A stretch of DNA of 64,000 nt from a bacterium. Its GTDB lineage: Bacteria > Patescibacteriota > Patescibacteriia > SG8-24. The stretch is taken from contig JAKAKZ010000004.1 of NCBI GenBank assembly GCA_021824285.1, forward strand, positions 225 to 64,224. Direction: 5' to 3'. Below, piece after piece: positions 1 to 64,000 of the stretch (positions within the stretch are counted from its first letter, which is position 1; each line of letters begins with the position of its first letter). The position numbers were made by a program, and so were the translations under genes. The notes beneath the pieces are model-generated. The model did no database searches. It saw only the letters and a list, made by a program, of their open reading frames with translations, and was not told the DNA's origin.

Positions 1-20
1 ATCCTCCTCCCGATAAGCCT

Positions 21-1070
21 ATGGGCATGGTTACGCAAAAAACCCGCGGCGAGCTGATCCGGAATCTGTTTCCAGAGCTACCCGACTACCGCTTCCGCCA
101 GACGGAAGAGGCGGTTTTTCATGCCGGCTGGAAATCCTGGAACGACGTCTCGAACCTGCCGGGTGAGGCCCGCGCCAAATTGGCGGCCGAAGTCCCCTGG
201 ACGTCCTGGACCGCCGCGGACCTGCACCGCAGCGCGGCCGGCGACACCTTCAAGACCATCCTGGGACTGCCGGACGGCAACCGCATCGAAACCGTGCTCA
301 TGAAGAACAGCCGCGGCCAATGGACGGTCTGCGTCTCCTCGCAGGTCGGCTGCGCCATGAAGTGCGCCTTCTGCGCCACCGGTACCATGGGGCTGCTCCG
401 CAACCTCACGTCCGACGAAATCGTCGACCAGGTCCGCTACTGGCTGGATTTCGTCGCCTCACCGGAAGGGCCGGGCAGCCGCATCAGCAACATCGTTTTC
501 ATGGGCATGGGCGAGCCGCTGGCCAACTACGAGAACGTGAAGGAGTCCATCCGAACCGTCCTGAAGCGCACCGACATCGGCCTCACCCGCATTACCGTCT
601 CGACTTCCGGCATGCTGCCGCAACTCGAAGCGTTGCTCCTGGACCAGGACTGGCCGGACGTGCGTCTGGCCGTCTCGCTCCACAGCGCGGACGCCAAGAC
701 CCGCGCACAGATCATGCCGAGCTCGTATGAAGGGTTCTTGGAGCGGCTGAAGAACTGGGCGCTGAAGTACCTGGCCGCGAAAGGCGGCGGGCGGCGGCAC
801 CTCACCTTCGAACACATCATGCTCGGCAACGTGAACGACTCGCCGGAGCACGCGGCGAAACTCGCTGATTTCGCCAAGTCCATCGGCGACGTGCGCGTGA
901 ACCTCATCCCCTACAACCGCACGGACGCCGGTTTCGCGGTCACGCCGGACGCGCGCATCCGCGCTTTCATGGACGTGCTGGAACGGAACGGCATCACGGT
1001 CACGCGCCGCAAGAGCCAGGGCGACGACATCGCCGCGGCCTGCGGTCAGCTGGTCGTCCGAAAAAGTTGA
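21..1070 (+). CDS. rlmN: 23S rRNA (adenine2503-C2)-methyltransferase RlmN, radical SAM
   Basis: 349 aa with the CxxxCxxC cluster (CAMKCAFC) and GMGEP motif typical of RlmN/Cfr. Ends in TGA. Confidence 0.9.
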   Translation: MGMVTQKTRGELIRNLFPELPDYRFRQTEEAVFHAGWKSWNDVSNLPGEARAKLAAEVPWTSWTAADLHRSAAGDTFKTILGLPDGNRIETVLMKNSRGQWTVCVSSQVGCAMKCAFCATGTMGLLRNLTSDEIVDQVRYWLDFVASPEGPGSRISNIVFMGMGEPLANYENVKESIRTVLKRTDIGLTRITVSTSGMLPQLEALLLDQDWPDVRLAVSLHSADAKTRAQIMPSSYEGFLERLKNWALKYLAAKGGGRRHLTFEHIMLGNVNDSPEHAAKLADFAKSIGDVRVNLIPYNRTDAGFAVTPDARIRAFMDVLERNGITVTRRKSQGDDIAAACGQLVVRKS

Positions 1071-1105
1071 TAGTTGAAAGTTTTAGCAGATAACTCTCAA
1101 CTTCC
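1066..1105. repeat. AT-rich inverted-repeat hairpin (gttgatagttgaaagtt ... aactctcaacttcc), an 'empty' copy of the flank structure of repeat family A
   Basis: The same IR arms flank the family-A cores at 24226-24366 and 25833-25975. Here the arms are separated only by ttagcagat. The element overlaps the rlmN stop. Confidence 0.5.
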
Positions 1106-1213
1106 AGCTCTCACCCGCCCGCTTGTCGACCGCCATACGTCATTGACACGGACTTCAAAGACGACTAGGTTGATGCCGACGGAAGTCCGCTCCTTGCCCC
1201 CGAAAGGACTGTC

Positions 1214-1513
1214 GTGAACCGATCGCAGACCGAGAATCAGCCCGGCAGCACCGGATGGCGCTGGATTGTTCTGTTCCTGCTCTGCGCCGCGGGAATTCAG
1301 GCCTTCTTCGGCTACCGAGAATGGAAGCGCAACCGCCTCATTGAGTGCGCCCTGCGCGTCTACCAAGACAACAGCGCGGTAATCGACCGCTACGATCTCT
1401 GCACCCATCTCGAGCCGGTCGCCGGCGAAACGGAGGAACAGCGCAACAGCCGCTGCCAGCAATCCCTGAACCGCGACCTTACGGACATCGACAAAGCATG
1501 TCCGAAAAGCTGA
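1214..1513 (+). CDS. hypothetical small membrane protein
   Basis: 99 aa with a GTG start preceded by GAAAGGA and one predicted TM segment (WRWIVLFLLCAAGIQAFF). A hairpin plus T-tract lies downstream at about 1624-1645. No recognisable family. Confidence 0.3.
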   Translation: MNRSQTENQPGSTGWRWIVLFLLCAAGIQAFFGYREWKRNRLIECALRVYQDNSAVIDRYDLCTHLEPVAGETEEQRNSRCQQSLNRDLTDIDKACPKS

Positions 1514-1623
1514 TCGACCGGAACGGCCATCATAGGCCGTTTTTTGCTGCAACGACTTTGCCGACTGGACGACTTGCGCTCAATGCCGTTGTCCTGTATA
1601 GTCATGAGCGATAAGAGATTCCT

Positions 1624-1645
1624 GCCGCCGCCTAGGCGGTTTTTA
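1624..1645 (+). terminator. putative rho-independent terminator
   Basis: ccgcc-ta-ggcgg hairpin followed by ttttt. Confidence 0.4.
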
Positions 1646-1677
1646 GGACCAAGTAATTCACCTGAATTACGCTCAAT

Positions 1678-1881
1678 ATGGCCGAAAATCAGGCTACCGG
1701 TAACTCCCTCGTGACGTACCTCAAGGAATCCAAAGAGGAACTCAAGAAAGTCGCCTGGCCGTCCCGGGACACGGTCGTCCGCGACACCATCGTGGTACTG
1801 GCGCTCTCCGGCGCCGTCGCCGCTTTCTTCGGCGTGCTCGACTTCCTCCTGACCTACGGCTTTCGCCAGATTCTTCAGTAA
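1678..1881 (+). CDS. secE: preprotein translocase subunit SecE
   Basis: 67 aa with a single C-terminal TM helix. Sits in the conserved position immediately upstream of nusG. Confidence 0.85.
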   Translation: MAENQATGNSLVTYLKESKEELKKVAWPSRDTVVRDTIVVLALSGAVAAFFGVLDFLLTYGFRQILQ

Positions 1882-1919
1882 TCTGAAGCTTAAGGCCTGA
1901 AGCCCCAAGCCCCAACGAT

Positions 1920-2465
1920 ATGCCCAAACAGACCCGCCAACTCGGCAAGCGCTGGTACGCCATCCACACCTACTCCGGCTACGAGGAGAACGTGGCGCAG
2001 AACCTGAAACAGCGCATCGAGTCCATGGACATGCAGGACAAGATCTTCGACATCATGATCCCGAAGGAGAAGAAGATCCGCATCAAGAACGGCAAGCGCA
2101 AGATTGTGGAGGAGAAGATCTTCCCCGGCTACGTGCTCGTGGAGATGATTGTCACGGACGACTCCTGGTACGTGGTGCGCAACACGCCGAGCGTGACCGG
2201 TTTCATCGGCACGGGCGTGGATCCGACGCCGATCGCCGAAACGGAGATCAAGGCGCTGCAGAAACGCATGGGCCTTGAGGAGCCGGAATTCAAGATCGAC
2301 GTGGTCGTGAACTCGGCCGTGAAGATCACCGACGGCCCGTTCAAGGGCTTCGAGGGCAAGGTAGCCGAAATCGACGAGGCGCGCGGCAAGATCAAGGTGC
2401 TCGTCTCGATGTTCGGCCGCGAGACGCCGGTCGAGCTGGATTTCTTGCAGGTGAAAAAAATATAA
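1920..2465 (+). CDS. nusG: transcription termination/antitermination factor NusG
   Basis: 181 aa with an NGN domain (KRWYAIHTYSGYE) and a C-terminal KOW motif. Confidence 0.9.
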   Translation: MPKQTRQLGKRWYAIHTYSGYEENVAQNLKQRIESMDMQDKIFDIMIPKEKKIRIKNGKRKIVEEKIFPGYVLVEMIVTDDSWYVVRNTPSVTGFIGTGVDPTPIAETEIKALQKRMGLEEPEFKIDVVVNSAVKITDGPFKGFEGKVAEIDEARGKIKVLVSMFGRETPVELDFLQVKKI

Positions 2466-2469
2466 GGAC

Positions 2470-2535
2470 TTTCCCGACTTAAAGTCGGGACCCCGCCCCG
2501 CATTAAACTAAGATGAAAGTGGCGGGGCCTCCAGG
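2470..2535. repeat. degenerate copy of dispersed two-hairpin element (family A)
   Basis: tttcccgac-ttaa-agtcggga followed by ccccgcc...ggcgggg. Same architecture as the copies at 24284, 25900, 41646 and 44066. Confidence 0.4.
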
Positions 2536-2563
2536 TCAAAAAGATCTAAACCGAATGCAGACA

Positions 2564-2593
2564 CCCCGGGCCGCAAGCCCGGGGTTTTGTTTT
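2564..2593 (+). terminator. rho-independent terminator after nusG
   Basis: ccccgggc-cgcaa-gcccgggg stem-loop followed by ttttgtttt. Confidence 0.7.
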
Positions 2594-2634
2594 AGCGAAA
2601 GGCAGGAAACCGCCAAGTTCGTCGCATAAGAACT

Positions 2635-2666
2635 GCTAAAAACAAAAACCGGCCGTTGAAGGCCGG
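2635..2666 (-). terminator. rho-independent terminator for the 2679..2930 gene
   Basis: ccggcc-gttgaa-ggccgg hairpin with a T-tract on the minus strand (aaaaacaaaaa on plus). Confidence 0.55.
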
Positions 2667-2678
2667 AAGGCGGAGAGT

Positions 2679-2930
2679 TCAGGACAGCAGGCGGACGATG
2701 GTCATGCCGGCGCACCAGCCGACCGTGAACACCAGGCCGCGGATAACGCTAGGCCAGAGGCCCTGACCGCGCCAGATTCGCCAAAGGGTGATGAGACCCA
2801 TCACCGCGCATGTGGTCGCGACCCCGAGCAGCGCGCTGTTCAGGGGCGTGAGATACTGGGCGGCCGCGCCGCCGGCGAGACACATGACGAACGACACCGG
2901 TACTTCACCTGGACGAAGAGGGGCTTCCAT
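2679..2930 (-). CDS. hypothetical small membrane protein (2 TM)
   Basis: 83 aa with two hydrophobic helices. Its own terminator lies downstream. Confidence 0.5.
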   Translation of the reverse strand: MEAPLRPGEVPVSFVMCLAGGAAAQYLTPLNSALLGVATTCAVMGLITLWRIWRGQGLWPSVIRGLVFTVGWCAGMTIVRLLS

Positions 2931-3037
2931 GTCTGTCCTCCGAAAAAGAACCTTAAGGAGTTAAGCACGCCTACGCTAATAGTCAATGTTCCAAGTTGAG
3001 GCGACAAAAAAAGCCCCACCGAAGGGGCCGAAGAGAC

Positions 3038-3670
3038 CTACCGTCCGAATTCCCGGAGCAGGCCGAGATCCACGAGCTGGGAGACCAGGCGGTCGTCGTA
3101 GAGGAACGAGTTCAGGCTCTCGGCCACGGACTTGCCATGGCCCAGCTCGATCATCAGCCGGCCCGTGTCCGCGCCGAGATGGCGGAACGACGAGAGCCGC
3201 GCGGCCAAAGTCGCGCCGCAGCCTTTCTGCAGGAGCCGCTGTGCCAGGGCGTCATGGTCGAGGCCGGTCAGGTAGTTGACGAGGCGAGGCACCACCTCCA
3301 CATCGCCGATGGTGATCAGCGCCTCCGCGGTGCGGAACCCGAGCCGACCGAAGGAGCCGACGTTGAGCTCGAATTCCTTGGCGAAGCCCAGGGCGACAAG
3401 GCGCAGGGCGACCTCCTCGTTCAGCCCGCTGAACCGGCCGAGACTGTCGATCACCTGACGCGGGTAGCCGAGATCGATGAGGCGCAGGGCCACGCGCGCG
3501 TCGAGCAGGCGAAAGCGGTGCAGGTTGTCGAGCACCGCATGCGTGCAGTACTCGGCGATGAACCGCAGTGCCGTCGCCGGATGCCTGTCGTCCGGCATCT
3601 CGTCCACAATCTTGAGATCGTGGTTGGCGAGGTAGTACGCGACCGCGTCTTCAGGATTCCAGTTGGGCAT
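3038..3670 (-). CDS. hypothetical repeat-containing protein (about 27-aa Leu/Arg-rich tandem repeats)
   Basis: ORF 3038..3715. The probable start is the internal Met giving MPNWNPED... Internal repeats of the form ALRLIDLGY.../ALRLVALGF.../AQRLLQKGC.../GRLMIELGH.../SQLVDLGLL... No known family recognised. Confidence 0.5.
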   Translation of the reverse strand: MPNWNPEDAVAYYLANHDLKIVDEMPDDRHPATALRFIAEYCTHAVLDNLHRFRLLDARVALRLIDLGYPRQVIDSLGRFSGLNEEVALRLVALGFAKEFELNVGSFGRLGFRTAEALITIGDVEVVPRLVNYLTGLDHDALAQRLLQKGCGATLAARLSSFRHLGADTGRLMIELGHGKSVAESLNSFLYDDRLVSQLVDLGLLREFGR

Positions 3671-3766
3671 GATTCTCTTTCCTCGTACGTGAAATGAGCG
3701 GCCGCAACCTATCATGTCCGGACGGCCACGTCAAGCCGACGCACAGCGGTCCGCCTTATTTTCCCA

Positions 3767-4501
3767 TTGCCGACTGCGGCCAAAGTGCTAACATTCAGCG
3801 ATGTCCTTTCACTTTCGAAGCGAGGTTACGCCATGTTCGATCCGCTGGCACTCGATGAGTTCGAATCCCGCACCGGCATCCGCAAAAGCGATTTTTCCGG
3901 CATTTGGGACCGCGCCGACCGCATCGTGGCCCTGCGGGACCTGGCCGCAGTCACGGGCGTGCAGGCCATGCCCTGGCCGTATCTCGAAAAGCTCATCCGC
4001 GGCGTGACGCTCGCCGGCGACCGCACCCGCCGCCCGTACCGCGACGGCCAGATTCGCCAACTCCGCATGGACCCCCGCGGCCTGACGCTCGGCCAGACCT
4101 TCATCCAGCGCTCCAAGTACCAGGCGCTCCTGGAGCACTTCGGCGATTTCTTCCGGGGCTTCTGCGTGACGAACGGCGTGGCCAAGTCGACGGCCGCCAT
4201 CGTCCTGGGGCGGACAGCGGACGGCACCCCGGCCATCGCGCACTACCTGCCGCCGATCGTCGAGGAACACGACGGGAAGTTCATCCTCATGGACGGCGTG
4301 CACCGGAACTTCCTGGTCCGCTGCGTCGGCACGACCATCGAGTCGATCGTCGTCCGGAACGTGGCCGAACCGTTCCCCTGCGACGCCCGCCCGTGGGAAG
4401 AGGTCCAAGTGACGGAAGAGAAGCCGGCCAAGGACCAGCGTTTCTTCAACCTCCGTCCGGAACTCTTCCGTGACGTGAAGCACATCGGCATCGACGGCTG
4501 A
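3767..4501 (+). CDS. ParB/Srx-like nuclease-domain protein (DGxHR motif)
   Basis: 244 aa with a TTG start. The motif ILMDGVHRNF matches the ParB-N/sulfiredoxin-fold catalytic signature. There is no HTH/ParB C-terminal dimerisation region, so this is not a canonical partition ParB. Confidence 0.55.
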   Translation: MPTAAKVLTFSDVLSLSKRGYAMFDPLALDEFESRTGIRKSDFSGIWDRADRIVALRDLAAVTGVQAMPWPYLEKLIRGVTLAGDRTRRPYRDGQIRQLRMDPRGLTLGQTFIQRSKYQALLEHFGDFFRGFCVTNGVAKSTAAIVLGRTADGTPAIAHYLPPIVEEHDGKFILMDGVHRNFLVRCVGTTIESIVVRNVAEPFPCDARPWEEVQVTEEKPAKDQRFFNLRPELFRDVKHIGIDG

Positions 4502-4544
4502 CTCCAGCCGTCTTTTTTTATCTCATGTGCCGCACCTGAATAAA

Positions 4545-4572
4545 AAAAGACCGGATCAGTTCCGGTCAAAAA
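4545..4572. terminator. bidirectional terminator-like hairpin
   Basis: aaaaaaa-gaccgga-tcagt-tccggtc-aaaaaa. Confidence 0.5.
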
Positions 4573-4832
4573 AGGGCGGGAATCCGTCGTAGCGGCTGAT
4601 TCGGCCGGCGCTGGCGCTTACGGCGCTCCGGCCTGAGCGGGATGGAATCGAATCGTTCCGACAGCCGGCGAACCTCGAGGAAACGCGCGGCCGGAATCGG
4701 CATCAGGACACAGCAGAGCCCCATGCCGGCTATCGCCAAACCGAGGAAACTCGCGCGAACCGACTCCCGAACCGCCCTCTTCAGACGCGTTTTGCGCATG
4801 TAAAGGCCTCTGATACGGCGTGTGGTGCGCAT
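4566..4832 (-). CDS. doubtful small basic ORF
   Basis: 88 aa, Arg-rich. The 3' end overlaps the terminator hairpin and no RBS is evident. Confidence 0.2.
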   Translation of the reverse strand: MRTTRRIRGLYMRKTRLKRAVRESVRASFLGLAIAGMGLCCVLMPIPAARFLEVRRLSERFDSIPLRPERRKRQRRPNQPLRRIPALF

Positions 4833-4974
4833 AAGTTAGACAAATAATTAAGGATTGTCAACCTAGCTGACAAGGTACGCGATTCGCCAGTGAAAGCAGC
4901 GCGTATCGCCAAAAACTCCACAAATATAAATGTGCCCTCCCCCGAAGCCGGGGAAGGGCACAGACTGCGTTCTT

Positions 4975-5055
4975 TGGCCCCAACGGGCCGTACGGGGTTT
5001 GGTTAGGCTCTGCCTTCTGCGATTTTGGCCCCAACGGGCCGTACTGGGTTTGGTT
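4975..5055. repeat. tandem direct repeat, 2 x about 31 nt (ttggccccaacgggccgtacKgggtttggtt), spaced 50 nt
   Basis: Two near-identical copies with one mismatch in the untranslated region upstream of rplK. Each contains a ggccc/gggcc mini-hairpin. Confidence 0.6.
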
Positions 5056-5376
5056 TCTTTGTTCGGCTTCATCACCGAACATCATAGGATAACACAAAAA
5101 GGCGTTTTTGTCAAGGGTATTTGACGCCATAAGAACGCCTTAATATAGCGAAAAAATAGACTAAAAACACGGCCAAATCTGGGCAATGGCTCTAGTGCGT
5201 CGCCTTTTTTGGTGAGGACGGAGAAACCAAACATCAACTGACCATCCCCGCCCGCCCACGCGCCCTTGCGCAAAAACCGTCTATAAGCTAATCTGGTGGT
5301 CGAATAAGCGGTGGGGCCGATGAGGCCCGCTTCTCGCCGCGACGTCACCTTATTGAACGTCGTTTTTTATTTTCGT

Positions 5377-5802
5377 ATGGCCAAGAAAATCAAAGTCCTC
5401 ATCAAGCTCCAGATTCCTGGCGCCAAGGCCAATCCGGCCCCGCCGGTCGGTCCGGCCCTCGGTCAGCACGGTCTGAACATCGCGGAGTTCTGCCAGAAGT
5501 TCAACGCCGCGACCCAGAAGATGGCCGGCGACATCATCCCGGTCGTCATCACCGTCTACGAGGACCGCACCTACACCTTCGTCCTCAAGACCCCGCCGGC
5601 TTCCGAGCTCCTGAAGAAGGCCGCCGGCATCCCGAAGGGTTCGGGCAAGCCGCTCACCGAGAAGGTCGGCAAGGTCACGAAAGCCCAGATCCGCGAGATC
5701 GCCGAAAAGAAGCTCCCAGACCTGAACACCACGAACATCGAGTCCGCCATGCGCACCATCGAGGGCACCGCCCGGCAGATGGGACTCGAGGTGACTCCGT
5801 AG
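5377..5802 (+). CDS. rplK: 50S ribosomal protein L11
   Basis: [32 protein letters not shown]... is the canonical L11 N-terminus. The internal Met is taken as start (ORF opens at 5311). Confidence 0.9.
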
Positions 5803-5931
5803 GAGTCATCCCGAGCGCAGCGAGGGATCCCGTCCATTTCGCGTCGAGATTGCTTCGCTCCGCTCGCAATGACATAAGATATTATTCACGTGGGAGGACC
5901 GATTTAACGGCCCGCCCGTACCACGACATAT

Positions 5932-6615
5932 ATGGCTCGCAGCAAACGCTACAAGGAACTCAAGACGCAGGTCGACTCCAAGAAAACCTACTCCCCGGAG
6001 GAGGCCATCGAGCTCGTGAAGAAGACCGCCACGACCAAGTTCGACTCCTCCGTTGAGGTCCATGTCCGCCTGGGCATCGACCCGAAGAAGGGCGAACAGA
6101 TGGTCCGCGGCACCACGACCCTGCCGCACGGCACGGGCAAGACCAAGAAGGTCGCCGTCTTCACCACCTCCCCGGACAAGGAGAAAGAGGCCAAGGATGC
6201 CGGCGCCGATCTCATCGGCGGCGAGGAGCTCGTCAGCCAGATCGTCTCCACCGGCAAGTGCGACTTCGACATCGCGGTCGCCACGCCGGACATGATGCCG
6301 AAGATGGCCAAGGCCGCCAAAGTCCTCGGTCCGAAGGGCCTCATGCCGAGCCCGAAGAACGACACCGTGACCGCCAAGGTCAAGGAGACCGTCGCGGCCC
6401 TCAAGAAGGGCAAAGTCGCGTTCAAGAACGACGACACCGCGAACGTGCACCAGGTCATCGGCAAGGCCTCGTTCGCTTCGGCCCAGCTGGTCGAGAACTT
6501 CAGCGCCCTCATGGATGCCCTGCGCCGCGCCAAGCCGTCCAGCTCCAAGGGTACCTATCTCATCTCCGTGACCCTGACCTCCACGATGGGCCCGGCGGTG
6601 AAGGTCCAGCTCTAA
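5932..6615 (+). CDS. rplA: 50S ribosomal protein L1
   Basis: 227 aa. MARSKRYKELKTQVD... is canonical L1. Confidence 0.9.
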   Translation: MARSKRYKELKTQVDSKKTYSPEEAIELVKKTATTKFDSSVEVHVRLGIDPKKGEQMVRGTTTLPHGTGKTKKVAVFTTSPDKEKEAKDAGADLIGGEELVSQIVSTGKCDFDIAVATPDMMPKMAKAAKVLGPKGLMPSPKNDTVTAKVKETVAALKKGKVAFKNDDTANVHQVIGKASFASAQLVENFSALMDALRRAKPSSSKGTYLISVTLTSTMGPAVKVQL

Positions 6616-6699
6616 TCAGTTATCCGATTCCGACTGGACGGCATATGGCGTATAATGCCATATGCCGTCTGCGTTTGGCGGCTAGTCCGCCTCACTGAC

Positions 6700-7053
6700 A
6701 TGAAACTTCCCGTCCGCAAAACCCTGGCCGTCGTGAGCGGCGCGCTGCTCACGGCCTCCCCGGCTTCGGCCGAGGTGCTGTTCACGGCCAATGCCCCAAC
6801 CGAGACCGTCGTCACCGGCATCCTCCGTTTTGCCCTGGCGCTGACGTCGCTGTTCCTCATGGTCGGCGTCGGTCAGGCCTGGCACCAGCTGCAAAACCAC
6901 GGCGGCAACGAGGAACGCAAGGCCGCGGCCCACGTCGCCTTCCGCGATGCGGTGCTTTTCTTCCTGCTGATCATCGCGGCCGGCTATGCCGTACCGTCGG
7001 CCGTGAACATCGCCTTCGCCGTGATCAATAACGGCGTCTCCATCAGCCTTTGA
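6700..7053 (+). CDS. TrbC/VirB2-like pilin family protein
   Basis: Signal peptide (MKLPVRKTLAVVSGALLTASPASA|EV), then two TM helices separated by a short charged loop, then a short tail. This is the VirB2/TrbC topology. The ORF opens at 6655, and the 6700 Met is the likelier start. The stop overlaps the dut start. Confidence 0.5.
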   Translation: MKLPVRKTLAVVSGALLTASPASAEVLFTANAPTETVVTGILRFALALTSLFLMVGVGQAWHQLQNHGGNEERKAAAHVAFRDAVLFFLLIIAAGYAVPSAVNIAFAVINNGVSISL

Positions 7054-7054
7054 T

Positions 7055-7486
7055 ATGCGCCTTAACCTCACGCGCGTCGACCGGGAGCTCCCCCTTCCCG
7101 CCTACGCCACCGCGGGCTCCGTCGCCTTCGACGTCTACGCCCGGACGGAGACGACTGTCGCGCCCAAGACAGTCGCGCTCATCCCCACGAACCTGATCGT
7201 GCAGGTGCCGGAAGGCTACGCCTTCCTGCTCTGCTCGCGCTCTTCGACGCCGGTCAAGAAAGGCCTGCTCACGCCGCACGGTTTCGGCATCGTGGACCAG
7301 GATTTCTGCGGGCCAAACGACGAGCTGCGGGCCCAGGTCTACAACTTCACCGATGCGCCGATCACCGTGGCGCGCGGCGAACGGATCGCGCAGGCGCTCT
7401 TGGTGCCCATCGCCAAATGCGATCTGCAGGAAACAGAGGTCGCGACCGCCGCGAGCCGCGGAGGCTTCGGTTCCACCGGAAGGTAG
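7055..7486 (+). CDS. dut: dUTP diphosphatase
   Basis: 143 aa with dUTPase motifs (AGSVAFDVYA, RSS, GxVDxDF.G, RGGFGSTG). Confidence 0.85.
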   Translation: MRLNLTRVDRELPLPAYATAGSVAFDVYARTETTVAPKTVALIPTNLIVQVPEGYAFLLCSRSSTPVKKGLLTPHGFGIVDQDFCGPNDELRAQVYNFTDAPITVARGERIAQALLVPIAKCDLQETEVATAASRGGFGSTGR

Positions 7487-7504
7487 CCCGGAATATCTTC
7501 CGGA

Positions 7505-7537
7505 ACAAAAAAGCCCGCGCAAGTGCGCGGGTTTTGC
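7505..7537. terminator. bidirectional rho-independent terminator between dut and gmk
   Basis: aaaaaa-gcccgcgc-aagt-gcgcggg-ttttg. A second hairpin, gcctgac-g-gtcaggc, lies at 7541-7555. Confidence 0.6.
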
Positions 7538-7563
7538 GTTGCCTGACGGTCAGGCGCCGACGG

Positions 7564-8157
7564 CTACTTGATCTGGCCGGAAGTCAGCAGGCTGTTCACG
7601 AAGGCGTCGAGACGGTCGATGGCCTCGTCGAGCCGGCCGTCGCGGTTCACCACGACGAGCGACACCAGATCGGCGCGCTCCGTGACGAAACGCTCTTCGC
7701 GGGCCGCATTGCGGACGCGGCGCTCCAGGTCCTCCGGCGTGGTGCCCGGACGCTCCGAGAGGCGGCGCCGGATCTCGCGGATGTTGCCGGCGTCGACGAA
7801 GACGACGCGCGCCTCCGGCAGCACCCCCTTGATCGTCGCGGTGCCCTGCACGTCGACCACGCCGAAGACGATCGGATGGTCGATGCGCAAGCGCCGCAGA
7901 ACCTCGCGCGAAGAGCCGTAGAAGTGGGCGTGGACTTCCGCCCACTCCAGGAACTCGCCGCGGTCGCGGCGGGCCGTAAAATCCTCGGGCGTAGTGAAAT
8001 GGTAATCGCGCCCGCTGACCTCGCCGGGCCGTGGCGCCCGCGTGGTGGTGGTGATGAGGCGCGCCGCCGAAGGGTGGCGGCGCAGCATCTCGTCGACCAG
8101 AGTGGATTTTCCGGCGGCAGATGGGCCGGTGATGATGACGAAAGCGCCGAGTTGCAT
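7564..8157 (-). CDS. gmk: guanylate kinase
   Basis: 197 aa with P-loop GPSAAGKST and the guanylate kinase fold. Confidence 0.9.
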   Translation of the reverse strand: MQLGAFVIITGPSAAGKSTLVDEMLRRHPSAARLITTTTRAPRPGEVSGRDYHFTTPEDFTARRDRGEFLEWAEVHAHFYGSSREVLRRLRIDHPIVFGVVDVQGTATIKGVLPEARVVFVDAGNIREIRRRLSERPGTTPEDLERRVRNAAREERFVTERADLVSLVVVNRDGRLDEAIDRLDAFVNSLLTSGQIK

Positions 8158-8276
8158 GGTATCTCCGGTTCAAAGAGCCTTGTATTTTGTTGGCGCTACC
8201 TTAGCGGCCCGGCGGCCAATAGTCAACGGCGGACGGGACCGGCGGACCGGCCAGGATTTGGGAGCAATAACCCCGG

Positions 8277-9488
8277 CTAACGCACCTCAATGCGGATCCT
8301 CTTAGCCACCTGGGGCAGACGGCTGGCCCAGACCGGCGAAACGGATACCGAGGCGGACGAGACGCCATCCAGCTTCTCCAGGTAGCGCTTGGCCGCGTCC
8401 GCGGTGATGCCGACCAGCTTCTCCGGATCGAGCGAGGGGTTAGCCGGCGACAGCACTGCGGTCCCATGCGCGGCGATCCGCAAGGTGGCGCGCCCGGCGG
8501 CGAGATCGGTTTTTTCAAGATGCAATTCCTCGTCTTTCTCCGCCACCTCGTTCAGGGCGCGGCCGCTGGGCAACTGCCGTTCCAGATCGCTCCGCACCGC
8601 CTGGTTCAATGAGTTCCGGTCATAGAAGACGCCCACGGCCTTGACCGTCACGGACATCTCGAATGAATCCGCCTCCTCACCTGGCTGGACGCTCGACTGC
8701 TCGCCGAGGGTCGTCAGCACGGTGAATTCGGCGTCGCCCGTCGCCGCCCCGGCCTCGCGGCGCAATCGCTCCTTGAGCGTCCGCGCCAGCTCGTCTTCCA
8801 GCATGGCCTTCGCCTTCTCCGTATCCTCGAGCGTGACGGCTTTGATGTTCTGGGAGCCGCCGCTGATGGGCTGGATGATCTGAACCTTGAAATAGCGGCG
8901 CAGGTCTTCGTTCAATCCGGGAATCGAAAAGTCGGCGTCCGCGGTCTCTCCCTGCCGTCCGGAGACCGTGGAAAAGACCTCGACCTCCGTTCCCCCGCCG
9001 CCTGGTACGGTCACGGTCTTCTTGGTGCGGTAGAGTCGCCCGTCAGCGGCCAACAGGCGAGTCGTGGCGACGAGCGTCTGGCTGCGCGTCAGCCGGCTCT
9101 CGATGCGCACTCGACCTTCGGCCGGCACGTCCATGTTGACGAGCGAGGAGGCGGGGAAAACCCGCGTCAGGGTATCGGTAACCTCGTAGACGCCACCGGC
9201 GATTTCCCCCGAGGACGGCGATTTCGTGACGTCCAGCAGGAAACTGTCCTTGACCGTCTGGGGCGCGGACATGACCACGACCGTGGCGCGGGTAAAGACC
9301 ATATAGAGCACGAGCGCCACGAGACCGGCGGTAAACAGCACGAAAAGCGTCGCGATGCGCCGATAGACGGCGAGCGACGCGTTAGCCGCGAAAACGGCCG
9401 CCCCCTTGGGCGGAACCGCGGTCGGCGGCTTTACCGGCGGAGCGTCGGGCCTATCACCCGGCGGTTGTCCGTTACCGATGACCAACAT
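8277..9488 (-). CDS. hypothetical membrane-anchored protein (Pro-rich N-terminus, single TM, large extracytoplasmic domain)
   Basis: 403 aa with a TM at about residues 45-70. No recognisable motif. Confidence 0.55.
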   Translation of the reverse strand: MLVIGNGQPPGDRPDAPPVKPPTAVPPKGAAVFAANASLAVYRRIATLFVLFTAGLVALVLYMVFTRATVVVMSAPQTVKDSFLLDVTKSPSSGEIAGGVYEVTDTLTRVFPASSLVNMDVPAEGRVRIESRLTRSQTLVATTRLLAADGRLYRTKKTVTVPGGGGTEVEVFSTVSGRQGETADADFSIPGLNEDLRRYFKVQIIQPISGGSQNIKAVTLEDTEKAKAMLEDELARTLKERLRREAGAATGDAEFTVLTTLGEQSSVQPGEEADSFEMSVTVKAVGVFYDRNSLNQAVRSDLERQLPSGRALNEVAEKDEELHLEKTDLAAGRATLRIAAHGTAVLSPANPSLDPEKLVGITADAAKRYLEKLDGVSSASVSVSPVWASRLPQVAKRIRIEVR

Positions 9489-9677
9489 AATTCCATATTA
9501 GCATAAGGTTTGGAGTCTTGGAGGTGTGGAGAAAGAAAGTGGCGGAGAGAGAAAGAGAAAAAGTGACAAAGTACGGCCTTTTTCACGGCACTCAAAGATC
9601 AAAAATCGCGCCTTATCAGCGCGATTTTTACATTCACTTTCACTCTCCATCTCTCCTTCTCTCATTCTCTATAATCC

Positions 9678-12600
9678 TTATTCCGCCAGCACCGCACCTT
9701 TACCGACCACCGCCTCAATGTCCGCAATCGTATCCGCCGAAAAAGCTATGGAATAGCTCGTGGCATAGTGCCGCGCCGCGCCGTTCTCGCGGATCTCCAG
9801 CACCACGCGCCGGTTGCCGGGGTGCTCGCCCATCACGCGCTTGAGCTCGTCGGCCATCTGACGCGGCAGTTTCGGAGGCACGAGAACGCGCACCTTGGCC
9901 TGATCGGCGAAAGTGGCGGAGACTGGTTCGAGCCGGCGATGGCCGTTGGCGTAACCGAGGCGCGTACGGATGTCGGCGAGCGACTCCTGTTTCATCTCTT
10001 CGGCCGACTCCACCAGAAAACGGTGTTCGCCGTCCTTGTCGCTGAACTTGCCCTCGATCATGAGCGCCACGTCCGGCCGCCAGAGCGCGCGGTCCTTGGC
10101 CAGCACGGAGGGGAAGATGACGCATTCGATGCTGCCGCTCACGTCCGCCACGGTAGCGAAGGCCATGGGGTCGCCCTTCTTGGTGATGATGTCCTGCAGG
10201 GTCAGCACATAGCCGCCGATGCGCACCAGACCGCCGCGGCGGTCCTTGTACGCCTGTGCCACATCGCGGATGGGCGTCAGCAGATCGCCGAAATAGTCGC
10301 CGTATTCCTTATATGGATGTTCGGAGACATAGAGCCCCAAGAGCTCGCGCTCCCAGGAGAGCTTTTCGCGCTTGGTGGCCGCGGGCACGGGCCGCAACGT
10401 CACCTCGGCCCGATCGGCGAGCACCGGCGCGGCGCCGAACAGGTTCGACTGGCCCGAAGCCGCATCCTTCACTGCGGACTTATGGTAGGACAGAATCTGG
10501 TCGATGTTCGTGAGCAGGAGGTTGCGCTCCCCCATCGCATCCAGCGCGCCGGCCTTGATGAGCGACTCGAGCGCGCGCTTGTTGAAGCCCTTGGAATCCA
10601 CGCGAGCGGCGAAATCCGACAGGTTCTGGAACGGGCCGTGGGCCTCGCGCTCCGCGATGATGGCCGCGGCGATATCCGTGCCCAGGTTCTTGATGGCGCC
10701 GAGACCGAATCGGATCGACTTGTCGTCGATGTAGGTGAATTGCTGCTTGGAGGAATTGACGTCCGGCGGCAGGACGGCGATGCCGATGCTGCGGCAGTGC
10801 TCGACCATCTGGGCCACGGTCTCCACGTCGCCGGATTCCTCGGTCAGGACCGCGGTCATGTATTCGGCCGGCCAGTTGGCCTTGAGGTAGCTGGTCTGGT
10901 ACGCGACCATGCCGTAGGCGCAGGCATGGGCCTTGTTGAAGCCGTACGCGGCGAACGGCTCGATGAGCGCCCAGAGCTGCTGCGCGACCTCGGGCTTCAT
11001 GCCGTGCTTCACGCAGCCGGTCAGGAACTTGTCCTTCTGCTTGGCCATCTCCTCCGGGATCTTCTTGCCCATGGCCTTGCGGAACTTGTCCGCTTCCTCC
11101 CAGTTGTAGCCGGCCAAATGGATGGCGGAGAGCATGATGTCGTCCTGATAGGTCAGCACGCCGTAGGACATGCCCAGGATGTCCTTGAGCCGCGGGTCGA
11201 GGTAAGTGACGAGCGACGGGTTGTGCTTGCGGCGGATGAACTCTGGGATGGAGTCGATGGGTCCCGGGCGGTAGAGCGCGACCATGGCCATGATGTCCTC
11301 GACGCGCGAGGGCTTGAGGTCCATCAGGTACTTGGTCATGCCCGAACCGTTCAGCTGGAACAGGCCGATGGTCTCGCCGCGGCCGAGCATCTCGTAGGTC
11401 CGGGAGTCGTCGAGCGGGATGTTCTGCAGGTCGATGTCCACGCCCTTGGTGCGCTTGATGATCTGCACGGCGCGGCCGAGGATGGAGAGGTTGCGGATGC
11501 CGAGGAAATCCATCTTCAGCACGCCGGCCCCGTCCTCGCCGATGGCGCCCATGTCGTATTGGGTGATGAGCTTGTCGCCGCCGGACTCCAACTGCAGGGC
11601 GGTGTAGTCGGTGAGCGAAGTGGGCGCGATGACCACGCCCGCCGCGTGCACGCCGACCTGGCGGGCGCGGCCCTCGATGCGCTGGGCGAGCTCCAGGAGC
11701 CGCTTGGCCTGCGGGTCGGTGTCGATGAGGTTGCGCAGGTCCGCGGTCTCGTCGATGGCCCGCTTGATGGTCATGGCAAAGCCCTGGCTGCCCATGGGGA
11801 TCATCTTGGCGACGCGGTCCACGTACTGGATCGGCAGGCCGAGCGCGCGGCCGACGTCGCGCACGGAACCGCGCGCGGCCATGGTGCCGAAGGTGCAGAT
11901 CTGGGCCACGCGGTCCTTGCCGTATTTCTCGGTGACGTAGGCGATGACCTCGCCGCGCCGCGAATCCTCGAAGTCCGCGTCGACATCGGGCGCGGACGGG
12001 CGGAAGGGGTTCAGGAAGCGCTCAAACGGCAGGTTGTAGGTCAGCGGGTTGATCGGCACGATGTCGATGCAGTAGGACACGAGCGAGCCGGCGGCCGAAC
12101 CTCTCGTGGTCGTGACGATGCCGTGCTTCTTGGCCCAGCTGACGTAGTCGGAGACGACCAAAAAGTAGGTCGAATAGCCTTTGGTCTCGATGATGCCGAG
12201 CTCATAGTCCAGTCGCTCCTGCATGGCCGGCGTGAAATCCGGTATCTTGGCGCGCAGCCCGTCGTTGGCGAGCTTGCGCAGATACTGGTCGTGGGTCAGG
12301 CCGTCGGGCACGCGGAAATCCGCGAAGTGCCACTTGCCGATCTCGATCTTCACGTTGCAGCGTTCGGCGATCTTCACGGTGTTCTCCACGGCCTCGGGCA
12401 CGTCCTTGAACGCCTCCAGCATGTGGGCCTCGTCCGTGAGCGAATAGTCGGCGTCGGTCATGCGCAGGCGCCGCTCGTCGTCGAGCGTGCGGCCGTCCCC
12501 CACCGCCAAGAGCACGTCGTGCGCTTCCGCGTCCGATGGCTTGAGGTAATGTACGTCCTTCGTGGCCACGAGCGGGATGCCGGTGCGCTCCGAGAGGCGG

Positions 12601-13178
12601 ATGAGGTCGCGGTTCCGGGCCACCTGCTCGTCGAGCTCCGGATGGTCCTGCAGCTCCAAAAAGAAATTTCCCTTGCCGAAAATATCTTCGTATTCGCGGG
12701 CGACGGTCTCGGCCTTGCCGAACTCGTCGTTGGCGAGAGCCTTGCAGATCTCGCCGCGCAGGCCGCCGGAGAGCCCGATGAGCCCTCTGTGGTATTGGCG
12801 GAGCAGATCCTTGTCGATGCGCGGGACGTAATAGAAACCGTCCAAATGCGCTTTGGTGGTAAGCTGAAGCAGGTTGCGGTAGCCCTCGTCGGTCTCGCAG
12901 AGCAGGATGAGCTGACTCGTCTTGTCGTCAATGCGCGGGCGCTTGTCCGTGTGCTTCTCGAGCGCGACATAGGCGCACTGGCCGATGATGGGCTTGATCT
13001 CCTTCTTCTGGCATTCCTTGAAGAACTCGATGATGCCGTAGGTCGCGCCGGAGTCCGTGAGCGCAATGGCCTCCATGTTCGCGCCCTTGGCAGCCTTAAC
13101 CAGCTCGTCCACGGCCGGCAGGGCCTTGAGGAACGAGTAGTGGCTATGGACGTGCAGGTGGACGAATTTGGAGTTCAT
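9678..13178 (-). CDS. dnaE: DNA polymerase III alpha subunit
   Basis: 1166 aa with an N-terminal PHP domain (VHLHVHSHYSFL) and polymerase core motifs. Confidence 0.95.
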   Translation of the reverse strand: MNSKFVHLHVHSHYSFLKALPAVDELVKAAKGANMEAIALTDSGATYGIIEFFKECQKKEIKPIIGQCAYVALEKHTDKRPRIDDKTSQLILLCETDEGYRNLLQLTTKAHLDGFYYVPRIDKDLLRQYHRGLIGLSGGLRGEICKALANDEFGKAETVAREYEDIFGKGNFFLELQDHPELDEQVARNRDLIRLSERTGIPLVATKDVHYLKPSDAEAHDVLLAVGDGRTLDDERRLRMTDADYSLTDEAHMLEAFKDVPEAVENTVKIAERCNVKIEIGKWHFADFRVPDGLTHDQYLRKLANDGLRAKIPDFTPAMQERLDYELGIIETKGYSTYFLVVSDYVSWAKKHGIVTTTRGSAAGSLVSYCIDIVPINPLTYNLPFERFLNPFRPSAPDVDADFEDSRRGEVIAYVTEKYGKDRVAQICTFGTMAARGSVRDVGRALGLPIQYVDRVAKMIPMGSQGFAMTIKRAIDETADLRNLIDTDPQAKRLLELAQRIEGRARQVGVHAAGVVIAPTSLTDYTALQLESGGDKLITQYDMGAIGEDGAGVLKMDFLGIRNLSILGRAVQIIKRTKGVDIDLQNIPLDDSRTYEMLGRGETIGLFQLNGSGMTKYLMDLKPSRVEDIMAMVALYRPGPIDSIPEFIRRKHNPSLVTYLDPRLKDILGMSYGVLTYQDDIMLSAIHLAGYNWEEADKFRKAMGKKIPEEMAKQKDKFLTGCVKHGMKPEVAQQLWALIEPFAAYGFNKAHACAYGMVAYQTSYLKANWPAEYMTAVLTEESGDVETVAQMVEHCRSIGIAVLPPDVNSSKQQFTYIDDKSIRFGLGAIKNLGTDIAAAIIAEREAHGPFQNLSDFAARVDSKGFNKRALESLIKAGALDAMGERNLLLTNIDQILSYHKSAVKDAASGQSNLFGAAPVLADRAEVTLRPVPAATKREKLSWERELLGLYVSEHPYKEYGDYFGDLLTPIRDVAQAYKDRRGGLVRIGGYVLTLQDIITKKGDPMAFATVADVSGSIECVIFPSVLAKDRALWRPDVALMIEGKFSDKDGEHRFLVESAEEMKQESLADIRTRLGYANGHRRLEPVSATFADQAKVRVLVPPKLPRQMADELKRVMGEHPGNRRVVLEIRENGAARHYATSYSIAFSADTIADIEAVVGKGAVLAE

Positions 13179-13341
13179 CGGGCTTGTCTGGCCGCTCCTC
13201 TCCAGCGGCTTCGTTCATCACCAGTCTACTGAATCCGGCGGATATAAAAAAGACCCCATAGGCAGGCAGCTGGCCGCTCGGGGTCTTGACTTTTCGGCAA
13301 AAATCCTTACAATCAGCCGAGCCATAAAAAGGAGGCCAAAA

Positions 13342-13809
13342 TTGCCCAAAGACTTCATTTCCAAGCTGCGGCAGGACGAGGCGACCATCGCCAAGCTCAT
13401 CACGAACGAATTTGGCCCCATGTTCGCCTGGGTCGGCATGGCGGACGACGACGCGCTGTTCGCCGGCATCCTGCTCTCGGAGACCGAGCGCCGCATCCAG
13501 CTCGCGGTCCGTTCCTACCTGGAGTGGCTGGCGAGCCGCGCATTCCGCGGCCAGGACTTCGGCCCGGCGGACCTCATCGAGATGCCAGAGGCCGACCTCT
13601 GGACCGCGGTCGCCAAGTACGGCTATGGGCCGGCGCCGCACGGCGAAGTGCAGCTCCTGAAGCAGACCGTCAAATGGCTGCGCTGGCGCGCCGATGACCG
13701 GCGCCTGCCTCCCCTCTCGACTGCGCTCGGCCAGCTCAAGGATGGCCAGTTCGTGCCGAACGAGGCGGCCGTCCGCGCCTGGGCGGCGCACTACGATTGG
13801 AGCAAGTGA
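13342..13809 (+). CDS. hypothetical protein
   Basis: TTG start 6 nt after AGGAGG. The longer ORF from 13168 would overlap the dnaE start. A terminator lies downstream. Confidence 0.45.
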   Translation: MPKDFISKLRQDEATIAKLITNEFGPMFAWVGMADDDALFAGILLSETERRIQLAVRSYLEWLASRAFRGQDFGPADLIEMPEADLWTAVAKYGYGPAPHGEVQLLKQTVKWLRWRADDRRLPPLSTALGQLKDGQFVPNEAAVRAWAAHYDWSK

Positions 13810-13812
13810 TCA

Positions 13813-13839
13813 CACGGCCCGCTTGGGCCGTGTTTTTTT
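13813..13839 (+). terminator. rho-independent terminator
   Basis: cacggccc-gctt-gggccgtg followed by ttttttt. Confidence 0.6.
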
Positions 13840-13924
13840 GTGGACGAATTCGTTGAACCATAAGCTGACGCCCGTGAGTCAGCAGCCGCTGGACGGGATG
13901 CTCTGCGCCAGCGGACCCAGCGGC

Positions 13925-13953
13925 TGCGACAAAAAACCGGCCCGCAAAGGGCC
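13925..13953 (-). terminator. rho-independent terminator for 13961..14605
   Basis: ccggccc-tttgc-gggccgg with a T-tract on the minus strand. Confidence 0.55.
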
Positions 13954-13960
13954 GGTCGGT

Positions 13961-14605
13961 TCAGCTGACGTTGATGCCGTGGAGGAGCAGGTACTCGAGC
14001 GCCTCCTCGGGCAGCCCGAGGCCGGGCGCGAGCGCTTCCCGACGGCGCGCCAGGATATCGCGCGCGTCCTTGGCCGTGAGCACGTCCAGGTCCTCGGCCA
14101 GCCAGTCGTCGAACGACTTCAGGTCGCGACCCTGGAGCACGGCGGCGAGCGCCGGACCGCAGGCCGAGGCCTGCGGCAGCATGGCCGCATCCACCGCCGC
14201 GAGCGGCAGGTGGCGCTGGCCGTCCCGGTCCTCGGCGAGGAGCTCGAAGGACTGCATCCAGGCCGCGGCGAGCCGGTCGGCGATCTGCTCGGCGTCCTCC
14301 CGGACAGTCGCCTCGTCCAGCTCGAGCAGGGGCTCGTCGCCGGGCAGGAGATGCTCGAGCACGCTGTCGATCTCGTCCTCGGTGACGTCCTTGCGCCGCA
14401 GGTCGGCGACGATGTCGGAGACGACCACGACGCTCGGGAGCGGCGGGAACGGCTTGGCGCTCCGCACGATCTCCTCGTAGAAGCGTCGGACGTACGGCTC
14501 CACGAGCGGCTTCAGGCCGTCGGACAGCTCCGCGAGGAGCTGGCCACGGTAGGCCGAAAGGCCGTCGGTGGACTGCGATTCGGTATCAGCTTCGTTCAGG
14601 TTCAT
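13961..14605 (-). CDS. hypothetical acidic protein
   Basis: 214 aa. A strong RBS (GGAGGAAAG) precedes the ATG and a terminator follows the stop. Confidence 0.55.
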   Translation of the reverse strand: MNLNEADTESQSTDGLSAYRGQLLAELSDGLKPLVEPYVRRFYEEIVRSAKPFPPLPSVVVVSDIVADLRRKDVTEDEIDSVLEHLLPGDEPLLELDEATVREDAEQIADRLAAAWMQSFELLAEDRDGQRHLPLAAVDAAMLPQASACGPALAAVLQGRDLKSFDDWLAEDLDVLTAKDARDILARRREALAPGLGLPEEALEYLLLHGINVS

Positions 14606-14712
14606 CTTTCCTCCAGTTGGAAGGGGCGTATTTCGGGCAGACTATCAGAAAATAGGCTCGCTGTCAAGGTTGTCGGGCAATCTTATATTGATAAAAAAAG
14701 CTTAACTAACAT

Positions 14713-14735
14713 AAAAAACACGGCTCTAGGCCGTG
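14713..14735 (-). terminator. rho-independent terminator for 14736..15146
   Basis: cacggcc-taga-gccgtg followed by tttttt on the minus strand. Confidence 0.5.
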
Positions 14736-15146
14736 TTAAGGAACCCCGCCGTCCGCTTCCGGACAGCCGCGGCAATCGCACGAATTGTGCGTCTCGCAGA
14801 AGCATTCCTGGCGCTGCCGCCGATAGCACTTGTCGTTCACCTCGCCCCAAGCGATGTTGGCGCAGGAGTCGCGGCAGACTTCGGCGTCGCCGCACCTGGC
14901 CAGGCACTTGGCTTTCCAGGCTTCGACCTGCTCGCGGCAGGCCAGGTACTCGCGGTTGCGGCGGTCCCAGCAGGCGCTCTCGCAGTCGCGACCGGCCGCG
15001 AGTTCCTCCGCCAACCTGGCGCGGCAGGCATAGCACGCCTGGCAGTCCGCGGGCTGCTTACTGATGTGGCCATAACGCTCCTCGCAGCCGGTCAGGGCCA
15101 GCAGGAAAACGGCGGCCAAGGACGCGATTCCAGCATTATTTTTCAA
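14736..15146 (-). CDS. cysteine-rich lipoprotein (19 Cys in 136 aa)
   Basis: Lipobox-type signal (AAVFLLALTGC) with many CxxC / CxxxC pairs. No family recognised. Confidence 0.5.
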   Translation of the reverse strand: MKNNAGIASLAAVFLLALTGCEERYGHISKQPADCQACYACRARLAEELAAGRDCESACWDRRNREYLACREQVEAWKAKCLARCGDAEVCRDSCANIAWGEVNDKCYRRQRQECFCETHNSCDCRGCPEADGGVP

Positions 15147-15259
15147 ACTTTTGTCCTTCTGGGTAAAGAGCGGCCGTCCGATGGTTATCGGTCCGATGAC
15201 TGATATTTAGCCTTTTATTGGCTAAAAGTCAAGATGGCCGCTGGCTCCGGCCGAAACGA

Positions 15260-15285
15260 AAACGGCCCCGAAAAGGGGCCGGTCT
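15260..15285 (-). terminator. rho-independent terminator for 15292..15621
   Basis: cggcccc-ttttc-ggggccg followed by ttttcgttt on the minus strand. Confidence 0.5.
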
Positions 15286-15291
15286 GCCTGA

Positions 15292-15621
15292 TTATTCCTC
15301 ATCTTCCGCCTCCGCTTTCTTCCTCCGGCGTGGCCGTGGCTCCTCGCTGGCGGCGCGGCGCTGGGCCATGGCCCAACCGATGATTTCCTTGGCCGCCTGG
15401 GCAGCTAGAGTGAAGGAAGCGGCAGAACGCTCAACCTTGTCGTGGACCACATGAGCCAGATGATCGATGGTCTCCACGGCCTCCCGCACGCGGCGCATGA
15501 TGATCTCCGCGTCGCGCACTGCGGCCATCAGATAATAGAGCAGCCAGCAAAGGAAGACGGTCAGCCAGATGACGCAGAACGCCAAGGTGACGAAGAGTAG
15601 GTCTTTGCTGGTCTCGATCAT
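15292..15621 (-). CDS. hypothetical membrane protein
   Basis: 109 aa with an N-terminal TM helix and a charged C-terminal tail. Confidence 0.45.
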   Translation of the reverse strand: MIETSKDLLFVTLAFCVIWLTVFLCWLLYYLMAAVRDAEIIMRRVREAVETIDHLAHVVHDKVERSAASFTLAAQAAKEIIGWAMAQRRAASEEPRPRRRKKAEAEDEE

Positions 15622-15824
15622 GGCCGTGGGGGCTTAAGTTGGCCTTATGGTCAGATTGTAGCACGCGACCGGCTGGGGGCGGAAGTGGCATGCGGCACGT
15701 ACCGGACTGCGGCGCCAATCTTGACAGGCGGACGGAGTTCCGCTAGATTGTTTCCCGGCATCTGGGGTCAGACCCCGATGCGCGCAGTCCGACAGTCCCA
15801 CCCGACGGAACACGAGGCAACGCG

Positions 15825-15992
15825 ATGAGCAAGAAGGCCACCCAGGTGACGAGCTCCGGCTACGACCCGCAGTGCCCCTACTGCCGCGGCAAGAACAAGC
15901 ACGGCCCGAGCCAGCGCAAGGCCTGCAAGAACGGCAAGTTCAAGACCGTCTCGAGCGGCAGCGGCACGACCGCGGGCAACAAGCCGACGTAG
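15825..15992 (+). CDS. small basic zinc-ribbon-like protein (55 aa, below the ORF-track cutoff)
   Basis: Reads MSKKATQVTSSGYDPQCPYCRGKNKHGPSQRKACKNGKFKTVSSGSGTTAGNKPT. GAGG lies 7 nt upstream of the ATG and a strong terminator follows directly after the stop. Confidence 0.4.
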   Translation: MSKKATQVTSSGYDPQCPYCRGKNKHGPSQRKACKNGKFKTVSSGSGTTAGNKPT

Positions 15993-16011
15993 CACGCGAC
16001 TTCTTAAGAAA

Positions 16012-16037
16012 CACCGCCCCCATGAGGGCGGTTTTTT
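16012..16037 (+). terminator. rho-independent terminator
   Basis: ccgccc-ccatga-gggcgg followed by tttttt. Confidence 0.6.
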
Positions 16038-16040
16038 ATA

Positions 16041-16151
16041 GTGTGAAGGGTGAAGTTGGGAGTGTGGAGTTAATGTAAAAATCGCGCTGCGGCGCGATTT
16101 TAATCTTGAATAACGCGACTCCATACTCCACACTCCCCGCTCCACACTACC
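16041..16151. repeat. dispersed GT-rich / CA-rich long inverted-repeat element (family B), with a central bidirectional terminator palindrome
   Basis: Left arm gtgaagggtgaagttgggagtgtggag, right arm gactccatactccacactccccgctccacac. Core aaatcgcgc-tgc-ggcgcgattt at about 16078-16100. It lies between convergent genes. Confidence 0.55.
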
Positions 16152-17586
16152 GTACTGCTTTCAACGCAAAACTGAACGTCGTTCCCTTCCCTGCCTCGGA
16201 ACGGAACCAGATGCGGCCGCCCATCCGCTCAACCAGCTGTTTGGTGATGAAAAGACCCAGACCGGTCCCGGGCGCGCTGCGGATGACCCGCTCGCCGGAA
16301 CGGAAGAACTTTTCGAAGACCTGCTTCTGCTCCTCAGCGGCGATGCCGTAGCCGGTATCCTGGACATGGGTGATGATCTCGCCGTCCGCCGCCTCGTGCC
16401 GCACCGTAATCCGGCCGCCCTCGGGCGTGTACTTGATGGCGTTCGTCAGCAGGTTGGCCATCACTTCCTTGAGCCGCCCGGCATCCGCCAAAACCGGACT
16501 CGCGCCCGCAGCGAGATATTCCACTTCCTGCTTCTTGCTCTCCGCCGGCAGGCGCTGTTCCGCGACGATCGCGCGCACCGCTTCGCTGAGATCGCACGGG
16601 CTGACCTCCACCGAAAGCTTGCCGGCTTCGGACCGTGCGATATCCAGGATATCGTTCACGAGCTGGGCGAGACGGCCGTTCGCCGTCTTGACGTTCTCGA
16701 TGTACTTTGAAGCCTCCGGTGTCACCGCACCGCCGCCGAGCTCGTCCAGCAGGCTCAAGTAGCCGTTGATCACAGTCACCGGGGCGCGGAGCTCGTGCGA
16801 GGCGATGAAGACAAACTCGTTGCGGAGTTCCTGCAGGCGCTTGAGGCCATCGGACATCCGGTTCAGCTCTCCGCCCAAACGCCCGATCTCATCCCGCGAC
16901 CTGATCTTCAGCTTATTGTCGAACTTGCCTTCGGCGACCTCGGAAATGAAGACGCCGATGCGCCGGAGCGGCGCGCCGAGGAAAAACTGGGCGGTCAGCA
17001 GGATAAACGCGATGAGCAGCAGGGTGCCGACCGCCAAAATCCAGAAGATGGCGCCGAGCTGGCGGCTGACGGGCGCCAAAACCGCACCCACGACCGAATG
17101 CACTTCGGCCACGCCGCGCACGCGGCCGCCCAAGCTGATGGGCACGAAGATGTCCACGAACTGGCCGACATCGGTCTGCACGAAATCGGCATCGTCTTTC
17201 TGGCGGACGACGTATTCCGGCTGGCCGCTCGCCAAAACCCGCGTCAGGTCGGGGTGATCCGATGCGGTCCGGCCGATGAGCGACGGCAGATCGGAAAAGA
17301 TCACGCGTCGATCCGTATTCCACACGGTCAGGCGGGCCGTCGTCGGGTCGGTCGTGTCCTGCAGGAAGGTCAGAAAATTGCGGCGGCCTTCTTCGCTATC
17401 CGGGTTCGTGAAATCCTCCGCGCGCAGGTGCTGAATGGCCTGTGAAATCACCAGCTCGCGCACATCGAAAAACTCCTCGCGGATCAGCGAGTTGCGGATC
17501 GCCTGCTCGGAATACAGGGCAATGAAACCCATGAGCAGAAGCGAAAACGTGACGATCGGCAGGACGATTTTAGTGACGAGCCTCAT
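16147..17586 (-). CDS. sensor histidine kinase (2 TM, periplasmic sensor, HisKA and HATPase_c)
   Basis: H-box FIASHELRAPV and G-box GTGLGLFITKQLVERMGG. The start is placed at the internal Met (MRLVTKIVLP...). The track's longer N-extension is Arg/Gly-rich junk. Confidence 0.8.
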   Translation of the reverse strand: MRLVTKIVLPIVTFSLLLMGFIALYSEQAIRNSLIREEFFDVRELVISQAIQHLRAEDFTNPDSEEGRRNFLTFLQDTTDPTTARLTVWNTDRRVIFSDLPSLIGRTASDHPDLTRVLASGQPEYVVRQKDDADFVQTDVGQFVDIFVPISLGGRVRGVAEVHSVVGAVLAPVSRQLGAIFWILAVGTLLLIAFILLTAQFFLGAPLRRIGVFISEVAEGKFDNKLKIRSRDEIGRLGGELNRMSDGLKRLQELRNEFVFIASHELRAPVTVINGYLSLLDELGGGAVTPEASKYIENVKTANGRLAQLVNDILDIARSEAGKLSVEVSPCDLSEAVRAIVAEQRLPAESKKQEVEYLAAGASPVLADAGRLKEVMANLLTNAIKYTPEGGRITVRHEAADGEIITHVQDTGYGIAAEEQKQVFEKFFRSGERVIRSAPGTGLGLFITKQLVERMGGRIWFRSEAGKGTTFSFALKAVR

Positions 17587-17590
17587 AGCT

Positions 17591-18271
17591 TTACCGCGTT
17601 GGGAGCGGCCCTGTCCGCCGCGCCCGGCGCCAAGCCCATGCCGTGCCCATGAGTGCGAAGACCGCCCCGACCGCAAAGGGCGCGGTGGCCGGCAGGAAGG
17701 CGGCACGGATATCGCGGTCCAGCACCAGCACGGGCTCGTAGACCTCAACCAGGCCGTAAACCGAGCCGTCGACGTTCCGAAGCGGGACGTAAATCTCGGC
17801 CGCAGCGGCGAATTCGCGTTCAGAAACGTGCTCGCTCTTCTTTTCCTCGATGGTCAGCACGATTTCGCCGCCGAACGCCTCCCGGACCTCCTCGTTGTCC
17901 GGAAACTGCTGGCCGATGATTTCGGCCAGATTCGACCAGAGCACGGTCCCGTCTTTTGCCCACACTTTCATGCGGAAAATGCGCGGCGATTGCACCGCGG
18001 AGTAGAGGGCCCGGAACGCCGCTTGAGCCTCGACGGAGTTGGGGGCGGCGAAATGCTCCGGTCGGATGAGGCCGGCAGCGCGCTCCAGGACCACGCCGGC
18101 GACCTCCGTCTTCTCCAGCTCGATGCGCGCGGCGCGACGCTGGGCGTAGTCCCGCGACAGCAGGGCAGCCGCCCCGACGAGAAGCAGGGCGGAAATAACG
18201 GTCAGGATGACGGCAAAACCGAGACGCCGATTCATGGCTATGCTGGTCAGGATGAATACGATTTCATGCAT
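17591..18271 (-). CDS. membrane protein with periplasmic sensor-like domain, paralogous to the sensor domain of the adjacent kinase
   Basis: 226 aa with TM helices at both ends. The central domain is visibly similar to the kinase sensor region (FAAPNSVEAQAAFRALY... versus FTNPDSEEGRRNFLTFL...). Confidence 0.5.
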   Translation of the reverse strand: MHEIVFILTSIAMNRRLGFAVILTVISALLLVGAAALLSRDYAQRRAARIELEKTEVAGVVLERAAGLIRPEHFAAPNSVEAQAAFRALYSAVQSPRIFRMKVWAKDGTVLWSNLAEIIGQQFPDNEEVREAFGGEIVLTIEEKKSEHVSEREFAAAAEIYVPLRNVDGSVYGLVEVYEPVLVLDRDIRAAFLPATAPFAVGAVFALMGTAWAWRRARRTGPLPTR

Positions 18272-18394
18272 TCATTATACCATGCGCCGACATCCAGGGA
18301 CGACCGGTGCGGCCGAACTGCCGACGGCACCGCGGGGTCACTTGTGCCGGGATTCGCCGCCATCAGCGGCGGGTCTGATGCTTCCGAGAAGGTA

Positions 18395-18425
18395 ATAATA
18401 CGAAAATCCGCCTGAGTGGCGGATT
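18395..18425 (-). terminator. rho-independent terminator for 18458..19132
   Basis: aatccgcc-actca-ggcggatt followed by ttcgtattatt on the minus strand. Confidence 0.5.
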
Positions 18426-18457
18426 TATCGCGTGGACATTGACGCGCGCCGGACATC

Positions 18458-19132
18458 CTACCGTCCCGCTTCGACCAGTTTACCGTCCTCGACCTCCAGG
18501 TACTTCGAGGTGCCGACCGAGGGCGAATCGCTCATCGGGGCGCCGGCGGGTCGGTCGGCGAAGTTGGCGATGATGCGCCCGTCGCGGATTTCCGTGGGCT
18601 GCGGCGCGACACGGTCACCGAGCAGGAAGGCCCCGGTCCCCTTGTAACCTTCGACGGTCCAAAGGGCGGCGACGACATAGTAAAACAGTCCGCTGCCGCC
18701 TGCGTCTTCCGTAATGATGAAGGCCGCATCCGGCCGACCATCGCCATCCAGGTCACCGACGGCTTCATTCCCGAAATAGCGGATGACGCGCTTCGTGGCC
18801 GCGCCCGGTTCGAGCTCCTGCTCGAAAACCCCGTCCCGCATCGTGACGACCCCATCGCCCATCGTGAACGTCAGGTTCTTCAGCTGCGCGTAAAGCTCGG
18901 CCGACGCGGTTTCGCACTTCTCCTCCCAAATGCGCAGGCATTTCTGTTTTGCCTCGCACCAGGTGTAGCCGGCGGAGCCGATGCAGCCGTGGGCGTCACG
19001 GTCGCCGCCAACAAGAGGGGCGTCCGATCCGCCGCAACCGACGCCGGCAAGGGCCAGAAAGACGGACGAGAGCAGAAGGGTTTTTGCGGCAGTGCGCATA
19101 GCTCCGATGGTTACGTTATTATTTTCTATCAT
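18458..19132 (-). CDS. secreted lipoprotein with DGDGRPD (FG-GAP/VCBS-like) motif
   Basis: Signal plus lipobox (FLALAGVGCGG) and an N-terminal Cys cluster. Confidence 0.55.
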   Translation of the reverse strand: MIENNNVTIGAMRTAAKTLLLSSVFLALAGVGCGGSDAPLVGGDRDAHGCIGSAGYTWCEAKQKCLRIWEEKCETASAELYAQLKNLTFTMGDGVVTMRDGVFEQELEPGAATKRVIRYFGNEAVGDLDGDGRPDAAFIITEDAGGSGLFYYVVAALWTVEGYKGTGAFLLGDRVAPQPTEIRDGRIIANFADRPAGAPMSDSPSVGTSKYLEVEDGKLVEAGR

Positions 19133-19207
19133 ACGCCGTTCCGCTAAATGGCGCTAATGGGACGAAAAAGGGATCCGGTCGGATCCCTCTTCCGCAAAAG
19201 CGTGCGT

Positions 19208-19315
19208 TTAGCGGCGTTTCTTGCCGCCCTTCTTCGCCTTCTTCGCGCGCTTCGCCTTCTTCGCCGGCTTGCGCTTGGCGAGCTTCTTCGCCTTCTTCTT
19301 CAGCTTCTTGGCCAT
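19208..19315 (-). CDS. possible 35-aa Lys/Ala-rich basic mini-protein (MAKKLKKKAKKLAKRKPAKKAKRAKKAKKGGKKRR)
   Basis: Read from the (aag)n-rich stretch. The track frame 19119..19340 is a low-complexity Glu-rich alternative. No clear RBS. Uncertain. Confidence 0.2.
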   Translation of the reverse strand: MAKKLKKKAKKLAKRKPAKKAKRAKKAKKGGKKRR

Positions 19316-19700
19316 ATGCGTAGATAGTTATTTTTTTCAATAATTAACCCTCGACCTTTGATTCCGGGCCGCGACTAAGACAAAAACCCGCGGCCGAAAT
19401 TTTCTGAATTCAACATAACATGAGTCCGCCGCGAGACACAATGCTTTTTTGTGGACAAGTGCCGATCCGACGCGACCGACCAGCGCCGCACCGCCTCCCG
19501 TTGCGTCGGCGCGGCTGCCATAAAATGAAAATTTGTTCAATTAAAGGGATTGCGCCGAAATCCCGAAGGCCGGAAGGCGCGCGCCGTGCTCGACGGACAG
19601 GACCATCGGTCTCCAGGACCGCCGACAGCCGCGTCACCGCCTTGACCCGAACCGTTTTTTCCGCTATGGTGGCGGCGCACTTTGAGATCAGGAGGACGCA

Positions 19701-20432
19701 TTGCGCCCGACCCAGACCCACGCCGTCGTGTTCGATTTCGACGGTACGCTGTTGCCGAAAACCCTGGCTTCCGCCATGCGCATCATCGAGCTCAAGCTCT
19801 ACTCGCCGGCGAGCCTGACCCGAGTGGATAGGCACGTCGCCCGGCATAAGGACAGTATCGTGAACGGCACCATCACGCCGCACGATTCCGAGCAGGGCTG
19901 GCGTTTCACGCACGACCTCTACGCCCGCGAAGGCGTGACGCTCGGCCGCGTACGGAAGGCGCTCCGTGACGCGCGGCTGCGCGACGGCGCGGCGGACTGC
20001 CTGCGTCTGCTCCGGCGGCGCGGCATCCCGACGGCCATCATCTCCTGCGGCGTCGCGGCGTTAATCCCGCCCATCCTCGAAGCCAACGGCGTGGCCGATT
20101 GCGTGACCGCGATCTACGCGACGCGTATCGGCTTCGACCGGCGGAGCGGCGCCCTGCTCCCCTACGAGCCGCACCGCCACGTGAGCGCCAAGGACAAGGG
20201 CAACCTCTCCCGGGAGTTCGCCGCGCGGCACGGCGTGGCGCCCGCCAACCTGCTCGCCGTGGGCGACTCGCGCGGCGACCGCAAGCTGGGGCACCTGAAG
20301 AAAAACCGCCTGGGCCTGGCCGCCGACGCCGATGAGGCCGCCCTGCTCGCCCCGTTCATGGGCTGCGTACTCGTCACGAAAAGCTTCCGGCCGGTCACGG
20401 ACTGGCTCCTCAAGAAACTCAAATCCGCCTAG
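19701..20432 (+). CDS. HAD-superfamily hydrolase
   Basis: TTG start 6 nt after AGGAGG. Motif I VVFDFDGTL, then a conserved Ser/Thr, then a C-terminal GD..D. Confidence 0.7.
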   Translation: MRPTQTHAVVFDFDGTLLPKTLASAMRIIELKLYSPASLTRVDRHVARHKDSIVNGTITPHDSEQGWRFTHDLYAREGVTLGRVRKALRDARLRDGAADCLRLLRRRGIPTAIISCGVAALIPPILEANGVADCVTAIYATRIGFDRRSGALLPYEPHRHVSAKDKGNLSREFAARHGVAPANLLAVGDSRGDRKLGHLKKNRLGLAADADEAALLAPFMGCVLVTKSFRPVTDWLLKKLKSA

Positions 20433-20465
20433 TCAGGCGGATTTTTTCGTTCGTCATCCGGCGCC

Positions 20466-20816
20466 TTAGTGCGGGAACAGGAATTCGCCGGCAATCATTA
20501 AAATCCAAAAAGCGGCGATGAAAATCGAGGGAATCAGCCCGAGCCACATGGCCCAAGACCGCTCCCCGGCGCGGTAGGCGCGGACCGAGACGATGAGCGC
20601 GGCGATAGAGAGCCCCAAGACTCCGAAACCGAACAGGAAACCGACCGCGCGTCCGGCGGTCTCGCCGACTAAACCGTCCACGAACGGCCGACCCACGGCC
20701 GCAAAAACGCCGAGCGCCGGCGGGATAAAGAAGGACGCCAACCCGAAACCGCATGCCCACCAGCCGATGTCGGTCTTTGGATGTTCTCGGAAACGGCTGA
20801 TGACGGTCTGCGACAT
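20466..20816 (-). CDS. hypothetical integral membrane protein (4 TM)
   Basis: 116 aa, highly hydrophobic. Confidence 0.5.
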   Translation of the reverse strand: MSQTVISRFREHPKTDIGWWACGFGLASFFIPPALGVFAAVGRPFVDGLVGETAGRAVGFLFGFGVLGLSIAALIVSVRAYRAGERSWAMWLGLIPSIFIAAFWILMIAGEFLFPH

Positions 20817-20830
20817 GGGAATGCGGGACT

Positions 20831-21736
20831 TTATTTGATTGCGCCTTTCTTCACGAATGTCCCGGCTTCGTATTCGGCGAAGGCCTGCCGGATTTCCGCT
20901 TCGGTGTTCATGACGATAGGACCGTACCAGGAAATCGGCTCGCCGAGCGGGCGGCCGGAAACCAGCAGGACGCGGGCGCCGACCGGACCGGCGGTGAATC
21001 GCACGCCCTCCCCTGCCCCGAAGTGGACCACGTGGTCGGCGGTAATGTCCGTCGCGCCGACACCTAAATCAACCGCGCCCTCGGCCACATAGGCGAAAGC
21101 GTTGCGGTCGGCGGGAATATCGTGCGTGAAACCAGCGCCCGCCGGCAGCAGGACATCGAGATATTCCGGCCGCACGGCGAGATCTTCGACCGGACCGGTA
21201 ACGCCGCGGTAGGAGCCGCAGATGACCTTCACTTTTACGCCGCCGTCGGAGGCGACCTCCGGGACCGCGGACGCGCGGATGTCCTGGTAGCGCGGATCGG
21301 CCATCTTGTCCTTGGCCGGCAGGTTCACCCAGAGCTGGAAGCCGCGCATCCGGCCCTCGAACACCTCGGGCATCTCCTCGTGGATGATGCCGCTGCCGGC
21401 GGTCATCCACTGGATATCGCCCGAACCGATGGTGCCTGAATTGCCGAGGCTGTCCTTGTGCCGCACGCTGCCCGCGAAGACGTAGGTCACGGTCTCAATG
21501 CCGCGGTGCGGATGCCACGGGAACCCGAGCAGGTAGTCGCGCGGATCATCGGACCCGAAGTCGTCGAGCAGGAGAAACGGATCGTATTTCGGCACTTCGT
21601 AATAACCGAACGCACGGTGCAGGTGCACGCCCGCGCCTTCGATGGTCGGCTTACTCGCGGCGATATGGTCGACGGGACGGAAGTTCATGGGCCGGAAAGT
21701 GAATTGCATTTTGAGGATATCATCTGGGAGGCACAT
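20831..21736 (-). CDS. pirin-family cupin protein
   Basis: 301 aa with the HPHRGIETVTYV metal-binding motif and a bicupin layout. Confidence 0.85.
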   Translation of the reverse strand: MCLPDDILKMQFTFRPMNFRPVDHIAASKPTIEGAGVHLHRAFGYYEVPKYDPFLLLDDFGSDDPRDYLLGFPWHPHRGIETVTYVFAGSVRHKDSLGNSGTIGSGDIQWMTAGSGIIHEEMPEVFEGRMRGFQLWVNLPAKDKMADPRYQDIRASAVPEVASDGGVKVKVICGSYRGVTGPVEDLAVRPEYLDVLLPAGAGFTHDIPADRNAFAYVAEGAVDLGVGATDITADHVVHFGAGEGVRFTAGPVGARVLLVSGRPLGEPISWYGPIVMNTEAEIRQAFAEYEAGTFVKKGAIK

Positions 21737-21802
21737 CGGAGAATACGCCGGTCACCTGAAACGAAACCGCCTCGGATTGCCGAGGCGGTCAGCCTTATGG
21801 AT

Positions 21803-24214
21803 TTAGGCGCGGCGCACCGCACCGAACTTCTTGGCGAGCTCGTCCATGATGCCGTTCACCGCCGCGTCGCATTCCTCGGCCGTCAGCGTCCGTTCGGGAT
21901 GGGCGAAGGTCAGGTGCAGGGCCAGGCTCTTGCTGCCGTGGTCCACGCCTTTGCCGCGATAGACGTCGAAAAGCTCGGCATCGACGAGAAGCGGCGCGGC
22001 GCCGCGGATGGCCGCGAGCGTCTCGGCGTACTCGATGCGCTCCGGCACGATGAAGGCCAGGTCGCGCAGGACCGGCGGATAGAGCGGCACAGGCACGTAG
22101 CGGAGCGCGGGCTTGAGGAGCGCGACGAGCGCGGCGACATCCAGATCGAGCGCGGCCGCGCGCACGTCCAGGCCGAACTTCTGGCTGATGGTCGGGTGGA
22201 TTTCCCCCACCGTGCCGACGACCTCGCCGTTCAGGAGCACGCGGGCACTGCGGCCCGGATGCCAGTGCCGATCGTCAGACACGCGCTCCAGAGACAGATC
22301 GCCGGATGCCGGCGGGACGAGCGCTTCAAGCAGTCCCTTCACCTCGCGGAAAAGCGAATCATCGGACGTGCGGCCGTAAGCCACTGCCAAGACGCGCGGC
22401 TTCTCCTCGGGCAGACCCTTGTCGCGCTTCAGGTAGGTCTGGCTGACCTCGAAGACGCGGCCATCCGGGAAGAGACCCTGATTCTGGCTCAAGGTGGAGA
22501 GCGTGGACGGGATAAGCGACGGTCGCATGAACTCGAAGTCTGACGAGAGCGGGTTGGCGATGCGCAAGGCGCCGTCCGGCGAGAAGCCGTAGCGCTCCAG
22601 CTGGTCGCGCGAAATCATCGAGTACTGCAGGAGCTCGGTGTAGCCGGCCGCGCGCAGGAAGTCGCGCAAGCGGTCCTCGAGCGCCAGCACCGGATCGGCC
22701 GGCGCGAGCGGCAGGGTACCCGTCGGCATCTCGGAAGGCAGGTTGTGGTAGCCGTAGATGCGGGCGATCTCCTCGGCGAAGTCACGCTCGTCCTCGATGT
22801 CGCGGACGCGCCAATAAGGCACCGTGACCTCGAAGCGCTGGCTCTTGCCCGCGCCTTTCGGCGTGACGCCGAAGCCGAGCGACTTGAGGATGCCGACCAT
22901 CTCCTTTTTCGGCAGTTGCACGCCGATGAGCTCGGCGGCCTTCTCCGGGCGGAACTGGAACTTGTCCTTGTGGGCCGGAGCGTGGTCGAGATCGACGAGC
23001 GGACTCGCGACACGGCCGCAGGCGACCTTCTGGCAGAGCTCCACGGCGCGCGCGAGCGCGGCGCGGGTCAGCTCCTCGGGCAGGCCCTTCTCGTAGCGGA
23101 GCGAGGAATCGGAATGCAGGTTGAGCGCGCGGGCCGTGCGGCGCACGGACACTGGATCGAAGGTCGCGCACTCGAAGACGATGGTCGTGGTCTTGTCGGT
23201 GACACCGGAATCCTCGCCGCCCATGACGCCGGCGACCGCGACCGGACGGGCGGCATCCGCGATGACCACATGCGCCGCGGCCAGCTCACGCTCCACGCCG
23301 TCGAGCGTCGTGATCCTCTCCCCCGCTTTGGCGTGGCGCACCGTGATGGTGCGGTCCTGCAGCTTCTCGTAGTCGAAGGCGTGCATCGGCTGGCCGTACT
23401 CGAGCATCACGTAATTGGTGATGTCCACGACCGTATTGATGGGCCGGATGCCGGCCATGCGCAGGCGGCTCTTCAGCCACCACGGCGACGGCGTGACACA
23501 CACGTTGTCCATGACCACGGCCAGGTACTTGGTGCAGACCTCCGGTGCCTGGTCCTTGACCGTGAGCGGCAGGACACGGACGGATTTGGACGGTGTCGGG
23601 ATGACGCCTTCGCGCCAGAGGAACTTGCCGCCGAGGATGGCCGCGGCCTCGCGCGCCAGACCGATCATGCTGAAGGCGTCAGGGCGGTTCGTCGTCACTT
23701 CTATATCAAAAACCGTGTCTTCGAGGTCCAAAGCCTTGGCGAGCGGCGTGCCGGGCTTGGATTTGCACCACGAAAGGTCGAGGATCTCCTTCTCCTCGTG
23801 CGGAAAAGCGTCCGCCAGGCCGATTTCGTTGGCGCCGCAGATCATGCCCGCGGACTTGAGGCCGCGGATTTCGGCTGGCTGCAGTTCGACGAGGTCGCCC
23901 TGCCCATGCCAGCGGACCTTGGCGCCGACAAGCGCCACCGCCACCTTCATGCCCACGTTCAGGTTGCTGCCGCCGCAGACAATCTGCGCGACCTCGCCGC
24001 CGATGTCGGTCATGGCGAGGCGCAGCTTGTCCGCGTTCGGGTGCGGCTTGACCTCGACGATGCAGCCGACGACCATGCGGTCGAACGGCGGTGCCTGCGG
24101 ATAGAGACGCTCCACGCCCGGACCGCACAGCGAAACCTTGCGCGCGAACTGTTCGGCGGTCTCCTTCAGGCTGACGAATTCCTTGATCCACTGGTAGGGG
24201 GCGAGGAGGTTCAT
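21803..24214 (-). CDS. pheT: phenylalanine--tRNA ligase beta subunit
   Basis: 803 aa with a tRNA-binding N-domain, B3/B4 and B5 domains, and a C-terminal anticodon-binding region. Confidence 0.95.
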   Translation of the reverse strand: MNLLAPYQWIKEFVSLKETAEQFARKVSLCGPGVERLYPQAPPFDRMVVGCIVEVKPHPNADKLRLAMTDIGGEVAQIVCGGSNLNVGMKVAVALVGAKVRWHGQGDLVELQPAEIRGLKSAGMICGANEIGLADAFPHEEKEILDLSWCKSKPGTPLAKALDLEDTVFDIEVTTNRPDAFSMIGLAREAAAILGGKFLWREGVIPTPSKSVRVLPLTVKDQAPEVCTKYLAVVMDNVCVTPSPWWLKSRLRMAGIRPINTVVDITNYVMLEYGQPMHAFDYEKLQDRTITVRHAKAGERITTLDGVERELAAAHVVIADAARPVAVAGVMGGEDSGVTDKTTTIVFECATFDPVSVRRTARALNLHSDSSLRYEKGLPEELTRAALARAVELCQKVACGRVASPLVDLDHAPAHKDKFQFRPEKAAELIGVQLPKKEMVGILKSLGFGVTPKGAGKSQRFEVTVPYWRVRDIEDERDFAEEIARIYGYHNLPSEMPTGTLPLAPADPVLALEDRLRDFLRAAGYTELLQYSMISRDQLERYGFSPDGALRIANPLSSDFEFMRPSLIPSTLSTLSQNQGLFPDGRVFEVSQTYLKRDKGLPEEKPRVLAVAYGRTSDDSLFREVKGLLEALVPPASGDLSLERVSDDRHWHPGRSARVLLNGEVVGTVGEIHPTISQKFGLDVRAAALDLDVAALVALLKPALRYVPVPLYPPVLRDLAFIVPERIEYAETLAAIRGAAPLLVDAELFDVYRGKGVDHGSKSLALHLTFAHPERTLTAEECDAAVNGIMDELAKKFGAVRRA

Positions 24215-24225
24215 ATATGTTGGTT

Positions 24226-24366
24226 AGTTGAGAGTTCGAAGTTGATAGTTGAAAGTTCCGAATCGCAGATGACTTTCAACTTTTCCCGCCTCTTTAGGCG
24301 GGACCCCGCCTTCTTTGACTAAAGATAGGGGGCGGGGCAACTACGAACTTTCAACTGCCCGACGGC
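24226..24366. repeat. composite dispersed repeat: AT-rich IR flanks plus a two-hairpin CCCCGCC core (family A)
   Basis: gttgagagtt..gttgatagttgaaagtt / actttcaact around the core tcccgcc-tcttta-ggcggga ccccgcc-(loop)-ggcgggg at 24284-24347. Near-identical to the 25833-25975 copy. Confidence 0.6.
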
Positions 24367-24716
24367 GGAGCGGGCGGCATGGGCGGCTGGACACCGCCGA
24401 TATTCGGTCGTTTGACCATGAAATAATAGAGCAGCCCGGACAGCCAATGAAAGCCGAAAAACAGGCTGACGATCAGGGCCACCACCCAGGTGTTCTTTTC
24501 CGGCCACTCGCGTTTGAGGCAGTCGACCAGCATGAACACCCAGAAGACGAGCAGGGCGACGTTCAGAACCACGATGAAGAGCAGAAACAGCAGCAGGCCG
24601 CCCATGATGCCGGCACCGGCGGCGGCCGGAACGGCGTTGGTCAGGTCCACGGTCTGAGCGAATGCGGCCGTCGGCAGCAGGGAGAGGGCCGCGGCGAGGG
24701 CGAACTTGGTTCTCAT
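24351..24716 (-). CDS. hypothetical secreted/membrane protein
   Basis: 121 aa with a signal peptide and two TM helices. The 3' end overlaps the repeat flank. Confidence 0.5.
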   Translation of the reverse strand: MRTKFALAAALSLLPTAAFAQTVDLTNAVPAAAGAGIMGGLLLFLLFIVVLNVALLVFWVFMLVDCLKREWPEKNTWVVALIVSLFFGFHWLSGLLYYFMVKRPNIGGVQPPMPPAPPSGS

Positions 24717-24763
24717 ATGATCGGAAGCTCCAAGCTTTCAGCTTCAAGCTCCAAACTACGTGA

Positions 24764-25825
24764 TTAGAATTGTCTCAAGAACCGGAAATCATTCCGGTAA
24801 AGTTCACGGATGTCGTCGAGCCGCACGCCCGACTTCATCATCATGGTACGCTCCACGCCCCAGCCGAAGGCCAAGGCGCTCCACTCGTCCGGATCCAAGC
24901 CGCCGGCCTTGAGCACGTTGGGGTGCAGCATGCCGGCGCCGCCGAGCTCCAGCCAGCCCTCCTTGCAGAGCCGGCATTTGGCGCCGCTCGCCACGATTCC
25001 CGTACCGCCGCAGACGCCGCAGCTCACGTCGATCTCGAAACTCGGCTCGGTGAAGCGGAAGTGGAACGGGCGCAGGCGCGTCCGGCGGTCGGGACCGAAG
25101 AACTCCTGGGCGAAACGGTCGAGCACGCCCTTGAGGTTCGTGACCGCGATGCCCTTGTCGATGAGCAGGCCCTCGAACTGGTGGAACATCGGGACGTGCG
25201 ACACGTCGATCTGGCGGCGGTAGGTCTTGGAGATGTTGATCATGCGCACCGGCAGGCGGCCCTTCTGGATCTCGCGCACGTCGCCCGAGGTCGTGTGCGG
25301 CGTGAGCACCATCTTGCCGAGCTTGGCGTCCGGCGACGCATCCATGAAGAAGGTCTCCCACTCGTCGCGGGCCGGATGGTCGCCCGGCATGTTGAGCGAC
25401 TCGAAGGCGAACCAGTCCCATTCCACCTCCGGATGGCGCACGCGGGTGAAACCCATGCCGGCGAAGATGCCGGTGATCTCGCGGATGGCCTGGCTCGTCA
25501 GGTGCAGATGGCCCTCCGGCGGACGCTCCCCCGGCACGGTGACGTCGATCCATTCGGTCTCGGCCACGGCGGCCGCGGCGCGAGCGGCGAAGGCCGCGCG
25601 GGCCTCCATGAAAATGCCTTCAATCGTCTTCTTGGCCTCGTTGGCGCGCTGGCCGAACGTGCGCCGGTCCTCCGGCGGCAACGCGCCCAGGCTCTTCATG
25701 AACTGGGAAAACTCGCTCTTGCGGCCGAGATACTCGATCTCCAGCTCTTCGAGCACCTTCAGGTCGCCGACCTGGGCGACCGCGGCCTTGGCCTTTTCGA
25801 TCAGTTCTTCGAGTTTGTTGTGCAT
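24764..25825 (-). CDS. pheS: phenylalanine--tRNA ligase alpha subunit
   Basis: 353 aa with class II motifs (GDHPARDEWETFF, GWGVERTMM). Confidence 0.95.
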   Translation of the reverse strand: MHNKLEELIEKAKAAVAQVGDLKVLEELEIEYLGRKSEFSQFMKSLGALPPEDRRTFGQRANEAKKTIEGIFMEARAAFAARAAAAVAETEWIDVTVPGERPPEGHLHLTSQAIREITGIFAGMGFTRVRHPEVEWDWFAFESLNMPGDHPARDEWETFFMDASPDAKLGKMVLTPHTTSGDVREIQKGRLPVRMINISKTYRRQIDVSHVPMFHQFEGLLIDKGIAVTNLKGVLDRFAQEFFGPDRRTRLRPFHFRFTEPSFEIDVSCGVCGGTGIVASGAKCRLCKEGWLELGGAGMLHPNVLKAGGLDPDEWSALAFGWGVERTMMMKSGVRLDDIRELYRNDFRFLRQF

Positions 25826-25832
25826 ATCGGCG

Positions 25833-25975
25833 GTTGAAAGTTGAGTGTTGGAAGTTGAGAGTTCCGGTCGATTGTTGAAAACAATAAACTTTTCACTTTT
25901 CCCGCCATTTGGGCGGGACCCCGCCTTCTTTAACTAAAGATAAGTGGCGGGGCAACCCTCAACTCTCAACTTCCC
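25833..25975. repeat. composite dispersed repeat (family A) immediately upstream of pheS
   Basis: gttgaaagttgagtgttggaagttgagagtt ... tcccgcc-atttg-ggcggga ccccgcc-ttctttaactaaagataagtg-gcgggg ... caaccctcaactctcaacttcc. Confidence 0.6.
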
Positions 25976-27045
25976 GCAAAACGGACGATGTCCTGATAGG
26001 TGACGGCGAGGATGAGCAGGAGCAGGACGGCAAAACCGATGTTGTGGACCACGGCCTCAAAACGCCGGTCCAGCGCGCGGCCACGGACCGCCTCCACCGC
26101 CAGGAAAAAGACGCGGCCGCCGTCGAGCGCCGGAAACGGCAGGATGTTGATGACCGCCAAGTTGACCGAAAGGAGCGCGGTGAACTGGAGCAGGTAGCGG
26201 AAGCCGAGTTTGGCCACTTCCGAAGTCACGACCGCGATGCCCACCGGTCCCGAGAATTCCGCGGTGACCTCGTGCCGCACGAACAGGTCGCGAATGAAAC
26301 CGGCGAACGTGCCGACAATCTCGCTCACGAAGGACCAAGTCGCGCCGAGCCCCTGGATTGGCGCCAGATAGAACGGATATGACACCACGGCCGTGGTCAT
26401 GAGCGCGACGCCGATGCCGGGGCGCCCGGTTTCGGCGAGCGTCACGGGCGTGAGCGGCACGGAAAGCAGCTTGCCGTCGCGCTCAACGGACATGCTCACG
26501 GAACTGCCGTCATGCTCCGCCGTGTACTGGCGCAGGAATTCGATATCTTTGACTTCCTGGCCGTCGACCGAGCGCACGGCATCGCCGGACCGGAGACCGG
26601 CGCGGTCAGCCGGCGAACCGGTCAGCACCGAACCGACGCGGATGCGCACTTCGGAAAGCCGGGCGTAGGCCGGCGGCTCGTCGATGACTTGCGGCAGTCC
26701 GACCATGTAGCCGACCGAGAGCAGGAACCACGCCAGAACCAGGTTCATAAACACGCCGGCGCAAAGGATCAGTGCCTTCTGCCAACGCGGTTTAGCGGCA
26801 TAGGAATCCGGATCCGAGGCGTGCTCGCCGAGCTCGCCCTTGATGCGCACGTAACCGCCGAGCGGCACCCAGTTCACGGCGTAGAGCGTCTTACCGCGCT
26901 TCAGGCCGAAAATCCGCGGCGGAAAGCCGAAAGCGAACTCCTCCACGTGCACGCCGCAGCGGCGCGCCATGGCAAAATGCCCGTACTCGTGCACCAGCAC
27001 GAGTACGGAGAGGACGGCGACGAAAATCAGGATAGTGGTAATCAT
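25966..27045 (-). CDS. rseP: site-2 (RIP) zinc metalloprotease RseP, M50 family
   Basis: HEYGH zinc motif in TM1, PDZ domain, and LDG motif. Confidence 0.85.
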   Translation of the reverse strand: MITTILIFVAVLSVLVLVHEYGHFAMARRCGVHVEEFAFGFPPRIFGLKRGKTLYAVNWVPLGGYVRIKGELGEHASDPDSYAAKPRWQKALILCAGVFMNLVLAWFLLSVGYMVGLPQVIDEPPAYARLSEVRIRVGSVLTGSPADRAGLRSGDAVRSVDGQEVKDIEFLRQYTAEHDGSSVSMSVERDGKLLSVPLTPVTLAETGRPGIGVALMTTAVVSYPFYLAPIQGLGATWSFVSEIVGTFAGFIRDLFVRHEVTAEFSGPVGIAVVTSEVAKLGFRYLLQFTALLSVNLAVINILPFPALDGGRVFFLAVEAVRGRALDRRFEAVVHNIGFAVLLLLILAVTYQDIVRFAGS

Positions 27046-27827
27046 CCGAGTCTGACGGTTTCGAGTTCAACCGGCCGGCCGAGCCAGTCGGAAGCGATGC
27101 GCGCGAACTGGTCCGTGCGGTCGCTGACCGTATAGCTGTCCGAACCGACGCGGTCGAGGGACTTGGCCAATTCCGGATTGACGGCCAGATGGCGCTTGAG
27201 TGCGGCCACGGTTTCCCGGGCCGGATCGATTAGCCGCACTCCCTTGCCCACCGCCGCGGCGATGACCGGGCGCAGGAAAGGATAGTGCGTGCAGCCCAAA
27301 ATCAGGGTATCAATGCGGCGTAATTTTAGCTGATTAAGGTAAGTTCTGGCAACTTCCCGGACCGCCTTGGAGCGGTGCCAGCCCTCCTCCACGAATGGCA
27401 CGAAAAGCGGACACGGCTCGGCGAAGACTTCCGCCTCCGGTGCCTCGATCTCCAGGTGGTGCTGGTAAGTCCCAGAACCGACCGTAGCGCGCGTACCGAT
27501 CAGGCCGATGCGGCCCTTCGTGACCTTGACCGCCGCGGCCACGGCCGGCGAAATCACCTCCCAAACCGGCACCGGGAGCTCGGCCCGCAGCGTGCCCATG
27601 GCAACCGCGGAAGCCGTATTGCAGGCCACGACGATGATCTGCGCCCCGCGGGAGACCAAAAACCGCGCGTCCTCCAAGGCGTACTGGCTGATGAGCTCTT
27701 TGCTTTTGCCGCCATAGGGCGTACGGGCCGTATCGCCGAAATAGGCGATGCGGTAACCGGGCATCTGGCGATGCAGTTCTTTGACGACCGTCAGTCCGCC
27801 GAGTCCGGAATCGAAGACGCCGATCAT
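27042..27827 (-). CDS. murI: glutamate racemase
   Basis: MIGVFDSGLGGLTV... is the hallmark N-terminus. The track ORF extends to 27908 only by translating the family-B repeat. Confidence 0.85.
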   Translation of the reverse strand: MIGVFDSGLGGLTVVKELHRQMPGYRIAYFGDTARTPYGGKSKELISQYALEDARFLVSRGAQIIVVACNTASAVAMGTLRAELPVPVWEVISPAVAAAVKVTKGRIGLIGTRATVGSGTYQHHLEIEAPEAEVFAEPCPLFVPFVEEGWHRSKAVREVARTYLNQLKLRRIDTLILGCTHYPFLRPVIAAAVGKGVRLIDPARETVAALKRHLAVNPELAKSLDRVGSDSYTVSDRTDQFARIASDWLGRPVELETVRLG

Positions 27828-27830
27828 GGT

Positions 27831-27913
27831 GGTGGAGGTTTGGAGGTGTGGAGGTTTGGAGGTGTGGAGTATTGCTTTCTCCAAACCTCCAAGACTCCAA
27901 ACCTCCAAACCTC
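27831..27913. repeat. long imperfect hairpin of the GT-rich / CA-rich dispersed repeat (family B)
   Basis: ggaggtttggaggtgtggaggtttggaggtgtggag - tattgcttt - ctccaaacctccaagactccaaacctccaaacctc. It fills the gap between the phosphohexomutase stop and the murI start. Confidence 0.6.
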
Positions 27914-27916
27914 TAA

Positions 27917-29284
27917 TTACGCTCTAATTAACCCCAAAAGCTCTTCCTGCTTGGATTCCATCTTAGTCCGCGATTTGGCTTCCAGATTCAAGCGCAACAA
28001 CGGTTCGGTGTTGGAAGAACGGACGGAAAACCACCAGTCCTCCTCCGGCCGGACAGCATCGCGGAAATCATAGCGCAGACCGTCTATCGTGGTCTCGGTC
28101 GCTGCCTCATGCCCGTAGGACTCACGCAGGCGGGCAAAGACAAGGGAGGGGTCGGCGACTTCGGAATTGATCTCGCCGGAATGGTGGTAGCGGCGGAGCG
28201 GCGCGACGATTTCGGAAAGGGGTTTCTTAAGCCGCGACATCATGGCCATGATGAGCAGCATAGCCACGTCCGACGACTCGCAGCCGTAGAGGTCACGGAA
28301 ATAGAAATGCAGCGACAGCTCGCCGCCGAAGATGGCGCCGGTCTGGCGCAGGAGCGGCTTGATCAGCCCGTGGCCGACCGGGCACATGACCGGATTGCCG
28401 CCCGCGGCCGCAATTGCCTCGGCCGTCGCCATGCTGGAGCGCACGTCGTAGAGAACGGTCGCACCCGGCTCGGCCGGCAGGAGCTCGGCCGACAATAGCG
28501 CGGTCAGCAGATCGCCGCGCACGACCTCGCCGCGCTCGTCCACGACGCCGATGCGATCACCGTCGCCGTCGAACGCGAAACCCACGTCCGCGCCCTCGCG
28601 CCGTACCCGCTCCGCGAGCATCACGAGGGTTTCCTCCTTGAGCGGGTTGGCCTCATGGTTCGGAAAATTGCCGTTCGGCTCCAGACAGAGGGTCTTATAG
28701 GTCACGCGGCGGCAGCGGTCCAAGAGGTCCTTGATGATGGCCCCCTCCATGCCGTTTCCGGTATCCGTCACTACCTTTAATTTGGCTAAGTACTGCGGTT
28801 CTACGGCCTCAAAGAGGCGGTCCAGATAATCGCTCCGAATGTCGGTTTCGACGATGGTTCCCGGCTCCCCGACTTCCGGATAGGGGCCGGCTGCGGCCAG
28901 ATCGCGGATTTCCGCCATGCCGGTCGTCGCGCCGATGGGACTGGCGTCGCCCAGACAGAGCTTGATGCCGTTGTACTCCTTCGGATTGTGGGACGCGGTG
29001 ATCATCGCGCCAGCGTCGTGCAGGTCATAGGCGCCGACGGTGAAGTAGAGCATCGGGGTCGTGACCTGGCCGATGTCGATGACGTCAGCACCGAGCGAGT
29101 TCACGCCGCGGGCTAACGCCTCAAACAGTTCCGGCGAGGTAGCGCGCATGTCGCGACCCACCACCACGGCCTTGGCGCCGGAGAATTTCACGAGCGCCTG
29201 ACCGACGCGGTAGGCGGTGTCCGCGTCGAGCTGTCCGGGGGCTAGGCCGCGGATGTCGTAAGCCTTGAAAATTTTCTGGTCCAT
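27917..29284 (-). CDS. phosphoglucomutase/phosphomannomutase family (alpha-D-phosphohexomutase)
   Basis: FKAYDIRG start region and the TASHNP active-site serine loop. The internal Met is taken as start. Confidence 0.8.
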   Translation of the reverse strand: MDQKIFKAYDIRGLAPGQLDADTAYRVGQALVKFSGAKAVVVGRDMRATSPELFEALARGVNSLGADVIDIGQVTTPMLYFTVGAYDLHDAGAMITASHNPKEYNGIKLCLGDASPIGATTGMAEIRDLAAAGPYPEVGEPGTIVETDIRSDYLDRLFEAVEPQYLAKLKVVTDTGNGMEGAIIKDLLDRCRRVTYKTLCLEPNGNFPNHEANPLKEETLVMLAERVRREGADVGFAFDGDGDRIGVVDERGEVVRGDLLTALLSAELLPAEPGATVLYDVRSSMATAEAIAAAGGNPVMCPVGHGLIKPLLRQTGAIFGGELSLHFYFRDLYGCESSDVAMLLIMAMMSRLKKPLSEIVAPLRRYHHSGEINSEVADPSLVFARLRESYGHEAATETTIDGLRYDFRDAVRPEEDWWFSVRSSNTEPLLRLNLEAKSRTKMESKQEELLGLIRA

Positions 29285-29394
29285 AAGGTAAGGGGTGCGG
29301 GCTGGCAGGGAACCGCGCGGCACCTATAGAAAATAGCACTCCCCGGCTCGAATCCTCAACCCCGCCGGAACATTGCAGCCGACGAAAAACACCC

Positions 29395-29421
29395 GCCGAT
29401 GGCGGGTGCAAGACGAGGTGT
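29395..29421 (-). terminator. rho-independent terminator for 29422..29661
   Basis: cacccgcc-atcg-gcgggtg followed by tttttcg on the minus strand. Confidence 0.5.
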
Positions 29422-29661
29422 TCAGCGACGGCGGACGGACTTCAGGACGGACCGACCGGCGGGGCCGGTGCGGGAGGGGCGGCGCCAGTAGCTCGCGATG
29501 ATCGCGTCGGGGTCGTCGCCGGGCTCGGCCCGCAGGCTCCGGCCCTCGAACCGCGCCGTAACGGTCTGCTTGATGTCGTTGGCCAAGGAGACCATCCCCT
29601 GGGCCGCGGTCTTGATGGTGTCGCCGAGTTTCGGGTTGTAGGTGATCACGTTGTCCTCCAA
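29422..29661 (-). CDS. hypothetical small protein
   Basis: 79 aa. A terminator lies directly downstream. Confidence 0.4.
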   Translation of the reverse strand: MEDNVITYNPKLGDTIKTAAQGMVSLANDIKQTVTARFEGRSLRAEPGDDPDAIIASYWRRPSRTGPAGRSVLKSVRRR

Positions 29662-29871
29662 AAACGGTGCCGTGCCTCCCGCACGACTGGGCCAGACGAC
29701 TGCTGGAAGCTCAATCTAGCAATAAATGCGGTGGCAGTCAACTATTGGCCGCGTGATCATTCAAGCATAAACATATCCACTTTACCCTTATGCCCCACCA
29801 TTTTATAATGAAAGGGTCTAAAATAAGGCTACTTGGCCTTATCCATATCTGCGGCGCTGGCCGCGAAAATT

Positions 29872-30426
29872 ATGAACCTTATTCCGCTCATCCTGCTCGG
29901 GGCACTGGTGCTGCTCGTCGGCTGGCTTGTCGCCGTCTATAACGGCCTGGTGACCCTCAAAAACCGCACTGACGAGGCCTGGTCGGATATCGATGTCCAG
30001 CTCAAACGCCGCTACGACCTCATCCCCAACCTGCTGGAAACTGTGAAGGGCTATGCCGCGCACGAGGCCGGCACGCTCGAAAAAGTCGTGCAAGCGCGCA
30101 ACATGGCCATGAACGCCCAAGGCACCGCTGAAAAAGCGCAAGCGGAAAACATGCTCTCCAACACGCTGAAATCGATTTTCGCGCTTTCCGAGAGCTACCC
30201 AAACCTCAAGGCCAACGAGAATTTCGCCCAGCTCATGACTGAACTCAAGGACACGGAAGACAAGATCCAGGCCGCGCGCCGCTTCTTCAACGCCAACGTC
30301 CGCGACTTCAACACCAAGATCGAGGTCTTTCCGAACAACCTGATTGCCGCGAAGCTGCAGTTCAAGAAATACGAGTTCTTCGAGGCCAACGGCCAGGAGC
30401 GCGAGGCGGTAAAGGTGCAGTTCTAA
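29872..30426 (+). CDS. lemA: LemA-family membrane protein
   Basis: N-terminal TM followed by the conserved EAWSDIDVQLKRRYDLIPNL segment. The internal Met is taken as start. Confidence 0.8.
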   Translation: MNLIPLILLGALVLLVGWLVAVYNGLVTLKNRTDEAWSDIDVQLKRRYDLIPNLLETVKGYAAHEAGTLEKVVQARNMAMNAQGTAEKAQAENMLSNTLKSIFALSESYPNLKANENFAQLMTELKDTEDKIQAARRFFNANVRDFNTKIEVFPNNLIAAKLQFKKYEFFEANGQEREAVKVQF

Positions 30427-30429
30427 AAG

Positions 30430-30506
30430 CGTGAAGGGTGGAGCGTGAAGGGTGAAGCTTGATGAATTTTCAACTCCACACTCCCAACTCCACACTCCAC
30501 ACTCCC
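30430..30506. repeat. family-B GT-rich / CA-rich repeat between lemA and htpX
   Basis: gtgaagggtggagcgtgaagggtgaag ... ctccacactcccaactccacactccacactccc. Confidence 0.55.
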
Positions 30507-30507
30507 G

Positions 30508-31398
30508 ATGACCACTTACGACTTCATCTCCGGCAACAAGCGCAAGACGGCCCTGCTCATGGCCGTCTTTGCGGCGTTTGTGCTGGCCATCGGCTGGTTC
30601 CTGGATCGGGTTTATGACACCGGCGGCGCGGCCGTCATCATCGCCGGCGGCTATTCGGTCGTCTCCGGCCTCGTCAGCTATTACGCGGGCGACCGGATGG
30701 CCCTCGCCATGTCCGGCGCCCGGCCGGTGAACGTCGAAGATGCGCCGCGCCTCGTGCACACCATCGAAAACCTCTGCATCGCTTCCGGCACCCCTCTGCC
30801 GAAAATCCACATCATCCCCGACCCGGCCATCAATGCCTTCGCCACGGGACGGGATCCGGAGCACGCTTCCATCGCGGTCACGACCGGCGCCCTGGAGAAG
30901 CTGGATAACGGCGAACTGGAAGGCGTGCTGGCGCACGAGCTGTCGCACATCCGCAACTACGATATCCGGCTCATGACTGTGGTCATCGTGCTGGTCGGCA
31001 CGGTCGCCATGCTGTCGCAGATATTCTTCCGCTTCGGCAGGTGGGGCGGCCGATCACGCGATCGCCGCGGCGGCGACGGCGGCCTCCTCCTGCTCATCGG
31101 TGCGGTCCTGCTAATCTTCGCCCCGCTCATCGCGCAGCTGATCAAGCTGGCGGTCTCCCGGCGCCGCGAATACCTAGCGGACGCGTCCGGCGCGCTCCTG
31201 ACCCGCTTCCCCGACGGCCTGGCCAGCGCGCTCCGCAAGATCCAGGTCGAAAACCAGCCGCTTCAGAACCGTTCCGCCGCGACCGCGCACCTCTACATCG
31301 CCAATCCCTACTCCGGCAGCGCCTTCGCCGACCTCTTCTCGACCCATCCGCCAATCGAGAAACGCATCACCGCGCTGGAGAAGATGGGACGGGCATAA
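30508..31398 (+). CDS. htpX: zinc metalloprotease HtpX (M48)
   Basis: HELSH zinc motif and a downstream EYLAD glutamate. 4 TM. Confidence 0.9.
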   Translation: MTTYDFISGNKRKTALLMAVFAAFVLAIGWFLDRVYDTGGAAVIIAGGYSVVSGLVSYYAGDRMALAMSGARPVNVEDAPRLVHTIENLCIASGTPLPKIHIIPDPAINAFATGRDPEHASIAVTTGALEKLDNGELEGVLAHELSHIRNYDIRLMTVVIVLVGTVAMLSQIFFRFGRWGGRSRDRRGGDGGLLLLIGAVLLIFAPLIAQLIKLAVSRRREYLADASGALLTRFPDGLASALRKIQVENQPLQNRSAATAHLYIANPYSGSAFADLFSTHPPIEKRITALEKMGRA

Positions 31399-31490
31399 AG
31401 TTTAGAAGTTTAAGAGTGTAAAGGTCTAAAGGTCGTGCGTCGCGCGACCTCTCGACCTCTAAACCCTTAAACCCCTAAACCCACATCACC

Positions 31491-34061
31491 ATGGACATCC
31501 TCGACAAGTTCACTTCGCATCTCAAGAGCGTGCTGGCGAAATCCTATTCGCTGGCCGTGGAGGCCGGCTCATCCGACATCAACCCGGAGCATCTCCTGCT
31601 CTCCCTGCTGCTGCAGAAGGGCAGCCTTGGCGGCGAACTGCTCCGCAAGTCCGATGTCGGCGCGGAACCGGTCCGCGCCATGCTGGGGCGGCTGCGCGGC
31701 CTCGACCAGCCGGAAACGGCGACCCACGCGCACGCCCTGCCGAAACTCTCGCCGGACGCCAAGCGGGCCATCGAGAAGGCCGTGCTCACGGCCAACGTGC
31801 ACGAGCATAAATACGTCGGCACCGAGCACCTGCTCGCCGGGCTCCTGGACATCAATTCCCCGGCCATCGAGGCCATCATGAACGACCAGGACGTGGATAT
31901 CCTGAACCTCAAGGAGAAGGTCGAGGACAACCTGCGCGGCACGTCGCGGTTCCCGGAGATTACCGAGACTTTTGAGGCCGGCAAGGCCCCGCAGAAGGAC
32001 AAGGCCGAAGCGAAGGAGGAATCCAAACCGGCCAAGAAGCAGAAGGCCGCCGCCAAGGCCGCGCAGAAGACGCCCGCACTCGACTTCTTCGCCGTGGACA
32101 TGACCACGCCGGAATACCAGAAGAAGGTCGACCCGGTCATCGGCCGCGACAAGGAGATCGAGCGGCTGATCCAGATTCTCTGCCGCCGCACCAAGAACAA
32201 CCCGGCGCTCCTCGGCGAGCCGGGCGTAGGCAAGACCGCCATCGTGGAGGGACTGGCCAAGAAGATCGCGCAGGGCGAGGTGCCGGACGTGCTCACGGGC
32301 AAGCGCATCTACTCGCTGGACCTCGGCCTGATGCTCGCCGGCACCATCTACCGCGGCGAATTCGAGGGCCGTATCAAGCAGATTGTGGACGAGGTGAAAG
32401 CCGACCCGGACATCATCCTGTTCATCGACGAGCTGCACAACATCATGGGCGCCGGCGCCACTTCCGGCTCCATCGACGCCGCCAACCTGCTGAAGCCCGC
32501 CCTGGCGCGCGGTGAACTGCACTGCATCGGCGCGACGACCCTCAACGAATACAAGAAGCACATCGAGAACGACAGCGCGCTCGAGCGCCGCTTCCAGTCG
32601 ATAATCGTCGACCCGCCGACGCCGGAACACGCCGTCATCATCCTCAAGGGCGTGCGCAGCAACTACGAGCAGTACCACGGCGTGGAAATCAGCGACGAGG
32701 CCATCGAAGCCGCGGTCCAGCTCTCTGAACGCTACATGACCGACCGCTTCCTGCCGGACAAGGCCGTGGACCTGATTGATGAAGCCGCCGCCTGCGTGCG
32801 CGTCGCCCACTCCGCCGAGGCAGGCGCGCGCAAAATCGCGCTGGCCGAAGAGGAGCTGGAGAAGATCAACAAGAAGAAGCAGAAGGCCGTCTCCGGCGAG
32901 AACTTCATCGAGGCGCTGGACCTCAAAGCCCGCGAAAAGCAGCTGGAACACGAGATCGTCCGCCTGCGCCGCGAAGCCGCCTCCAAGGACAAGCCGAAGG
33001 TCGGCCGCATCGGTCGCGCTGACGTGGCGGCCGTCATCGCCCGGGCCACCGGCATCCCCGCCTCCGAGCTTCTCGCCACGGAAAAGGATCGCCTGCTCAA
33101 GATGGAGAAAATCCTCGGTGGCCGGCTCATCGGCCAGGACGAGGCCGTGGCCGCGGTCTCCGAGACCGTGCGCCGCGCCAAGACCGGCATCGGCCACCCG
33201 GGCCGCCCGCTCGCCTCTTTCCTGTTCGTCGGCCCCTCCGGCGTGGGCAAGACCGAGATGGCTAAACTCCTCGCCGAGACTGCCTTCCAGGACCCGCGCG
33301 CGCTAGTGCGCATCGACATGTCCGAGTTCTCCGAGGGCTTCAACATCTCGAAGCTCATCGGCGCGCCGGCGGGCTACGTCGGCTACAAGGAGGGCAACAA
33401 GTTCACGGATGTCATCAAGCGCAAGCCGCACTCCGTGGTGCTCTTCGACGAGATCGAGAAGGCACACCCGGATGTCCATAACCTGCTGCTGCAGATCCTC
33501 GAGGACGGCCACATCACGGACGCCACGGGCCGCAAGGTGGATTTCAAGCACACCATCATCGTCATGACCTCGAACGTCGGCGCCCAGCAGATGTCCGCAG
33601 GCAGCATCGGGTTCTCTTCGGCCGCCGATGGCGAGGTCAACGAAGAGCTGGCCGAGGAGATCAAGAGCCGCGCGCAGAAGGAGTTGGAGAGCGCCTTCCG
33701 GCCGGATTTCCTGAACCGCATAGACAAGGTGATCGCCTTCCGCCCGCTCGGCAAGTCCGACCTCGAGCAGATCGTCCGCCTGCAGATTGCGGATCTCGAC
33801 GGCCGCATCTCCCGCGACTACGGGGTGCATGTCAGCGTACAGGCGCCGGCCGTGGCCATCATCGCGGAGAAGGCCTGGAATCCCCTCTTCGGGGCGCGCG
33901 GCGTGCGCCGCCAGATCCAGGAGCTGGTCGAGAATCCGCTGGCCAAACGTCTGCTCGAAGACGACTGCGTCTCGGGCGACAGCTTCGTCCTGGGGGCGAA
34001 GAGCGGAGCTCTAGCGCTCGTAAAGAAACAGACCCATGCCCGCGCCGCAGCCGCCAATTGA
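31491..34061 (+). CDS. Clp/Hsp100 ATPase with two AAA+ modules, ClpC-type short middle domain
   Basis: Clp N-domain repeats, Walker A GEPGVGKT and GPSGVGKT, and a sensor arginine. The M-domain is about 60 aa, which is ClpC-like rather than ClpB-like. Confidence 0.9.
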
Positions 34062-34701
34062 ATTCCGACCGAAGCCGAAGCCGGTCTCTCCGACCGGCGC
34101 GGGAATAAGCGTCCCGGAACGCCCACGGGCTCAAGCCGCGGCGCCAGCGGCACCGGAGAATCAAGGCTACGTCGGGGAAGATGACGAGGAAGAGGCGGGG
34201 GAGCCGATGGAGGCCGGTGCCGAAGAGCCGGAAGATGTCGACGTGACCGATCTTTCGCAAATATCGCAGATTGCGGTCGGCGTCGGCTCCGGCGTGTTCT
34301 GGCGCTACGCGCTGGCCTATACGTCCTTTTTCATCATCCCGGCGGGAATCTTCTGGCTGGTCAACCTCGGTTCGAACCGCGACTTCATAACAAAATGCGG
34401 CCAACTCAAGCAGCTGAAGGATAAGCTGCCGACGGACCAGATCATCAAGCTCATTCCACCGCCCTACCAGCTGCTGGCCCGCGCCATTTCGCTGGCCATC
34501 GATATCGGACCGGGACCGCTCATCTTCGCGACCTGTCAGATTTCCGTGCTCCTCTCGGCTATGGGTATAGCCGTCCTGATGGTTTACGCGTTCTTCTTCT
34601 TTACGGTCGACTATTGCAAGGCCGCAAGTCACATCAATGAGTGCATCAGCATTTTCGGCTGGAAAGCGATGCTGAATATCCTTAAAGACATCTACGGCTA
34701 A
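34036..34701 (+). CDS. hypothetical 4-TM membrane protein with acidic N-terminal region
   Basis: 221 aa. The start is uncertain and a downstream Met (MEAGAEEPEDV...) would avoid the overlap with clp. Confidence 0.45.
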   Translation: MPAPQPPIEFRPKPKPVSPTGAGISVPERPRAQAAAPAAPENQGYVGEDDEEEAGEPMEAGAEEPEDVDVTDLSQISQIAVGVGSGVFWRYALAYTSFFIIPAGIFWLVNLGSNRDFITKCGQLKQLKDKLPTDQIIKLIPPPYQLLARAISLAIDIGPGPLIFATCQISVLLSAMGIAVLMVYAFFFFTVDYCKAASHINECISIFGWKAMLNILKDIYG

Positions 34702-34736
34702 GCCCGCCGTCACCAAATGCCCTTAGCGCCTCGCCT

Positions 34737-35978
34737 ATGAACCTGAAACGCGTCGCCATCATCGCCCTATTCATCTTGGCCGTCGTGCTCGGCGGACTGG
34801 TGCTATACCGGATTTTTTTCCGGCCGCTCCTCACCATCCAACCGCCCGCTCCGGGAGCCGAAAACACCGTGAACGGCGGCGGGTTGCAGCCCTCCGTGAA
34901 CGGCCGGCCAGTGACGGTGCCGACCAACGTCAACGCGCGGCCGACGACACCGCCGCCCGTGACGCCGACGCGACCGGCCGTCTCCCCCACCGCACAGGGC
35001 GGCGTAACGGCCGTAACCCAACTCGAAACGGCACCGACGGTCGGCGCGACGCTCGCTGCGGACGGTACGCTGCGCTTCTACAATAAAGATGACGGCAAAT
35101 TCTACCGGCTGAACGCCGACGGCACCATGTCGACCATCTCCAATAAGACTTTCTTCAACGTCAGTGCCGCGACCTTCAACCCGCAGGGCAGCGGCGTCAT
35201 CCTGGAATACCCTGACCGCACCAAGTTCTTCTACGACTTCAACGCCAACCGCCAATACACGATCCCCCAACACTGGGAGCAGTTCCAGTTCAGCCCGGGC
35301 GGCGACAAGATCGAGACGAAAAGCATGACCTTAGACGCGGAAAACCGCTACCTGGTCATCTCCAACCCCGACGGCTCCGGCGCCAAGGCGATTCAGGAGC
35401 TGGGCAACAATGCGGACAAGGTGGCGCTGGCCTGGTCACCGAACAACCAGATCGTCGCCACTGCGGCCACGGGCACCAACCAGGGGCTCGGCCGCACGGA
35501 AGTCTACTTCGTCGGACAGAACAACGAGAATTTCAAGTCCATGATGGTCGAGGGCATCGACTTCCGGCCCCAGTGGTCTCCGACGGGCAACAACATGCTC
35601 TACAGCGTGACCGGTCCGCTCACGGATTGGCGGCCGACGCTCTGGGTAGTCGACGCGAGCGGCCAGAACGTCGGGTCCGGCCGCCGGATGCTCAACCTCA
35701 ACACCTGGGCCGACAAATGCAGTTTCGCGGGCGGCACCACCCTTTACTGCGCCGTACCGCAGACGCTCGAGCGCGGCGCCGGCCTCCAGCCTGACGTCGC
35801 CGATACCACTCCGGACGACATCTACCGCGTCGATCTCACGACCGGCACCCAGACCAAGATCGCCACGCCGGAGGGCGACCACACCGTGGACAAACTGATG
35901 CCCTCATCCGACGGCCAATATCTCTTCTTCACGGACCGGGGTTCGGGATTGATCAACAAGATCAAACTCGCACCGTAA
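34737..35978 (+). CDS. membrane-anchored beta-propeller (TolB/PD40-like) protein
   Basis: N-terminal TM, a Pro/Thr-rich linker, then repeated DG..I/..Y.. blade-like segments (PDGSGAKAI, SPNNQIVA, SPTGNNMLYS, SSDGQYLFFTD). Confidence 0.55.
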   Translation: MNLKRVAIIALFILAVVLGGLVLYRIFFRPLLTIQPPAPGAENTVNGGGLQPSVNGRPVTVPTNVNARPTTPPPVTPTRPAVSPTAQGGVTAVTQLETAPTVGATLAADGTLRFYNKDDGKFYRLNADGTMSTISNKTFFNVSAATFNPQGSGVILEYPDRTKFFYDFNANRQYTIPQHWEQFQFSPGGDKIETKSMTLDAENRYLVISNPDGSGAKAIQELGNNADKVALAWSPNNQIVATAATGTNQGLGRTEVYFVGQNNENFKSMMVEGIDFRPQWSPTGNNMLYSVTGPLTDWRPTLWVVDASGQNVGSGRRMLNLNTWADKCSFAGGTTLYCAVPQTLERGAGLQPDVADTTPDDIYRVDLTTGTQTKIATPEGDHTVDKLMPSSDGQYLFFTDRGSGLINKIKLAP

Positions 35979-35981
35979 GCT

Positions 35982-36671
35982 ATGCGCACCTCACCTGCCG
36001 TTCCGGCCATCATCGGACTCGCGGCACTGACCGTGCTTTTGGTCTTCGGAATCACGGCCTATTCCGACTACAAGGCGGTCACGCCCGCGCCGACGCCGGC
36101 CACGGCCGACGGCACCGGCAACGCCGAGCAGAAAGCGCCGAAAATCGACTTTGCCAACCCCTCCATCGGCCCGACCGATGCGCCCTTGACCATCGTCGTC
36201 TACGGGGACTATCTTTGCGGCGCCTGCGGCGACCAGGAAAAAACGCTCCTCGAAACGCTCAAGGAATTCAGCGGCAAATTCCGGCTGGTCTGGAAGGATC
36301 TGCCGAATGAAACCGCCCATCCCGGCGCGGGCGCCATGGCCGAAGCGGCACGATGCGCCGGCTTGCAGGGGCAGTTCTGGTCCATGCATGATCGCCTATT
36401 CGCTAACCAGGATACGCTCAACGGATCCTCCCTGCCGGCCTTGGCCGAAGGGCTGAACATGGATACGAACGCCTTCCAGTCTTGCGTGACTGACCGCAGC
36501 GCCAAACCGCTGATCGACCGCGATGTCGAAGAGGCGGTGGCCCTCAAAATAGATGCGACACCATACATGTTCGTCGGCACCCGCCGCATCTCCGGCGCCA
36601 TGGGGGCAGCCGAGCTGAAGACGGTGATCGCGGCGCAGCTGGAGGCAGCGACGCCAAAGGCCAAGCCATAA
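35982..36671 (+). CDS. DsbA-like thiol:disulfide oxidoreductase
   Basis: N-terminal TM anchor and a thioredoxin fold with CGAC active site (YGDYLCGACGD). Confidence 0.75.
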   Translation: MRTSPAVPAIIGLAALTVLLVFGITAYSDYKAVTPAPTPATADGTGNAEQKAPKIDFANPSIGPTDAPLTIVVYGDYLCGACGDQEKTLLETLKEFSGKFRLVWKDLPNETAHPGAGAMAEAARCAGLQGQFWSMHDRLFANQDTLNGSSLPALAEGLNMDTNAFQSCVTDRSAKPLIDRDVEEAVALKIDATPYMFVGTRRISGAMGAAELKTVIAAQLEAATPKAKP

Positions 36672-36687
36672 TCGCCACAACCAACCT

Positions 36688-38016
36688 ATGACCATTGCCA
36701 GCCACCGCCGTTCGACCAAACGCCTGCGCCCGCTCGCCGCCACCTTGGCGCTCAGCGCCGTTCTGGCGTTCACCGTGGCCCCGGTAGCCGGCTTCGCCCA
36801 GCAGGTTGATCGCTACGGCAACGACATGGGTGCGCAATACGCCGGCCAACCTTACAACGAACCGAACGCCACGACGGCCTATTCTTTTAGTCTTGGAGAG
36901 GATTGTGGCCTGCTGAACGTCGGGTATTCCTGCAACGCCAACACGAAATATTTCAAATGCAGGCCGAAAGACGGCGGCGCGACTTGCCAAGACATAAGTC
37001 CGGCCAAACAGCAGCCAGCCACACCGGAACCGGAGCAGATCCTGCCGAACCTATCCATACCGATTCCCGACCTGACGTTCAGCAACGCGGTAATCGCGAC
37101 CCAGGACGGGCAGGCCGGCATCCAAATCAACTGGATCGCCCAATGGATCCAGGCCGTCTACCGCTTCGGCATCGGTGTCGCGACCGTGCTTGCGGCCGTC
37201 ATGATGATGATCGGCGGCATCCAGTGGCTGACGGCCGGCGGCGACGCCAGCAAGGTCTCTGCGGCCAAAGAGAAGATCAGCGATGCGGTCATGGGCCTGG
37301 CGCTCTCGCTCGGCGTCTTCCTTATCCTGTCGCTCATCAATCCGGATATCCTGAACCTGAACTCGCTGTTTGTCAGCAAAGTCCCGGCCGACACGGTGGA
37401 CTCGCCCTTCAGCGGCACCATGACCGGCGCCAATGCCGCGAACTGCGCGGAGGCCGTAAAGGCGGCCCAAGCAGCGAAGTGCGCCTTCGCTGAGGGCATC
37501 GTCCCGGCATCGCCGGGCAGCTCGCTGGCCTGCAATTACCATTTCAGTACGCTGAACTATGACTACACGAAGATAAACATGGTGGACTACACTGGCAACT
37601 GGGGCTCCGTCATCACCGCGCCCATCAACGGAACAGTCAAATACACCAAAGCCGACGGCATCTGCGGCAATTCCATCAGGGTCATAAACAGCAACGGCTA
37701 CATTACCATCTGCCACGCGAAAGACTTCATCGGCGAGGATGGCAAGCAGCTGGCGAACGGGACCGCCGTCACGCAGGGCACTCCCCTTGGTCACGTCGGG
37801 GGCCGCTGCTGCAGCGGTGAGACCGTGCCCTCGAGCTGGACTCACCCGAATGCCGGCAGTTGGTGCCACTTCGACGGCCGCGCCTGCAACGATCCCAGTT
37901 CGGCGGAAAGCTGCGAATGCCAGACCTCGGCCCAATCCGGGCAGACCTCCGGCCCGCACCTGCATTTGACCTATCGGGGCTCGACTGGTTATCTGCTGTC
38001 CTGCATCAAGCAATAA
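36688..38016 (+). CDS. fusion protein: VirB2/TrbC-like pilin module plus C-terminal M23 (LytM) peptidase domain
   Basis: Signal peptide, a Cys-rich segment, and two TM helices around a short loop (IGGIQWLTAGGDASKV...VMGLALSLGVFLILSLINPDIL). The C-terminus carries HxxxD (ICHAKD) and HxH (GPHLHLT) M23 signatures. Confidence 0.6.
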   Translation: MTIASHRRSTKRLRPLAATLALSAVLAFTVAPVAGFAQQVDRYGNDMGAQYAGQPYNEPNATTAYSFSLGEDCGLLNVGYSCNANTKYFKCRPKDGGATCQDISPAKQQPATPEPEQILPNLSIPIPDLTFSNAVIATQDGQAGIQINWIAQWIQAVYRFGIGVATVLAAVMMMIGGIQWLTAGGDASKVSAAKEKISDAVMGLALSLGVFLILSLINPDILNLNSLFVSKVPADTVDSPFSGTMTGANAANCAEAVKAAQAAKCAFAEGIVPASPGSSLACNYHFSTLNYDYTKINMVDYTGNWGSVITAPINGTVKYTKADGICGNSIRVINSNGYITICHAKDFIGEDGKQLANGTAVTQGTPLGHVGGRCCSGETVPSSWTHPNAGSWCHFDGRACNDPSSAESCECQTSAQSGQTSGPHLHLTYRGSTGYLLSCIKQ

Positions 38017-38028
38017 TCCCCTCCGGCC

Positions 38029-39408
38029 ATGCCCAAAACCGCCGTTACCGCCGTCTACGTCTGCGCCCAATGCGACGCCCAGAGCCCGAAATGGAACGGG
38101 CAGTGCCTGGAATGCGGCACCTGGGGTTCGCTTCAGATCCAGGCCGCGCCGTCTAAGGCCGCGACCGCCAAAAAACTGGGTGCGCTCGTGGCCGCCTCCC
38201 CCATTACGGGTTTCGGCGATATCCGCGCCGAGGACGCCCGCCGCATCACCACCGGCATCGGCGAACTCGATCGCGTCTTCGGCGGCGGCATCGTACTTGG
38301 TTCCGTGACGCTTTTGGGCGGCGAGCCGGGCATCGGCAAATCCACGCTCTCCTTGGCGCTTGCCTCCTCCGTGGCCGCGCGCGGCCGCAAGACCCTCTAC
38401 GTCTCCGGCGAGGAGTCGGCCGCGCAAGTCAAGCTCCGCGCCGACCGGCTCGGCCTGCGCCAGGACGGGATATATTTCCTCGGCGAAACGGACGTGGACG
38501 CCATCATCGCCACACTCGAGAAGGAAGGAGCCGAATTCGCCGTCATCGACTCGGTCCAGACCCTGACTGCCGCGGAACTGCCGTCCGAGGCCGGCGCGAC
38601 CAACCAGGTACGCTACGCGGCCGCGCGGCTCGTCGGTTTCGCCAAGGCGCGCGGCGTACCGCTGATTGTCATCGGCCACGTCACGAAAGACGGCAACGTC
38701 GCCGGCCCGAAGACCCTCGAGCACGTGGTGGATACGGTGCTCTCTTTCGAAGGCGAACGCAGTCACCCGCTCCGCACGCTGCATTCGGCCAAGAACCGCT
38801 TCGGCTCCACGGACGAGACCGGCATCTTCGCCATGACCGAGACGGGACTCGCGGAAATCAAGAACCCGTCCGCCTACCTGCTCGACGAACGCCGTGCCGG
38901 CACGCCCGGTTCGGTCATCTGCTGCGTCATGGAAGGCACGCGCCCGATGCTCGTCGAGATACAGGCGCTCGTGCGGCACATGCAGTTCGGCTACCCGACG
39001 CGCCGCGCCACCGGTTTCGACCAGGCGCGCCTCGAAATGCTCGTGGCCGTGCTCGCCAAGCGCGGCGGCATCGACCTGGGCCAGCATGACGTCTACGTGA
39101 ACGTGGTCGGCGGACTGAAGGTCCGCGAACCCGCGGCTGATCTGGCCGTGCTCGCGGCCCTCGTTTCCGCGTATCGCGACCGGCCACTGCCGGACGATGC
39201 GGCGGCCTGGGGCGAAGTCGGCTTGGGCGGCGAGGTCCGCTCAGTGCTCTCGGCCGACCGGCGGCTTTCCGAGGCCGCGGCGCTCGGCGTCAAACGCGTC
39301 CTCACCTCTCTACCACGCTCCGGCAAGATGAAAATGCCGGACGGGCTAGGCATCACGGAGATTGGCACCGTGGCCCAGTTGGCCGCCGTTATCGGGAAGA
39401 AGAACTGA
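38029..39408 (+). CDS. radA: DNA repair protein RadA
   Basis: C4 zinc finger (CAQCDAQSPKWNGQCLECG), Walker A GGEPGIGKST, KNRFG motif, and a Lon-like C-domain. Confidence 0.9.
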   Translation: MPKTAVTAVYVCAQCDAQSPKWNGQCLECGTWGSLQIQAAPSKAATAKKLGALVAASPITGFGDIRAEDARRITTGIGELDRVFGGGIVLGSVTLLGGEPGIGKSTLSLALASSVAARGRKTLYVSGEESAAQVKLRADRLGLRQDGIYFLGETDVDAIIATLEKEGAEFAVIDSVQTLTAAELPSEAGATNQVRYAAARLVGFAKARGVPLIVIGHVTKDGNVAGPKTLEHVVDTVLSFEGERSHPLRTLHSAKNRFGSTDETGIFAMTETGLAEIKNPSAYLLDERRAGTPGSVICCVMEGTRPMLVEIQALVRHMQFGYPTRRATGFDQARLEMLVAVLAKRGGIDLGQHDVYVNVVGGLKVREPAADLAVLAALVSAYRDRPLPDDAAAWGEVGLGGEVRSVLSADRRLSEAAALGVKRVLTSLPRSGKMKMPDGLGITEIGTVAQLAAVIGKKN

Positions 39409-39465
39409 TGAGGCGTCGTGACGTCTGGTCAACCAAAAACGGCCCCGAGTGGGGCCGTTTCGCGT

Positions 39466-41541
39466 TCATTCCAGATGGACCTTGTTCAGTGCGTTAGAGG
39501 ATAGTACCGCTTCCGCCGTCTTCTCCTGCTCACCTCCCAACATAGCCACGGCGGCCTTCACTTCCTGGATGAGCCGGGCATCACCGAGCGAGGCCACCCG
39601 GAATCCCGGAAACCCGGATTGCAGCTCGCCCAAAAGTTCGCCGGGGCCGCGCATGGCCAAATCCTTTTCTGCGAGATCAAAACCGTCCTGCAGCTCGACC
39701 ATGGCGCGCAGCCGTTCCTTTTCCGCCGCTTCGTCGGTGGACGGCAGCAGCAGGCAGTAGGACTGGTGCTCGCTGCGGCCCACGCGGCCGCGGAACTGGT
39801 GCAGCTGGGCCAGTCCGAAGCGCTCGGCTCCGGAGATGCACATCACAGTGGCGTTCGGCACGTCGATTCCGACCTCCACCACCGAAGTGGACACGAGAGC
39901 CATGATCTTCCTTTCCAGAAAATCGCGCATCACGGCCTCCTTCTCCGCCGCCGCCAGGCGGCCATGCAGCAGACCGACCCCAATGCCGGGCAGCTCCACC
40001 TTGGACAGCCGATCGAATTCCTCTTCCGCGGACACCGTCTCCACCGCCTCCGACTCCTCGATGAGCGGACAGACCACGAAGGCCTGCCGACCAGCGGCTA
40101 TCTGTTCCCGGATGAAATCATAGGCGTCGGTGCGGCGGCTGGCCGGCACGAGCCGCGTCAGGATCGGTTTACGGTCCTTGGGTTTCTGCCGGAGCAGGGA
40201 AAGGTCCAAATCGCCGAGGACCGTGAGCGCCAGTGAGCGCGGGATGGGCGTCGCGGTCATGGACAGCAGGTGCGGCTCCACGCCTGGTTCCGCGCCCTTC
40301 TCGCAGAGCAATTGCCGGGCCCGGACGCCGAAGCGGTGCTGCTCGTCCACGACCGCCAGCGCCAGACGGCGGAACCCGACGGCTTCCTCAATAAGCGCGT
40401 GGGTCCCAACCACGACCGGCACGCGGCCGGCCGCGATATCGTCCGCCAGTCGCGCGGCCTCGGCCTTGTTGGCGCAGGCGAGCTCCTTGCCGTCCGCGAA
40501 GCAGCGGCGATAGGCGTTGGTCCAAAGCGCCACGGAAACCGGCTGGCCGGCGAAGACCTTCTTGAGCGACTCGTAATGCTGCTTGGCCAGGATTTCGGTC
40601 GGGGCCATAAGCGCGCTCTGGCAGCCCGAAGCGGCCGCGTTAATCATGGCGATGGCCGCGACCACGGTCTTGCCACTGCCCACATCGCCGTCGAGCAGGC
40701 GGTTCATGGGTGCGGCCTTAGCCATGTCGAGCAGCGCCTCCCAAGCGGCGCGCCGCTGGTCGTCCGTGAGGCGGAACGGTAGTGCGGCCACAAGACGCCG
40801 GGTGACGGCCTCGTCGAACCGTACCGGAATCCCCTTTTTACCCTGCCGCAGTCGGCGCAACTCGGCCATGGACAGCTCCAGACGGAACAGCTCGTCGAAA
40901 CCGAGACGGCGGCGGGCCGCATCGCGTCCGTCATGTGTCGCCGGAAAATGTGCCTCACGCACCGCCTCCGCCAGGCTGACCAGGCCGAAACGCCGCCGGA
41001 CCTGCCCAGGCAGCGTCTCCTCCAACTCTGCGGCAAGCGGTTCGGCCGTGCGCACCAGGCGGCGCATCAGCGCCTGGCTGATGCCCTTAGGCAAGGAATA
41101 GACCGGGAGGAGCGGCGACAGGTAGCCGCGTTCGCTTGTCGTCGGCTCATGCAGCGGACTGATAAGCCGGAGCCCGAATTTAGAGGCAGTCACCTTGCCG
41201 GCCAACCTATAGGTCGAGCCGACGGTGAGCGACTTCTGCAGATACGGCTGGTTGAACCAGAGTGCCGTCAGTTTCCCGCTGTCGTCCTTGAGGACGGCCT
41301 CCGTGAGCGACATGCGCCGGCCCCAGGCCCGGCGGCTGCGGACCTTCTCCACTTCGGCGATGACCGTAACCTGCTCCCCCGCTCGCGCGTCGGCCAACTT
41401 CACGCAGCGGCTGAAATCCTCATAGCGGAACGGGAAATGGAAAAGCAGATCGCGCACGGTGCGGATTTCGATGGAGTTCAGGGCGGAAATGGCGCTGCGG
41501 CTTTTCGGGCTCAAGACCGAGACCGGGCTGGAGAGGTCCAT
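39466..41541 (-). CDS. recG: ATP-dependent DNA helicase RecG
   Basis: 691 aa with wedge domain, DVGSGKT Walker A, DEQHRFGV and helicase C motifs. Confidence 0.9.
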   Translation of the reverse strand: MDLSSPVSVLSPKSRSAISALNSIEIRTVRDLLFHFPFRYEDFSRCVKLADARAGEQVTVIAEVEKVRSRRAWGRRMSLTEAVLKDDSGKLTALWFNQPYLQKSLTVGSTYRLAGKVTASKFGLRLISPLHEPTTSERGYLSPLLPVYSLPKGISQALMRRLVRTAEPLAAELEETLPGQVRRRFGLVSLAEAVREAHFPATHDGRDAARRRLGFDELFRLELSMAELRRLRQGKKGIPVRFDEAVTRRLVAALPFRLTDDQRRAAWEALLDMAKAAPMNRLLDGDVGSGKTVVAAIAMINAAASGCQSALMAPTEILAKQHYESLKKVFAGQPVSVALWTNAYRRCFADGKELACANKAEAARLADDIAAGRVPVVVGTHALIEEAVGFRRLALAVVDEQHRFGVRARQLLCEKGAEPGVEPHLLSMTATPIPRSLALTVLGDLDLSLLRQKPKDRKPILTRLVPASRRTDAYDFIREQIAAGRQAFVVCPLIEESEAVETVSAEEEFDRLSKVELPGIGVGLLHGRLAAAEKEAVMRDFLERKIMALVSTSVVEVGIDVPNATVMCISGAERFGLAQLHQFRGRVGRSEHQSYCLLLPSTDEAAEKERLRAMVELQDGFDLAEKDLAMRGPGELLGELQSGFPGFRVASLGDARLIQEVKAAVAMLGGEQEKTAEAVLSSNALNKVHLE

Positions 41542-41559
41542 ATGCGCCTATATCGTATC

Positions 41560-41571
41560 GGGGACTGTCCC
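41560..41571. promoter_or_regulatory. GGGGACTGTCCC palindrome about 20 bp upstream of the recG start. The same 12-mer occurs twice at 54541-54578.
   Basis: Perfect dyad GGGAC-T-GTCCC, candidate operator. Confidence 0.35.
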
Positions 41572-41625
41572 ATTTAGGCAAAAATCAATCAAACGAAAAA
41601 CACCGGTGTTCCCGGTGTTTTCCGA

Positions 41626-41724
41626 TGGTGCGCCCGGCACGATTCCCCCGCCACCCATCTTTAGTCAAAGAAGGCGGGGTCCCGCCAACGGCGGGAGAAC
41701 GTGCGACCTCATCCTCCGCAGGGG
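41626..41724 (-). pseudogene. duplicated 3' fragment of tRNA-Arg (anticodon arm to CCA) with a family-A element inserted in the T-loop
   Basis: Matches tRNA-Arg positions about 29-76 plus 45 nt of downstream flank including the terminator. The T-loop attc|gaa is split by the 52-nt ccccgcc...ggcggga element at 41646-41697. Confidence 0.5.
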
Positions 41725-41912
41725 TCAGGCGCGAGACACGCAGCGCCTGGCGGGCGGCAAAAGCCGCCCGGGCTTGTCGGTTCTGTTTTTTGACCGAGCC
41801 GAAGGCGAGAAATACGCGCACGGCCTGACCAATATGACACATCGGCTGGTGGGACGGCTCCAGGCGCATCCCTGCGAAAACAGAAAACACCGGTGTTCCC
41901 GGTGTCCTCCGA

Positions 41913-41990
41913 TGGTGCGCCCGGCACGATTCGAACGTGCGACCTCATCCTCCGCAGGGATGCGCTCTATCCAAACTGAGCTACGGGCGC
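41913..41990 (-). tRNA. tRNA-Arg (anticodon read as GCG)
   Basis: Cloverleaf: acceptor GCGCCCG/CGGGCGC, D-arm GCTC-AGTTTGGATA-GAGC, anticodon stem CATCC/GGATG with loop CTGCGGA, T-arm GCACG-TTCGAAT-CGTGC, encoded CCA. A terminator hairpin follows. Confidence 0.7.
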
Positions 41991-42124
41991 GGCTTATTTT
42001 CTGCTTCCAAAGAAGGGGCTAACCGGCTCGGCGGCGACTTCCCCGCCCCAAGACTGACGCCGAATACGATAACACAACTCCCCAATTTTGGGAAGGGGCT
42101 TACCGTCCGACCGGTAGACTAACT

Positions 42125-42646
42125 CTAGAGCTTAAGGAAACGCCCGATGAAATCGCTGGCCGTTGGCTGAGTATTGATGCGGTCCTCCTTCAAAAACCTA
42201 CCCAGGATAGGCCGAATCTCCTCCGGCAGGACATCCGACAGGTCGATGCCGACCTCGCCCTTGAACAGGTCGCGGGTGCGCAAATAGACGCTCTGAACCA
42301 CGGGCGGCTCATAGACTACACGGAAACTTTCAATGGAAGAAAAGGGCAGGAACTCGCGGCCGATCTGTATTCCGCGTTCCGTAATGGCCATCCGCAGGAC
42401 ACGCGGTTCAGCGGCCGCGTTCAGGTAAATGACCAGGGCGAACAGCAGGATAAGCAGGGCGAACAGGAAGTTCGCAGTCGCGACGGCGTAGATGAGCAGG
42501 GCGATGCCCAAACCGGCGGAAATGCCGTACCAAAGCAGGCCGCGCTCATAGTGCGGCCGTTCCGAAAACTCCCAGGCGATCAGCACCTGCGGCTCCATAA
42601 GCTCGGCTACCTCTGTGGTCGCTTGGTCCTGAACTTGGTCGGTCAT
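42125..42646 (-). CDS. membrane protein with bacterial PH (YdbS/YdbT-like) domain
   Basis: 173 aa with a two-TM hairpin, then a beta-rich region (FRVVYEPPVVQSVYLRTRD...). Confidence 0.55.
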   Translation of the reverse strand: MTDQVQDQATTEVAELMEPQVLIAWEFSERPHYERGLLWYGISAGLGIALLIYAVATANFLFALLILLFALVIYLNAAAEPRVLRMAITERGIQIGREFLPFSSIESFRVVYEPPVVQSVYLRTRDLFKGEVGIDLSDVLPEEIRPILGRFLKEDRINTQPTASDFIGRFLKL

Positions 42647-42760
42647 AAGCTTATTTAGGCTAACGCCTACCTCTTATTTATAGCGTATTCCGGTCATCTT
42701 GACAAAAGGCCCTAAATGGGCTAAGCTACGCAGTTCTTTAAACATGGAAAGGAGAACGGC

Positions 42761-43600
42761 GTGTTCGCGAACGAGTTTGGTATCCTGCCGCAGCTGTCTG
42801 ACCAAGAGGAACCGATTCCCCTCCCCGGAGGGGTGGCCGACGAGAAACTGCTCGGCACCATCAACCACGTCCTGCGCCAGCACGGGCTCGACTCCTGGAC
42901 GGCGATCCAGTTGGGCCGGCCCGACCGGTGCGAGGTCATCGACCTGAACGGCTACGCGACGCTCAACCCGGGCCGCGTCCGACTCAACCTGAAGATCAAG
43001 GACGGCGACCAGACCTACGATACGCACCTCAACGTCGGCGGCCGGTTCGCCTTCGTCATCCCGATCGTGACCCTCACGGAGCGGGACGCGAGCATCCGCC
43101 CGGAAGACGAGGGGCTGCATCTGCTGACTCGCTCGCGTCTCGAGGGGCGCCAGGAGGAGGCCGGCTGGCTGAAGACGTTCGGACCCGAAGAGGCCGCCAC
43201 CATCCGGCAGTTCCACCTGCTGGGAACTTCCTGGGAGGCGCCGCGCAAGCTGCTCATGGAGTTCGACGAGAACCGCGAACTGGATCCGTTCGCCGGACCG
43301 GCCCGCGAGGTGCTGCAGAGCGCCTTCGGCGACGACTACGTGGCGGCTTTGGACCAGGCGTCAGTGATGCCGCTCGGCGCGCTGCGCATCAAGGGCGAGT
43401 TCGCCTTGGCCCGCGCCTACTTCTTCCGCGCCTGCATCTACGGCAAGCTCAGCTGGAACGACCTGCGAGGCCGCGTGATCCGCATTCCGCTCAAGAAGGT
43501 CAGGCCGGCGCTCAATCGGCTGGCTGGCCTCGCGGACACCGAGACCTTCGCCGTGCTGTCCTCCGCCATCCTCAAGGCACCGGCCGGAACCTTCGGCTAA
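42761..43600 (+). CDS. hypothetical protein
   Basis: 279 aa with a GTG start after AAGGAG and a TTGACA-17-TAAGCT promoter-like sequence upstream. No family recognised. Confidence 0.55.
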   Translation: MFANEFGILPQLSDQEEPIPLPGGVADEKLLGTINHVLRQHGLDSWTAIQLGRPDRCEVIDLNGYATLNPGRVRLNLKIKDGDQTYDTHLNVGGRFAFVIPIVTLTERDASIRPEDEGLHLLTRSRLEGRQEEAGWLKTFGPEEAATIRQFHLLGTSWEAPRKLLMEFDENRELDPFAGPAREVLQSAFGDDYVAALDQASVMPLGALRIKGEFALARAYFFRACIYGKLSWNDLRGRVIRIPLKKVRPALNRLAGLADTETFAVLSSAILKAPAGTFG

Positions 43601-43826
43601 ACAGCCGCTTTTGACCCCCTTTCGGGGGTCTTTTTTATAGATTAGGCCTTCACAAAGGGCGTCAGATGTATTAGGATACCGCTTGCCGAATGGAGGGTTG
43701 CGCCGAATGGGTCGCCGTGAGACATCGAACGGCGACGGGCGGCAAAAGACGCCCTGGCTTCCCGGCTCATTTTTTTGACCGAGGCGGAGCCGAGACCTAT
43801 AGGTTCTTTTGACCAAACTAACGCAT

Positions 43827-43915
43827 GGAGGGTTGCGCCGAATGGTAAGGCAACAGTTTGCTAAACTGTGACCTCGAAAGGGGTCTTATAGGTTCGATTC
43901 CTATACCCTCCGCCA
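43827..43915 (+). tRNA. tRNA-Ser (anticodon GCT), class II with long variable arm
   Basis: Acceptor GGAGGGT/ACCCTCC, anticodon stem ACAGT/ACTGT with loop TTGCTAA, variable arm GACCTCGAAAGGGGTC, T-arm ATAGG-TTCGATT-CCTAT, encoded CCA. The D-arm is slightly irregular in my hand fold. Confidence 0.7.
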
Positions 43916-43920
43916 CGCAA

Positions 43921-43950
43921 AAACCGGAGCCTTCTGGCCCCGGTTTTTGC
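43921..43950 (+). terminator. terminator-like hairpin after tRNA-Ser
   Basis: aaaaaccggagcc-ttct-ggccccggttttt. Confidence 0.45.
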
Positions 43951-44049
43951 GTTGTCAGACTGGCTCACGTTCCAGCTAACCCGCCTGATTTTCGGATCAT
44001 GACTACTCCCCTGTCCGCCCACTCGGCCACCCATGTTTACTTTTAAAGC

Positions 44050-44148
44050 GGAGGGGGTGAGATTCCCCCGCCACCCATCTCTAGTCAGAGAAGGCGGGGT
44101 CCCGCCCCAAAGGCGGGAGAACTCACGGACCCTTGCGGGTCAACAGTT
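44050..44148 (-). pseudogene. duplicated 3' fragment of tRNA-Ser(TGA) with a family-A element inserted in the T-loop
   Basis: gagattc|[ccccgcc...ggcggga at 44066-44120]|gaactcacggacccttgcgggtcaacagtt. The insertion point in the T-loop is the same as in the tRNA-Arg fragment. Confidence 0.5.
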
Positions 44149-44164
44149 TGGCCGCCTGACGACT

Positions 44165-44230
44165 TTCCGGCGGAGGGGGTGAGATTTGAACTCACGGTGC
44201 CTTTCGGCACGGCAGTTTTCAAGACTGCTG
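44165..44230 (-). pseudogene. second tRNA-Ser-like 3' fragment (anticodon arm, variable arm, T-arm, acceptor 3' strand), sequence-variant paralog
   Basis: Reverse complement reads GCAGT-CTTGAAA-ACTGC CGTGCCGAAAGGCACC GTGAG-TTCAAAT-CTCAC CCCCTCC. No matching 5' acceptor strand upstream. Confidence 0.45.
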
Positions 44231-44349
44231 CCTTGTTCGGCTCGACAATAATCTGAAGGTCTCGCCGAACACCAGGGCAGCCAATGCTGCCCGCAGACGC
44301 TGCGTCAACTCGCGTCCGCCCACTCGGCCACCCATGTTTACTTTTAAAG

Positions 44350-44434
44350 CGGAGGGGGTGAGATTCGAACTCACGGACCCTTGCGGGTCAACAGTTTTCA
44401 AGACTGTCCTCTTAAACCGCTCGAGCACCCCTCC
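44350..44434 (-). tRNA. tRNA-Ser (anticodon TGA), class II
   Basis: GGAGGGG-TG-CTC-GAGCGGTTTAA-GAG-G-ACAGT-CTTGAAA-ACTGT-TGACCCGCAAGGGTCC-GTGAG-TTCGAAT-CTCAC-CCCCTCC-G. CCA is not encoded. Confidence 0.75.
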
Positions 44435-44489
44435 ACCCTAAAAATAAACTCCGCGGCTATCCTATTATATATGAAGGGGTTTGTTAAGC

Positions 44490-45245
44490 CTATCGGCCTA
44501 AACCTGGGCCGCCGCGCAAGACGGCCAAGGCGTACACTTGGCGCGCTCCTGCGGTTTTAAGCGCTGCGGCGCAGTCGTTCAAGGTAGCCCCGGAAGTTAG
44601 GACGTCGTCCACCAACAGGCAGGATGGGGGGACGCTCTGGCCAAGCCGCGCGGCAAAACTGCCGGCCCGCAGGCGGCGGCGATCAGCTTCGGGCGTGGCG
44701 GCCTGCCGCCGCAAAGAGAAGCGGCGGCGCAGCAATCCCACCTCGCATTCGGTGCCGAAATGCTCTGCAAAGGCGCGGGCCAGAACCGCCGCCTGATTGA
44801 AGCCGCGCAGGGCCAGGCGATACGGATGGAGCGGCACCGGCACGGCGACCGCCAGGGGCGCCAGTCCACGCCAGAACGGCGATGAATCCCAAGCTGCGCG
44901 GCAGAGGCCAAGAAGGGCACGGCCTTCCGCGAGGCCACCCTCGTACTTCCAGCGGCGCAGCAGCGTGCCCAGCGCCGGTTCCGCGTACGAACCAAGATAC
45001 ACGGCCCCATCGAGCGGCGACTTTCCGCACAAGCGCCGACCGCAGCGGCCGAGCAGCGCCGTATGCCGACCGCAGCCGGGACAAACAAAAACGGCCGCCA
45101 GGCGGCCGCTGATCTTGGCTCGACACCCGTCGCACATGACCGGCCCTTCGGAACCGCAACCGGAACAGCGGTCAGGAAAGACCGCCGCGAGTACCGTCCT
45201 CAATAATTCCTTTTCTCTCCCCAATCCACGGAATCCGTCTTCCAT
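44490..45245 (-). CDS. comF: ComF-family protein (competence, phosphoribosyltransferase domain)
   Basis: N-terminal Cys4 zinc finger (CSGCG...CDGC...CPGCG) and the PRTase motif LLVDDVLTSGATL. Confidence 0.8.
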   Translation of the reverse strand: MEDGFRGLGREKELLRTVLAAVFPDRCSGCGSEGPVMCDGCRAKISGRLAAVFVCPGCGRHTALLGRCGRRLCGKSPLDGAVYLGSYAEPALGTLLRRWKYEGGLAEGRALLGLCRAAWDSSPFWRGLAPLAVAVPVPLHPYRLALRGFNQAAVLARAFAEHFGTECEVGLLRRRFSLRRQAATPEADRRRLRAGSFAARLGQSVPPSCLLVDDVLTSGATLNDCAAALKTAGARQVYALAVLRGGPGLGR

Positions 45246-45847
45246 ACGCCATCGGCTAACTTCATGACAAGTGCGGCATCCTGATAAAACAGCGAGGCAG
45301 TGCCGTCGGCCAGCGATTCGCGGCGCTGTGTCGTGACTGTGGCCTTGGCGATACCTCCGTCCTTATCGAACAGCTGAAACTGGACCGACAGGGCCCTGGT
45401 CGTGACGCCGTAGAATTCGGCGTTGACCGCCGACCGCTCCTTCTGCGCCGCCACGTAGGCGTCAGTCTTGGAAGCCAGTCCGGAAGTCATAAGCGGCTTC
45501 AGGTCGAGCAGGTTGGAGTAATCAGCAGTGTTCGAGAAACTGCCGTAACGTTCGACGAAAGCCATGGCCAGACGGCGGGCATCGGCCCGCTCGTCCACCG
45601 TAACGGCCGGCTGGGCCGGCTGCGGTTGGGGCTGCGGCTTGGGGGCAGGCGTGATATCCGTGACCGTGCCGCCGGCCGCGCCCCCGCTCGACGGCAAAGC
45701 CGCCGTACCGCCCTGTTCGGACGGTGCCGGCACGTTGACCGTTTCCGGAGCCTGTTGGGTCTGCCGCAAAAGCAGCAGCGCCAAAGCCGCCAGCAGCAGC
45801 AGGACGACGACGGCAATCCCGATTTTCTGACCGCGACTTAATGCCAT
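45200..45847 (-). CDS. membrane-anchored protein with PQPQPQP linker, possible VirB8/TcpC-like NTF2-fold periplasmic domain
   Basis: 215 aa with N-terminal TM (IGIAVVVLLLLAALALLLL). The VirB8-like assignment comes from position and topology only. It overlaps comF by 46 nt. Confidence 0.45.
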   Translation of the reverse strand: MALSRGQKIGIAVVVLLLLAALALLLLRQTQQAPETVNVPAPSEQGGTAALPSSGGAAGGTVTDITPAPKPQPQPQPAQPAVTVDERADARRLAMAFVERYGSFSNTADYSNLLDLKPLMTSGLASKTDAYVAAQKERSAVNAEFYGVTTRALSVQFQLFDKDGGIAKATVTTQRRESLADGTASLFYQDAALVMKLADGVWKTDSVDWGEKRNY

Positions 45848-45901
45848 ATGCGTACGCTCCGCCGCTTCTTACATCCGCTGCCGGTCGGCGTCAAATCAAG
45901 C

Positions 45902-47797
45902 TCAGGTCTTCATTTCCTTGGCCCGTTGGGCGGCCTCAAACTCCTTCTTGGCCTGCTCGATTTCCAGTAGCTGCTGCGGGTTCGTGGTGACGACCTGGTC
46001 CTCGGCATAGGAGGCCACGACCTTGATGGCCGCGTGCTTCATGCCGGCGAAGAATATGCCCTCGCCCACCCCGCCCTCAAGCAACAGGTATTTCTCCCCC
46101 TCGGTCAGCATGAAGGTCTTGGCGATGTTGTCGATAGCCGCCGGCGACTGCTTCAGAAGCAGCTGCATGGCGGAGTTGGTCACGATGGCCTGGCCGTAAG
46201 GCGAGCGCAGGAAGTCGTTGACGTCCTGGGTGATGGTCGTCACGCCGAGATAGTATTTGCGGCAGCGCTTCACGAGCGCGAAGATAAACTTGGCGGAGTC
46301 CTCGTGCTGCATGAGCCACCAGGCCTCATCAATCACCAGGATGCGTTTCTTGCGCTCGGAGCGGACCACGTTCCAGATGTAGTTGACGATGGCGTAGACC
46401 GCGAGCGGGCGCAGCTCGTCCTCCAGGTCACGGACCGAGAAGACGACGAGGAGGTTCTGCATGGCCACGGTGGTCGGCGAGTTGAACAGGCCGGAGAACG
46501 TGCCCTCGGTGAACTTCTTGAGCTTGATGACGATGTCCTTCGTGCCTTCCATTCCCTCCAGAACCTCAATGAAGTCCTGCATGATCGGCGGCTCGACGCG
46601 GGCCAGGTCGGCGTCCGGCGTGATGTCCTTCTTGGCGTAGGTTTCGAGCAGGGCGCGGTCCAGCACGGAGTCCTCTTGCGGCGTGATCGTGCCGAGCATG
46701 ATGCGCAGCAGGCCCTTTACCGTGATGACCGCGCTGCGGATGATATCCTCGACCGAAACCTCCTCCCCCACCGGCCGCGGCAGGTCGAACGGGTTGATCT
46801 TGGCGTCGGAGGCCAACGAGATGTTGATGTAGGTCCCGCCGACCGCGTCGGACAGGTGTTTGTATTCCATTTCCGGGTCGATGACGATGACCTCGGTGCC
46901 CATCATGAGCGAGCGCAGGATCTCCAGCTTCACGGTGTAGGATTTGCCCGCGCCGGAAGTGGCGAACACGATATAATTCGCGTTCTGCATGGAGAACCGG
47001 TCGAACAGGATCAGACTGTTGTTGTGGCGGTTGATGCCGAAAAGGATGCCGTTGTCCGAGGTCAGGTCCGCCGAGATGAACGGAAACGAGGAGGCGCACG
47101 GCGACGAGTTCATGTTGTAGGTGATCATGAGCTCGTCGTTGCCGAGCGGAATCGTGGAATTGAATCCCTGCTCCGCGGTGTAGAAAACGCGCTTGGTGTA
47201 GATCAGCTTGCCGCCGAAAATGGACTCAACGTCCTCGCTCAGCTTGTCGAGGGCCTTCTTGTCCTTGGCGTAGACCGTGACGTAGAGGGCAAACTGGAAG
47301 AAGTGCTCCGTGCCCTGGGTCAGGCTGTCGCGGAGGTCCTCGACGTCGCGCAGGGCCTGCTCGGAAATCGGGTCGCGCGGCTTGCCCTTCTCGGCATCTG
47401 AAAGGATGGTCGCCTCGAGCACGCCGGCTTTCTTCTTGAGCTGTTTCAGGATGACGGGCGCCTTCACCGGATAGAAGAACATGGCCACGTCCAGCGGGTA
47501 GTTCATGTTAATCACCGGCGAGAACCAGCCCAGCGAGATGTAGCGGGGATATGTGACCACGAAGATGGTGCGCAGGAAGGTCTCGCCGAGCTGGACGAGC
47601 GTCGGGTCGACTTTCATGCCCGCCGGCGCGATGAGGTCACGAATGGAGACGACGCCCTTGCGGTAGACGCGCTCCTCCTCCAGGAGCTCGCGCTCGCGCG
47701 AGATCTTTTCGGTCTCCTGCCGCTTCTTCACCTCTGCCGCCGTGTCCTTCTTCGGAGGCGGCGCGACAGCTCCTAATTGTGCGGGATTGAAGGCCAT
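45902..47797 (-). CDS. virB4: VirB4/TrbE-family T4SS ATPase, C-terminal 631 aa (Gram-positive PrgJ/TcpF type)
   Basis: Walker A FATSGAGKSYTV, Walker B RILVIDEAWWLM, and the conserved GETFLRTIFVVTYPRYI block. Confidence 0.85.
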   Translation of the reverse strand: MAFNPAQLGAVAPPPKKDTAAEVKKRQETEKISRERELLEEERVYRKGVVSIRDLIAPAGMKVDPTLVQLGETFLRTIFVVTYPRYISLGWFSPVINMNYPLDVAMFFYPVKAPVILKQLKKKAGVLEATILSDAEKGKPRDPISEQALRDVEDLRDSLTQGTEHFFQFALYVTVYAKDKKALDKLSEDVESIFGGKLIYTKRVFYTAEQGFNSTIPLGNDELMITYNMNSSPCASSFPFISADLTSDNGILFGINRHNNSLILFDRFSMQNANYIVFATSGAGKSYTVKLEILRSLMMGTEVIVIDPEMEYKHLSDAVGGTYINISLASDAKINPFDLPRPVGEEVSVEDIIRSAVITVKGLLRIMLGTITPQEDSVLDRALLETYAKKDITPDADLARVEPPIMQDFIEVLEGMEGTKDIVIKLKKFTEGTFSGLFNSPTTVAMQNLLVVFSVRDLEDELRPLAVYAIVNYIWNVVRSERKKRILVIDEAWWLMQHEDSAKFIFALVKRCRKYYLGVTTITQDVNDFLRSPYGQAIVTNSAMQLLLKQSPAAIDNIAKTFMLTEGEKYLLLEGGVGEGIFFAGMKHAAIKVVASYAEDQVVTTNPQQLLEIEQAKKEFEAAQRAKEMKT

Positions 47798-47800
47798 ACG

Positions 47801-48502
47801 TCAGATTTCGGTACCGGAATCGGTGACCCGGAGCTTGCCGGGGTCCTGGATCTTCTGCGTGTCGTAGGAATCAGGATTGTAGACGCGGTAATACAGCTCG
47901 ATGAGGCCCTGGGTGTCGAGCGTCACGGCCGACAGGCCCATGCTGCGGAGCGAGCCGACCATGCGGTCGGCGCGGGTCATGAGATCGCCGCGCTGGCGCT
48001 GGAAGCGCTCCTCGGCCAGACGCACCGCGGCGCCGGGCATGAAAGCGGCCTGCAGGCGCTCGAAGAAGCTCTTCTGCCGGTCGGAAAGCGGATTGTACTG
48101 CACGACGACGAAAAACTGCTTCTGCATGATCTGGCCGAGCGACACGAGTTCCTGCACGAAGGCGCGATAGTCGGCGATCTGCACCTTGAGCAGCTCGTTG
48201 GACTGGGACTTTTCCTGCTCGCGCAGGCGATCAATGTACTTGTCGATGTTCAGGCGCCGCGACTGCACGACAATCTGCAGCGGAAACTCCAGCGAGTTCA
48301 GAAAGGCGACGTACTGCGCGATGATGGCGTTCTGCTCGTCTTCCGACTTGAGCGCAAAATTAATGGAGGACACGAGCATCACGGCGCGCATGGTACCGTC
48401 CTTGAGCACCACCACGCCCTCCTTGATTTCGGCGATGTCCAAGTAGCGCTGGGTGGCAGCGCCCGGTTTCGTGCCGGCAAGTTGCGGTGACTGCATGTCC
48501 AT
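47801..48502 (-). CDS. VirB4 N-terminal region (233 aa), in the same reading frame as the ATPase ORF and separated from it only by TGA plus one codon
   Basis: The block KDGTMRAVMLVSSINFALKSEDEQNAIIAQYVAFLNSLEFPLQIVVQ resembles the N-terminus of Gram-positive conjugative VirB4 ATPases. The stop at 47801-47803 is in frame with the ATG at 47795-47797. Confidence 0.55.
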   Translation of the reverse strand: MDMQSPQLAGTKPGAATQRYLDIAEIKEGVVVLKDGTMRAVMLVSSINFALKSEDEQNAIIAQYVAFLNSLEFPLQIVVQSRRLNIDKYIDRLREQEKSQSNELLKVQIADYRAFVQELVSLGQIMQKQFFVVVQYNPLSDRQKSFFERLQAAFMPGAAVRLAEERFQRQRGDLMTRADRMVGSLRSMGLSAVTLDTQGLIELYYRVYNPDSYDTQKIQDPGKLRVTDSGTEI

Positions 48503-48503
48503 A

Positions 48504-48929
48504 TCACTCTTCGGGGTTGAACACGCCGCCGGTGTTTACGACGAGCGACAGCTCGGCGAGTTTGGACGCGGCCAGGGCCTCCTTCACGATCTTGGGCTTG
48601 GGCGGCGGCGGTGGTGTCTCGCGGACGAAAGCCAGGACTTCGGCGTCGGTCGGTTCCTTATTCCAGACGCGCAATCCGGGCCGACGCGTGGTGAGAATCA
48701 GGTTGAGGACGAAATAATGGAAGGCCTGGCCGTTAATGCGCGTGAAGGCGAAAACGCTGAAGAGTATGAAGGTCGGGATACCGACGAGCAGGAACAGCGC
48801 GAAATCGAACATCTTGTAATACGCGAACTCCAGGCCCAGCATGGCCAATTCAATAAGGAACTGACGGGCCGTCAGCGGACCAAGAATCTTGTCCTCGGTA
48901 TCGATGAATTGGGGAACGGCGTATTTCAT
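48504..48929 (-). CDS. VirB3/PrgI/TcpE-like small 2-TM protein
   Basis: 141 aa with two adjacent TM helices after EDKILGPLTARQFL and a Pro-rich tail. It sits immediately upstream of VirB4, as in Gram-positive T4SS operons. Confidence 0.4.
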   Translation of the reverse strand: MKYAVPQFIDTEDKILGPLTARQFLIELAMLGLEFAYYKMFDFALFLLVGIPTFILFSVFAFTRINGQAFHYFVLNLILTTRRPGLRVWNKEPTDAEVLAFVRETPPPPPKPKIVKEALAASKLAELSLVVNTGGVFNPEE

Positions 48930-49052
48930 CGGCTGGTCTCTACCTTACGTACATTTTTAACGCACAAAACCACGGCTATGAGGACCGTTTTAGCCTATTT
49001 TTAGGTTTATTTTAGGCTAATCAAGTATACCACGACCGGGGTGTGGACATCA

Positions 49053-51110
49053 TCAGCCGAAACGGAGCGTCCGATTCAGGGTCATGATGGCATCGAACTG
49101 CGGTTTGCTGAGGTTGGGCTGCTTGGCGGCCTCGCGCGCGGCAATCACATCCAGCACCGGCTTGCCCTCGAGACTGGCGCGAAGCAGCTCCAGATACAGA
49201 CGGTTGACTTCGGACTCGTGCCAGGCCTTTATCCCCTGCTGTTTTACCTCAAAGCCCTGATCCTCGAGCAAGTCGATCTTATCCTTGATCTTGAGCGTGG
49301 CCTCCGTCGGTTCCTTGGAGAGCCGGATGAAGTCCGCAAGCGTCATGGAGCGAAGTTCCTCGACCGGACCGGTGAGGCGCGGGGCCGCGATGATGTCGGC
49401 AACTATCGGTTTCTGCGTGGCGACTGGCTGGACCGGCGGTGCGGGCGGGCGCTGGGGCACGGAAACATAGCCCGGACCAGAAACGTGGGGCGCGGACGGT
49501 CCGCTCGTCGGCAGGTTCATCGGCGGCGCGGCCGTGGCGGTCGGCGGTTGCGGCGGTTCCGGCCTGGGGGCGGACGGCGGAGCCGGCTTGGCCGGCGGCG
49601 CTGGCGGCACAGCTGGCTTTGGCGCCGGCGGCGGCGTCAGAGGTGCGCTCGGCGGAACTGGAGGCTTCGGGGCCGCGGGGGCGGCGGTCGGAGCCGATTG
49701 GCCCACGGACGGTTGCTTCATGGCCGGGCCGGTGAGGTCCGGCAAGACCGGCTCTGGTTTCGGCGGCGGTGCGGCCGGGACGGCAGGACGCGGCGGAGCT
49801 GCCGCAGCGACAGCGGCTGACGGAGCTGCGGGCCTGGGGGCCGCGACAACCGGTACGGTGACCGGTGCGGAGGGAGCTTTCGGTGCCGGAGTCGGTGCGC
49901 TCCCCGGCGGCATCTGGATACCGGAACGCTGGACCAGATCCTGGTAGCGACGGTCTAGATCCTGCTTCTCCAGACGCTCGGTGCGCTCCTGCTGGAGCAG
50001 ATGGCGGCGCGCCTGTTCGGCTACGAATTTCTCCTTGTCCGCCGCGACCTGGCCGACGGCCTGCGACAGGAACTGCTGGCGCAGCGGCTTAAGCGCGGTC
50101 ATGACGCGGTCGGCGTCTGCCTCGGATAGGCCCAAGCCGCCAGTGGCGACCTGCGAAGTAAGTTTGGATTTCGTCTCCAGCGCGTCGCGCAGGTCGCGCA
50201 GATAAAGCGCGGATGCCATGCGAAAACGGTTGAGCGACTCTGGCGTCGGGCTTGGCAAGGCGGCCGCCTGCACGGCCCGTTCGACGAAGAAATCGAGGTC
50301 GCCGGCCGGCTCGGCGGCAGGCTCCATCGTCCTGCGCAAGGCCTCAACCTCCTTGATGTCCTCGACCTGGACTGTTTCGAAGGTGGGGACAGTGGGGAGG
50401 TTTGGAGGTTTGGAGGTTTGGAGGTTTGGAGTGGCCGTCGGCGCTTCCGCAATCGGAGGGATGACGACGGGTTTCGGTTTTTCGGCGGCCAGCACCTCAT
50501 CGGGAACGACGACGATCGCCCTCGCCTCAAGCGCCTTCATCTCCTCTTCCGCAGCCGCGACAACAAGCGCGGCCTCATCGCCGTTCAAACCAACGCCCGA
50601 CGTCTTCGCCGGACCCATGAGCGTCTCCGCCAGCTGTTCCACCTTGCGGCCGCCGAGGGCCACGGAGGCCAGAACCTTATCAAGGCGGCGGTCCAGGATG
50701 TCGTCGGAAACGACCACGCCGGACTTGCGGCGGATGACCGCGACGACGTCCGATGCCGCGACCTTCTTTTTGAAGATGTTAGGGTCGCCGCCTTCCTGCA
50801 GGATGAGAGCGGGGATGTCGGAATTCAGCCAATCCGCGATGTCCTGAAAATCATAGCCGAGTATCTTTTGGGCCACGTCAGGATAGCGGCCGTTCCCCTT
50901 GAGCAGGTCGCGCAGGAAGGCGAGGAAGGAGGACGGGGTAGTGACGCGGAAATAAACGTCAAACAGGGCCTCGGCGACGGCGAAGCGCTGACCCTCGTCG
51001 ATCAGCGGGAAAATTTCCTCGGCGTACCGCTCAGCCAACTGGGCGTCGAAAATGTGCGCCCGAACCTGGTCGGGCAGGCCACGGAGCTGTTCAAGTGAGT
51101 ATTTCGGCAT
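49053..51110 (-). CDS. hypothetical 685-aa protein with central Pro/Ala-rich low-complexity region
   Basis: No TM. Globular N- and C-terminal regions. It contains an in-frame copy of the family-B repeat encoding PNLQTSKPPNLP. Confidence 0.6.
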   Translation of the reverse strand: MPKYSLEQLRGLPDQVRAHIFDAQLAERYAEEIFPLIDEGQRFAVAEALFDVYFRVTTPSSFLAFLRDLLKGNGRYPDVAQKILGYDFQDIADWLNSDIPALILQEGGDPNIFKKKVAASDVVAVIRRKSGVVVSDDILDRRLDKVLASVALGGRKVEQLAETLMGPAKTSGVGLNGDEAALVVAAAEEEMKALEARAIVVVPDEVLAAEKPKPVVIPPIAEAPTATPNLQTSKPPNLPTVPTFETVQVEDIKEVEALRRTMEPAAEPAGDLDFFVERAVQAAALPSPTPESLNRFRMASALYLRDLRDALETKSKLTSQVATGGLGLSEADADRVMTALKPLRQQFLSQAVGQVAADKEKFVAEQARRHLLQQERTERLEKQDLDRRYQDLVQRSGIQMPPGSAPTPAPKAPSAPVTVPVVAAPRPAAPSAAVAAAAPPRPAVPAAPPPKPEPVLPDLTGPAMKQPSVGQSAPTAAPAAPKPPVPPSAPLTPPPAPKPAVPPAPPAKPAPPSAPRPEPPQPPTATAAPPMNLPTSGPSAPHVSGPGYVSVPQRPPAPPVQPVATQKPIVADIIAAPRLTGPVEELRSMTLADFIRLSKEPTEATLKIKDKIDLLEDQGFEVKQQGIKAWHESEVNRLYLELLRASLEGKPVLDVIAAREAAKQPNLSKPQFDAIMTLNRTLRFG
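50394..50423. repeat. family-B repeat unit (ggaggtttggag x3) embedded in frame inside the CDS
   Basis: Same unit as the intergenic 27831-27913 element. Confidence 0.5.
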
Positions 51111-51135
51111 GATATATGGCCGTTAGACCATGGTC

Positions 51136-54100
51136 CTAGCGACCGAGCTTCCGTTCGATGGCGTCGAGCAGGCGGGTGACTTGGGACTTGTCCGATTGGG
51201 ATGAATCCTTGAGCTTGTCGACCAGACCCTCGAGCGCCGAGGTCTGATCAGCGCCGGCATCGTTGATCGCCTCAATCAGCTTGTCGAAATTCTCGGGGGT
51301 GGGCCGGACACTGACATCATCCAGCGCATCTTTCACGGCTCCAGAAACGGATTCGGCGACGCCGGAGAAGGCCCGCTCGATCTCCTTCTTGTCGATCCAG
51401 TCGCGGCCGCCGCGACCGCCCGACGAATCAGAACCGTAGGACCTTGGCGCTTCCGTCGGCCGGGCACCCGGACCGCCCATCTCTTTGAGCCGCGCGCTGG
51501 CGGCCTTCAGGTCTTCAGTGGCTTGCCGCAAGGCTTCGGTTAGTGCTTCTAGTGTCTGCGGATTGGCACCGCCAGTCTTGGCTTTGTCATATTCCTGCTG
51601 GGCCTGCTGGGCCTTATCACCGGCCTTCTTCACCACATCCTGCTGCATACCCGCCTCGGTGGCGTCGAACTTGGGCATCTTGTAGCCGCGCCGGGCAAGA
51701 ATCTCCTCGATCTTTCCGATATTGTCGGCGGCTTCCTGACGCTCCTTATCGATCCGTTCCAGATCGCGTTTCTTCTGAAGTTCACCGCCGTTATAGTCGA
51801 AACTCGGCGTCGCCTGGATGCTGTCGCGCTCCGCGCCGAGCGAGAGGACTTTCGACTTCGCCTCGTCAGCATTCTTGAAGGCGTCCTGCGTTTCGCGCTC
51901 GACGCGCTTACGGTCCTTGACCCCGGACTCCCCGCCTTTCTCGGACACGATCTGCATCACCGGATTATTGATGGAGCGGCTCAAGTCGCGGTTGGCCTCG
52001 GCCCAGCCGCCTTTGATGGCGTCGGTTACCGCTTTGAGAAGCGCCGACTCGTTGGCCGATGCGGTGCCGCTCGCGGACTTCTCGGCCAAGCCGAGCAGGG
52101 CACCGCCTTTCATGCCGTCGATCAGCGCCTGCATGGCCTCCGTCGGCTCCCCGTCCTTGGTCAAGGACGATGCGTCAATCTTGGAAAGGGCCTCCGGGCC
52201 GTTGGACTTCACGAATTCCTGAAACGCAGCCTTGCCGAATTCGCTGCCGAACTGGCCTCCGGCGCCAAGGTCGAAGGCCTTGGCCGCACCGGCGGCATCT
52301 TCAGCCGTGCGGGCCACGGCCTGCCGCGCGTGCAGCGATTCCTCGGGGTGCTCGGCTATGTACTTCTCGTTCTCCTCGCGGTAGGCCTTTTTCTGCTTGC
52401 CTTCCAGCTTGGATTCGACGCGGTCGGCGTCATCCCGGAGGGCCACGTCATTGGCGTATTTGCGGATCTGCGCCTCGGTAAAGTCCTTGGGCTGCTGTTT
52501 GCCCTCACGCACCTCGCGGGCCATCTTGGAAGAGAGCTCCTGCAGCTTGTCCTCGAGAGTCTCCCCTTCTTTCAGGGCTGCCGGATCAAACGCCTCATCC
52601 GGGAAGTTCTTCTTGGCTGCCTCAACCGCGTCATCGACGGTTTTCTTGTCGGCGCCAGCTTCCTTCATGCGGCGGATGACCTCATGCGCGCCGCCGGCGT
52701 CATGGACTTTGGCGTTGCGCTTCTCCAGGGCCTGCTTGAGCGCGGCCACGCGTTCCACCTCGGTGAATTCCGCGGCGCGGCCGGTGAGGATGGCCTCGAT
52801 GCTGTCTTTGCTGAGCTCCTTCTGGGCCTTGGCGTAGATGCCGGCCTGACCTTCCTTGCCGGTCTGCTGAAGCTGACGACCGATGCGCCGGCCTTCAGCT
52901 GCGGCCTCTTGGCCGGATTTCACGATGCCGGCGCCGAGACGGCCGCCGGTGACGCCCTGGACAGCGCGGCCGGCTGCCTGACGCAGGCCGCCACGGAGCA
53001 ACGGCGTGACCCCCTCGCGGGCCTTACCGATTTTCTCGGTGTACTGCGCCGTAGTCAGGGCGATGCGCTCCTTGTAGCGGTCATCGCCGGCCTTCATCAT
53101 GGCGCCGACGGCACCGCGCGCGCCTTCCACGCGCTGACGCAGACCGGTCCGCTTGTATATCGCGCCGAGGGCTCCGCCGACGACGGCACCAGGCGCGAGC
53201 TTCTTGGCCCCCGGCAGGCCGCCGCCGAAGCCGCCGCCGCTAAGCTGCTGCGCGAAATCCACGCCCAGATACATGATGGCCAGCGCCATGATGAAACTGA
53301 GCAACGAATCCATTTTCATGAAGTTCGTCCGGAAGACAGCGTCCGCTCCCGATTCCGCATTGAACTGCAGCTGCTTGACGGTGGCCAACGACAGCCAGAG
53401 GAAAAAAGCCAGCACCGGACCGGTGAGGATCTGGGACTGGAGGTTGGACCACCACTTGCCATAGTAGGACTGCGTAGCCTTGAAGGGCATGCCGCGCATG
53501 GCGAAGGCCAGAGGCGAAAAGATGACCACGCCCCAAAGAACGACGATGCGCTTGAGGATGAAGAGCGTCATGATGAGGATGACGCCGCAGGCCGCGAGCA
53601 GGAACAGGCAGGTCGCGAAATAGGTCAGGAACATCGTAAAGGTAGTCTGGGCAGCGGAGAGAGTCAGTCCGGTGCTGTCCGGGCTCATGACGTTCATCTG
53701 CGTGGTGTTCAGCGACGTGATGAGGTTCTGTGCGGCCGCGCCCTTGAAGCCGTTCACGAAAGTCAGCATGACCACCTGACCGATATCGATCAGCACACCG
53801 ACGAAAGTCCGCGAAAAATTCACGAGAATCGCCATGATCAGCAGACGCGAGAGCTTCTTCCCCTTATAGCTGTATTCGTCCATGCCGAGAATCGTCGCGA
53901 ATGCCATCACAAGCATGCTGACCACGATGAGCATGTTGGCCATGTCACGCACGACGAGCCAGCCGGCGGTGACGACGGGATTGTTCACGAAGCTGTTGTA
54001 CTGGATGAAGAAAATCAGCAGTTCGATAAGCAGCGACAGGATCTGGCCGATGGCGAAGGCCAAGGCCTCGAAAACCCAGTAGATGAAGCTCTGGATGAAA

Positions 54101-54384
54101 CCCTGCTCTGTCTGCGCCGGCGGCTTTTTTTCATCGGCGGCGGTATTCGAGGCCGGGGGTGTCGTGGCCGATCCTTGACCTGATCCGCCAGCGGTCTGTG
54201 CGAGCTGGACCGTGCGCACCGCGGACAGGTGGTTCCCGGCGGCCAGTGCCGGACGGGCAAAGTGCGGCAGGACCGAAATCAAAACGCCAAAAACCGCCAC
54301 AGCGGCGATCATCCGCAATGCAGCGTGGCCCGAGGCGCGATGCCGGTTCTGATGGCGCGTGGCTTCGGGTTGGAAAAACAGCAT
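51136..54384 (-). CDS. VirB6/TrbL-like polytopic membrane protein with about 650-aa charged coiled-coil C-terminal extension
   Basis: 1082 aa. The N-terminal 420 aa carry a signal-like segment plus 7-8 TM helices in the TrbL/VirB6 pattern. The C-terminal half is Lys/Glu/Ala-rich. Confidence 0.6.
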   Translation of the reverse strand: MLFFQPEATRHQNRHRASGHAALRMIAAVAVFGVLISVLPHFARPALAAGNHLSAVRTVQLAQTAGGSGQGSATTPPASNTAADEKKPPAQTEQGFIQSFIYWVFEALAFAIGQILSLLIELLIFFIQYNSFVNNPVVTAGWLVVRDMANMLIVVSMLVMAFATILGMDEYSYKGKKLSRLLIMAILVNFSRTFVGVLIDIGQVVMLTFVNGFKGAAAQNLITSLNTTQMNVMSPDSTGLTLSAAQTTFTMFLTYFATCLFLLAACGVILIMTLFILKRIVVLWGVVIFSPLAFAMRGMPFKATQSYYGKWWSNLQSQILTGPVLAFFLWLSLATVKQLQFNAESGADAVFRTNFMKMDSLLSFIMALAIMYLGVDFAQQLSGGGFGGGLPGAKKLAPGAVVGGALGAIYKRTGLRQRVEGARGAVGAMMKAGDDRYKERIALTTAQYTEKIGKAREGVTPLLRGGLRQAAGRAVQGVTGGRLGAGIVKSGQEAAAEGRRIGRQLQQTGKEGQAGIYAKAQKELSKDSIEAILTGRAAEFTEVERVAALKQALEKRNAKVHDAGGAHEVIRRMKEAGADKKTVDDAVEAAKKNFPDEAFDPAALKEGETLEDKLQELSSKMAREVREGKQQPKDFTEAQIRKYANDVALRDDADRVESKLEGKQKKAYREENEKYIAEHPEESLHARQAVARTAEDAAGAAKAFDLGAGGQFGSEFGKAAFQEFVKSNGPEALSKIDASSLTKDGEPTEAMQALIDGMKGGALLGLAEKSASGTASANESALLKAVTDAIKGGWAEANRDLSRSINNPVMQIVSEKGGESGVKDRKRVERETQDAFKNADEAKSKVLSLGAERDSIQATPSFDYNGGELQKKRDLERIDKERQEAADNIGKIEEILARRGYKMPKFDATEAGMQQDVVKKAGDKAQQAQQEYDKAKTGGANPQTLEALTEALRQATEDLKAASARLKEMGGPGARPTEAPRSYGSDSSGGRGGRDWIDKKEIERAFSGVAESVSGAVKDALDDVSVRPTPENFDKLIEAINDAGADQTSALEGLVDKLKDSSQSDKSQVTRLLDAIERKLGR

Positions 54385-54540
54385 GTTTCAGGTTAATTAC
54401 GGCTAATGCGCCGAACTTGCGGCGACGCCGTTTCCTCTCCCTATATCATATCACGAATAAGCTCGGCTGCGGAGAAGAGATGTATACCTAATTTTAGGCC
54501 AATTTCAGGGGGTAATAGAGCGTCAAACACTTATCCACAC

Positions 54541-54578
54541 GGGGACTGTCCCTTTTGCGGCAAAAAGGGACTGTCCCC
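54541..54578. promoter_or_regulatory. two copies of the GGGGACTGTCCC palindrome arranged as cccTTTTgcggcAAAAAggg, upstream of the VirB6-like gene
   Basis: 54541-54552 and 54567-54578. The same 12-mer occurs at 41560-41571 upstream of recG. Confidence 0.4.
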
Positions 54579-54587
54579 TAACTGAAA

Positions 54588-54615
54588 CCGCCGTCCTTAT
54601 CTGGACGGCGGTTTT
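54588..54615. terminator. strong hairpin ccgccgtcc-ttatct-ggacggcgg followed by ttttctt, directly after the giant gene stop
   Basis: The T-tract is better on the plus strand than on the minus strand. Confidence 0.5.
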
Positions 54616-54626
54616 CTTGGTGCTTA

Positions 54627-57600
54627 TTAAGGTTTGACGACGATTTCTCCGGCGAACGTGTCCCAGGCCGTGTTGTAGCTGTCGCAGACGCCGCCGCCGG
54701 CGTTGGTTCCGGTATCCGGTCCGACGCAGAGCCCGTTCGGGTTGGCGACCGTCTTGTTGCCGGCGGAATCCAGCAGCAAGCCGCTGCAGGAACCGCTGCA
54801 CACGCCCCAATAATCCGTGAACTGGACGCGCGGCTTGAAGTGACACATGGAGCCGTCCTGGCACGGATACTTGTTGCCGTCGCAGGCCGGGAAGGTGGAG
54901 AGGTCGGAAGCCGTGCAGGTGTAGAGGATGGATTCGCGGAAGTACCGCGTGACACAGGACTCCGGCGTCTTGCCCCACTCGGTCGTGCCGGCGCAGATTT
55001 CCGTCGGGGCGGCACCAGAGGTGGCCGGCTTGATCACGCCGCGCTGATTCTTGTAGAGGCCCTTGGTCTCCACGTAGTCGGCGCTCACGATATTGGGATT
55101 TTTGTAAGTCGCGCCGTTGGCGTCGAAGCGCTTCTTGACGAGCGGCATGTGGTCCTTATCCGCGTAGCCGTAATAGGTGATGTTAGCCAAGTAGGAGCCG
55201 CCGCCGGCCGTATTGCCCACCTGGCCGCTCACGAAGCCGTCGACGGTCATCGCATTGGTCCCATCCTCTTCGCAGGCCCAATCGTTGACCGACGGATAGC
55301 AGCGCTGGCGCGTCGTGGCGGTAGAGCCCGAACCGATGATTTCCGGCGCAGTCAGGGCGGCGGCGACTTTCGGCTGGCTGTTCGCGCCGGCATCGGCCAT
55401 GACCGCAGTCATGCCCCAACCGGTGCCGGACGACAGACCGTAGGCCGTGCCGGTAAGTCCGTAGCGGCCATAGGACTGCACGAACATCTTCTGGAGCTCC
55501 GCTTGGGTATAAGTGTTGCCGGCGGCGGCGAAACCGACGTCGAACCGCTTGACCGGAGGATTGGTTCCCATCGGGTCGGTCTTCACGAAGCCCTTATTGT
55601 TGTTGTTACCGGCGCCGCCGCGCAGGGCCGACCAGAGCGGCAGACCGGAGGTGTACGGTGCGTCGCTGCCGAAGACACCGTTTGCCGCCGGCGTGGCCGG
55701 GAACACGTGCCCGTAGGGGGCGATGTCCTGGGAAGTCTTATTGTCGGCATCCTCCGGATTGTAGATATCTACCGTAACTCCATAAGGGATGCCCAAGTCG
55801 TTGGCCAGCTTCATCTTGAACTGGTTGGTCTTGACGATGGCCGGGGTGTTGGTCGAGGAGCTGCCGCCCAAATCCGTGTATTCGCGGCACTGCTCGCGGA
55901 GATAGACGGTAACAGTGCCCTCGCGGTTCACGGTCACGCTGTGGTTCCGATCAAGAATTCCGGTGCCGGACGCAAAGATGTCGTGACCGACGCACCAGAG
56001 ACTGCCGATGCTGCTTAGGGTGCCGTTGTCCCAGTTGGCCTGCGCATACATGCAGCCCTTGTCCTTGTCGATGGCGTCAGAGGCCCCGGTGGTGTTCGCC
56101 TGATCGCCGCACTTAAAGCCAGTGGCGTCATAATGCGGCGCGCAGAACGGACTGATGCCGCTACTGGTCCACTCGCCGGTAGACAGGAATTCCGTAGCTG
56201 GCGGCTGCGGCGGGTCCGCGCTCCCCTTCCAGCCAACCTCGAATTTCCAGCCGTTCGATGGCGTCAGCCAGAAATCAGTTATGGCGTTATCGGTAAAGTC
56301 GCGGCTGTAATGCTTAACCGAAATTTTGATGGCCGCGACATCATTGATGCTCAAGCCCACGGAACTGACATCAGAATTGTGGACGTCTTTTGTCGTCCAA
56401 TTGGCCGCAAGCCGCTTTTCGCCCCAAATCCAGGCTGACCAGAACATGTCGTTCCACAACCATGATGGAGGGGCACCGCCAGGATTGTTCTCCAGTTCAT
56501 ACAGGCCGACCTGATACTCATCGGTACACTGATAGTCAGGCGAATTGCTTGTGTAGGCGTCAATACCGCCCGCGAGCATACCGATGGTGCATCCGACAAG
56601 CGGAACCGTGGCGCATGCAATCGCCATTTCAGACGCGATTCTTGCCCAGTTAGGGCAATTCCTAACGGTTGTAGACCAATGATCGGTCCAGATGATGTTT
56701 GAATACTGCCCGGTCGGCCAGCCCTTGGACGCGTACTTGCCCGGCACGTTGACCTTATCGGAGCAGTAGAGCAGCTTGTCGACTCCGGCATCGATGGCCG
56801 GATCGAAACCGGCTTCCGGATACTGGTTATAGATGTCCGGCTGGCCGGAGAGCTGGTCCACCGGGAGCCACTGCAGGCAATGGTACTGGTCCGGCGTGCC
56901 GTTGATGCGCGTGCCGTAGTCCTTGTCGATGCAGATGCCGGTCCAGCCGGTGGCGTTCCGGGCCTTGGTCTTGGCGGAGCAGGAGCCGGTGCTCGCGTCC
57001 GCGCCGGTCGCGGCGCATGACGCGTTGCTCGTGCAGGGCTGTCCGAGTTTGGTGGCGTCGCCCATGGTGCAGACGCTGTTATCCATGGCGGTGCCGACCG
57101 GCTTGAAGACCGAGAAGCCGGGACCGTAATCGGCGCGGCTGTAGGAGCAGTCGCAGGCGTTGTTCAGGCCGGACGAATCGCTGTCCAAGCAGAGATTGGC
57201 GCTCTTGAAATTGGAGATCGGCTGGCTCCGGTTGGAGTAGGTGCCGCCCAAAAGCACAGTCTTGCCGTAGGGCGAGTCGGATTCCGGATAGCCGCGGCAC
57301 ATCATGGAAGCGCCGGCGCTCCGGGTGTCGGCCTTCATGGCCGGACCGCCGAAGAGGTCGAAGGCACAGACGCCGTTCTTGGCCTGGGCGTTGGATTTGA
57401 TGCAGCGGCCGTGGTTCTTGTTCGGATCGGGATCGTCGGTGATGACGCACTGGCTGTCGTTGGTGCAGGTCGTGATTATGCCGCCGACGTTGGAGTCGCG
57501 GACGATCGCGGCAACGTAATCCGGACTGCTGTCCTTGTCCGTGAGCGACAGCAGGGCCTCCGGCGGATAGGCGTTCGGGACGGTGTAGCCGGAAAATTCC

Positions 57601-60600
57601 GGTCCGCGATAGCTGATATCGCGGTCCGCGTACTTGTCCACGGTGAAACGGCCGTCCTCGGGCGAGCGCACGGTGAAGTCCACGCACTTAACGCCGCTCG
57701 CGGTCATCTGATACTGCTGGCAGAGCGCCATGGCGACGCATTGCGACTTCCACTTGGTGGAGCTGTTCTCGTCGTAGACCGGCACGGTCTGGCGGCACTC
57801 CAGCCACTCGGAGCACTCGCGGTCGCGGCGGACCTTCAGAATGACGTTGCCGTCGTTCTTCGGCGGTGCGGCGCTGATGTCACGGCAGACCGCTCCCTCG
57901 CACTTCTCGCCATAGCCGGTGCACTGGCTGTCCGCCGTGCAGAACTTGCCGGATTTGGTGCAGGTCTTCGGTCCGCAATCCGCATCCGCGACGCAGCTGC
58001 TGCCCCAAATATCAGTGCCATTCGAGGCGGTCCGGAAGCAGCGGTGGTCGCAGGCCGGATCGCGGACATTCGCGGCCGCCTCGCAGTTCACCGTGGGCAC
58101 GCGGTCGCTGTTCTTGTTGAGATCCTCGTGGCGATAGGTCGCATAAGAGGAGATGCGCTTCACCGGGACACTGGATTGGTTGAAGATCACGCAACCCTGT
58201 TTGAGCGAAGCCGTGCCGGAACAGGAAGACTTGTCCAACTTGTTGTTGTCCATGTAGTAATAGGCCGTACCCTCCGGGTTGGTGTTCGAGGTCTCGAGCG
58301 GATCGATGAACTCCTCGCACCGATTGAACTGTTCGGGGCACTTGCCGACCCAGCCCTGGTAACCGCAGCCGGTCTGGCCGAGCGCCACGCTGCAGACCGG
58401 CGTGCCGGTCTCGGGGCAGGAGCAGCCAAGCGGTTTATTGCAGGCCGCCGCAAGATTGCAGGAGACGTCGCCCTGCTTGGCGATCGGATAGAGAATGCCG
58501 TTCTGCAGCTCGCCCGGGGCGCAGGGAATCAGGGCCCCACCCGAACTCTTGCGGAACCAGCCGTTGCGCTTGGCGCCATCCGGCATGATGATGTCCTCCT
58601 TGTATTCGCAGATCTTGTCGCCTGGATCCTTGAAGAACTTGAGACCGTCCGCGGAGTTGTACTCCTTGCAGCCGAGCGCGGCCTCGGTGCAGAGCTGCTG
58701 GTCGTACTTGGCTGGGTTGTTCTTGATGGCGACATTGTCCCAGCGGTCAATGACGCCGGCGCCGAGCGAGAGCGTACAGGAGGTCTCGCCTTTCTTCATC
58801 AGGCAGAAATTGCCGGTGGCCGTATCCGTGCACTTGCAGGCGTCGTATTTCTGCGAGGTGCAGCCGTAAGCGCCGAAGGAGCAGGAGTCCACGGTGGTGC
58901 AGACGGCCTGCTGGCCGGATTCGTAGTGCAGGCATTGCTTCTCATAGACCTGGTGGGACTGGCCCATGACGCGACAGCCCACAGCCTCGGCTTTGCACTG
59001 GTATTTGACGTCCGCGGCGAGATACAGGCGCTCATCAGCAGCCACGCGGACGCGGTCGGGCGTGGAGAGGAGACATTTATTCGCGGCACCGCAGTCCGTA
59101 TCCGCACTGCAGAGCTTGTTCGCGTCGTTGGAGCACCGGCCGTCCGGCACGGAGACGTCCCAGCCGTCATAGTGGAAGCGGCAGGAGGTTTCGCCGTTCG
59201 GTACGCGGCAGACGTCTTTCAGCACGGCGGCCGGATTGCCGGAAGTCGGATCTTTGACCTTATAATCGCATGGCGTACCCAGGCCGGTCGCCGGCGAAGA
59301 CAGGCTGCAGACCGCGTTCCAGGTCTCGGAGTACGGGTTCTGCAGGGTGTTCTGTGTGTTGACGTAGGTGCCGCAGCCCACGGCGCGGTCGCGGCAGAGC
59401 TGGCTGAACTGGCGCAGGGTGGAAACCTGGCCCTTGGTGTCGCGGTATTCGCGGCAGCCGAGCATCTGGAGCGGGGCCGGCGTGCCGTCCGGCGCGGTGT
59501 TGCAGGAAGCCGGCGTCTGCCAGGAATTCGCGACCGCGTAGATGTTCTCCTGGACTTCGCGCATCACGAAATTGTCGATGTAGGCTGCCTGACCGGAGGG
59601 GTGCAGGGAAAGCGAGGTCAGGGCCGCATTCAGGAAGATGGGGCCGACGGAATAGAGCTTCCAAGAAGGCGATAGCGTGATTGTCGGCAGGGACGGCGTT
59701 GCCGCGGCGGCCGGCACGACGGAGATGGAGAGATTGCCGCTGCCCCGCGCCCAGAAGCTGAAGGAGTAGGAGCGGCCGGATTTGGCGAGGCCCGCAAGAG
59801 AGCGGCTGGCGGTGGCGTTCGCCGTGATGACGAGCGAGTGTCCGCCGACGACCACCGATTCCGCAGACTGCTTGGCGTCGGCCGCGGGCGTCCAGCCGGC
59901 CGTGCCGGATTCGAAATCATCCAGCGCCACCTGCCGGACGTTGCCGGCGGTGTTGCCCTTGTAGGCGCGGCAGCCGGCCAAGGCCGCGGAGCAGGAATCG
60001 CTGCCGGATGCGGTGAAGCGGTAAACGCAGGTCAGGGTGGTTTCGTTCCAGACGCCGCGGCTGGCTTCGCAGTCGAGTTTCGACTCGGCGATGTCGGTCG
60101 TGCGCGCGGTGATGCGGTTGTAGCGGCAGTCCGCGGTCGCGAGCACGGTCTGCGACAGGCGGCGGTAATGGCGGTTGCCGTCCTGGTCATAGAACTCGCG
60201 ACAGTCGAAGTCGCCCTGCTCGATGTCGGCGCGGGAACAGTAGCCGGTCGTATCCTGGTCGTTGCAGGTGAAGGCCTGCGTCACGGCGCTGCGCGTGAGC
60301 GCGGTGCATGGCGCAAACCCGGCATTGGCGCAGCTGCCTGGCGTGGTGCAGACATCGGAAGCGTTGTGGCCCGCGCTCTGGTCCGGAACCGTCGCGGCGG
60401 TCTTGCGCATGCTCCACTCCTTGATTTCGTAGCCTTGGGTGTCTGATCCTTCCCATGTATAGAAGGTCTGCGTTTCCGGATCCGTCGGCAGCTGGCACTG
60501 CTGCACTCTCTTATAATATGAAACCTGTTCGTTCTCGATATCCGTGAACTCGGAACAGCCGACGTCCGCGGCCGAACAGGCCTGGGCGGTCTTAGGGATG

Positions 60601-63434
60601 AAGTAGACCGGGAACTTGTCGCGCTCAAACGCGGTTGCCTCCTGCTTGAAGACGTCGTAACCGACGCACTCGGCCGGACAGCGATCACCATCGTTGACGA
60701 TGGCCGGGACGGCCGGGTCGCCGTTGGCCGGCGTATAGCGGTCACAGCCGACTTCGGTCTCACGGCAGATGGCAGCGTAGTTGGCGCAGGCAGCCGGATC
60801 ATTGCCCTCGCCTTTGCAGCCGAGTTCCGGCGGAGGAAGTTTGAGGTTGGCGTACTGCAGGTCGCCGCCGTACTGCTCATGGAAATCCGTCAGATTCCCC
60901 TCTTCCACCTGAACGTCGTCGGCCAGCAGGTAATCGTTGCCGTTGTTCACGAGACTCAACGTGGCGCTCGCCACGCGGTCGTCTGACACCATGAAGGAGC
61001 AGGAGAGGCGGTATTTGGTGAGCGCGTTGGCCGCGGTCAGGCGCACGCCGCCGCCGGTGGCGGTGCAGGTCGTGCCGCCCGGGGAATCCGTAAAGATTAG
61101 GGAGGCCGGGACGGTCAACGAAGTGCCTTGTTTGTCGGAGAACACCAGGCTGACCCTGGCATCGATGCCGGTCTTGCCGGTCTGAGTCAGGAAAACGGCG
61201 GAAACAGTGGTCGTCTTGAAAGGACGGACCGCGATGCCGACCTGGGACACGGATTGGGTGCGCTCGACCGTCATGGCATGGCTGCCGTGCGAAATCGGCT
61301 GGGGTGCGGTCGAGACGTAGCCGGAAGCGCCGGTCGCGGACACGTTGGCCATCGGCCACCAGAAGTTCGCGTGCTGGGCCGCACTGCCGTTGTTGTCGAA
61401 ATCCTCTATGGTCTCGAAACCGGGGTTGCGCACGAGGTTCAGCGACGAGCCGGCCGGCAGCATGGCCACGGCGCTGCAGCCGTCGTCCGCCGCCTGGCAT
61501 TTTTCGGCCTGGCGGTTCAGGTACAGCTGCGGCGCGGAATTCCAGGCCTGGTCCACGCTGGCAGGAGCGGCGGCGGTGTTGAGCGACGTGGAGTAGGCGG
61601 TGCAGCCCACGTTATCGCTGCCGCAGATGCCGGCATCGACCGTATTCAGCAGATAACTCACCTGTTTCTTCGTGGAAGTATCCGTGAGCGTGCGGCAGGA
61701 GGCGAACTGCGCCGGACACCGGTCGCCGTCGAAGCGCCAGACGTTCTTCTCCTGGGTGCAGTAGCCGTAGGAATCGCCGATGCAGTTGCCGGCATCGTCC
61801 TGCTTAAGGCAGGTGCGCTCATCGACGCACTCCTCGTTACGCTTCGGAGAATCCGGGCTCAACAGCGTCGGACCGAAGGCCTGTGCCTTGCACACCACCG
61901 GCGGTATCTTCACGACCCAGTCAGGATCGATCAGATGACAGTACGGGGTCGTCTGGCTCCAATGGCCGTTCTGATCGCATTCGGTGAAACGGGCGATGGC
62001 CGCACTGAGAGTAATCGCCTTGCTGGGATTGGTCTGGGCCTGCTGTGCGGCGAGTTCCCAACCGATCGGCAGGACACGGAGAGCGCGGAGTTTCTTGAGG
62101 TTAGCCTCGCAATAGCCGCTCGCGTAACATGTCCGGCTGCTGTCGGCCAGCGGATCGGTCGCGGGGATGAGTTTCCAGTCTCCGTGCAGGGCGCCGGTGG
62201 CGATCAGTTCCCGGACGGTCATCGGCTTGATGCGGGATTCGGTCAAGGCCTGCGCCAATTTGGCGTCGATGCTGCAGTTGTCCGGAGTGCGGCCCTGCGT
62301 TTCGCCGGGACAAATGGACATGTCGGCGACCGGGTCGATGGCCCCCGGTTCCTTGGGCTTGGCGACCGCATACTGCGGCGCGATGGCCTGGGCCACGGAT
62401 TGCGGCGTGGCAGAGACAGGATTGCTCAAGAAGTCGTAGGGCAGGTTGGGGTCAGCGGCGATGAGCATCTCGTTCGACATCATGCCGTTGACCATCTTGT
62501 TCCAGAGACGCGAAGCGAGCACCTGGGCGAAAGTGGCGGCCGCGCCGATGAGCGCGCCGACGATGCGGTTGCCTGACACCTGCGCGTTCGTGGACTGTTG
62601 GCCGGCTTCGGCCGTGCCCTTGTCCTTGGCGTCCTTGGCGTTCTCGGCTTCCTGCTTGACTTGGGAGGCCGGCGTCTTCACGCGCCCGGAGACCATATCG
62701 TAGATGCCGGAAAAGCCACCGCCAGCCGTGGCCTCATACTGCCGCTTGGCGGTATCGAGCTCCTGCGACTTCAGCCCCTGGGATTTGAGCGCCTCCTGGG
62801 CGGACATGAAAGTATCCGCCGGAGACTGGCCGGGGATGAACTGCAGGGAGACGTTCTTCATCAGCTCGCTGGGCTTCAGCGTCGAGGCTGCGCTTTCCCA
62901 GTTCTTGATGACATTATTGAAATCGCACTTCGGCTTCGGCGGCTGGTATTCGTCCATGATGCCGAGACCGACGTTGAGTTTGAACTTGAAATCAATGCCC
63001 TTCGGTTCGCAGAGGTTCAGACCGAGCTTCTCCAGACCGGATTCCTGGGAGAAGGTGCCGATGGCCTCGCCGAGGCCGCCCATGAGCGCGTCCTTCATGC
63101 CGGATTCGAACGACTTGCTGTTCCAGCAGGGCTTCTGGCCCGGGCAGTCGCTCGTGAGCGCCACGGCCGCCTGATAGGCAATCTGGTTGATGGTGTAGGA
63201 AAAGAGGTTGCTGGCGGCGGAGGTGATGGCCGGGACCGCGAACTCCTTGATGGTGTCGATGATCGTGTCCTTGGTCTTCATGACGTTCCCCGGAACGTCC
63301 ACGACCGGCAGGTCGGCGCGGGCCGGCTGCGGCGAGAGGAGGATGAACGAGGCCGAAGACACCGTCAGGGTGATGCCGAACAGCAGCGCGGCCAGCGCTT
63401 TCTTGAGCCGGTGGATGTAGCTGGAGGACTTCAT
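54627..63434 (-). CDS. giant secreted cysteine-rich surface protein (2935 aa)
   Basis: A single uninterrupted ORF with an N-terminal signal/anchor (LAALLFGITLTVSSASFILL). Cys is very abundant throughout as CxnC pairs. There are no internal TM segments. The ATG is preceded by a spacer and the gene lies immediately upstream of the VirB6-like gene. Confidence 0.85.
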   Translation of the reverse strand: MKSSSYIHRLKKALAALLFGITLTVSSASFILLSPQPARADLPVVDVPGNVMKTKDTIIDTIKEFAVPAITSAASNLFSYTINQIAYQAAVALTSDCPGQKPCWNSKSFESGMKDALMGGLGEAIGTFSQESGLEKLGLNLCEPKGIDFKFKLNVGLGIMDEYQPPKPKCDFNNVIKNWESAASTLKPSELMKNVSLQFIPGQSPADTFMSAQEALKSQGLKSQELDTAKRQYEATAGGGFSGIYDMVSGRVKTPASQVKQEAENAKDAKDKGTAEAGQQSTNAQVSGNRIVGALIGAAATFAQVLASRLWNKMVNGMMSNEMLIAADPNLPYDFLSNPVSATPQSVAQAIAPQYAVAKPKEPGAIDPVADMSICPGETQGRTPDNCSIDAKLAQALTESRIKPMTVRELIATGALHGDWKLIPATDPLADSSRTCYASGYCEANLKKLRALRVLPIGWELAAQQAQTNPSKAITLSAAIARFTECDQNGHWSQTTPYCHLIDPDWVVKIPPVVCKAQAFGPTLLSPDSPKRNEECVDERTCLKQDDAGNCIGDSYGYCTQEKNVWRFDGDRCPAQFASCRTLTDTSTKKQVSYLLNTVDAGICGSDNVGCTAYSTSLNTAAAPASVDQAWNSAPQLYLNRQAEKCQAADDGCSAVAMLPAGSSLNLVRNPGFETIEDFDNNGSAAQHANFWWPMANVSATGASGYVSTAPQPISHGSHAMTVERTQSVSQVGIAVRPFKTTTVSAVFLTQTGKTGIDARVSLVFSDKQGTSLTVPASLIFTDSPGGTTCTATGGGVRLTAANALTKYRLSCSFMVSDDRVASATLSLVNNGNDYLLADDVQVEEGNLTDFHEQYGGDLQYANLKLPPPELGCKGEGNDPAACANYAAICRETEVGCDRYTPANGDPAVPAIVNDGDRCPAECVGYDVFKQEATAFERDKFPVYFIPKTAQACSAADVGCSEFTDIENEQVSYYKRVQQCQLPTDPETQTFYTWEGSDTQGYEIKEWSMRKTAATVPDQSAGHNASDVCTTPGSCANAGFAPCTALTRSAVTQAFTCNDQDTTGYCSRADIEQGDFDCREFYDQDGNRHYRRLSQTVLATADCRYNRITARTTDIAESKLDCEASRGVWNETTLTCVYRFTASGSDSCSAALAGCRAYKGNTAGNVRQVALDDFESGTAGWTPAADAKQSAESVVVGGHSLVITANATASRSLAGLAKSGRSYSFSFWARGSGNLSISVVPAAAATPSLPTITLSPSWKLYSVGPIFLNAALTSLSLHPSGQAAYIDNFVMREVQENIYAVANSWQTPASCNTAPDGTPAPLQMLGCREYRDTKGQVSTLRQFSQLCRDRAVGCGTYVNTQNTLQNPYSETWNAVCSLSSPATGLGTPCDYKVKDPTSGNPAAVLKDVCRVPNGETSCRFHYDGWDVSVPDGRCSNDANKLCSADTDCGAANKCLLSTPDRVRVAADERLYLAADVKYQCKAEAVGCRVMGQSHQVYEKQCLHYESGQQAVCTTVDSCSFGAYGCTSQKYDACKCTDTATGNFCLMKKGETSCTLSLGAGVIDRWDNVAIKNNPAKYDQQLCTEAALGCKEYNSADGLKFFKDPGDKICEYKEDIIMPDGAKRNGWFRKSSGGALIPCAPGELQNGILYPIAKQGDVSCNLAAACNKPLGCSCPETGTPVCSVALGQTGCGYQGWVGKCPEQFNRCEEFIDPLETSNTNPEGTAYYYMDNNKLDKSSCSGTASLKQGCVIFNQSSVPVKRISSYATYRHEDLNKNSDRVPTVNCEAAANVRDPACDHRCFRTASNGTDIWGSSCVADADCGPKTCTKSGKFCTADSQCTGYGEKCEGAVCRDISAAPPKNDGNVILKVRRDRECSEWLECRQTVPVYDENSSTKWKSQCVAMALCQQYQMTASGVKCVDFTVRSPEDGRFTVDKYADRDISYRGPEFSGYTVPNAYPPEALLSLTDKDSSPDYVAAIVRDSNVGGIITTCTNDSQCVITDDPDPNKNHGRCIKSNAQAKNGVCAFDLFGGPAMKADTRSAGASMMCRGYPESDSPYGKTVLLGGTYSNRSQPISNFKSANLCLDSDSSGLNNACDCSYSRADYGPGFSVFKPVGTAMDNSVCTMGDATKLGQPCTSNASCAATGADASTGSCSAKTKARNATGWTGICIDKDYGTRINGTPDQYHCLQWLPVDQLSGQPDIYNQYPEAGFDPAIDAGVDKLLYCSDKVNVPGKYASKGWPTGQYSNIIWTDHWSTTVRNCPNWARIASEMAIACATVPLVGCTIGMLAGGIDAYTSNSPDYQCTDEYQVGLYELENNPGGAPPSWLWNDMFWSAWIWGEKRLAANWTTKDVHNSDVSSVGLSINDVAAIKISVKHYSRDFTDNAITDFWLTPSNGWKFEVGWKGSADPPQPPATEFLSTGEWTSSGISPFCAPHYDATGFKCGDQANTTGASDAIDKDKGCMYAQANWDNGTLSSIGSLWCVGHDIFASGTGILDRNHSVTVNREGTVTVYLREQCREYTDLGGSSSTNTPAIVKTNQFKMKLANDLGIPYGVTVDIYNPEDADNKTSQDIAPYGHVFPATPAANGVFGSDAPYTSGLPLWSALRGGAGNNNNKGFVKTDPMGTNPPVKRFDVGFAAAGNTYTQAELQKMFVQSYGRYGLTGTAYGLSSGTGWGMTAVMADAGANSQPKVAAALTAPEIIGSGSTATTRQRCYPSVNDWACEEDGTNAMTVDGFVSGQVGNTAGGGSYLANITYYGYADKDHMPLVKKRFDANGATYKNPNIVSADYVETKGLYKNQRGVIKPATSGAAPTEICAGTTEWGKTPESCVTRYFRESILYTCTASDLSTFPACDGNKYPCQDGSMCHFKPRVQFTDYWGVCSGSCSGLLLDSAGNKTVANPNGLCVGPDTGTNAGGGVCDSYNTAWDTFAGEIVVKP

Positions 63435-63548
63435 CTCCGTGACGGTTTACGGATGAATGATGGCGACGGTCGGACCGGATTTAACCGGCATTATCGCGCT
63501 GGCTTATTGTAGCACTGATTCTGTCGGCTGTCCTGTGCTTTTTTGAGC

Positions 63549-64000
63549 TTAATTTCCGGCGGAAAGCTCGCCAATCGTGTCCTTAAGCAGGCGGCGCAGC
63601 GTGGCGTCGTCGTTCTTCGCGATGGCTTGCGGCGGCATACCGATGCTTTCCAGGAAGGAGCGCAGGTCGGCCGAACTCATCTGGTCGACCTTCTGGGCGA
63701 TGTCCGCGTCGCTCATCTTGCTGATGTCGCCGAAAGCTTTGGTGAAGGCCCGGTAGACGGCCGCGTCGGCGGACGATGGCACGGCAGTTCCCGTGCCCTG
63801 CGCCGGGGGGCTAGCCGGAACTGGGGCCGGGGCGGCGGGAGCGGGGGCGGCTACGGCGCGGCACGTCTTGCCCGACGGACAGGTCGGATCGCCGCCGCTC
63901 CTGACCTCTACCCCATCCGGAATGCCATCGGAATCGGAATCGTCGTTGTAGGCGCTCGTATGATAGATGTACATCTCGTCGTAATCGGAAAGACCGTCGC
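63549..64000 (-). CDS. partial secreted acidic protein with Dx[DS]xDGxxD (thrombospondin-type-3-like Ca-binding) repeats. The 5' end lies beyond the window.
   Basis: The frame stays open to the window edge (..DGLSDYDEMYIYHTSAYNDDSDSDGIPDGVE..). Pro/Ala-rich linker. Confidence 0.5.
   Translation of the reverse strand, partial: DGLSDYDEMYIYHTSAYNDDSDSDGIPDGVEVRSGGDPTCPSGKTCRAVAAPAPAAPAPVPASPPAQGTGTAVPSSADAAVYRAFTKAFGDISKMSDADIAQKVDQMSSADLRSFLESIGMPPQAIAKNDDATLRRLLKDTIGELSAGN

Follow-up and report, generated by a model that had tools for sequence, protein, structure and literature searches.

How did an intact tRNA-Arg gene come to stand beside a second copy of its own 3' half, and how did the T-loop of that copy come to be cut exactly in two by a small palindromic element? 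Both features were described in the first-pass annotation of the 64,000-nt stretch of DNA analysed here (hereafter, the window), which comes from an uncultured member of the Patescibacteria, and two explanations were offered there: a scar left by an element integrating at tRNA 3' ends, and a preference of the palindrome itself for tRNA T-loops. The explanation favoured here, with moderate confidence, is that tRNA-Arg(GCG) was partially duplicated in tandem and that the spare T-loop was then struck by the palindrome, termed HP, which would be a small non-autonomous mobile element of a REP-like or HUH-transposon-like kind.

Anatomy of the tRNA-Arg and tRNA-Ser loci

ARAGORN and Rfam (tRNA family, 66.6 bits) agreed on an intact, functional tRNA-Arg(GCG) gene at 41913-41990 on the minus strand, where it had been placed before. 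Its 3' trailer (41877-41912, minus strand) is the first copy of a repeated trailer (repeat D5) and contains a terminator-type hairpin, ACACCGG-GAA-CACCGGTG, followed by a T-run. The locus is surrounded by recG and an unknown 173-aa ORF. Neither a recombinase nor an integrase was found there among the called genes or with Pfam, which bears out the earlier report that an integrase is absent.

The second copy is on the same strand and consists of two blocks. The first block (41697-41723) reproduces tRNA positions 30-56, namely the anticodon stem-loop, the variable region, the 5' side of the T-stem and the TTC of the T-loop, and its 27 nt are 100% identical to 41933-41959. The second block (41591-41645) matches 41878-41932 over 55 nt with 93% identity. 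It includes tRNA positions 57-76 (41626-41645; T-loop GAAT, 3' side of the T-stem, 3' side of the acceptor stem and CCA), which are 100% identical to the intact gene, and the second copy of the 35-nt trailer with its terminator hairpin (41591-41625, minus strand; repeat D5, 93%; terminator-like site at 41624-41594). The repeat stops right after the T-run. Between the blocks, i.e., between C56 and G57, HP occupies 51 nt (41646-41696, minus strand; covariance-model match of 74.1 bits). On the plus strand the junction reads GATTC/.../GAAC (slashes mark insertion points here and below) and is unambiguous, and deletion of HP in silico gives back GTTCGAATC exactly. Thus, the duplicate and its split between ATTC and GAA are as first described, but the common trailer is about 35 nt long rather than 45 nt and the element is 51 nt long rather than 52 nt.

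The start-to-start period of the repeat is 287 nt and the copies are separated by 154 nt (41724-41877). This agrees well with the direct repeat around some 160 nt of non-coding DNA that had been proposed; however, the spacer is not anonymous DNA. It contains an inverted three-hairpin module, M, which is antisense to the tRNA (41724-41810, plus strand; repeat D3, 83% identity, and alignments) and comprises hairpin alpha (41726-41749), hairpin beta (41752-41769) and a third region with a promoter-like TTGACC-17-AATACG. It also contains an inverted piece of the tRNA itself, GCGCATCCCTGCG (41864-41876, plus strand, opposite to tRNA-Arg), which was detected at 100% identity by BLAST of the tRNA against its own flanks and corresponds to the 3' side of the D-stem, the 5' side of the anticodon stem and the anticodon. 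Together with the upstream GGCTCCAG, this piece is probably what remains of a 5' half in inverted position; it is also found in four related loci (L088, L089, L091 and L092).

The same arrangement occurs at tRNA-Ser(TGA) (44349-44434, minus strand; ARAGORN; Rfam, 55.9 bits), for which a fragment with the same split had already been noted. Positions 38-86 and a 35-nt flank are duplicated at 44013-44149 (minus strand; repeats D2, D4 and D6), and the T-loop of the duplicate is split, GTTC/GAAT, at the same position by a 53-nt HP copy (44066-44118, minus strand; covariance-model match of 66.1 bits). Both pieces of the duplicate (44119-44149 and 44013-44065) are 100% identical to the intact gene, and the repeat period is 301 nt. 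Next to it there is a second pseudogene of the tRNA-Ser(TGA) type, T2 (44169-44333, minus strand), which gave a partial Rfam tRNA match of 29.4 bits and which, once its pieces are joined, aligns with tRNA-Ser(TGA) from the related locus L103. T2 consists of a 5' piece (44320-44333), an M module inserted after the GG of the D-loop (44235-44319, minus strand) and a remainder (44169-44234) with an intact T-loop, TTCAAAT. Another homologue of the Arg-locus module precedes tRNA-Ser(GCT) (43711-43795), and the alpha/beta pairs of M show double compensatory changes in 12/19. M also has conserved positions that do not pair in the Watson-Crick manner, such as its CGAG/CGAG pair.

The T4SS-like genes beside tRNA-Ser(TGA) were considered as a possible integrative conjugative element, and this was rejected since the same cluster is syntenic in relatives. 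It was also observed that the tRNA fragments match the resident tRNA with 100% identity, including at loci with an arrangement of old appearance, which requires recent or recurrent events, or gene conversion.

The interrupted copies might be functional intron-containing or split tRNA genes from whose RNA HP (and M) is removed. The case that comes closest to this is the complete second tRNA-Ser(TGA) copy of L088, in which three M modules and one HP separate five pieces. These still equal the intact gene at 79/86 positions with a single substitution, and the interruptions fall in loops, namely after G18G19, at the junction of the variable arm and the T-stem, and at 55/56 or 56/57. Likewise, a full-length spare tRNA-Phe in L105 is called again by ARAGORN after HP removal. 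The copies in the window, however, are without the entire 5' half and cannot form a tRNA: after HP removal neither the Arg nor the Ser fragment was called by ARAGORN, with the intron option on or off, so they are not intron-containing genes, and the outcome that would have refuted the first-pass annotation did not occur. In addition, an intact gene is adjacent in each case, no group I core or other known RNA family was detected (Rfam, E <= 1, 41400-44700), and the predicted fold puts TTC opposite GAA(T) without staggered 3-nt bulges, so that the junction of HP and the T-loop is not of the bulge-helix-bulge type. The splicing endonuclease is not known from Bacteria. Functional interrupted genes are thus considered extremely improbable.

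Structure, copies and distribution of HP

At the Arg locus, HP consists of two hairpins, TCCCGCC-GTT-GGCGGGA and then CCCCGCC-TTCTTTGACTAAAGATGGGT-GGCGGGG. All four arms are mutually complementary. The DNA fold has an energy of -17.5 kcal/mol (z = -4.9), the z-scores of HP folds being from -4.2 to -4.9, and HP length ranges from 49 to 70 nt across copies. The covariance model revealed five copies in the window and about 45 more in related metagenome contigs. Zero matches were obtained in 100 shuffles of the window, and the recurrence of HP in it is far beyond chance.

Besides the Arg and Ser copies, the covariance model placed three copies on the plus strand of the window. The copy at 24284-24337, outside any tRNA, is located between pheT and a 121-aa ORF that lies downstream of pheS; it sits in the left arm of a CAACT-type short-repeat palindrome with 33-nt arms, the other arm of which is uninterrupted and thus "empty". 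The copy at 25900-25952 lies between an M50 peptidase gene and pheS. The third copy, downstream of nusG (2472-2527; 39.2 bits), is diverged, and its hairpin A has a compensatory double change, TCCCGAC and GTCGGGA. A further compensatory change was found in the inner hairpin (tcttt with aaaga versus tctct with agaga); the invariance of the stems is partly imposed by the search pattern, and covariation of the outer stem is uninformative since those bases were fixed.

These properties could also be expected of a structured element that does not move and is kept by host selection near tRNA genes as a terminator, attenuator, processing signal or protein-binding site. The complementary arms, the strong fold, the compensatory double changes in the nusG copy and the inner hairpin, the intergenic position of the copies and an alternative middle hairpin that together with TTCTTT scores as terminator-like are all consistent with such a function. 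On the other hand, HP is present or absent at orthologous sites, may point either way with respect to the adjacent genes, varies greatly in copy number among relatives, and bisects tRNA loops exactly while leaving the halves intact. An immobile HP is therefore regarded as highly improbable.

Neither HP nor M was covered by any match at E <= 1 in Rfam 15, and the only matches at the gathering threshold in the window were tRNAs. A strict 30-nt HP pattern gave 0 matches in the GTDB species-representative genomes, among which this lineage is not represented, and a RecG-based scan of genomes revealed distant relatives alone (<=49% identity). HP was not found in viral contigs. An incomplete literature search yielded no account of HP or of bacterial repeats that target T-loops.

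Occupied and empty sites and the insertion target

The syntenic Arg site, orf173/tRNA-Arg/recG, was compared across relatives, and both the occupied and the empty sites that the first-pass annotation had suggested looking for were seen. In L095 the site is empty, with tRNA-Arg and its terminator alone. In L093 the duplicate is present and uninterrupted, without HP. L089 carries a one-hairpin deletion derivative of HP, and in L091 two tandem units form an amplified array. In L103 a long form of HP is inserted one base away (TT/CGAGT) from the position of the short form in the window (TTC/GAAT); the two insertions are independent events involving different HP subtypes. Sites elsewhere also differ: a site of L088 is occupied by HP (18857-18910) and the matching site of the window is empty, and the pheS/pheT copies of the window are absent from L136, where the pheS-pheT spacer is 14 nt.

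The direct repeat that reaches from the anticodon stem past the 3' end, the empty site of L095 and the uninterrupted duplicate of L093 are also in line with the attachment-site scar first proposed. According to this explanation, an element with a tyrosine integrase recombined near the anticodon loop of tRNA-Arg and brought its own 3' part with a terminator; deletion then reduced the interior of the element to about 150 nt, and HP would be either an unrelated later insertion or an old part of the att site. The first repeated position does lie in the anticodon stem or loop (30 in the window, 31 in L093 and 34 in L103) and the repeat extends beyond the 3' end, the copies of L103 bear different terminators, as expected if one of them came from foreign DNA, and an ORF resembling an Xer-like recombinase by eye (L153, 195-1148) lies beside one tRNA cluster with fragments. 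However, neither integrase nor cargo was found in or near the Arg locus of the window, and its spacer is composed of the inverted tRNA-Arg piece and the M module, of which further examples stand ahead of other tRNA genes. Around the tRNAs of these genomes there are also 5' fragments, inverted fragments and complete spare copies, which are not products of an integrase acting at 3' ends. The tandem amplification in L091 and the 301-nt Ser period fit homologous unequal crossing-over, the former fitting it as well as integration. An integration scar is accordingly only partly supported and is regarded as unlikely. Partial or complete spare copies were found near most tRNA genes in the sampled loci, most of which had been fetched for containing HP, so that the frequency of fragments free of HP is not to be inferred from them.

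The preference of the element for tRNA T-loops, the other explanation of the first-pass annotation, is well supported. The target consensus is approximately GYT/CR(A), which equals the core of the T-loop, and target duplication is absent. The flanks of 29 HP copies outside tRNA sequence have C at +1 in 26/29, a purine at +2 in all 29, a pyrimidine at -2 in 28/29 and T at -1 in 18/29, and two comparisons with empty sites showed that the flanking bases belong to the target and not to HP. At least 12 HP copies adjoin tRNA-derived sequence. Precise T-loop junctions with tRNA-derived sequence on both sides were found at the Arg and Ser loci of the window and in L088, L091, L103, L105 (twice), L140, L141 and L153, and in nine two-sided cases HP removal gives back the exact T-loop. 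In L125, L153b and L109 only the 3' flank is tRNA-derived, and in L110 HP is inserted in an antisense anticodon loop, TTTT/HP/CAAG. The junctions in T-loops or other tRNA loops involve eight tRNA sequences, Arg(GCG), Arg(CCG), Ser(TGA), Ser(CGA), Ile, Phe, Leu and His, in several genomes. In all 12 copies associated with tRNAs, HP faces the target motif in one and the same direction, and the junctions in tRNA loops likewise share one orientation with respect to the sense of the tRNA. The position of the junction is not uniform: TTC/G in six tRNA cases and TT/C in six. HP was located less than 500 nt from an intact tRNA in 18/48 copies (5.5 expected; maximum of 12 in 2000 random placements).

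The suggestion that HP enters the loops of any hairpin was rejected, as the non-tRNA flanks pair no better than shuffled pairs of flanks. As a separate observation, the enrichment of HP in T-loops is not fully accounted for by the short target alone.

Duplication and insertion might also have been a single step. A composite unit (tRNA 57-76, terminator, spacer, tRNA 30-56 and HP) would have entered the original T-loop and supplied a replacement 3' segment, leaving the gene intact, with HP as the terminus of the unit. The arrangement could formally be derived from one insertion at 56/57, L125 and L153b share a left flank of at least 150 nt with HP that abuts two different tRNA 3' fragments, and L105 has the mirror order, in which HP is followed by the 3' piece and then by the upstream region and the 5' part. 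This is countered by the duplication without HP in L093, by the many non-tRNA sites with HP alone and by the variation of HP subtype and junction between lineages at one locus; the common flanks of L125 and L153b are equally explicable by recombination between HP copies. Such a self-healing insertion seems very unlikely. A related notion is that HP and M home to tRNAs at the two nucleotides of the "elbow" pair (M after G18G19 and HP after U55/C56), in which case the copies would not be junk: they would be spliced or assembled, or would heal the gene via replacement segments. We hold this to be highly doubtful.

Proposed origin and comparison with known systems

In the favoured sequence of events, tandem duplication or unequal crossing-over most likely produced a dead partial copy of tRNA-Arg(GCG), comprising positions 30-76 and the terminator trailer, and this would have taken place in a repeat-rich tRNA flank with the inverted M module and the inverted tRNA-Arg piece. 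HP would then have entered the T-loop of the spare copy precisely, in one orientation and without target-site duplication, at a target of about G-Y-T/C-R-(A). The sequence GTTCRA is the universally conserved core of the T-loop. Insertion into the only functional gene for a tRNA would kill the cell, and the surviving insertions would be those in redundant copies, fragments and other intergenic sites. This would explain why every interrupted T-loop is found beside an intact gene. The anatomy, the precision of the junctions, the recurrence at many tRNAs in several genomes, the occupied and empty sites and the target consensus are directly shown by the sequences. As for the enzyme and chemistry, we infer single-strand transposition of the HUH type, as in REP/RAYT, IS200/IS605 or IS91, since hairpin ends, short targets and the lack of a duplication are common to those elements and HP.

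Genomes of Patescibacteria are tiny and streamlined, so that neither repeat families nor dead gene copies would be expected there. In the present case, one clade has at least two small structured repeat families, HP and M, both concentrated on tRNA genes. If HP indeed targets the conserved T-loop sequence, it would be a compact selfish element that lands on an invariant motif of an essential gene and survives solely where a duplicate takes the hit. In practical terms, the split tRNA fragments break assemblies, may confuse tRNA annotation and look like att sites when genomic islands are sought. The intron-like or self-healing explanations, which are less likely, would if true bear on the origin of split and multi-intron tRNA genes; if transcribed copies lost their inserts or the pieces were assembled, Bacteria would thereby gain their first known system of multi-intron or split tRNA genes.

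A transposase or integrase was not found in the window among the called genes, with Pfam, or by tblastn with RAYT and an HNH protein, and about 300 kb of HP-bearing DNA contained no candidate for a cognate HUH transposase. Where two HP copies form an inverted pair, the ORFs enclosed by them are ordinary genes. RAYT-like genes are present in L115, L159 and L160 (Pfam Y1_Tnp; NCBIfam REP_Tyr_transpos, 63.7 bits, below the cutoff of 80), where they are flanked not by HP but by a different REP of the GTAG type, GTAGCKGCAGGGCTTGTCCCTGCC.

The ends of HP, TCCCGCC and GGCGGGG, resemble the inverted repeats of a classical MITE (a DDE derivative), but every copy is without target duplication. The interruption of D-, variable and T-loops, with four interruptions in one L088 copy, recalls the split tRNA genes, and those with non-canonical or multiple introns, of archaea and red algae; here, however, the host is bacterial, there is no bulge-helix-bulge, the window copies are incomplete and each of them has an intact gene alongside, as do all the other cases. 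Integration is well known to leave scars in the form of tRNA fragments (PMC9897764), and attL/attR fragments likewise form a direct repeat of the tRNA 3' part beside the intact gene, the empty site being found in a relative. The present locus differs from them in having neither integrase nor cargo, in its spacer of tRNA-associated repeats and in the split T-loop of the fragment.

Rickettsia palindromic elements (RPEs) are small palindromes that insert into functional sequences of reduced genomes (PMC3733652). They are unrelated to HP in sequence and are tolerated in-frame within coding genes, whereas all HP copies seen lie in intergenic DNA or in tRNA copies that do not function. REPs, BIMEs and REPINs, which depend on RAYT, a Y1 HUH enzyme of the IS200-like type, are more similar: HP is likewise a short G+C-rich imperfect palindrome with many intergenic copies whose number varies between lineages, REPs often form doublets, as does HP, and RAYT genes exist in the same group of organisms. 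REPs can also sit within other small palindromes and within genes (PMC3733652). Unlike REPs, HP has no GTAG or CGTC tag, its flanks being GYT/TCCCGCC...GGCGGGG/CR, and it has a defined target, GYT/CR, and a marked association with tRNA T-loops, which we did not find described for REPs.

IS91, IS801 and IS1294 target 5'-GTTC or 5'-CTTG, and members of the IS91 family make no duplication and have subterminal palindromes (PMC13181058). Compared with IS91, IS200 and IS605, HP is just 49-70 nt long, has a looser target (GYT/CR with a one-base wobble) and lacks a cognate transposase among the genes found. Like these HUH transposons, it inserts into a short specific target without target-site duplication, six of its junctions being GTTC/HP, and it has a hairpin at each end and an orientation fixed relative to the target strand. 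By analogy, HP could thus be a non-autonomous derivative of an HUH-type element, with which its insertion and end features agree.

The tRNA-Arg and tRNA-Ser loci

Three tRNA genes were found in the window using ARAGORN, in agreement with Rfam, namely tRNA-Arg(GCG) (41913–41990, minus strand), tRNA-Ser(GCT) (43827–43915, plus strand) and tRNA-Ser(TGA) (44349–44434, minus strand). Analysis with a repeat finder revealed duplicate blocks downstream of tRNA-Arg (in the tRNA sense) with a period of 287 nt. One block (41591–41645 versus 41878–41932; 55 nt, 93% identical) consists of a 35-nt trailer with the terminator hairpin followed by tRNA positions 57–76, and the other (41697–41723 versus 41933–41959; 27 nt, 100% identical) corresponds to positions 30–56. 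They are separated by a 51-nt two-hairpin insert (41646–41696; TCCCGCC-GTT-GGCGGGA, then CCCCGCC-(20 nt)-GGCGGGG), hereafter HP. The junction is unambiguous (C56/G57), and deleting the insert regains GTTCGAATC. The tRNA-Ser(TGA) locus is built likewise, with a 53-nt HP copy at 44066–44118 and a period of 301 nt. Since the repeat blocks, the insert and the Ser locus all match it, the anatomy described in the first-pass annotation was correct, apart from the lengths of the insert (given as 52 nt) and of the trailer (given as 45 nt, about 35 nt here).

The interrupted Arg and Ser copies were also considered as intron-containing genes, the reading that the annotation had set against its own. This was rejected, because removal of HP gave no tRNA in ARAGORN with the intron option on or off, and neither copy retains the 5' strand of the acceptor stem, a D-arm or the anticodon stem on its 5' side.

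The 154 nt separating the Arg repeats are not anonymous DNA, but a three-hairpin module, M (41724–41810, plus strand), followed by an inverted piece of tRNA-Arg (41864–41876). M is a repeat of about 85–110 nt, which is absent from Rfam. Its hairpin alpha has a conserved loop (approximately GAGCTGGCG) and a freely covarying stem, hairpin beta is GGGCGGC-loop-GCCGCCC with covarying pairs, and hairpin gamma has a conserved non-complementary CGAG/CGAG; double changes occur in 12 of the 19 pairs of the alpha and beta stems. The third region of the Arg-locus copy contains a promoter-like TTGACC-17-AATACG. Other copies are located upstream of tRNA-Ser(GCT) (43711–43795, plus strand), inside the tRNA-Ser(TGA) array (44235–44319, minus strand) and in related metagenome contigs (L088, 13785–14105; L140, 300–416; L093, 665–830; also L089). 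M always adjoins tRNA sequence and is preceded without exception by ...RGG, which in several cases is the D-loop G18G19.

At tRNA-Ser(GCT), a 24-nt duplicate of 5 upstream nt and positions 1–19 (43687–43710, the tRNA part being 43692–43710, versus 43822–43845) lies upstream of M, and M supplies the promoter-like TTGACC-17-TATAGG to the intact gene; this layout was also found in L088 and is absent from L095. In a second tRNA-Ser(TGA)-type pseudogene (44169–44333, minus strand), M interrupts the sequence behind the D-loop GG and leaves the T-loop (TTCAAAT) whole. This pseudogene is of a different sequence type, as in L103 and L095.

Related genomes and the origin of the duplication

Contigs of a single uncultured species (ENA ERZ27237563; NCBI GCA_027346945.1) matched the window at 99.7–100% identity. 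The named relatives of the window RecG are Patescibacteria, and genome scans found no close relatives among the GTDB species representatives. The order of an ORF of about 172 aa, tRNA-Arg and recG is kept in contigs with RecG homologues, and the state of the locus varies. The search for occupied and empty sites, which had been suggested with the annotation, found both. L095 (RecG 59%) has tRNA-Arg and its terminator alone, while L093/L094 (RecG 68%) have positions 31–77 and the terminator duplicated with an uninterrupted T-loop. In L088/L089/L092 (RecG 67%), a deletion derivative of HP with one hairpin interrupts the T-loop of the fragment at the position used in the window, and L091 (same species, another sample) has two tandem units, one of them with the full two-hairpin HP. 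In the syntenic L103 (RecG 59%), the fragment begins at position 34, and a longer HP subtype interrupts it one base earlier (TT|CGAGT); this is an independent event at the Arg locus.

The duplicate had been compared with att-site scars. An old integrase event fits the start of the repeat in the anticodon region and the different terminators of the two copies in L103, and to this extent the comparison holds. However, the Arg spacer consists of tRNA-associated repeats, and 5' fragments, inverted fragments and complete spare copies coexist in the same genomes; tandem duplication or unequal exchange is therefore favoured. This route also agrees with the 287- and 301-nt periods, with the amplified locus of L091 and with L089, where part of the spacer is repeated beyond the last unit.

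One complete spare copy, a second tRNA-Ser(TGA) in L088 (13760–14180), is cut into five pieces by three M and one HP; joined, the pieces cover 79 of the 86 positions of the intact tRNA-Ser(TGA) with one substitution. Partial copies, direct or inverted and mostly 100% identical, were found near about 20 of the 31 tRNA genes of HP-bearing loci and near none of the three in L095. The fragments stay identical to the resident tRNA even where distant relatives have the same layout.

A T4SS-like gene cluster lies beside tRNA-Ser(TGA) (45902–54384, minus strand; VirB4/DUF87, TraC-like and PrgI-like proteins, then proteins of 685 and 1082 aa). Because it is syntenic in L088 and L095, the cluster probably belongs to the core genome of the lineage rather than to an integrated conjugative element. 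A single ORF of 2935 aa is located at 54627–63434 (minus strand).

The HP family and its target site

A metagenome scan with an 18-nt HP core gave 60 loci, of which about 35 were genuine copies. With a regular expression and a covariance model, the count came to five copies for the window and about 45 for related contigs. Besides the two in tRNA fragments, two window copies flank pheS (24284–24337 and 25900–25952) and a diverged one (2472–2527) carries a compensatory double change in hairpin A. HP, a small palindromic repeat, matched no Rfam family and is undescribed to the extent that Rfam and the searchable literature reveal. Folded as single-stranded DNA, it forms two hairpins (z = -4.2 to -4.9). 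The inner hairpin is variable, with compensating changes and an optional additional stem-loop; the apparent invariance of the outer stems says little, because the search pattern fixed those bases. The four arms are complementary to one another in every copy (e.g., 41673–41686, minus strand), and an alternative middle hairpin, GGCGGGA/CCCCGCC followed by TTCTTT, has a terminator-like score and attenuator-like geometry.

In nine cases HP has tRNA sequence on both sides (window Arg and Ser, L088 Ser, L091 Arg, L103 Arg, L105 Phe (twice), L140 Ser(CGA), L141 Ile and L153 Arg), and its removal regains the T-loop in each. The tRNA sequence is confined to the 3' flank in L125 (twice), L153b and L109, where it begins with position 56 or 57 of tRNA-Leu, -His and -Arg(CCG). 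The tRNA sequence around HP in L110 is a second tRNA-Ser(TGA)-like copy that lies in the opposite orientation; HP occupies its anticodon loop, with the junction TTTT|HP|CAAG on the HP strand. The junction in tRNA copies wobbles by one base, and the orientation relative to the motif is identical in all tRNA-associated copies. The same consensus was revealed in 29 non-tRNA copies: G at -3 (16/29), pyrimidine at -2 (28/29) and T at -1 (18/29), then C at +1 (26/29) and purine at +2 (29/29). Two occupied-versus-empty comparisons (the shared flank of L153b and L125 and, in the window, one arm of a palindrome next to pheT against the other) showed that the flank bases are part of the target and are not duplicated. 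The target is thus approximately GYT|CR(A), the core of the universal T-loop GTTCRA.

An intact tRNA gene lies within 500 nt of 18 of the 48 HP copies (expected 5.5; maximum of 12 in 2000 random placements), and the non-tRNA copies are not enriched in hairpin loops over chance. The earlier suggestion that the element prefers tRNA T-loops is well supported. Since the approximately 6.6 kb of non-coding DNA in the window contains only about eight free GTTCRA sites, half of them T-loops, the T-loop enrichment may be partly explained by the target together with the absence of selection on spare copies.

In L105 (1–310), upstream region and tRNA-Phe are repeated in tandem in at least three units; HP occupies the T-loop of the first two units, only the last is intact, and the working gene is here downstream of the interrupted copies. 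Non-tRNA copies (window 24210–24360 and 25860–25980; L088 18800–18960) were observed within long imperfect palindromes. The short tandem motifs that make up these palindromes vary from genome to genome (CAACTnn for the window, CAACCCCT for L088, and AGCGGGAA, AATTACY and CAAACTA elsewhere).

Mobility of HP and comparison with known systems

HP occupancy at orthologous sites varies among relatives, including the Arg locus. L088 carries HP at 18857–18910, where the matching spacer of the window is empty, and L136 lacks the pheS/pheT copies of the window, its pheS-pheT gap being 14 nt. An enzyme that would move HP was not found: no transposase or integrase is among the window genes. A RAYT-like gene in the HP-bearing L115 reached the Pfam Y1_Tnp threshold and scored 63.7 bits with NCBIfam REP_Tyr_transpos (cutoff 80). 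This gene and two homologues are flanked not by HP but by other, GTAG-type REPs. Such classical REPtrons, RAYT-like Y1 transposase genes with inverted GTAG-type REPs (GTAGCKGCAGGGCTTGTCCCTGCC), are located in L115 (2560–3400), L159 (1–830) and L160 (400–1100), and their REP family is distinct from HP within the same organism group.

Beside tRNA-Ser(TGA), L103 contains a free-standing gene for a 224-aa HNH homing endonuclease (9303–9977, minus strand; Pfam HNH_repeat and HNH). The gene lies between two copies of a unit in which a terminator precedes an inverted tRNA-Ser 3' fragment ending in the T-loop. A Xer-like tyrosine recombinase ORF (C-terminal motifs identified by eye) was noted in L153 (195–1148, plus strand), directly upstream of a tRNA-Arg(TCT)/tRNA-His cluster in which fragments split by HP are numerous.

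IS91-family elements, whose ends contain subterminal palindromes, insert without duplication at 5'-GTTC or 5'-CTTG targets (PMC13181058). RAYTs are the presumed mobilising enzymes of REPs, which may sit inside small palindromes and genes, and some REP families have no known transposase (PMC3733652). HP resembles products of single-strand HUH transposition in its precise insertion, lack of duplication, short target, terminal hairpins and fixed orientation. These features allow us to propose that HP could be mobilised in the manner of IS91-type or REP elements, membership in either family not being assigned; its habit of occupying tRNA T-loops is unusual.

Follow-up and report, generated by a model that had tools for sequence, protein, structure and literature searches.

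Putative miniature hairpin DNA elements interrupt tRNA-gene copies at fixed loop positions in a Patescibacteria lineage

Introduction

Small hairpin-forming repeats that insert into genes are known from compact genomes, and include the Rickettsia palindromic elements, REP/BIME, Correia elements and MITEs. Mobile elements are thought to be scarce in Patescibacteria, where each tRNA gene is usually single-copy and essential.

Several described systems are relevant to insertions in or beside tRNA genes. Integrative elements that target tRNA genes are accompanied by non-autonomous derivatives, the cis-mobilizable elements (CIMEs), which act on functions supplied in trans (PMC5704250; PMC6323972). 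Transposons of the IS91 family target GTTC or CTTG and carry adjacent DNA along by one-ended transposition (PMC13181058). Introns in tRNAs and split or permuted tRNAs occur in archaea and algae (PMC3218864), and insertions in rRNA genes have been reported in CPR bacteria (PMC11270868). In eukaryotes, the transposons of the Dada superfamily target multicopy small-RNA genes, carry genes for their own proteins, and are bounded by terminal repeats and target duplications (PMC3706591). No literature on tRNA-associated mini-elements in CPR bacteria was found.

The locus examined here compares with each of these systems in part. It holds intact tRNA genes flanked by partial copies, and these copies are split at fixed points of the tRNA loops by what appear to be two previously undescribed tiny hairpin DNA elements, termed M and A. 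The original prediction had taken the cluster of tRNA-Ser fragments for a classical integration hotspot.

Results

Intact tRNA genes and independent assemblies

Intact genes were located with ARAGORN in the 64-kb stretch of DNA analysed (the window) and were matched by the Rfam tRNA model. They are tRNA-Ser(GCT) at 43827-43915 on the plus strand (53.8 bits), with a terminator hairpin (inverted repeat) at 43915-43952; tRNA-Ser(TGA), copy #1, at 44349-44434 on the minus strand (55.9 bits); and tRNA-Arg(GCG) at 41913-41990 on the minus strand (66.6 bits), 2 kb from the Ser genes. ComF and type IV secretion/pilin-like genes adjoin the tRNA loci. A neighbouring protein of 279 amino acids has a single homologue among 5.8 billion proteins.

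The same structures are present in an independent NCBI assembly (GCA_027346945.1), with 4 mismatches in 3400 nt, and in the independently assembled Logan and ENA contigs L085 and L086 (L085-L132 are labels of the contigs and loci compared with the window). The short contigs L085-L088, from the same population, end inside or beside the repeats of the tRNA loci, and L090 has a run of N at its Arg locus. About 170 kb of the lineage carrying M were examined, as individual loci.

The tRNA-Ser(GCT) locus

The sequence TTCACA-N17-TAGGAT at 43649-43677 on the plus strand is promoter-like and is read as the ancestral promoter of tRNA-Ser(GCT). An identical sequence lies directly upstream of the intact tRNA-Ser(GCT) gene in L130 and L131, which have no M. 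As the window promoter now precedes a displaced 5' fragment of the gene and not the intact gene, an insertion into a once-intact gene is indicated. The displaced fragment (43687-43710, plus strand) extends from 5 nt upstream of the gene to G19 of the D-loop; it ends with GAATGG, where M starts. It is the left copy of a direct repeat of 24 nt, with the right copy at 43822-43845 and one mismatch between them (23/24, 96%). The first 21 nt of the gene had been said to occur twice, and ATGGAGGGTTGCGCCGAATGG was indeed found at 43690-43710 and at 43825-43845.

The M element that follows the fragment (43711-43800, plus strand) belongs to the 'T' subfamily and forms three hairpins. It scores 73 bits (E = 7e-15) with R1, the covariance model of M, and has a DNA-fold z-score of -5.4. 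Its tail carries TTGACC-N17-TATAGG. It is 70-71% identical to the M elements at the window tRNA-Arg and at the tRNA-Ser(GCT) of L090. At 43798-43806 on the plus strand lies the 9-nt piece TATAGGTTC, which corresponds to the T-stem and T-loop of tRNA-Ser(GCT) through TTC and is also found within the intact gene (43887-43895). Two species share the 21-nt fragment without a single difference although their M copies are just 70% identical; such conservation would not be predicted by neutral decay of a footprint.

The tRNA-Ser(TGA) locus

All features of this locus are on the minus strand. A promoter-like TTAACA-N17-TAGGAT (44487-44459) lies ahead of the intact tRNA-Ser(TGA), which is separated from a pseudo-copy (#2) by a spacer of 15 nt (44334-44348). 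The 5' part of pseudo-copy #2, GGGTGGCCGAGTGG (44320-44333), is 13/14 identical to L131 and has lost the first four acceptor bases, with ACAT in place of GGAG. An M element of 85 nt and of the 'C' subfamily (44235-44319; R1 91.8 bits, E = 3e-19; z = -4.8) is inserted in the D-loop after GAGTGG. The 3' part (44170-44234) runs from the 3' strand of the D-stem to the 3' end, as delimited by Rfam and repeat comparison. Over 44170-44245, identity to the intact tRNA-Ser(TGA) reaches 79%, and the Rfam tRNA model gives this fragment a score of 29.4 bits over model positions 9-63. The 3' part is identical to the working tRNA-Ser(TGA) of L131 at 59 of 65 positions, as against 55 of 65 for the neighbouring intact gene. 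A third, divergent Ser-like 3' fragment had been noticed earlier; it is found here but redrawn as these two parts, at 44170-44234 and 44320-44333, split by the 85-nt element.

Next in the array is a linker of 20 nt, CGGAAAGTCGTCAGGCGGCC (44150-44169), which, as read from its sequence, is possibly a remnant of hairpin 1 of M. It is adjoined by pseudo-copy #3, which consists of a segment from anticodon position 36 to T-loop position 56 (44119-44149; 31/31 identical to 44367-44397), an A element with two hairpins (44066-44118; DNA-fold z = -5.5) between TTC and GAA of the T-loop, and a segment from position 57 to the 3' end (44048-44065), delimited by repeat comparison. The distal end (44013-44047) repeats three stretches: the spacer of 15 nt, the 5' part of pseudo-copy #2 and 6 nt from the start of M. 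The repeat thus consists of two blocks: 44013-44065, identical to 44314-44366 over 53 nt (100%), and, after the 53-nt insert, 44119-44149, identical to 44367-44397 over 31 nt (100%). When the blocks are joined, 84 of 84 nt are identical. The insert sits exactly between ...GATTC and GAAC..., at the centre of the T-loop TTCGAA, and its halves (34 and 26 nt) each occur twice in the window where 0.00 occurrences were expected (100 shuffles). Both the repetition of the tRNA-Ser(TGA) 3' end with its flank, now an exact copy (44013-44065 and 44314-44366), and the fragment interrupted in its T-loop by a family-A element, now mapped to 44066-44118 between TTC and GAA, had been anticipated.

The tRNA-Arg locus

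The region 41591-41990 has the same architecture as the Ser loci. On the minus strand, the intact tRNA-Arg(GCG) (41913-41990) and its terminator (41878-41912) form a segment, 41878-41990, that contains the proximal copy of a repeat of 82 nt; 78 of the 82 positions are identical in the distal copy. The latter consists of a terminator copy with tRNA-Arg positions 57-76 (41591-41645, from repeat comparison), and of positions 30-56 (41697-41723; 27/27 identical to 41933-41959). An A element (41646-41696, minus strand) lies between TTC and GAA of the T-loop of this 3'-half pseudo-copy. The M element (41724-41815; R1 68.5 bits; DNA-fold z = -4.4), of the 'T' subfamily, is on the plus strand, tRNA-Arg being on the minus strand. 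The sequence directly before it is ...CGCAGGG, which is antisense to the anticodon loop. The inserted body carries at its far end an inverted tRNA-Arg piece of 13 nt (positions 24-36), at 41864-41876 on the plus strand.

Properties of the M element

M is a non-coding sequence of about 92 nt with three consecutive hairpins, of which at least 15 distinct copies were found in the DNA examined. Its left end is always directly 3' of GG or GGG; these sites are in the D-loop, in the variable arm, in the anticodon loop read on the antisense strand, or next to a small GC hairpin. The D-loop junction after GG is found in tRNA-Ser(GCT), both types of tRNA-Ser(TGA) and tRNA-Glu, and the Arg junction after CGCAG(GG) in four species. 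M is in sense orientation at the Ser and Glu loci, and antisense at the Arg loci of four species. Insertion replaces 2-4 nt and leaves no short target duplication, and right ends vary between units. Some copies lie inside tRNA copies, in the D-loop or variable arm, without att-like repeats; others (L098, L106, L114) lie beside small CCCCGC hairpins with no recognisable tRNA piece. One M is nested within another in L091, and in L117 the intact tRNA-Glu gene is preceded by a 5' copy that an M has split. The M of the window tRNA-Ser(TGA) shares hairpins 2 and 3 with the M3 element of L090, which is at a different tRNA position. Tails of 'T'-type elements carry TTGACC-N17-TAnnnn.

Ten copies are only 38-76% identical to one another. 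Copies this old and divergent give no indication that M was active recently in this genome. Different M subfamilies occupy the same Arg site in different species, which indicates that the site was hit more than once. The stems are conserved by pairing: 93% of stem cells are paired in the ten copies, versus 32-49% when the partners are slid, and 14 of 18 pairs are changed on both sides, which was matched by none of 500 shuffles. The covariation score is 0.53, versus 0.20 for shuffles and 0.06-0.12 for slid partners. Only 5 of the 168 paired cells are G-U pairs. The covariation fits DNA hairpins and structured RNA equally well. When M and A were folded as DNA, z-scores ranged from -4.4 to -5.5.

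Model R1 gave three strong matches in the 64-kb window, all at its three tRNA loci, and five on L090, a syntenic locus of 21 kb, again all at tRNA loci. It gave no match in the recG loci of other CPR and of Chloroflexota, 935 kb in all; this negative control was a recG-based scan of species-representative genomes, in which the relatives found were at most 49% identical. A pattern scan of metagenomes returned 32 matches, 27 of them due to chance, and viral contigs scanned for M and A patterns gave no match. Like a MITE, M is small, non-coding and multi-copy; it has neither terminal inverted repeats nor a fixed-length target-site duplication.

Properties of the A element

A is a non-coding sequence of about 53 nt with two hairpins, and seven distinct full copies were found in the DNA examined. 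In tRNA copies, it is inserted exactly between TTC and GAA of the T-loop and in one orientation (Arg and Ser(TGA), two species). Outside tRNAs, it is found between CAACTT(T) and CAAC. Two such copies in the window, both on the plus strand, are upstream of the start of pheT (24284-24337, between ...CAACTTT and CAAC...) and of pheS (25900-25952, between ...CACTTT and CAAC...). A follows GTTC at five sites and CTT(T) at three. Since L095 has the repeat-body-repeat arrangement with an uninterrupted T-loop, A is a secondary insertion.

An intrinsic terminator was considered and rejected, as a T-run after the hairpins is absent on both strands. The T-loop copies are not clearly species-specific either: identities of 74-91% overlap within and between genomes and argue only weakly for independent insertions. 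The exact A pattern had no match in species-representative genomes and JGI metagenomes, the pattern being too specific to this species.

Architecture of the units in related genomes

The arrangement of repeat, body and repeat was found at three of the four loci examined, namely Ser(GCT), Ser(TGA) and Arg. The tRNA-segment direct repeats that bracket the M bodies at these three loci measure 21-84 nt (18-84 nt for flanking repeats of M overall), and the inserted bodies, of about 110-165 nt (111-164 nt as measured), contain no ORF. Because the tRNA segment is duplicated, one intact gene survives and a displaced fragment is left behind. At the fourth locus, tRNA-Glu (L117), the intact gene is preceded by the 5' copy split by M, an arrangement that appears to fit the same scheme. 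Duplication is not confined to 3' halves but also affects 5' halves (at Ser(GCT), Glu and the Arg locus of L089). The architecture recurs at Arg, Ser(GCT), Ser(TGA) and Glu genes of related Patescibacteria, with the same small body size and structured module at four tRNA identities in at least four species.

Presence/absence polymorphism in related strains had been proposed as a check, and it was observed. M is absent from these sites in four relatives (L097, L130, L131, L132) whose RecG is 57-59% identical and which keep the gene order ComF-Ser(GCT)-Ser(TGA)...Arg-RecG. In three of the four (L097, L131, L132), the tRNA genes are bare, without fragments. One related species with an identical RecG protein has one unit in L091 and two in L093; the terminators flanking the unit of L091 differ from each other. 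Comparison with relatives also showed that gene order is rearranged at the tRNA loci. The fragments, the junctions and the relatives agree with the earlier suggestion that the stacked partial copies arose by repeated insertion and recombination at tRNA genes.

Search for an enzyme and for known RNAs

No integrase, transposase or other recombinase was recognised within about 10 kb on either side or in the other ORFs scanned, which were larger ORFs beyond 7.4 kb of the window. With the same coverage, no HUH transposase was found in the window, nor a Y1/Y2 HUH transposase on the single 68-kb contig of this genome. The DNA examined showed neither an excised form nor, for the same strain, an allele with a precisely empty site.

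Rfam searches of 41000-46000 (E ≤ 10) and of four related loci (E ≤ 1) returned only tRNAs and chance matches; no group I intron or other ribozyme was matched in these regions. No tmRNA was detected by ARAGORN in the window or by Rfam over 41000-46000. A tRNA intron or split tRNA was rejected when M was deleted over a grid of boundaries at eight M sites: no junction-spanning tRNA was called by ARAGORN. The interrupted copies are without acceptor bases or U8, or are mere halves, and an intact, uninterrupted gene always adjoins them. The alternative named with the original prediction, that the fragments form one long tRNA or tmRNA-like gene, fails on these results, since ARAGORN and Rfam return no such gene and deletion of the inserts gives no tRNA.

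Discussion

With a probability of roughly 0.6, M and A are non-autonomous mobile DNAs that target tRNA loops and are moved in trans in one sub-lineage of Patescibacteria. What M and A recognise would be tRNA-gene loops, probably in the form of folded or palindromic DNA, and the enzyme moving them would be encoded elsewhere in the genome. Less certainly, units bearing M may enter by a route that regenerates the target, either through recombination of a small circular or transduced unit carrying a copy of the tRNA segment (Campbell-type), or through a short-lived tandem duplication, one copy of which trapped an insertion. The target repeats of 21-84 nt are of a length that transposase insertion does not normally create. 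A would then insert into the spare T-loops, and local duplication with recombination between repeats would build the stacked array and rearrange gene order. We infer that the tRNA fragments themselves have no tRNA function. A bolder proposal is that M, with A as its companion, represents a class of miniature mobile elements not described before, which in Patescibacteria recognise tRNA-gene loops as folded DNA, regenerate their target upon insertion and use a single-strand HUH-type nuclease or a new recombinase; it is advanced tentatively, as a conjecture less likely than not.

If the site were a classical hotspot, as in the original prediction, integrase-encoding islands or prophages would have integrated repeatedly and left att-type tRNA fragments, and their interiors would have been lost down to stubs of about 110-165 nt. 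The 3'-half repeats of 82-84 nt, which extend from the anticodon loop or stem past the 3' end, are typical of attL/attR, and tRNA-segment repeats bracket the insert with an intact tRNA kept, as in an att footprint. Tandem accretion in L093 and the dissimilar terminators of L091, as if one had arrived with the element, point the same way, as does the likeness of pseudo-copy #2 to the working gene of relatives, since intact copy #1 belongs to another type, as it would after a gene replacement. However, neither an integrase nor a remnant of one was recognised inside the units or within about 10 kb, and independent decay of islands would not yield equal sizes and the same module at four tRNA identities in at least four species. 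The 5'-side duplications at Ser(GCT), Glu and the Arg locus of L089, and the M copies inside D-loops and variable arms without att-like repeats, also argue against it. We therefore consider decayed islands unlikely. The bodies without ORF, built around a hairpin module and with no integrase or transposase recorded within about 10 kb or in the other ORFs scanned, do not bear out this part of the prediction; nor is it a matter of one specific site, as the same phenomenon is seen at all three tRNA genes of the window and, in relatives, at four tRNA identities. The evidence points away from a classical hotspot of island integration and towards a lineage-specific kind of mobile DNA that targets tRNAs.

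It is also improbable that there is no targeting at all, and that the copies were made by unequal crossing-over and by taking up foreign DNA that anchors on conserved tRNA sequence (homology-facilitated illegitimate recombination), M and A being ordinary intergenic repeats that survive where a compact genome has its few non-essential stretches. Such a process would account for a tRNA-Ser(TGA) of a different type beside one of ancestral type, for a mosaic array in which hairpins 2 and 3 are shared with the L090 M3 at another tRNA position, and for the rearranged gene order. Both A and M also occur away from tRNAs, and ComF and type IV secretion/pilin-like genes adjoin the loci. Against this, the junctions between TTC and GAA and after GG are identical to the nucleotide across tRNAs and species, A has a single orientation, and all three strong M matches in 64 kb are at tRNA loci. 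Moreover, relatives free of M, with the same compact spacers, have no M there, and three of the four have no fragments.

A functional RNA would take the form of a new intervening sequence, a split or permuted tRNA, or an M that is a structured RNA derived from tRNA transcripts, such as a leader, trailer or mobile promoter cassette. The strong covariation of M, the perfect conservation of the 21-nt Ser(GCT) 5' fragment, the TTGACC-N17-TAnnnn tail of 'T'-type elements and the rRNA-gene insertions known in CPR bacteria (PMC11270868) are in its favour. In two species, M lies between a conserved promoter and the intact tRNA-Ser(GCT) and, from this position, is probably transcribed as a leader. Yet the deletion grid gives no tRNA, acceptor bases or U8 are missing from the copies where these are not mere halves, an intact gene always lies beside them, and Rfam finds no group I intron, other ribozyme or tmRNA in the regions searched. 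M is antisense to tRNA-Arg in four species, and G-U pairs are rare (5/168). This possibility is thus very unlikely, although the conserved hairpins could reflect a host function instead of mobility.

Collapse or wrong joining of metagenome repeats, which might be suspected from L085-L088 ending in or beside repeats and from the N-run at the Arg locus of L090, can be dismissed as the independent ENA, NCBI and Logan assemblies give the same structure and comparable arrangements are present in several further species and samples.

Mobile DNA of the kind favoured here, targeting tRNA loops and moved in trans, would be of unfamiliar design, in very small, streamlined Patescibacteria genomes. Its targets, the D-loop and T-loop of tRNAs, are the most conserved DNA sequences in biology and are hit at fixed nucleotides, and a working gene is kept. 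The enzyme, if found, would provide a compact system for site-specific insertion. Should the class of folded-DNA, target-regenerating elements hold true, M and A would be smaller than any integrating element known to be specific for tRNAs, and would bring their own 'repair patch'. The repeats break metagenome assemblies, and several contigs of this population end at them. Copies interrupted by M or A create pseudo-tRNA calls, and the units coincide with gene-order rearrangement at tRNA loci; they therefore matter for annotation and synteny in CPR genomes.

Among known systems, tRNA-targeting islands and CIMEs share with these units the insertion into a tRNA gene that is regenerated, a flanking direct repeat of a tRNA segment, breakpoints in the anticodon loop and T-loop, tandem accretion, presence/absence polymorphism and functions supplied in trans. 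Unlike them, the bodies here are of about 110-165 nt, without ORF or integrase remnant, and 5' halves are also duplicated; the body is a conserved three-hairpin module that is found, too, inside tRNA copies without att-like repeats.

HUH transposons (IS200/IS605 with palindrome-associated elements, IS91) may resemble M and A in the lack of a short target duplication, the insertion 3' of a short motif and the hairpins near the ends. A follows GTTC or CTT(T), as IS91 elements follow similar targets, and IS91-type one-ended transposition might account for right ends that vary and for the capture of tRNA pieces. However, M targets GG, the element ends do not match those of IS91 or IS608, and the long target repeats that flank M units are not predicted by HUH chemistry.

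Like the small hairpin repeats of compact genomes, M and A are short, non-coding, hairpin-forming, multi-copy and nested, and are tolerated in structured genes or their remnants. M differs from them in having no terminal inverted repeats or fixed target duplication, in its strict association with tRNA loops, and in stems that covary while the sequence is not conserved.

The interruptions at the D-loop, variable arm and T-loop of a structural RNA gene recall tRNA introns and the rRNA insertions of CPR bacteria, the latter in the same phylum. In contrast to tRNA introns, removal restores no tRNA, there is no group I core and an intact gene is always present. Dada elements likewise insert site-specifically into tRNA or snRNA genes, where the remaining copies make the insertion tolerable; here, the spare copy adjoins the insertion itself.

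Anatomy of the tRNA loci

Three tRNA genes were called in the window by ARAGORN and confirmed by Rfam: tRNA-Arg(GCG) at 41913-41990 on the minus strand, tRNA-Ser(GCT) at 43827-43915 on the plus strand, and tRNA-Ser(TGA) at 44349-44434 on the minus strand. The original prediction described two intact Ser genes with fragments and long repeats; these repeats were all found, with the genes and fragments where it had placed them. The 21-nt start of the Ser(GCT) gene lies at 43690-43710 and a second time at 43825-43845. On the Ser(TGA) side, a 53-nt block (44013-44065) is identical to 44314-44366 and is followed by a 53-nt insert at 44066-44118, beyond which 44119-44149 equals 44367-44397. The halves of this insert recur elsewhere in the window, with a chance expectation of zero. 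The third, divergent Ser-like copy is present at 44170-44245, where Rfam gives a borderline tRNA match (44179-44242, minus strand, 29.4 bits, model positions 9-63).

Along the minus strand on the Ser(TGA) side, the intact gene (#1) comes first and is separated by a 15-nt spacer from pseudo-copy #2, which a linker of 20 nt joins to pseudo-copy #3. An end repeat closes the series; in it the spacer recurs, together with the start of #2 and the initial 6 nt of the #2 insert. Pseudo-copy #2, from which the first four acceptor bases are missing, comprises the 5' part GGGTGGCCGAGTGG, an 85-nt element in the D-loop, and the remaining tRNA sequence, which begins at the D-stem and reaches the 3' end. 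It is closer to the working tRNA-Ser(TGA) of a relative, L131 (59/65 and 13/14), than to gene #1 (55/65 and 11/14). Pseudo-copy #3 consists of positions 36-56, a 53-nt element, and position 57 to the 3' end. At tRNA-Ser(GCT), a conserved promoter-like site on the plus strand precedes a displaced 5' fragment that terminates at the D-loop GG. An element of 90 nt comes next, then 9 nt of the T-arm, and a short spacer leads to the intact gene.

The same architecture was found at the tRNA-Arg locus (41591-41990), which the original prediction did not cover. A terminator with tRNA positions 57-76 is followed by a 51-nt element between TTC and GAA and then by positions 30-56. Beyond these come a 92-nt element on the other strand, 13 nt of the tRNA in inverted form, the terminator and the intact gene. 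The flanking direct repeat of 82 nt (78/82 identical) includes the terminator. As Ser(GCT), Ser(TGA) and Arg are each hit, all three tRNA genes of the 64-kb window carry the repeat and element architecture.

Two families of hairpin elements

The larger element, termed M, is about 92 nt long, with three consecutive hairpins. Although identity among ten copies is just 38-76%, pairing is kept at 93% of their stem positions. Changes on both sides were found in 14 of 18 pairs, a value reached in 0 of 500 shuffles, with 1-6 in slid controls. Since G-U pairs are scarce (5/168 cells) and orientation is mixed, antisense to tRNA-Arg and sense to the Ser and Glu genes, the hairpins would be better explained at the level of DNA than of RNA.

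With a covariance model made from these ten copies, three strong matches were obtained in the window and five in a relative's syntenic locus of 21 kb, every one at tRNA loci; in 935 kb around recG from other CPR and Chloroflexota genomes there was no match. A metagenome scan yielded one more M, splitting a 5' copy of tRNA-Glu(TTC), and M at three loci beside or inside small CCCCGC-N4-GCGGGG hairpins (L098, 8964-9053; L106, 1559-1783; L114, 1417-1506), where neither a recognisable tRNA piece nor an Rfam match was found. Two such units are in tandem in L106.

The left end of M always directly follows GG or GGG. The preceding bases are G18-G19 of the D-loop in Ser(GCT), Glu and both Ser(TGA) types, and in L090 they also lie in the variable arm and the acceptor stem. 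In the tRNA-Arg of four species, M follows ...CGCAG(GG) read antisense to the anticodon loop; at Arg loci, the stretch beyond M includes a tRNA piece in inverted form. Two to four nucleotides are replaced, without a short duplication. In L090 (13783-14180; duplicate in L128), a second tRNA-Ser(TGA) of nearly full length holds three M and one A, the smaller element. M lies after acceptor position 6, in the D-loop and in the variable arm; the T-loop carries A. L091 has one M nested within another.

Element A is 51-55 nt long, with two hairpins (TCCCGCC..GGCGGGA and CCCCGCC..GGCGGGG) and one compensatory change in the inner stem (TCTTT/AAAGA to TCTCT/AGAGA). Eight full-length copies were found, representing seven distinct sequences. 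Five lie in constant orientation between GTTC and GAATC of the T-loop (window Ser and Arg, L090 Ser with its duplicate in L128, and L093 Arg), the window Arg copy splitting the T-loop of a 3'-half pseudo-copy. For the other three, which lie upstream of protein genes, the site is CAACTT(T)|CAAC. Two window copies outside tRNAs, at 24284-24337 and 25900-25952, lie ahead of the start codons of pheT and pheS; each is flanked by AGTTGAAAGTT / AACTTTCAACT-type sequence in inverted runs, so that A is again the centre of a larger palindrome.

Comparison with relatives

In four relatives with RecG 57-59% identical (L097, L130, L131 and L132), the order ComF, Ser(GCT), Ser(TGA) ... Arg, RecG is kept and M is absent from these loci. 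In L097, L131 and L132 the spacers are short and fragments are absent, which is likely the ancestral state. The promoter TTCACA-N17-TAGGAT stands directly before tRNA-Ser(GCT) in L130 and L131, and in the window it precedes the displaced 5' fragment. It follows that the D-loop of a formerly continuous tRNA-Ser(GCT) received the insert, which brought a new copy of the gene's first 19 nt. The displaced 21-nt fragment is perfectly conserved between two species whose M copies are just 70% identical.

In closer relatives (RecG 67-68% identical), successive stages can be seen. Next to tRNA-Arg, L095 carries a body of 125 nt that contains M, and then 83 nt in which the 3' half and terminator are repeated; this copy is uninterrupted, hence A arrives later. 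L091 contains a single unit, that is, an M-bearing body bracketed by a direct tRNA repeat, with a shortened A, and L093 has two tandem units, with the same RecG protein as L091. Presence/absence differences, for which the original prediction proposed a comparison of related strains, do exist. At the Arg site, M belongs to the 'T' subfamily in the window and to the 'C' subfamily in L089, L093 and L095, so this site has been used more than once. In M-free L130 (5782-5990), an insert of about 140 nt unrelated to M or A is bracketed by a duplicated tRNA-Ser(GCT) 3' end, beginning at T-loop position 57, and terminator; target-duplicating insertions in the T-loop are therefore not restricted to M and A.

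ComF, Ser(GCT) and Ser(TGA) are all on the same strand in L097, L130 and L131. Compared with these, within 43600-45250 of the window Ser(GCT) is inverted and placed beyond Ser(TGA), and in L090 the entire block is reshuffled around recG. The breakpoints fall at the tRNA and M loci.

Gene neighbourhood

The neighbourhood in this uncultured Patescibacteria (CPR) bacterium is that of an ordinary chromosome, with RecG, whose best relatives are labelled Patescibacteria, RadA, a ComF-like protein, a PrgI/TraC/VirB4-type secretion cluster, ClpB and PheS/PheT. A 279-residue protein encoded between the Arg and Ser loci (42761-43600) has no Pfam match and a single homologue (48% identity) among 5.8 billion proteins, and is thus a lineage-restricted orphan. 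Arrays of 8-nt period, GGAGGTKT or its complement CTCCACAC, adjoin gene starts (9506-9531, 16097-16137, 27812-27882, 30466-30506 and 50374-50444). Similar arrays occur beside terminator hairpins in relatives (L089, 300-400; L114), and they may be leader sequences or part of the repeat system.

Alternative readings

The original prediction is partly right: insertion and recombination have shaped the site, but a classical integration hotspot is not supported, the agents probably being hairpin mini-elements rather than integrase-bearing islands. Decayed islands are unlikely, as the bodies are too small and too uniform, and no integrase or transposase family was recognised among the genes within about 10 kb on either side and the other window ORFs scanned.

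An interrupted or intron-containing tRNA, or one long functional tRNA or tmRNA-like gene, was excluded because deletion of M over a grid of boundaries never produced a tRNA call, the interrupted copies lack acceptor bases or U8 or are mere halves, and Rfam detected no intron core, ribozyme or tmRNA. An intact gene adjoins the interrupted copies in every case.

An assembly artefact is ruled out by the same structure in independent ENA, NCBI MAG and Logan assemblies of the population, with at most 4 mismatches in 3.4 kb (window matches: ENA ERZ27237563 k141_919611; NCBI GCA_027346945.1). In the NCBI MAG, recG is called as two pieces of 72 and 615 residues; a C-to-A difference from the window at 41493, near the recG 5' end, could reflect either variation between strains or an error in sequencing.

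Proposed mechanism

The junctions are fixed, 21-84 nt of target are duplicated in a repeat-body-repeat layout, and the intact gene is retained. Nested insertions, a polymorphic unit number and M-free relatives were also observed. M and A would be non-autonomous mobile DNA that recognises tRNA-gene loops and is moved in trans; they appear to be two undescribed mini-element families specific to a sub-lineage of Patescibacteria. The target could be regenerated by Campbell-type recombination of a small circular or transduced unit carrying a tRNA segment with the gene, by one-ended or rolling-circle transposition dragging flanking tRNA pieces along, or because only those insertions survive that are caught in one half of a short-lived tandem duplication. 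At a later stage, A would insert into spare T-loops, and an 84-nt local duplication with recombination among repeats would give the stacked array and altered gene order.

For the rolling-circle route, the IS91 family may offer a lead: its insertions leave no duplication and fall at GTTC or CTTG, its palindromes are subterminal, and neighbouring DNA is often moved along with it (PMC13181058). Mobile DNA that targets tRNA genes and regenerates its target is a known kind; what would be new here is its hairpin mini-element version.

What the first reader, a model, noticed from the sequence alone, without database searches (positions are those of the whole stretch)
45902..48502. VirB4 ATPase interrupted by a single in-frame TGA
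ORFs 47801..48502 and 45902..47797 are in the same frame, separated only by a TGA stop and a CGT codon before the ATG. The minus-strand reading is ..GTEI * R MAFNPAQ... The upstream 233 aa look like the N-terminal domain of Gram-positive VirB4 proteins, and the downstream 631 aa carry the remainder plus the Walker A and B motifs. Together they total about 865 aa, a normal VirB4 length. Possible explanations are a recent nonsense mutation that would inactivate the system, a sequencing or assembly error, programmed UGA read-through, or a genuine two-polypeptide VirB4. TGA is used as an ordinary stop elsewhere, for example in rlmN, so a UGA-sense genetic code is unlikely.
Basis: seen in the sequence. 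Interest (0 to 1): 0.7.

Follow-up and report, generated by a model that had tools for sequence, protein, structure and literature searches.

The report
Normal two-gene VirB4 of Patescibacteria
The apparent stop codon inside a VirB4 secretion ATPase is the ordinary boundary between two separate genes (a TrsD/TraC-like N-terminal module and a short VirB4 ATPase); relatives across the Patescibacteria keep them separate, and the arrangement is already published.

Summary
The sequence observation is correct. On the minus strand, a 233-aa ORF (47801..48502) ends in TGA, followed by CGT and then the ATG of a 631-aa ORF (45902..47797) in the same frame. The two ORFs match complementary, co-linear parts of VirB4 profiles.

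It is not an interrupted gene.
- The 120 best homologues of each half are stand-alone proteins: 225-238 aa for the N half and 601-662 aa for the C half.
- In 77 species-level relatives the two genes are always separate. Stop codons are TAA 47, TAG 18 and TGA 12. Relative frames are 22/30/25, which is uniform (p=0.53). Spacers range from 1 to 201 nt.
- The identical junction occurs in three independent assemblies.
- There is no SECIS-like structure and no tRNA-Sec, and TGA is a normal stop in the window.

The gene order PrgI(VirB3-like) - TrsD-like - short VirB4 is the same as trsC-trsD-trsE of staphylococcal pGO1-type plasmids, with the polypeptide boundary at the same place. It is already described for Patescibacteria (PMC12102498: 2,272 TrsD homologues, 1,664 next to virB4; essential in Ca. 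Southlakia). Pfam PF26593 and NCBIfam NF041427 cover the N-terminal protein.

The in-frame relation here is coincidence. Verdict: real feature, ordinary, already known.

The parts
48504..48929 (-). PrgI/VirB3-like small membrane protein (141 aa), first recognisable T4SS gene of the cluster. Its TGA stop is followed by 1 nt and then the ATG of ORF-N.
   Evidence: Pfam PF12666 PrgI, E 5.1e-7, 30.6 bits against a cut-off of 27. Junction GAG TGA t ATG. Same position as the 135-aa gene upstream of trsD in S. aureus plasmid NZ_CP132369.
47801..48502 (-). ORF-N: stand-alone TrsD/TraC-like protein (233 aa), homologous to the first ~140-240 positions of full-length VirB4.
   Evidence: NCBIfam: VirB4_plasma 3.4e-9, TrsD/TraD NF041427 1.7e-8, CD1110 4.4e-6, TIGR00929 2.4e-4, all at N-terminal profile positions. 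Precomputed Pfam PF26593 'TraC-like' for the identical protein. The 120 best homologues are all 225-238 aa. Of the 150 best 50%-identity cluster representatives, 149 are 116-443 aa. hhalign to S. aureus TrsD: probability 82%, E 1.1e-5.
47795..47803 (-). Gene junction: TGA stop of ORF-N (47801-47803), CGT spacer (47798-47800), ATG start of ORF-C (47795-47797). This is a tight stop-start junction typical of this operon. The shared frame is coincidental.
   Evidence: Base-identical in three independent assemblies. In 77 relatives: stop TAA 47/TAG 18/TGA 12, frame 22/30/25, spacer 1-201 nt with median 12. No unusual RNA structure downstream, z = -0.40.
45902..47797 (-). ORF-C: short-form VirB4/TrsE-type T4SS ATPase (631 aa). 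It holds the second part of the VirB4 N-terminal region (about residues 45-245) plus the C-terminal ATPase domain (245-604).
   Evidence: NCBIfam conju_CD1110 3e-97, profile positions 180-729/752, 326.7 bits against a cut-off of 325. Pfam P-loop_TraG, AAA_10 and DUF87. PDB 4AG5 VirB4 C-terminal domain, E 2.7e-50, over residues 245-604. The 120 best homologues are all 601-662 aa. BLASTP to S. aureus TrsE 9e-45, aligned from residue 24 to residue 6.
46934..46963 (-). Walker A (P-loop) motif ATSGAGKSYT, ORF-C residues 279-288.
   Evidence: Read directly from the translation.
46316..46342 (-). Walker B motif ILVIDEAWW, ORF-C residues 486-494.
   Evidence: Read directly from the translation.
45200..45847 (-). 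Downstream same-strand 215-aa protein with an N-terminal hydrophobic segment and no family match. It is probably part of the same cluster, but its role is unknown.
   Evidence: ORF list. No Pfam hit. Called as a gene next to ORF-C in the ENA contig. Membership of the system is inferred from position only.
49053..63434 (-). Three large same-strand ORFs upstream of PrgI with no family assignment: 685 aa (49053-51110), 1082 aa (51136-54384) and 2935 aa (54627-63434). They are possibly surface or substrate components of the cluster.
   Evidence: called genes; no Pfam hit above threshold. Their association with the system is inferred from co-orientation only.

Best explanation
This is the normal, conserved gene pair of the Patescibacteria (CPR) chromosomal type IV secretion system. 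A stand-alone TrsD/TraC-like protein (ORF-N) corresponds to the first sub-domain of the VirB4 N-terminal region. It is followed by a short-form VirB4/TrsE ATPase (ORF-C) that carries the rest of the N-terminal region and the ATPase domain.

Shown: the two are translated as separate polypeptides in the sense that every relative examined encodes them separately; ORF-N terminates at an ordinary UGA; and the ATG 3 nt downstream is the conserved start of ORF-C.

Inferred:
- ORF-C initiation is coupled to ORF-N termination. The same tight stop-start packing links PrgI to ORF-N.
- The two proteins re-associate non-covalently to rebuild a VirB4-like N-terminal domain, which docks the hexameric ATPase onto the VirB3-like PrgI protein in the membrane.

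The boundary lies in a region that is a disordered Pro/Ala-rich linker in a rare fused relative. This explains why both the split and the fused forms are viable. That the two ORFs share a reading frame in this genome is a 1-in-3 coincidence.
For: 1. Stand-alone lengths on both sides. The 120 best ORF-N homologues (61-100% identity) are 225-238 aa. The 120 best ORF-C homologues (75-100% identity) are 601-662 aa. Of the 150 best 50%-identity cluster representatives of the ORF-N profile, 149 are 443 aa or shorter.
2. Junctions in related genomes. All 77 measurable loci among the 80 GTDB species-representative genome loci fetched have two genes. Stop codons are TAA 47/TAG 18/TGA 12, relative frames 22/30/25 (p=0.53) and spacers 1-201 nt.
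3. Both halves are under strong purifying selection: 66 invariant columns in ORF-N and 75% or higher identity in ORF-C.
4. The identical junction is present in three independent assemblies.
5. The two halves cover VirB4 profiles in a complementary, co-linear way.
6. The S. aureus pGO1-type plasmid has the same order: 135-aa gene, trsD (227 aa), 20-nt spacer, 670-aa VirB4. ORF-C aligns to TrsE from its N-terminus.
7. Published: TrsD is remotely homologous to the VirB4 N-terminus; there are 2,272 homologues in Patescibacteria, 1,664 of them adjacent to virB4; the gene is essential in Ca. Southlakia epibionticum (PMC12102498).
8. A rare fused relative, P0350 (898 aa), joins the two modules through an ~80-aa Pro/Ala-rich linker. 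It is found in the same PrgI context in three sequencing runs.
9. PrgI to ORF-N has the same packing, TGA-t-ATG.
Against: - No protein-level data exist for this organism, so separate polypeptides, translational coupling and physical re-association are inferred.
- The ORF-N match to the NCBIfam TrsD model is far below its curated cut-off (34.5 against 200 bits), and hhalign probability to S. aureus TrsD is only 82%.
- The AlphaFold model of ORF-N was poor (pLDDT 55). Its best PDB match, TrwK/VirB4, is not significant (E=0.1).
- UGA followed by C is a comparatively leaky termination context (textbook knowledge from E. coli studies). A small amount of fused product cannot be excluded in this particular genome.
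Confidence: 0.93

Rival explanations
1. Recent nonsense mutation: a formerly continuous ~865-aa virB4 acquired a TGA, which inactivated the system.
For: The two ORFs are in frame and only TGA+CGT apart. One fused relative exists (P0350).
Against: Every one of 77 related species-level loci is split, with varied stops, frames and spacers. All 120 nearest homologues of each half are stand-alone. Both halves are strongly conserved, which is incompatible with a dead gene. The ATG after the stop is the conserved start of the C gene in relatives. The fused form is the rare exception, 1 of 150 clusters.
Confidence: 0.01
2. Sequencing or assembly error created a false stop codon.
For: None specific. 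The source is a metagenome-derived assembly.
Against: The junction is base-identical in two ENA assemblies from different samples and in an NCBI genome assembly. The split is the family norm.
Confidence: 0.01
3. Programmed UGA read-through or selenocysteine insertion yields a functional fused VirB4 in addition to, or instead of, the two separate proteins.
For: The frames coincide here. The stop context is UGA-C, known from E. coli work to terminate relatively weakly (general knowledge, not tested here). A fused architecture is viable in P0350.
Against: There is no enrichment of in-frame arrangements in relatives: 22 of 77 against an expected 25.7, binomial p=0.40. In-frame relatives use TAA 13, TAG 6 and TGA 3, and one has tandem stops. 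The 72 nt spanning the UGA and the ~65 nt downstream fold no better than shuffles, z -0.40. No tRNA-Sec is in the window. The only SECIS-like Rfam hit is sub-threshold, on the opposite strand and 1 kb away.
Confidence: 0.03
4. Alternative genetic code (UGA = Gly or Trp, as in Gracilibacteria/Absconditabacteria or Mycoplasma) makes this one ORF.
For: Some Patescibacteria classes use code 25 (general knowledge).
Against: TGA ends 18 of 48 long ORFs in the window, including ORF-C itself and its neighbours. The window has 63% G+C. Relatives end the N gene with TAA or TAG in 65 of 77 cases.
Confidence: 0.005

Closest known systems
Patescibacteria (CPR) chromosomal T4SS, MPF_FATA-related: PrgI/VirB3 - TrsD-like - VirB4 (Quinonero-Coronel et al. 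2025, PMC12102498; Wang et al. 2023 for Ca. Southlakia epibionticum)
   Same: Same phylum-level sources for the nearest homologues: Uhrbacteria, Magasanikbacteria, Falkowbacteria and Parcubacteria. Same gene trio and order. A TrsD-like gene lies directly upstream of a ~630-aa VirB4. The context is chromosomal: recG, comF-like and tRNA genes are nearby.
   Different: Nothing substantive. This locus happens to have the two genes in the same frame with a 3-nt spacer. The large upstream ORFs (685, 1082 and 2935 aa) have no family assignment and were not compared with the published clusters.
TrsD + TrsE of staphylococcal pGO1/pSK41-type conjugative plasmids (NCBIfam NF041427 TrsD/TraD family; TraD/TraE of pIP501 by name of that family)
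   Same: Small VirB3-like gene, then a ~227-aa TrsD, then a ~670-aa VirB4 ATPase lacking the first VirB4 sub-domain. The polypeptide boundary is at the same place: ORF-C residue 24 aligns to TrsE residue 6. ORF-N is homologous to TrsD.
   Different: Sequence identity is low: 24% for the ATPase and about 28% over 122 columns for TrsD. The staphylococcal system is plasmid-borne and conjugative with a relaxase, and its spacer is 20 nt. The Patescibacteria system is chromosomal and, according to the literature, repurposed.
Full-length (fused) VirB4/TraC ATPases: CD1110 family, Mycoplasma ICE Mbov_0397 family, TrwK of R388
   Same: The ORF-N and ORF-C pair together covers these profiles co-linearly. 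The ATPase domain matches solved VirB4 structures 4AG5 and 7O41.
   Different: Here the protein is encoded as two genes. The boundary falls inside the N-terminal region (around CD1110 profile positions 140-180), not at the border between the N-terminal region and the ATPase domain.
Rare fused Patescibacteria-type VirB4 (P0350, 898 aa)
   Same: Same modules in the same order and the same PrgI context. It is 48% identical to ORF-C.
   Different: The modules are covalently joined by an ~80-residue Pro/Ala-rich linker. It represents 1 of the 150 best clusters.

Membership tests
VirB4/TraC-type T4SS ATPase (ORF-C) | Walker A and Walker B NTP-binding motifs | tested here: met
   ATSGAGKSYT at residues 279-288 and ILVIDEAWW at residues 486-494.
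VirB4/TraC-type T4SS ATPase (ORF-C) | Sequence match to curated VirB4 models and to a solved VirB4 ATPase domain | tested here: met
   NF045971 conju_CD1110: 326.7 bits against a cut-off of 325, E 3e-97. PF19044: 93.3 bits against a cut-off of 25.8. PDB 4AG5: E 2.7e-50.
VirB4/TraC-type T4SS ATPase (ORF-C) | Complete VirB4 N-terminal region on the same polypeptide | tested here: not met
   ORF-C starts at CD1110 profile position 180 and TIGR00929 position 237. The missing positions are matched by ORF-N. This is the short TrsE-like form.
VirB4/TraC-type T4SS ATPase (ORF-C) | Encoded next to a VirB3-type small membrane protein | tested here: met
   The PrgI family protein lies two genes upstream.
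VirB4/TraC-type T4SS ATPase (ORF-C) | ATP hydrolysis, hexamer formation, requirement for secretion | not testable with these tools
   Needs biochemistry or genetics.
TrsD/TraD - 'TraC-like' stand-alone VirB4 N-terminal module (ORF-N) | Stand-alone protein of ~200-240 aa | tested here: met
   ORF-N is 233 aa. The 120 best homologues are 225-238 aa.
TrsD/TraD - 'TraC-like' stand-alone VirB4 N-terminal module (ORF-N) | Encoded immediately upstream of a short VirB4 and downstream of a VirB3-like gene | tested here: met
   Window gene order. Same in 77 relatives and in S. aureus NZ_CP132369.
TrsD/TraD - 'TraC-like' stand-alone VirB4 N-terminal module (ORF-N) | Match to Pfam PF26593 (TraC-like) | tested here: met
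   Precomputed hit for the 100%-identical protein P0001 and for all listed homologues. The model is absent from the local Pfam copy, so no score was obtained here.
TrsD/TraD - 'TraC-like' stand-alone VirB4 N-terminal module (ORF-N) | Score above the curated cut-off of NCBIfam NF041427 (Firmicutes TrsD/TraD subfamily) | tested here: not met
   34.5 bits against a cut-off of 200 (E 1.7e-8). hhalign to S. aureus TrsD gives probability 82%. ORF-N is a homologue but not a member of the narrow Firmicutes subfamily.
TrsD/TraD - 'TraC-like' stand-alone VirB4 N-terminal module (ORF-N) | Homology to the N-terminal part of full-length VirB4 | tested here: met
   VirB4_plasma 3.4e-9, CD1110 4.4e-6 and TIGR00929 2.4e-4, all at N-terminal profile positions. 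The fused relative P0350 carries the module at residues 2-223. The structural test was inconclusive.
Programmed stop-codon read-through / selenocysteine recoding | In-frame relation and stop-codon identity conserved among relatives | tested here: not met
   Frames 22/30/25. Stops TAA 47/TAG 18/TGA 12.
Programmed stop-codon read-through / selenocysteine recoding | Stimulatory RNA structure or SECIS just downstream of the UGA, and tRNA-Sec | tested here: not met
   Fold z-score -0.40. No Rfam SECIS on the coding strand. No tRNA-Sec in the window. The rest of the genome was not available.
Pseudogene (nonsense-disrupted virB4) | Orthologues intact (fused) while this copy is broken; relaxed constraint on the fragments | tested here: not met
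   77 of 77 orthologous loci are split. Both fragments are highly conserved.
Patescibacteria chromosomal T4SS (MPF_FATA-related, PMC12102498) | No relaxase or conjugative-element hallmarks near virB4 | not tested
   Only the genes from 39 kb to 64 kb were scanned against Pfam, and none is a relaxase. The whole window was not screened systematically.

The most novel reading that the evidence does not exclude
In this lineage and a few close relatives (L001, L006, L044), the TrsD-like and VirB4 genes are in frame and separated only by a weak UGA-C stop and 3-12 nt. Low-level read-through could then produce a minor covalently fused VirB4 isoform, resembling the naturally fused P0350, with its own role in assembly or stoichiometry of the secretion machine.
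Probability: 0.03. Interest if true: 0.4.

Novelty: already known. Interest (0 to 1): 0.1.

Why it matters
The main value is as a caution for annotation. Two adjacent in-frame ORFs that together resemble one known protein are not necessarily a broken gene. Automated pipelines should not flag Patescibacteria trsD-like/virB4 pairs as pseudogenes or merge them.

The T4SS itself matters biologically. [quoted passage not shown]

The comparative data here go slightly beyond the published 'remote homology' statement. Profile coverage is complementary, the boundary is the same as in pGO1 TrsD/TrsE, and a rare fused form carries a disordered linker. Together these support the view that TrsD-like proteins are the detached first sub-domain of VirB4. 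This is incremental, not a discovery.

Tried and rejected
1. AlphaFold2 of ORF-N with a 22-sequence alignment gave pLDDT 54.9 and pTM 0.37, too poor for fold assignment. A Foldseek search of that model against the PDB put TrwK/VirB4 first (7o42_A), but at E=0.1 with no hit at E<=0.001. I treat this as inconclusive, not as evidence.
2. A profile search of ORF-N against PDB sequences found nothing at E<=1.
3. The local Pfam copy lacks PF26593, so ORF-N gave only a sub-threshold TraC_F_IV hit. The family name came from precomputed annotations.
4. I looked for the original TrsD-VirB4 homology statement in Guglielmini et al. 2014 (PMC4027160). The main text does not contain 'TrsD', so the statement is cited only as reported by PMC12102498.
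5. The FEMS review PMC12857230 does not discuss TrsD or a split VirB4.
6. SECIS or read-through structure: the fold is not different from shuffles, and the Rfam SECIS_1 hit is on the wrong strand and sub-threshold.
7. Shine-Dalgarno analysis is uninformative because most genes in the window lack SD motifs.
8. Three of the 80 fetched loci lacked the C gene within the stored stretch (contig ends) and were left out of the junction statistics.
Full report
**Observation.** The minus strand of the window reads ...ACC GAA ATC TGA CGT ATG GCC TTC AAT..., i.e. ...GTEI * R MAFNPAQ.... ORF-N (47801..48502, 233 aa) and ORF-C (45902..47797, 631 aa) are in the same frame, separated only by TGA and CGT.

**Identity of the two halves.**
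- ORF-C matches VirB4-type models strongly: NCBIfam conju_CD1110 at E 3e-97 over profile positions 180-729 of 752, and Pfam P-loop_TraG, AAA_10 and DUF87.
- ORF-C residues 245-604 match the solved VirB4 C-terminal ATPase domain 4AG5 at E 2.7e-50.
- ORF-C carries Walker A (ATSGAGKSYT) and Walker B (ILVIDEAWW) motifs.
- ORF-N matches the N-terminal positions of the same full-length models: VirB4_plasma 110-236/894 at E 3.4e-9, CD1110 11-138/752 and TIGR00929 18-137/792.
- ORF-N also matches a family of stand-alone proteins, TrsD/TraD NF041427, at E 1.7e-8.

The two ORFs are therefore complementary and co-linear with VirB4. The boundary lies inside the VirB4 N-terminal region, not at the border with the ATPase domain. 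The gene upstream (48504..48929) is a PrgI/VirB3-like protein.

**Is it a broken gene?** No.
- The 120 best homologues of ORF-N (61-100% identity) are all 225-238 aa. They come from Patescibacteria sources and are annotated with Pfam PF26593 'TraC-like'.
- The 120 best homologues of ORF-C (75-100% identity) are all 601-662 aa.
- An exhaustive profile search of 1.84 billion cluster representatives found 3,237 relatives of ORF-N. Of the best 150, 149 are 116-443 aa.
- ORF-N is under clear purifying selection, with 66 invariant columns among 22 sequences.

**Junction anatomy in relatives.** A scan of species-representative genomes confirmed 571 related loci, and 80 were fetched. In the 77 loci where both genes are present:
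- the N gene ends with TAA (47), TAG (18) or TGA (12);
- the C gene lies in frame 0, +1 or +2 relative to it in 22, 30 and 25 cases (chi-square p=0.53; binomial test for in-frame excess p=0.40);
- the spacer ranges from 1 to 201 nt, with a median of 12.

Many relatives have TAAtATG-type junctions. In-frame relatives mostly use TAA or TAG. There is therefore no selection for a shared frame or for UGA, which excludes conserved read-through or selenocysteine insertion. The tblastn alignments of close relatives start at residue 1 of ORF-C at an ATG, so the start is conserved.

**Error, recoding and genetic code.**
- The same junction is base-identical in three independent assemblies: ENA ERZ27237563, ENA ERZ27237541 and NCBI GCA_027346945.1.
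- The 72 nt spanning the UGA and the ~65 nt downstream fold no better than shuffled sequence (z = -0.40).
- There is no tRNA-Sec in the window.
- The only SECIS-like Rfam hit is sub-threshold, on the other strand and 1 kb away.
- TGA, TAA and TAG all terminate long ORFs in the window (18/17/13).
- Shine-Dalgarno motifs are missing from most gene starts here, so their absence before ORF-C is uninformative.
- The PrgI to ORF-N junction is equally tight, TGA-t-ATG. TGA-cgt-ATG is simply the packing style of this operon.

**Comparison with the known.**
- A S. aureus pGO1-type plasmid (NZ_CP132369) has the same order: a 135-aa gene, trsD (227 aa), a 20-nt spacer, then a 670-aa VirB4 annotated as a DUF87 protein.
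- ORF-C aligns to that TrsE almost from the first residue of both proteins (query 24 to subject 6; E 9e-45). The ORF-N profile aligns to TrsD with hhalign probability 82% and E 1.1e-5. The polypeptide boundary is therefore shared.
- The literature already describes this. Quinonero-Coronel et al. [quoted passage not shown] They found 2,272 homologues, 1,664 of them associated with VirB4, and report that the homologue in Ca. Southlakia epibionticum ML1 is listed as essential.
- The nearest homologues of the window genes come from Uhrbacteria, Magasanikbacteria, Falkowbacteria and Parcubacteria.

**A rare fused form.** One of the 150 best clusters, P0350 (898 aa), carries the ORF-N-like module at residues 2-223, an ~80-residue Pro/Ala-rich linker, and the ORF-C-like part (48% identity) from about residue 316. 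It occurs in three independent sequencing runs in the same PrgI context. The two modules therefore belong to one functional unit, and the split site corresponds to a flexible linker.

**Mechanism.**
- Shown: this is a conserved two-gene architecture with complementary homology to VirB4, the same boundary as TrsD/TrsE, and tight operon packing.
- Inferred: ORF-N is released at the UGA, and ORF-C is initiated at the ATG 3 nt downstream, probably coupled to that termination.
- Inferred: the two proteins associate non-covalently to rebuild the VirB4 N-terminal domain, which anchors the hexameric ATPase to the VirB3-like PrgI protein. This is by analogy with the VirB3-VirB4 contacts described for diderm systems in the literature cited in PMC12102498.
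- A trace of read-through at the UGA-C context cannot be excluded in this genome, but nothing suggests it is selected.

**What did not work.** The AlphaFold model of ORF-N was poor (pLDDT 55). Its best PDB match was TrwK/VirB4 but was not significant (E 0.1). A PDB sequence-profile search found nothing. The main text of Guglielmini et al. 2014 does not mention TrsD.

**Verdict.** The in-frame relation is coincidence. Interest is low.

Noticed in passing
L086:3001-5697 (also L087, L088); protein P0350: A rare naturally fused TrsD-like+VirB4 protein (898 aa). The two modules are joined by an ~80-residue Pro/Ala-rich linker. It is present in three independent Logan runs, directly after a PrgI gene. 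It is the only long protein among the 150 best clusters.
   Followed up: yes
proteins P0255, P0281, P0296, P0337 etc.: A sizeable minority of ORF-N family representatives are 300-443 aa. The conserved module sits at the N-terminus, so they carry C-terminal extensions of unknown nature.
   Followed up: no
window 49053-63434, minus strand: Three very large co-oriented ORFs lie directly upstream of PrgI: 685 aa (Pro/Ala-rich), 1082 aa and 2935 aa. None has a Pfam family above threshold; the 2935-aa protein gives only a weak CBM_4_9 hit. They may be surface or substrate proteins of the T4SS cluster.
   Followed up: partly
L085 (NZ_CP081497.1 2186441-2188141): The best match of ORF-C in the plasmid collection (37% identity, E 2e-102) is an unannotated stretch of a 2.8-Mb linear Streptomyces sp. 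BHT-5-2 'plasmid p1' record that has only one annotated feature. This is much closer than any Firmicutes VirB4.
   Followed up: partly
window 44179-44242, minus strand: A partial tRNA-like match (Rfam tRNA, 29.4 bits, right at the gathering score, model positions 9-63) lies between two tRNA-Ser genes (43827-43915 + and 44349-44434 -). ARAGORN did not call it. It may be a tRNA remnant.
   Followed up: no
window 44490-45245, minus strand: A ComF-like protein (double zinc ribbon plus a phosphoribosyltransferase domain, both just below Pfam cut-offs) overlaps the end of the 215-aa gene downstream of VirB4 by 46 nt. It may be co-transcribed with the T4SS genes.
   Followed up: no
whole window (gene starts sampled): Most gene starts lack any Shine-Dalgarno-like motif within 25 nt upstream. 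This suggests SD-independent or coupled initiation is the norm in this 63% G+C Patescibacteria genome.
   Followed up: partly
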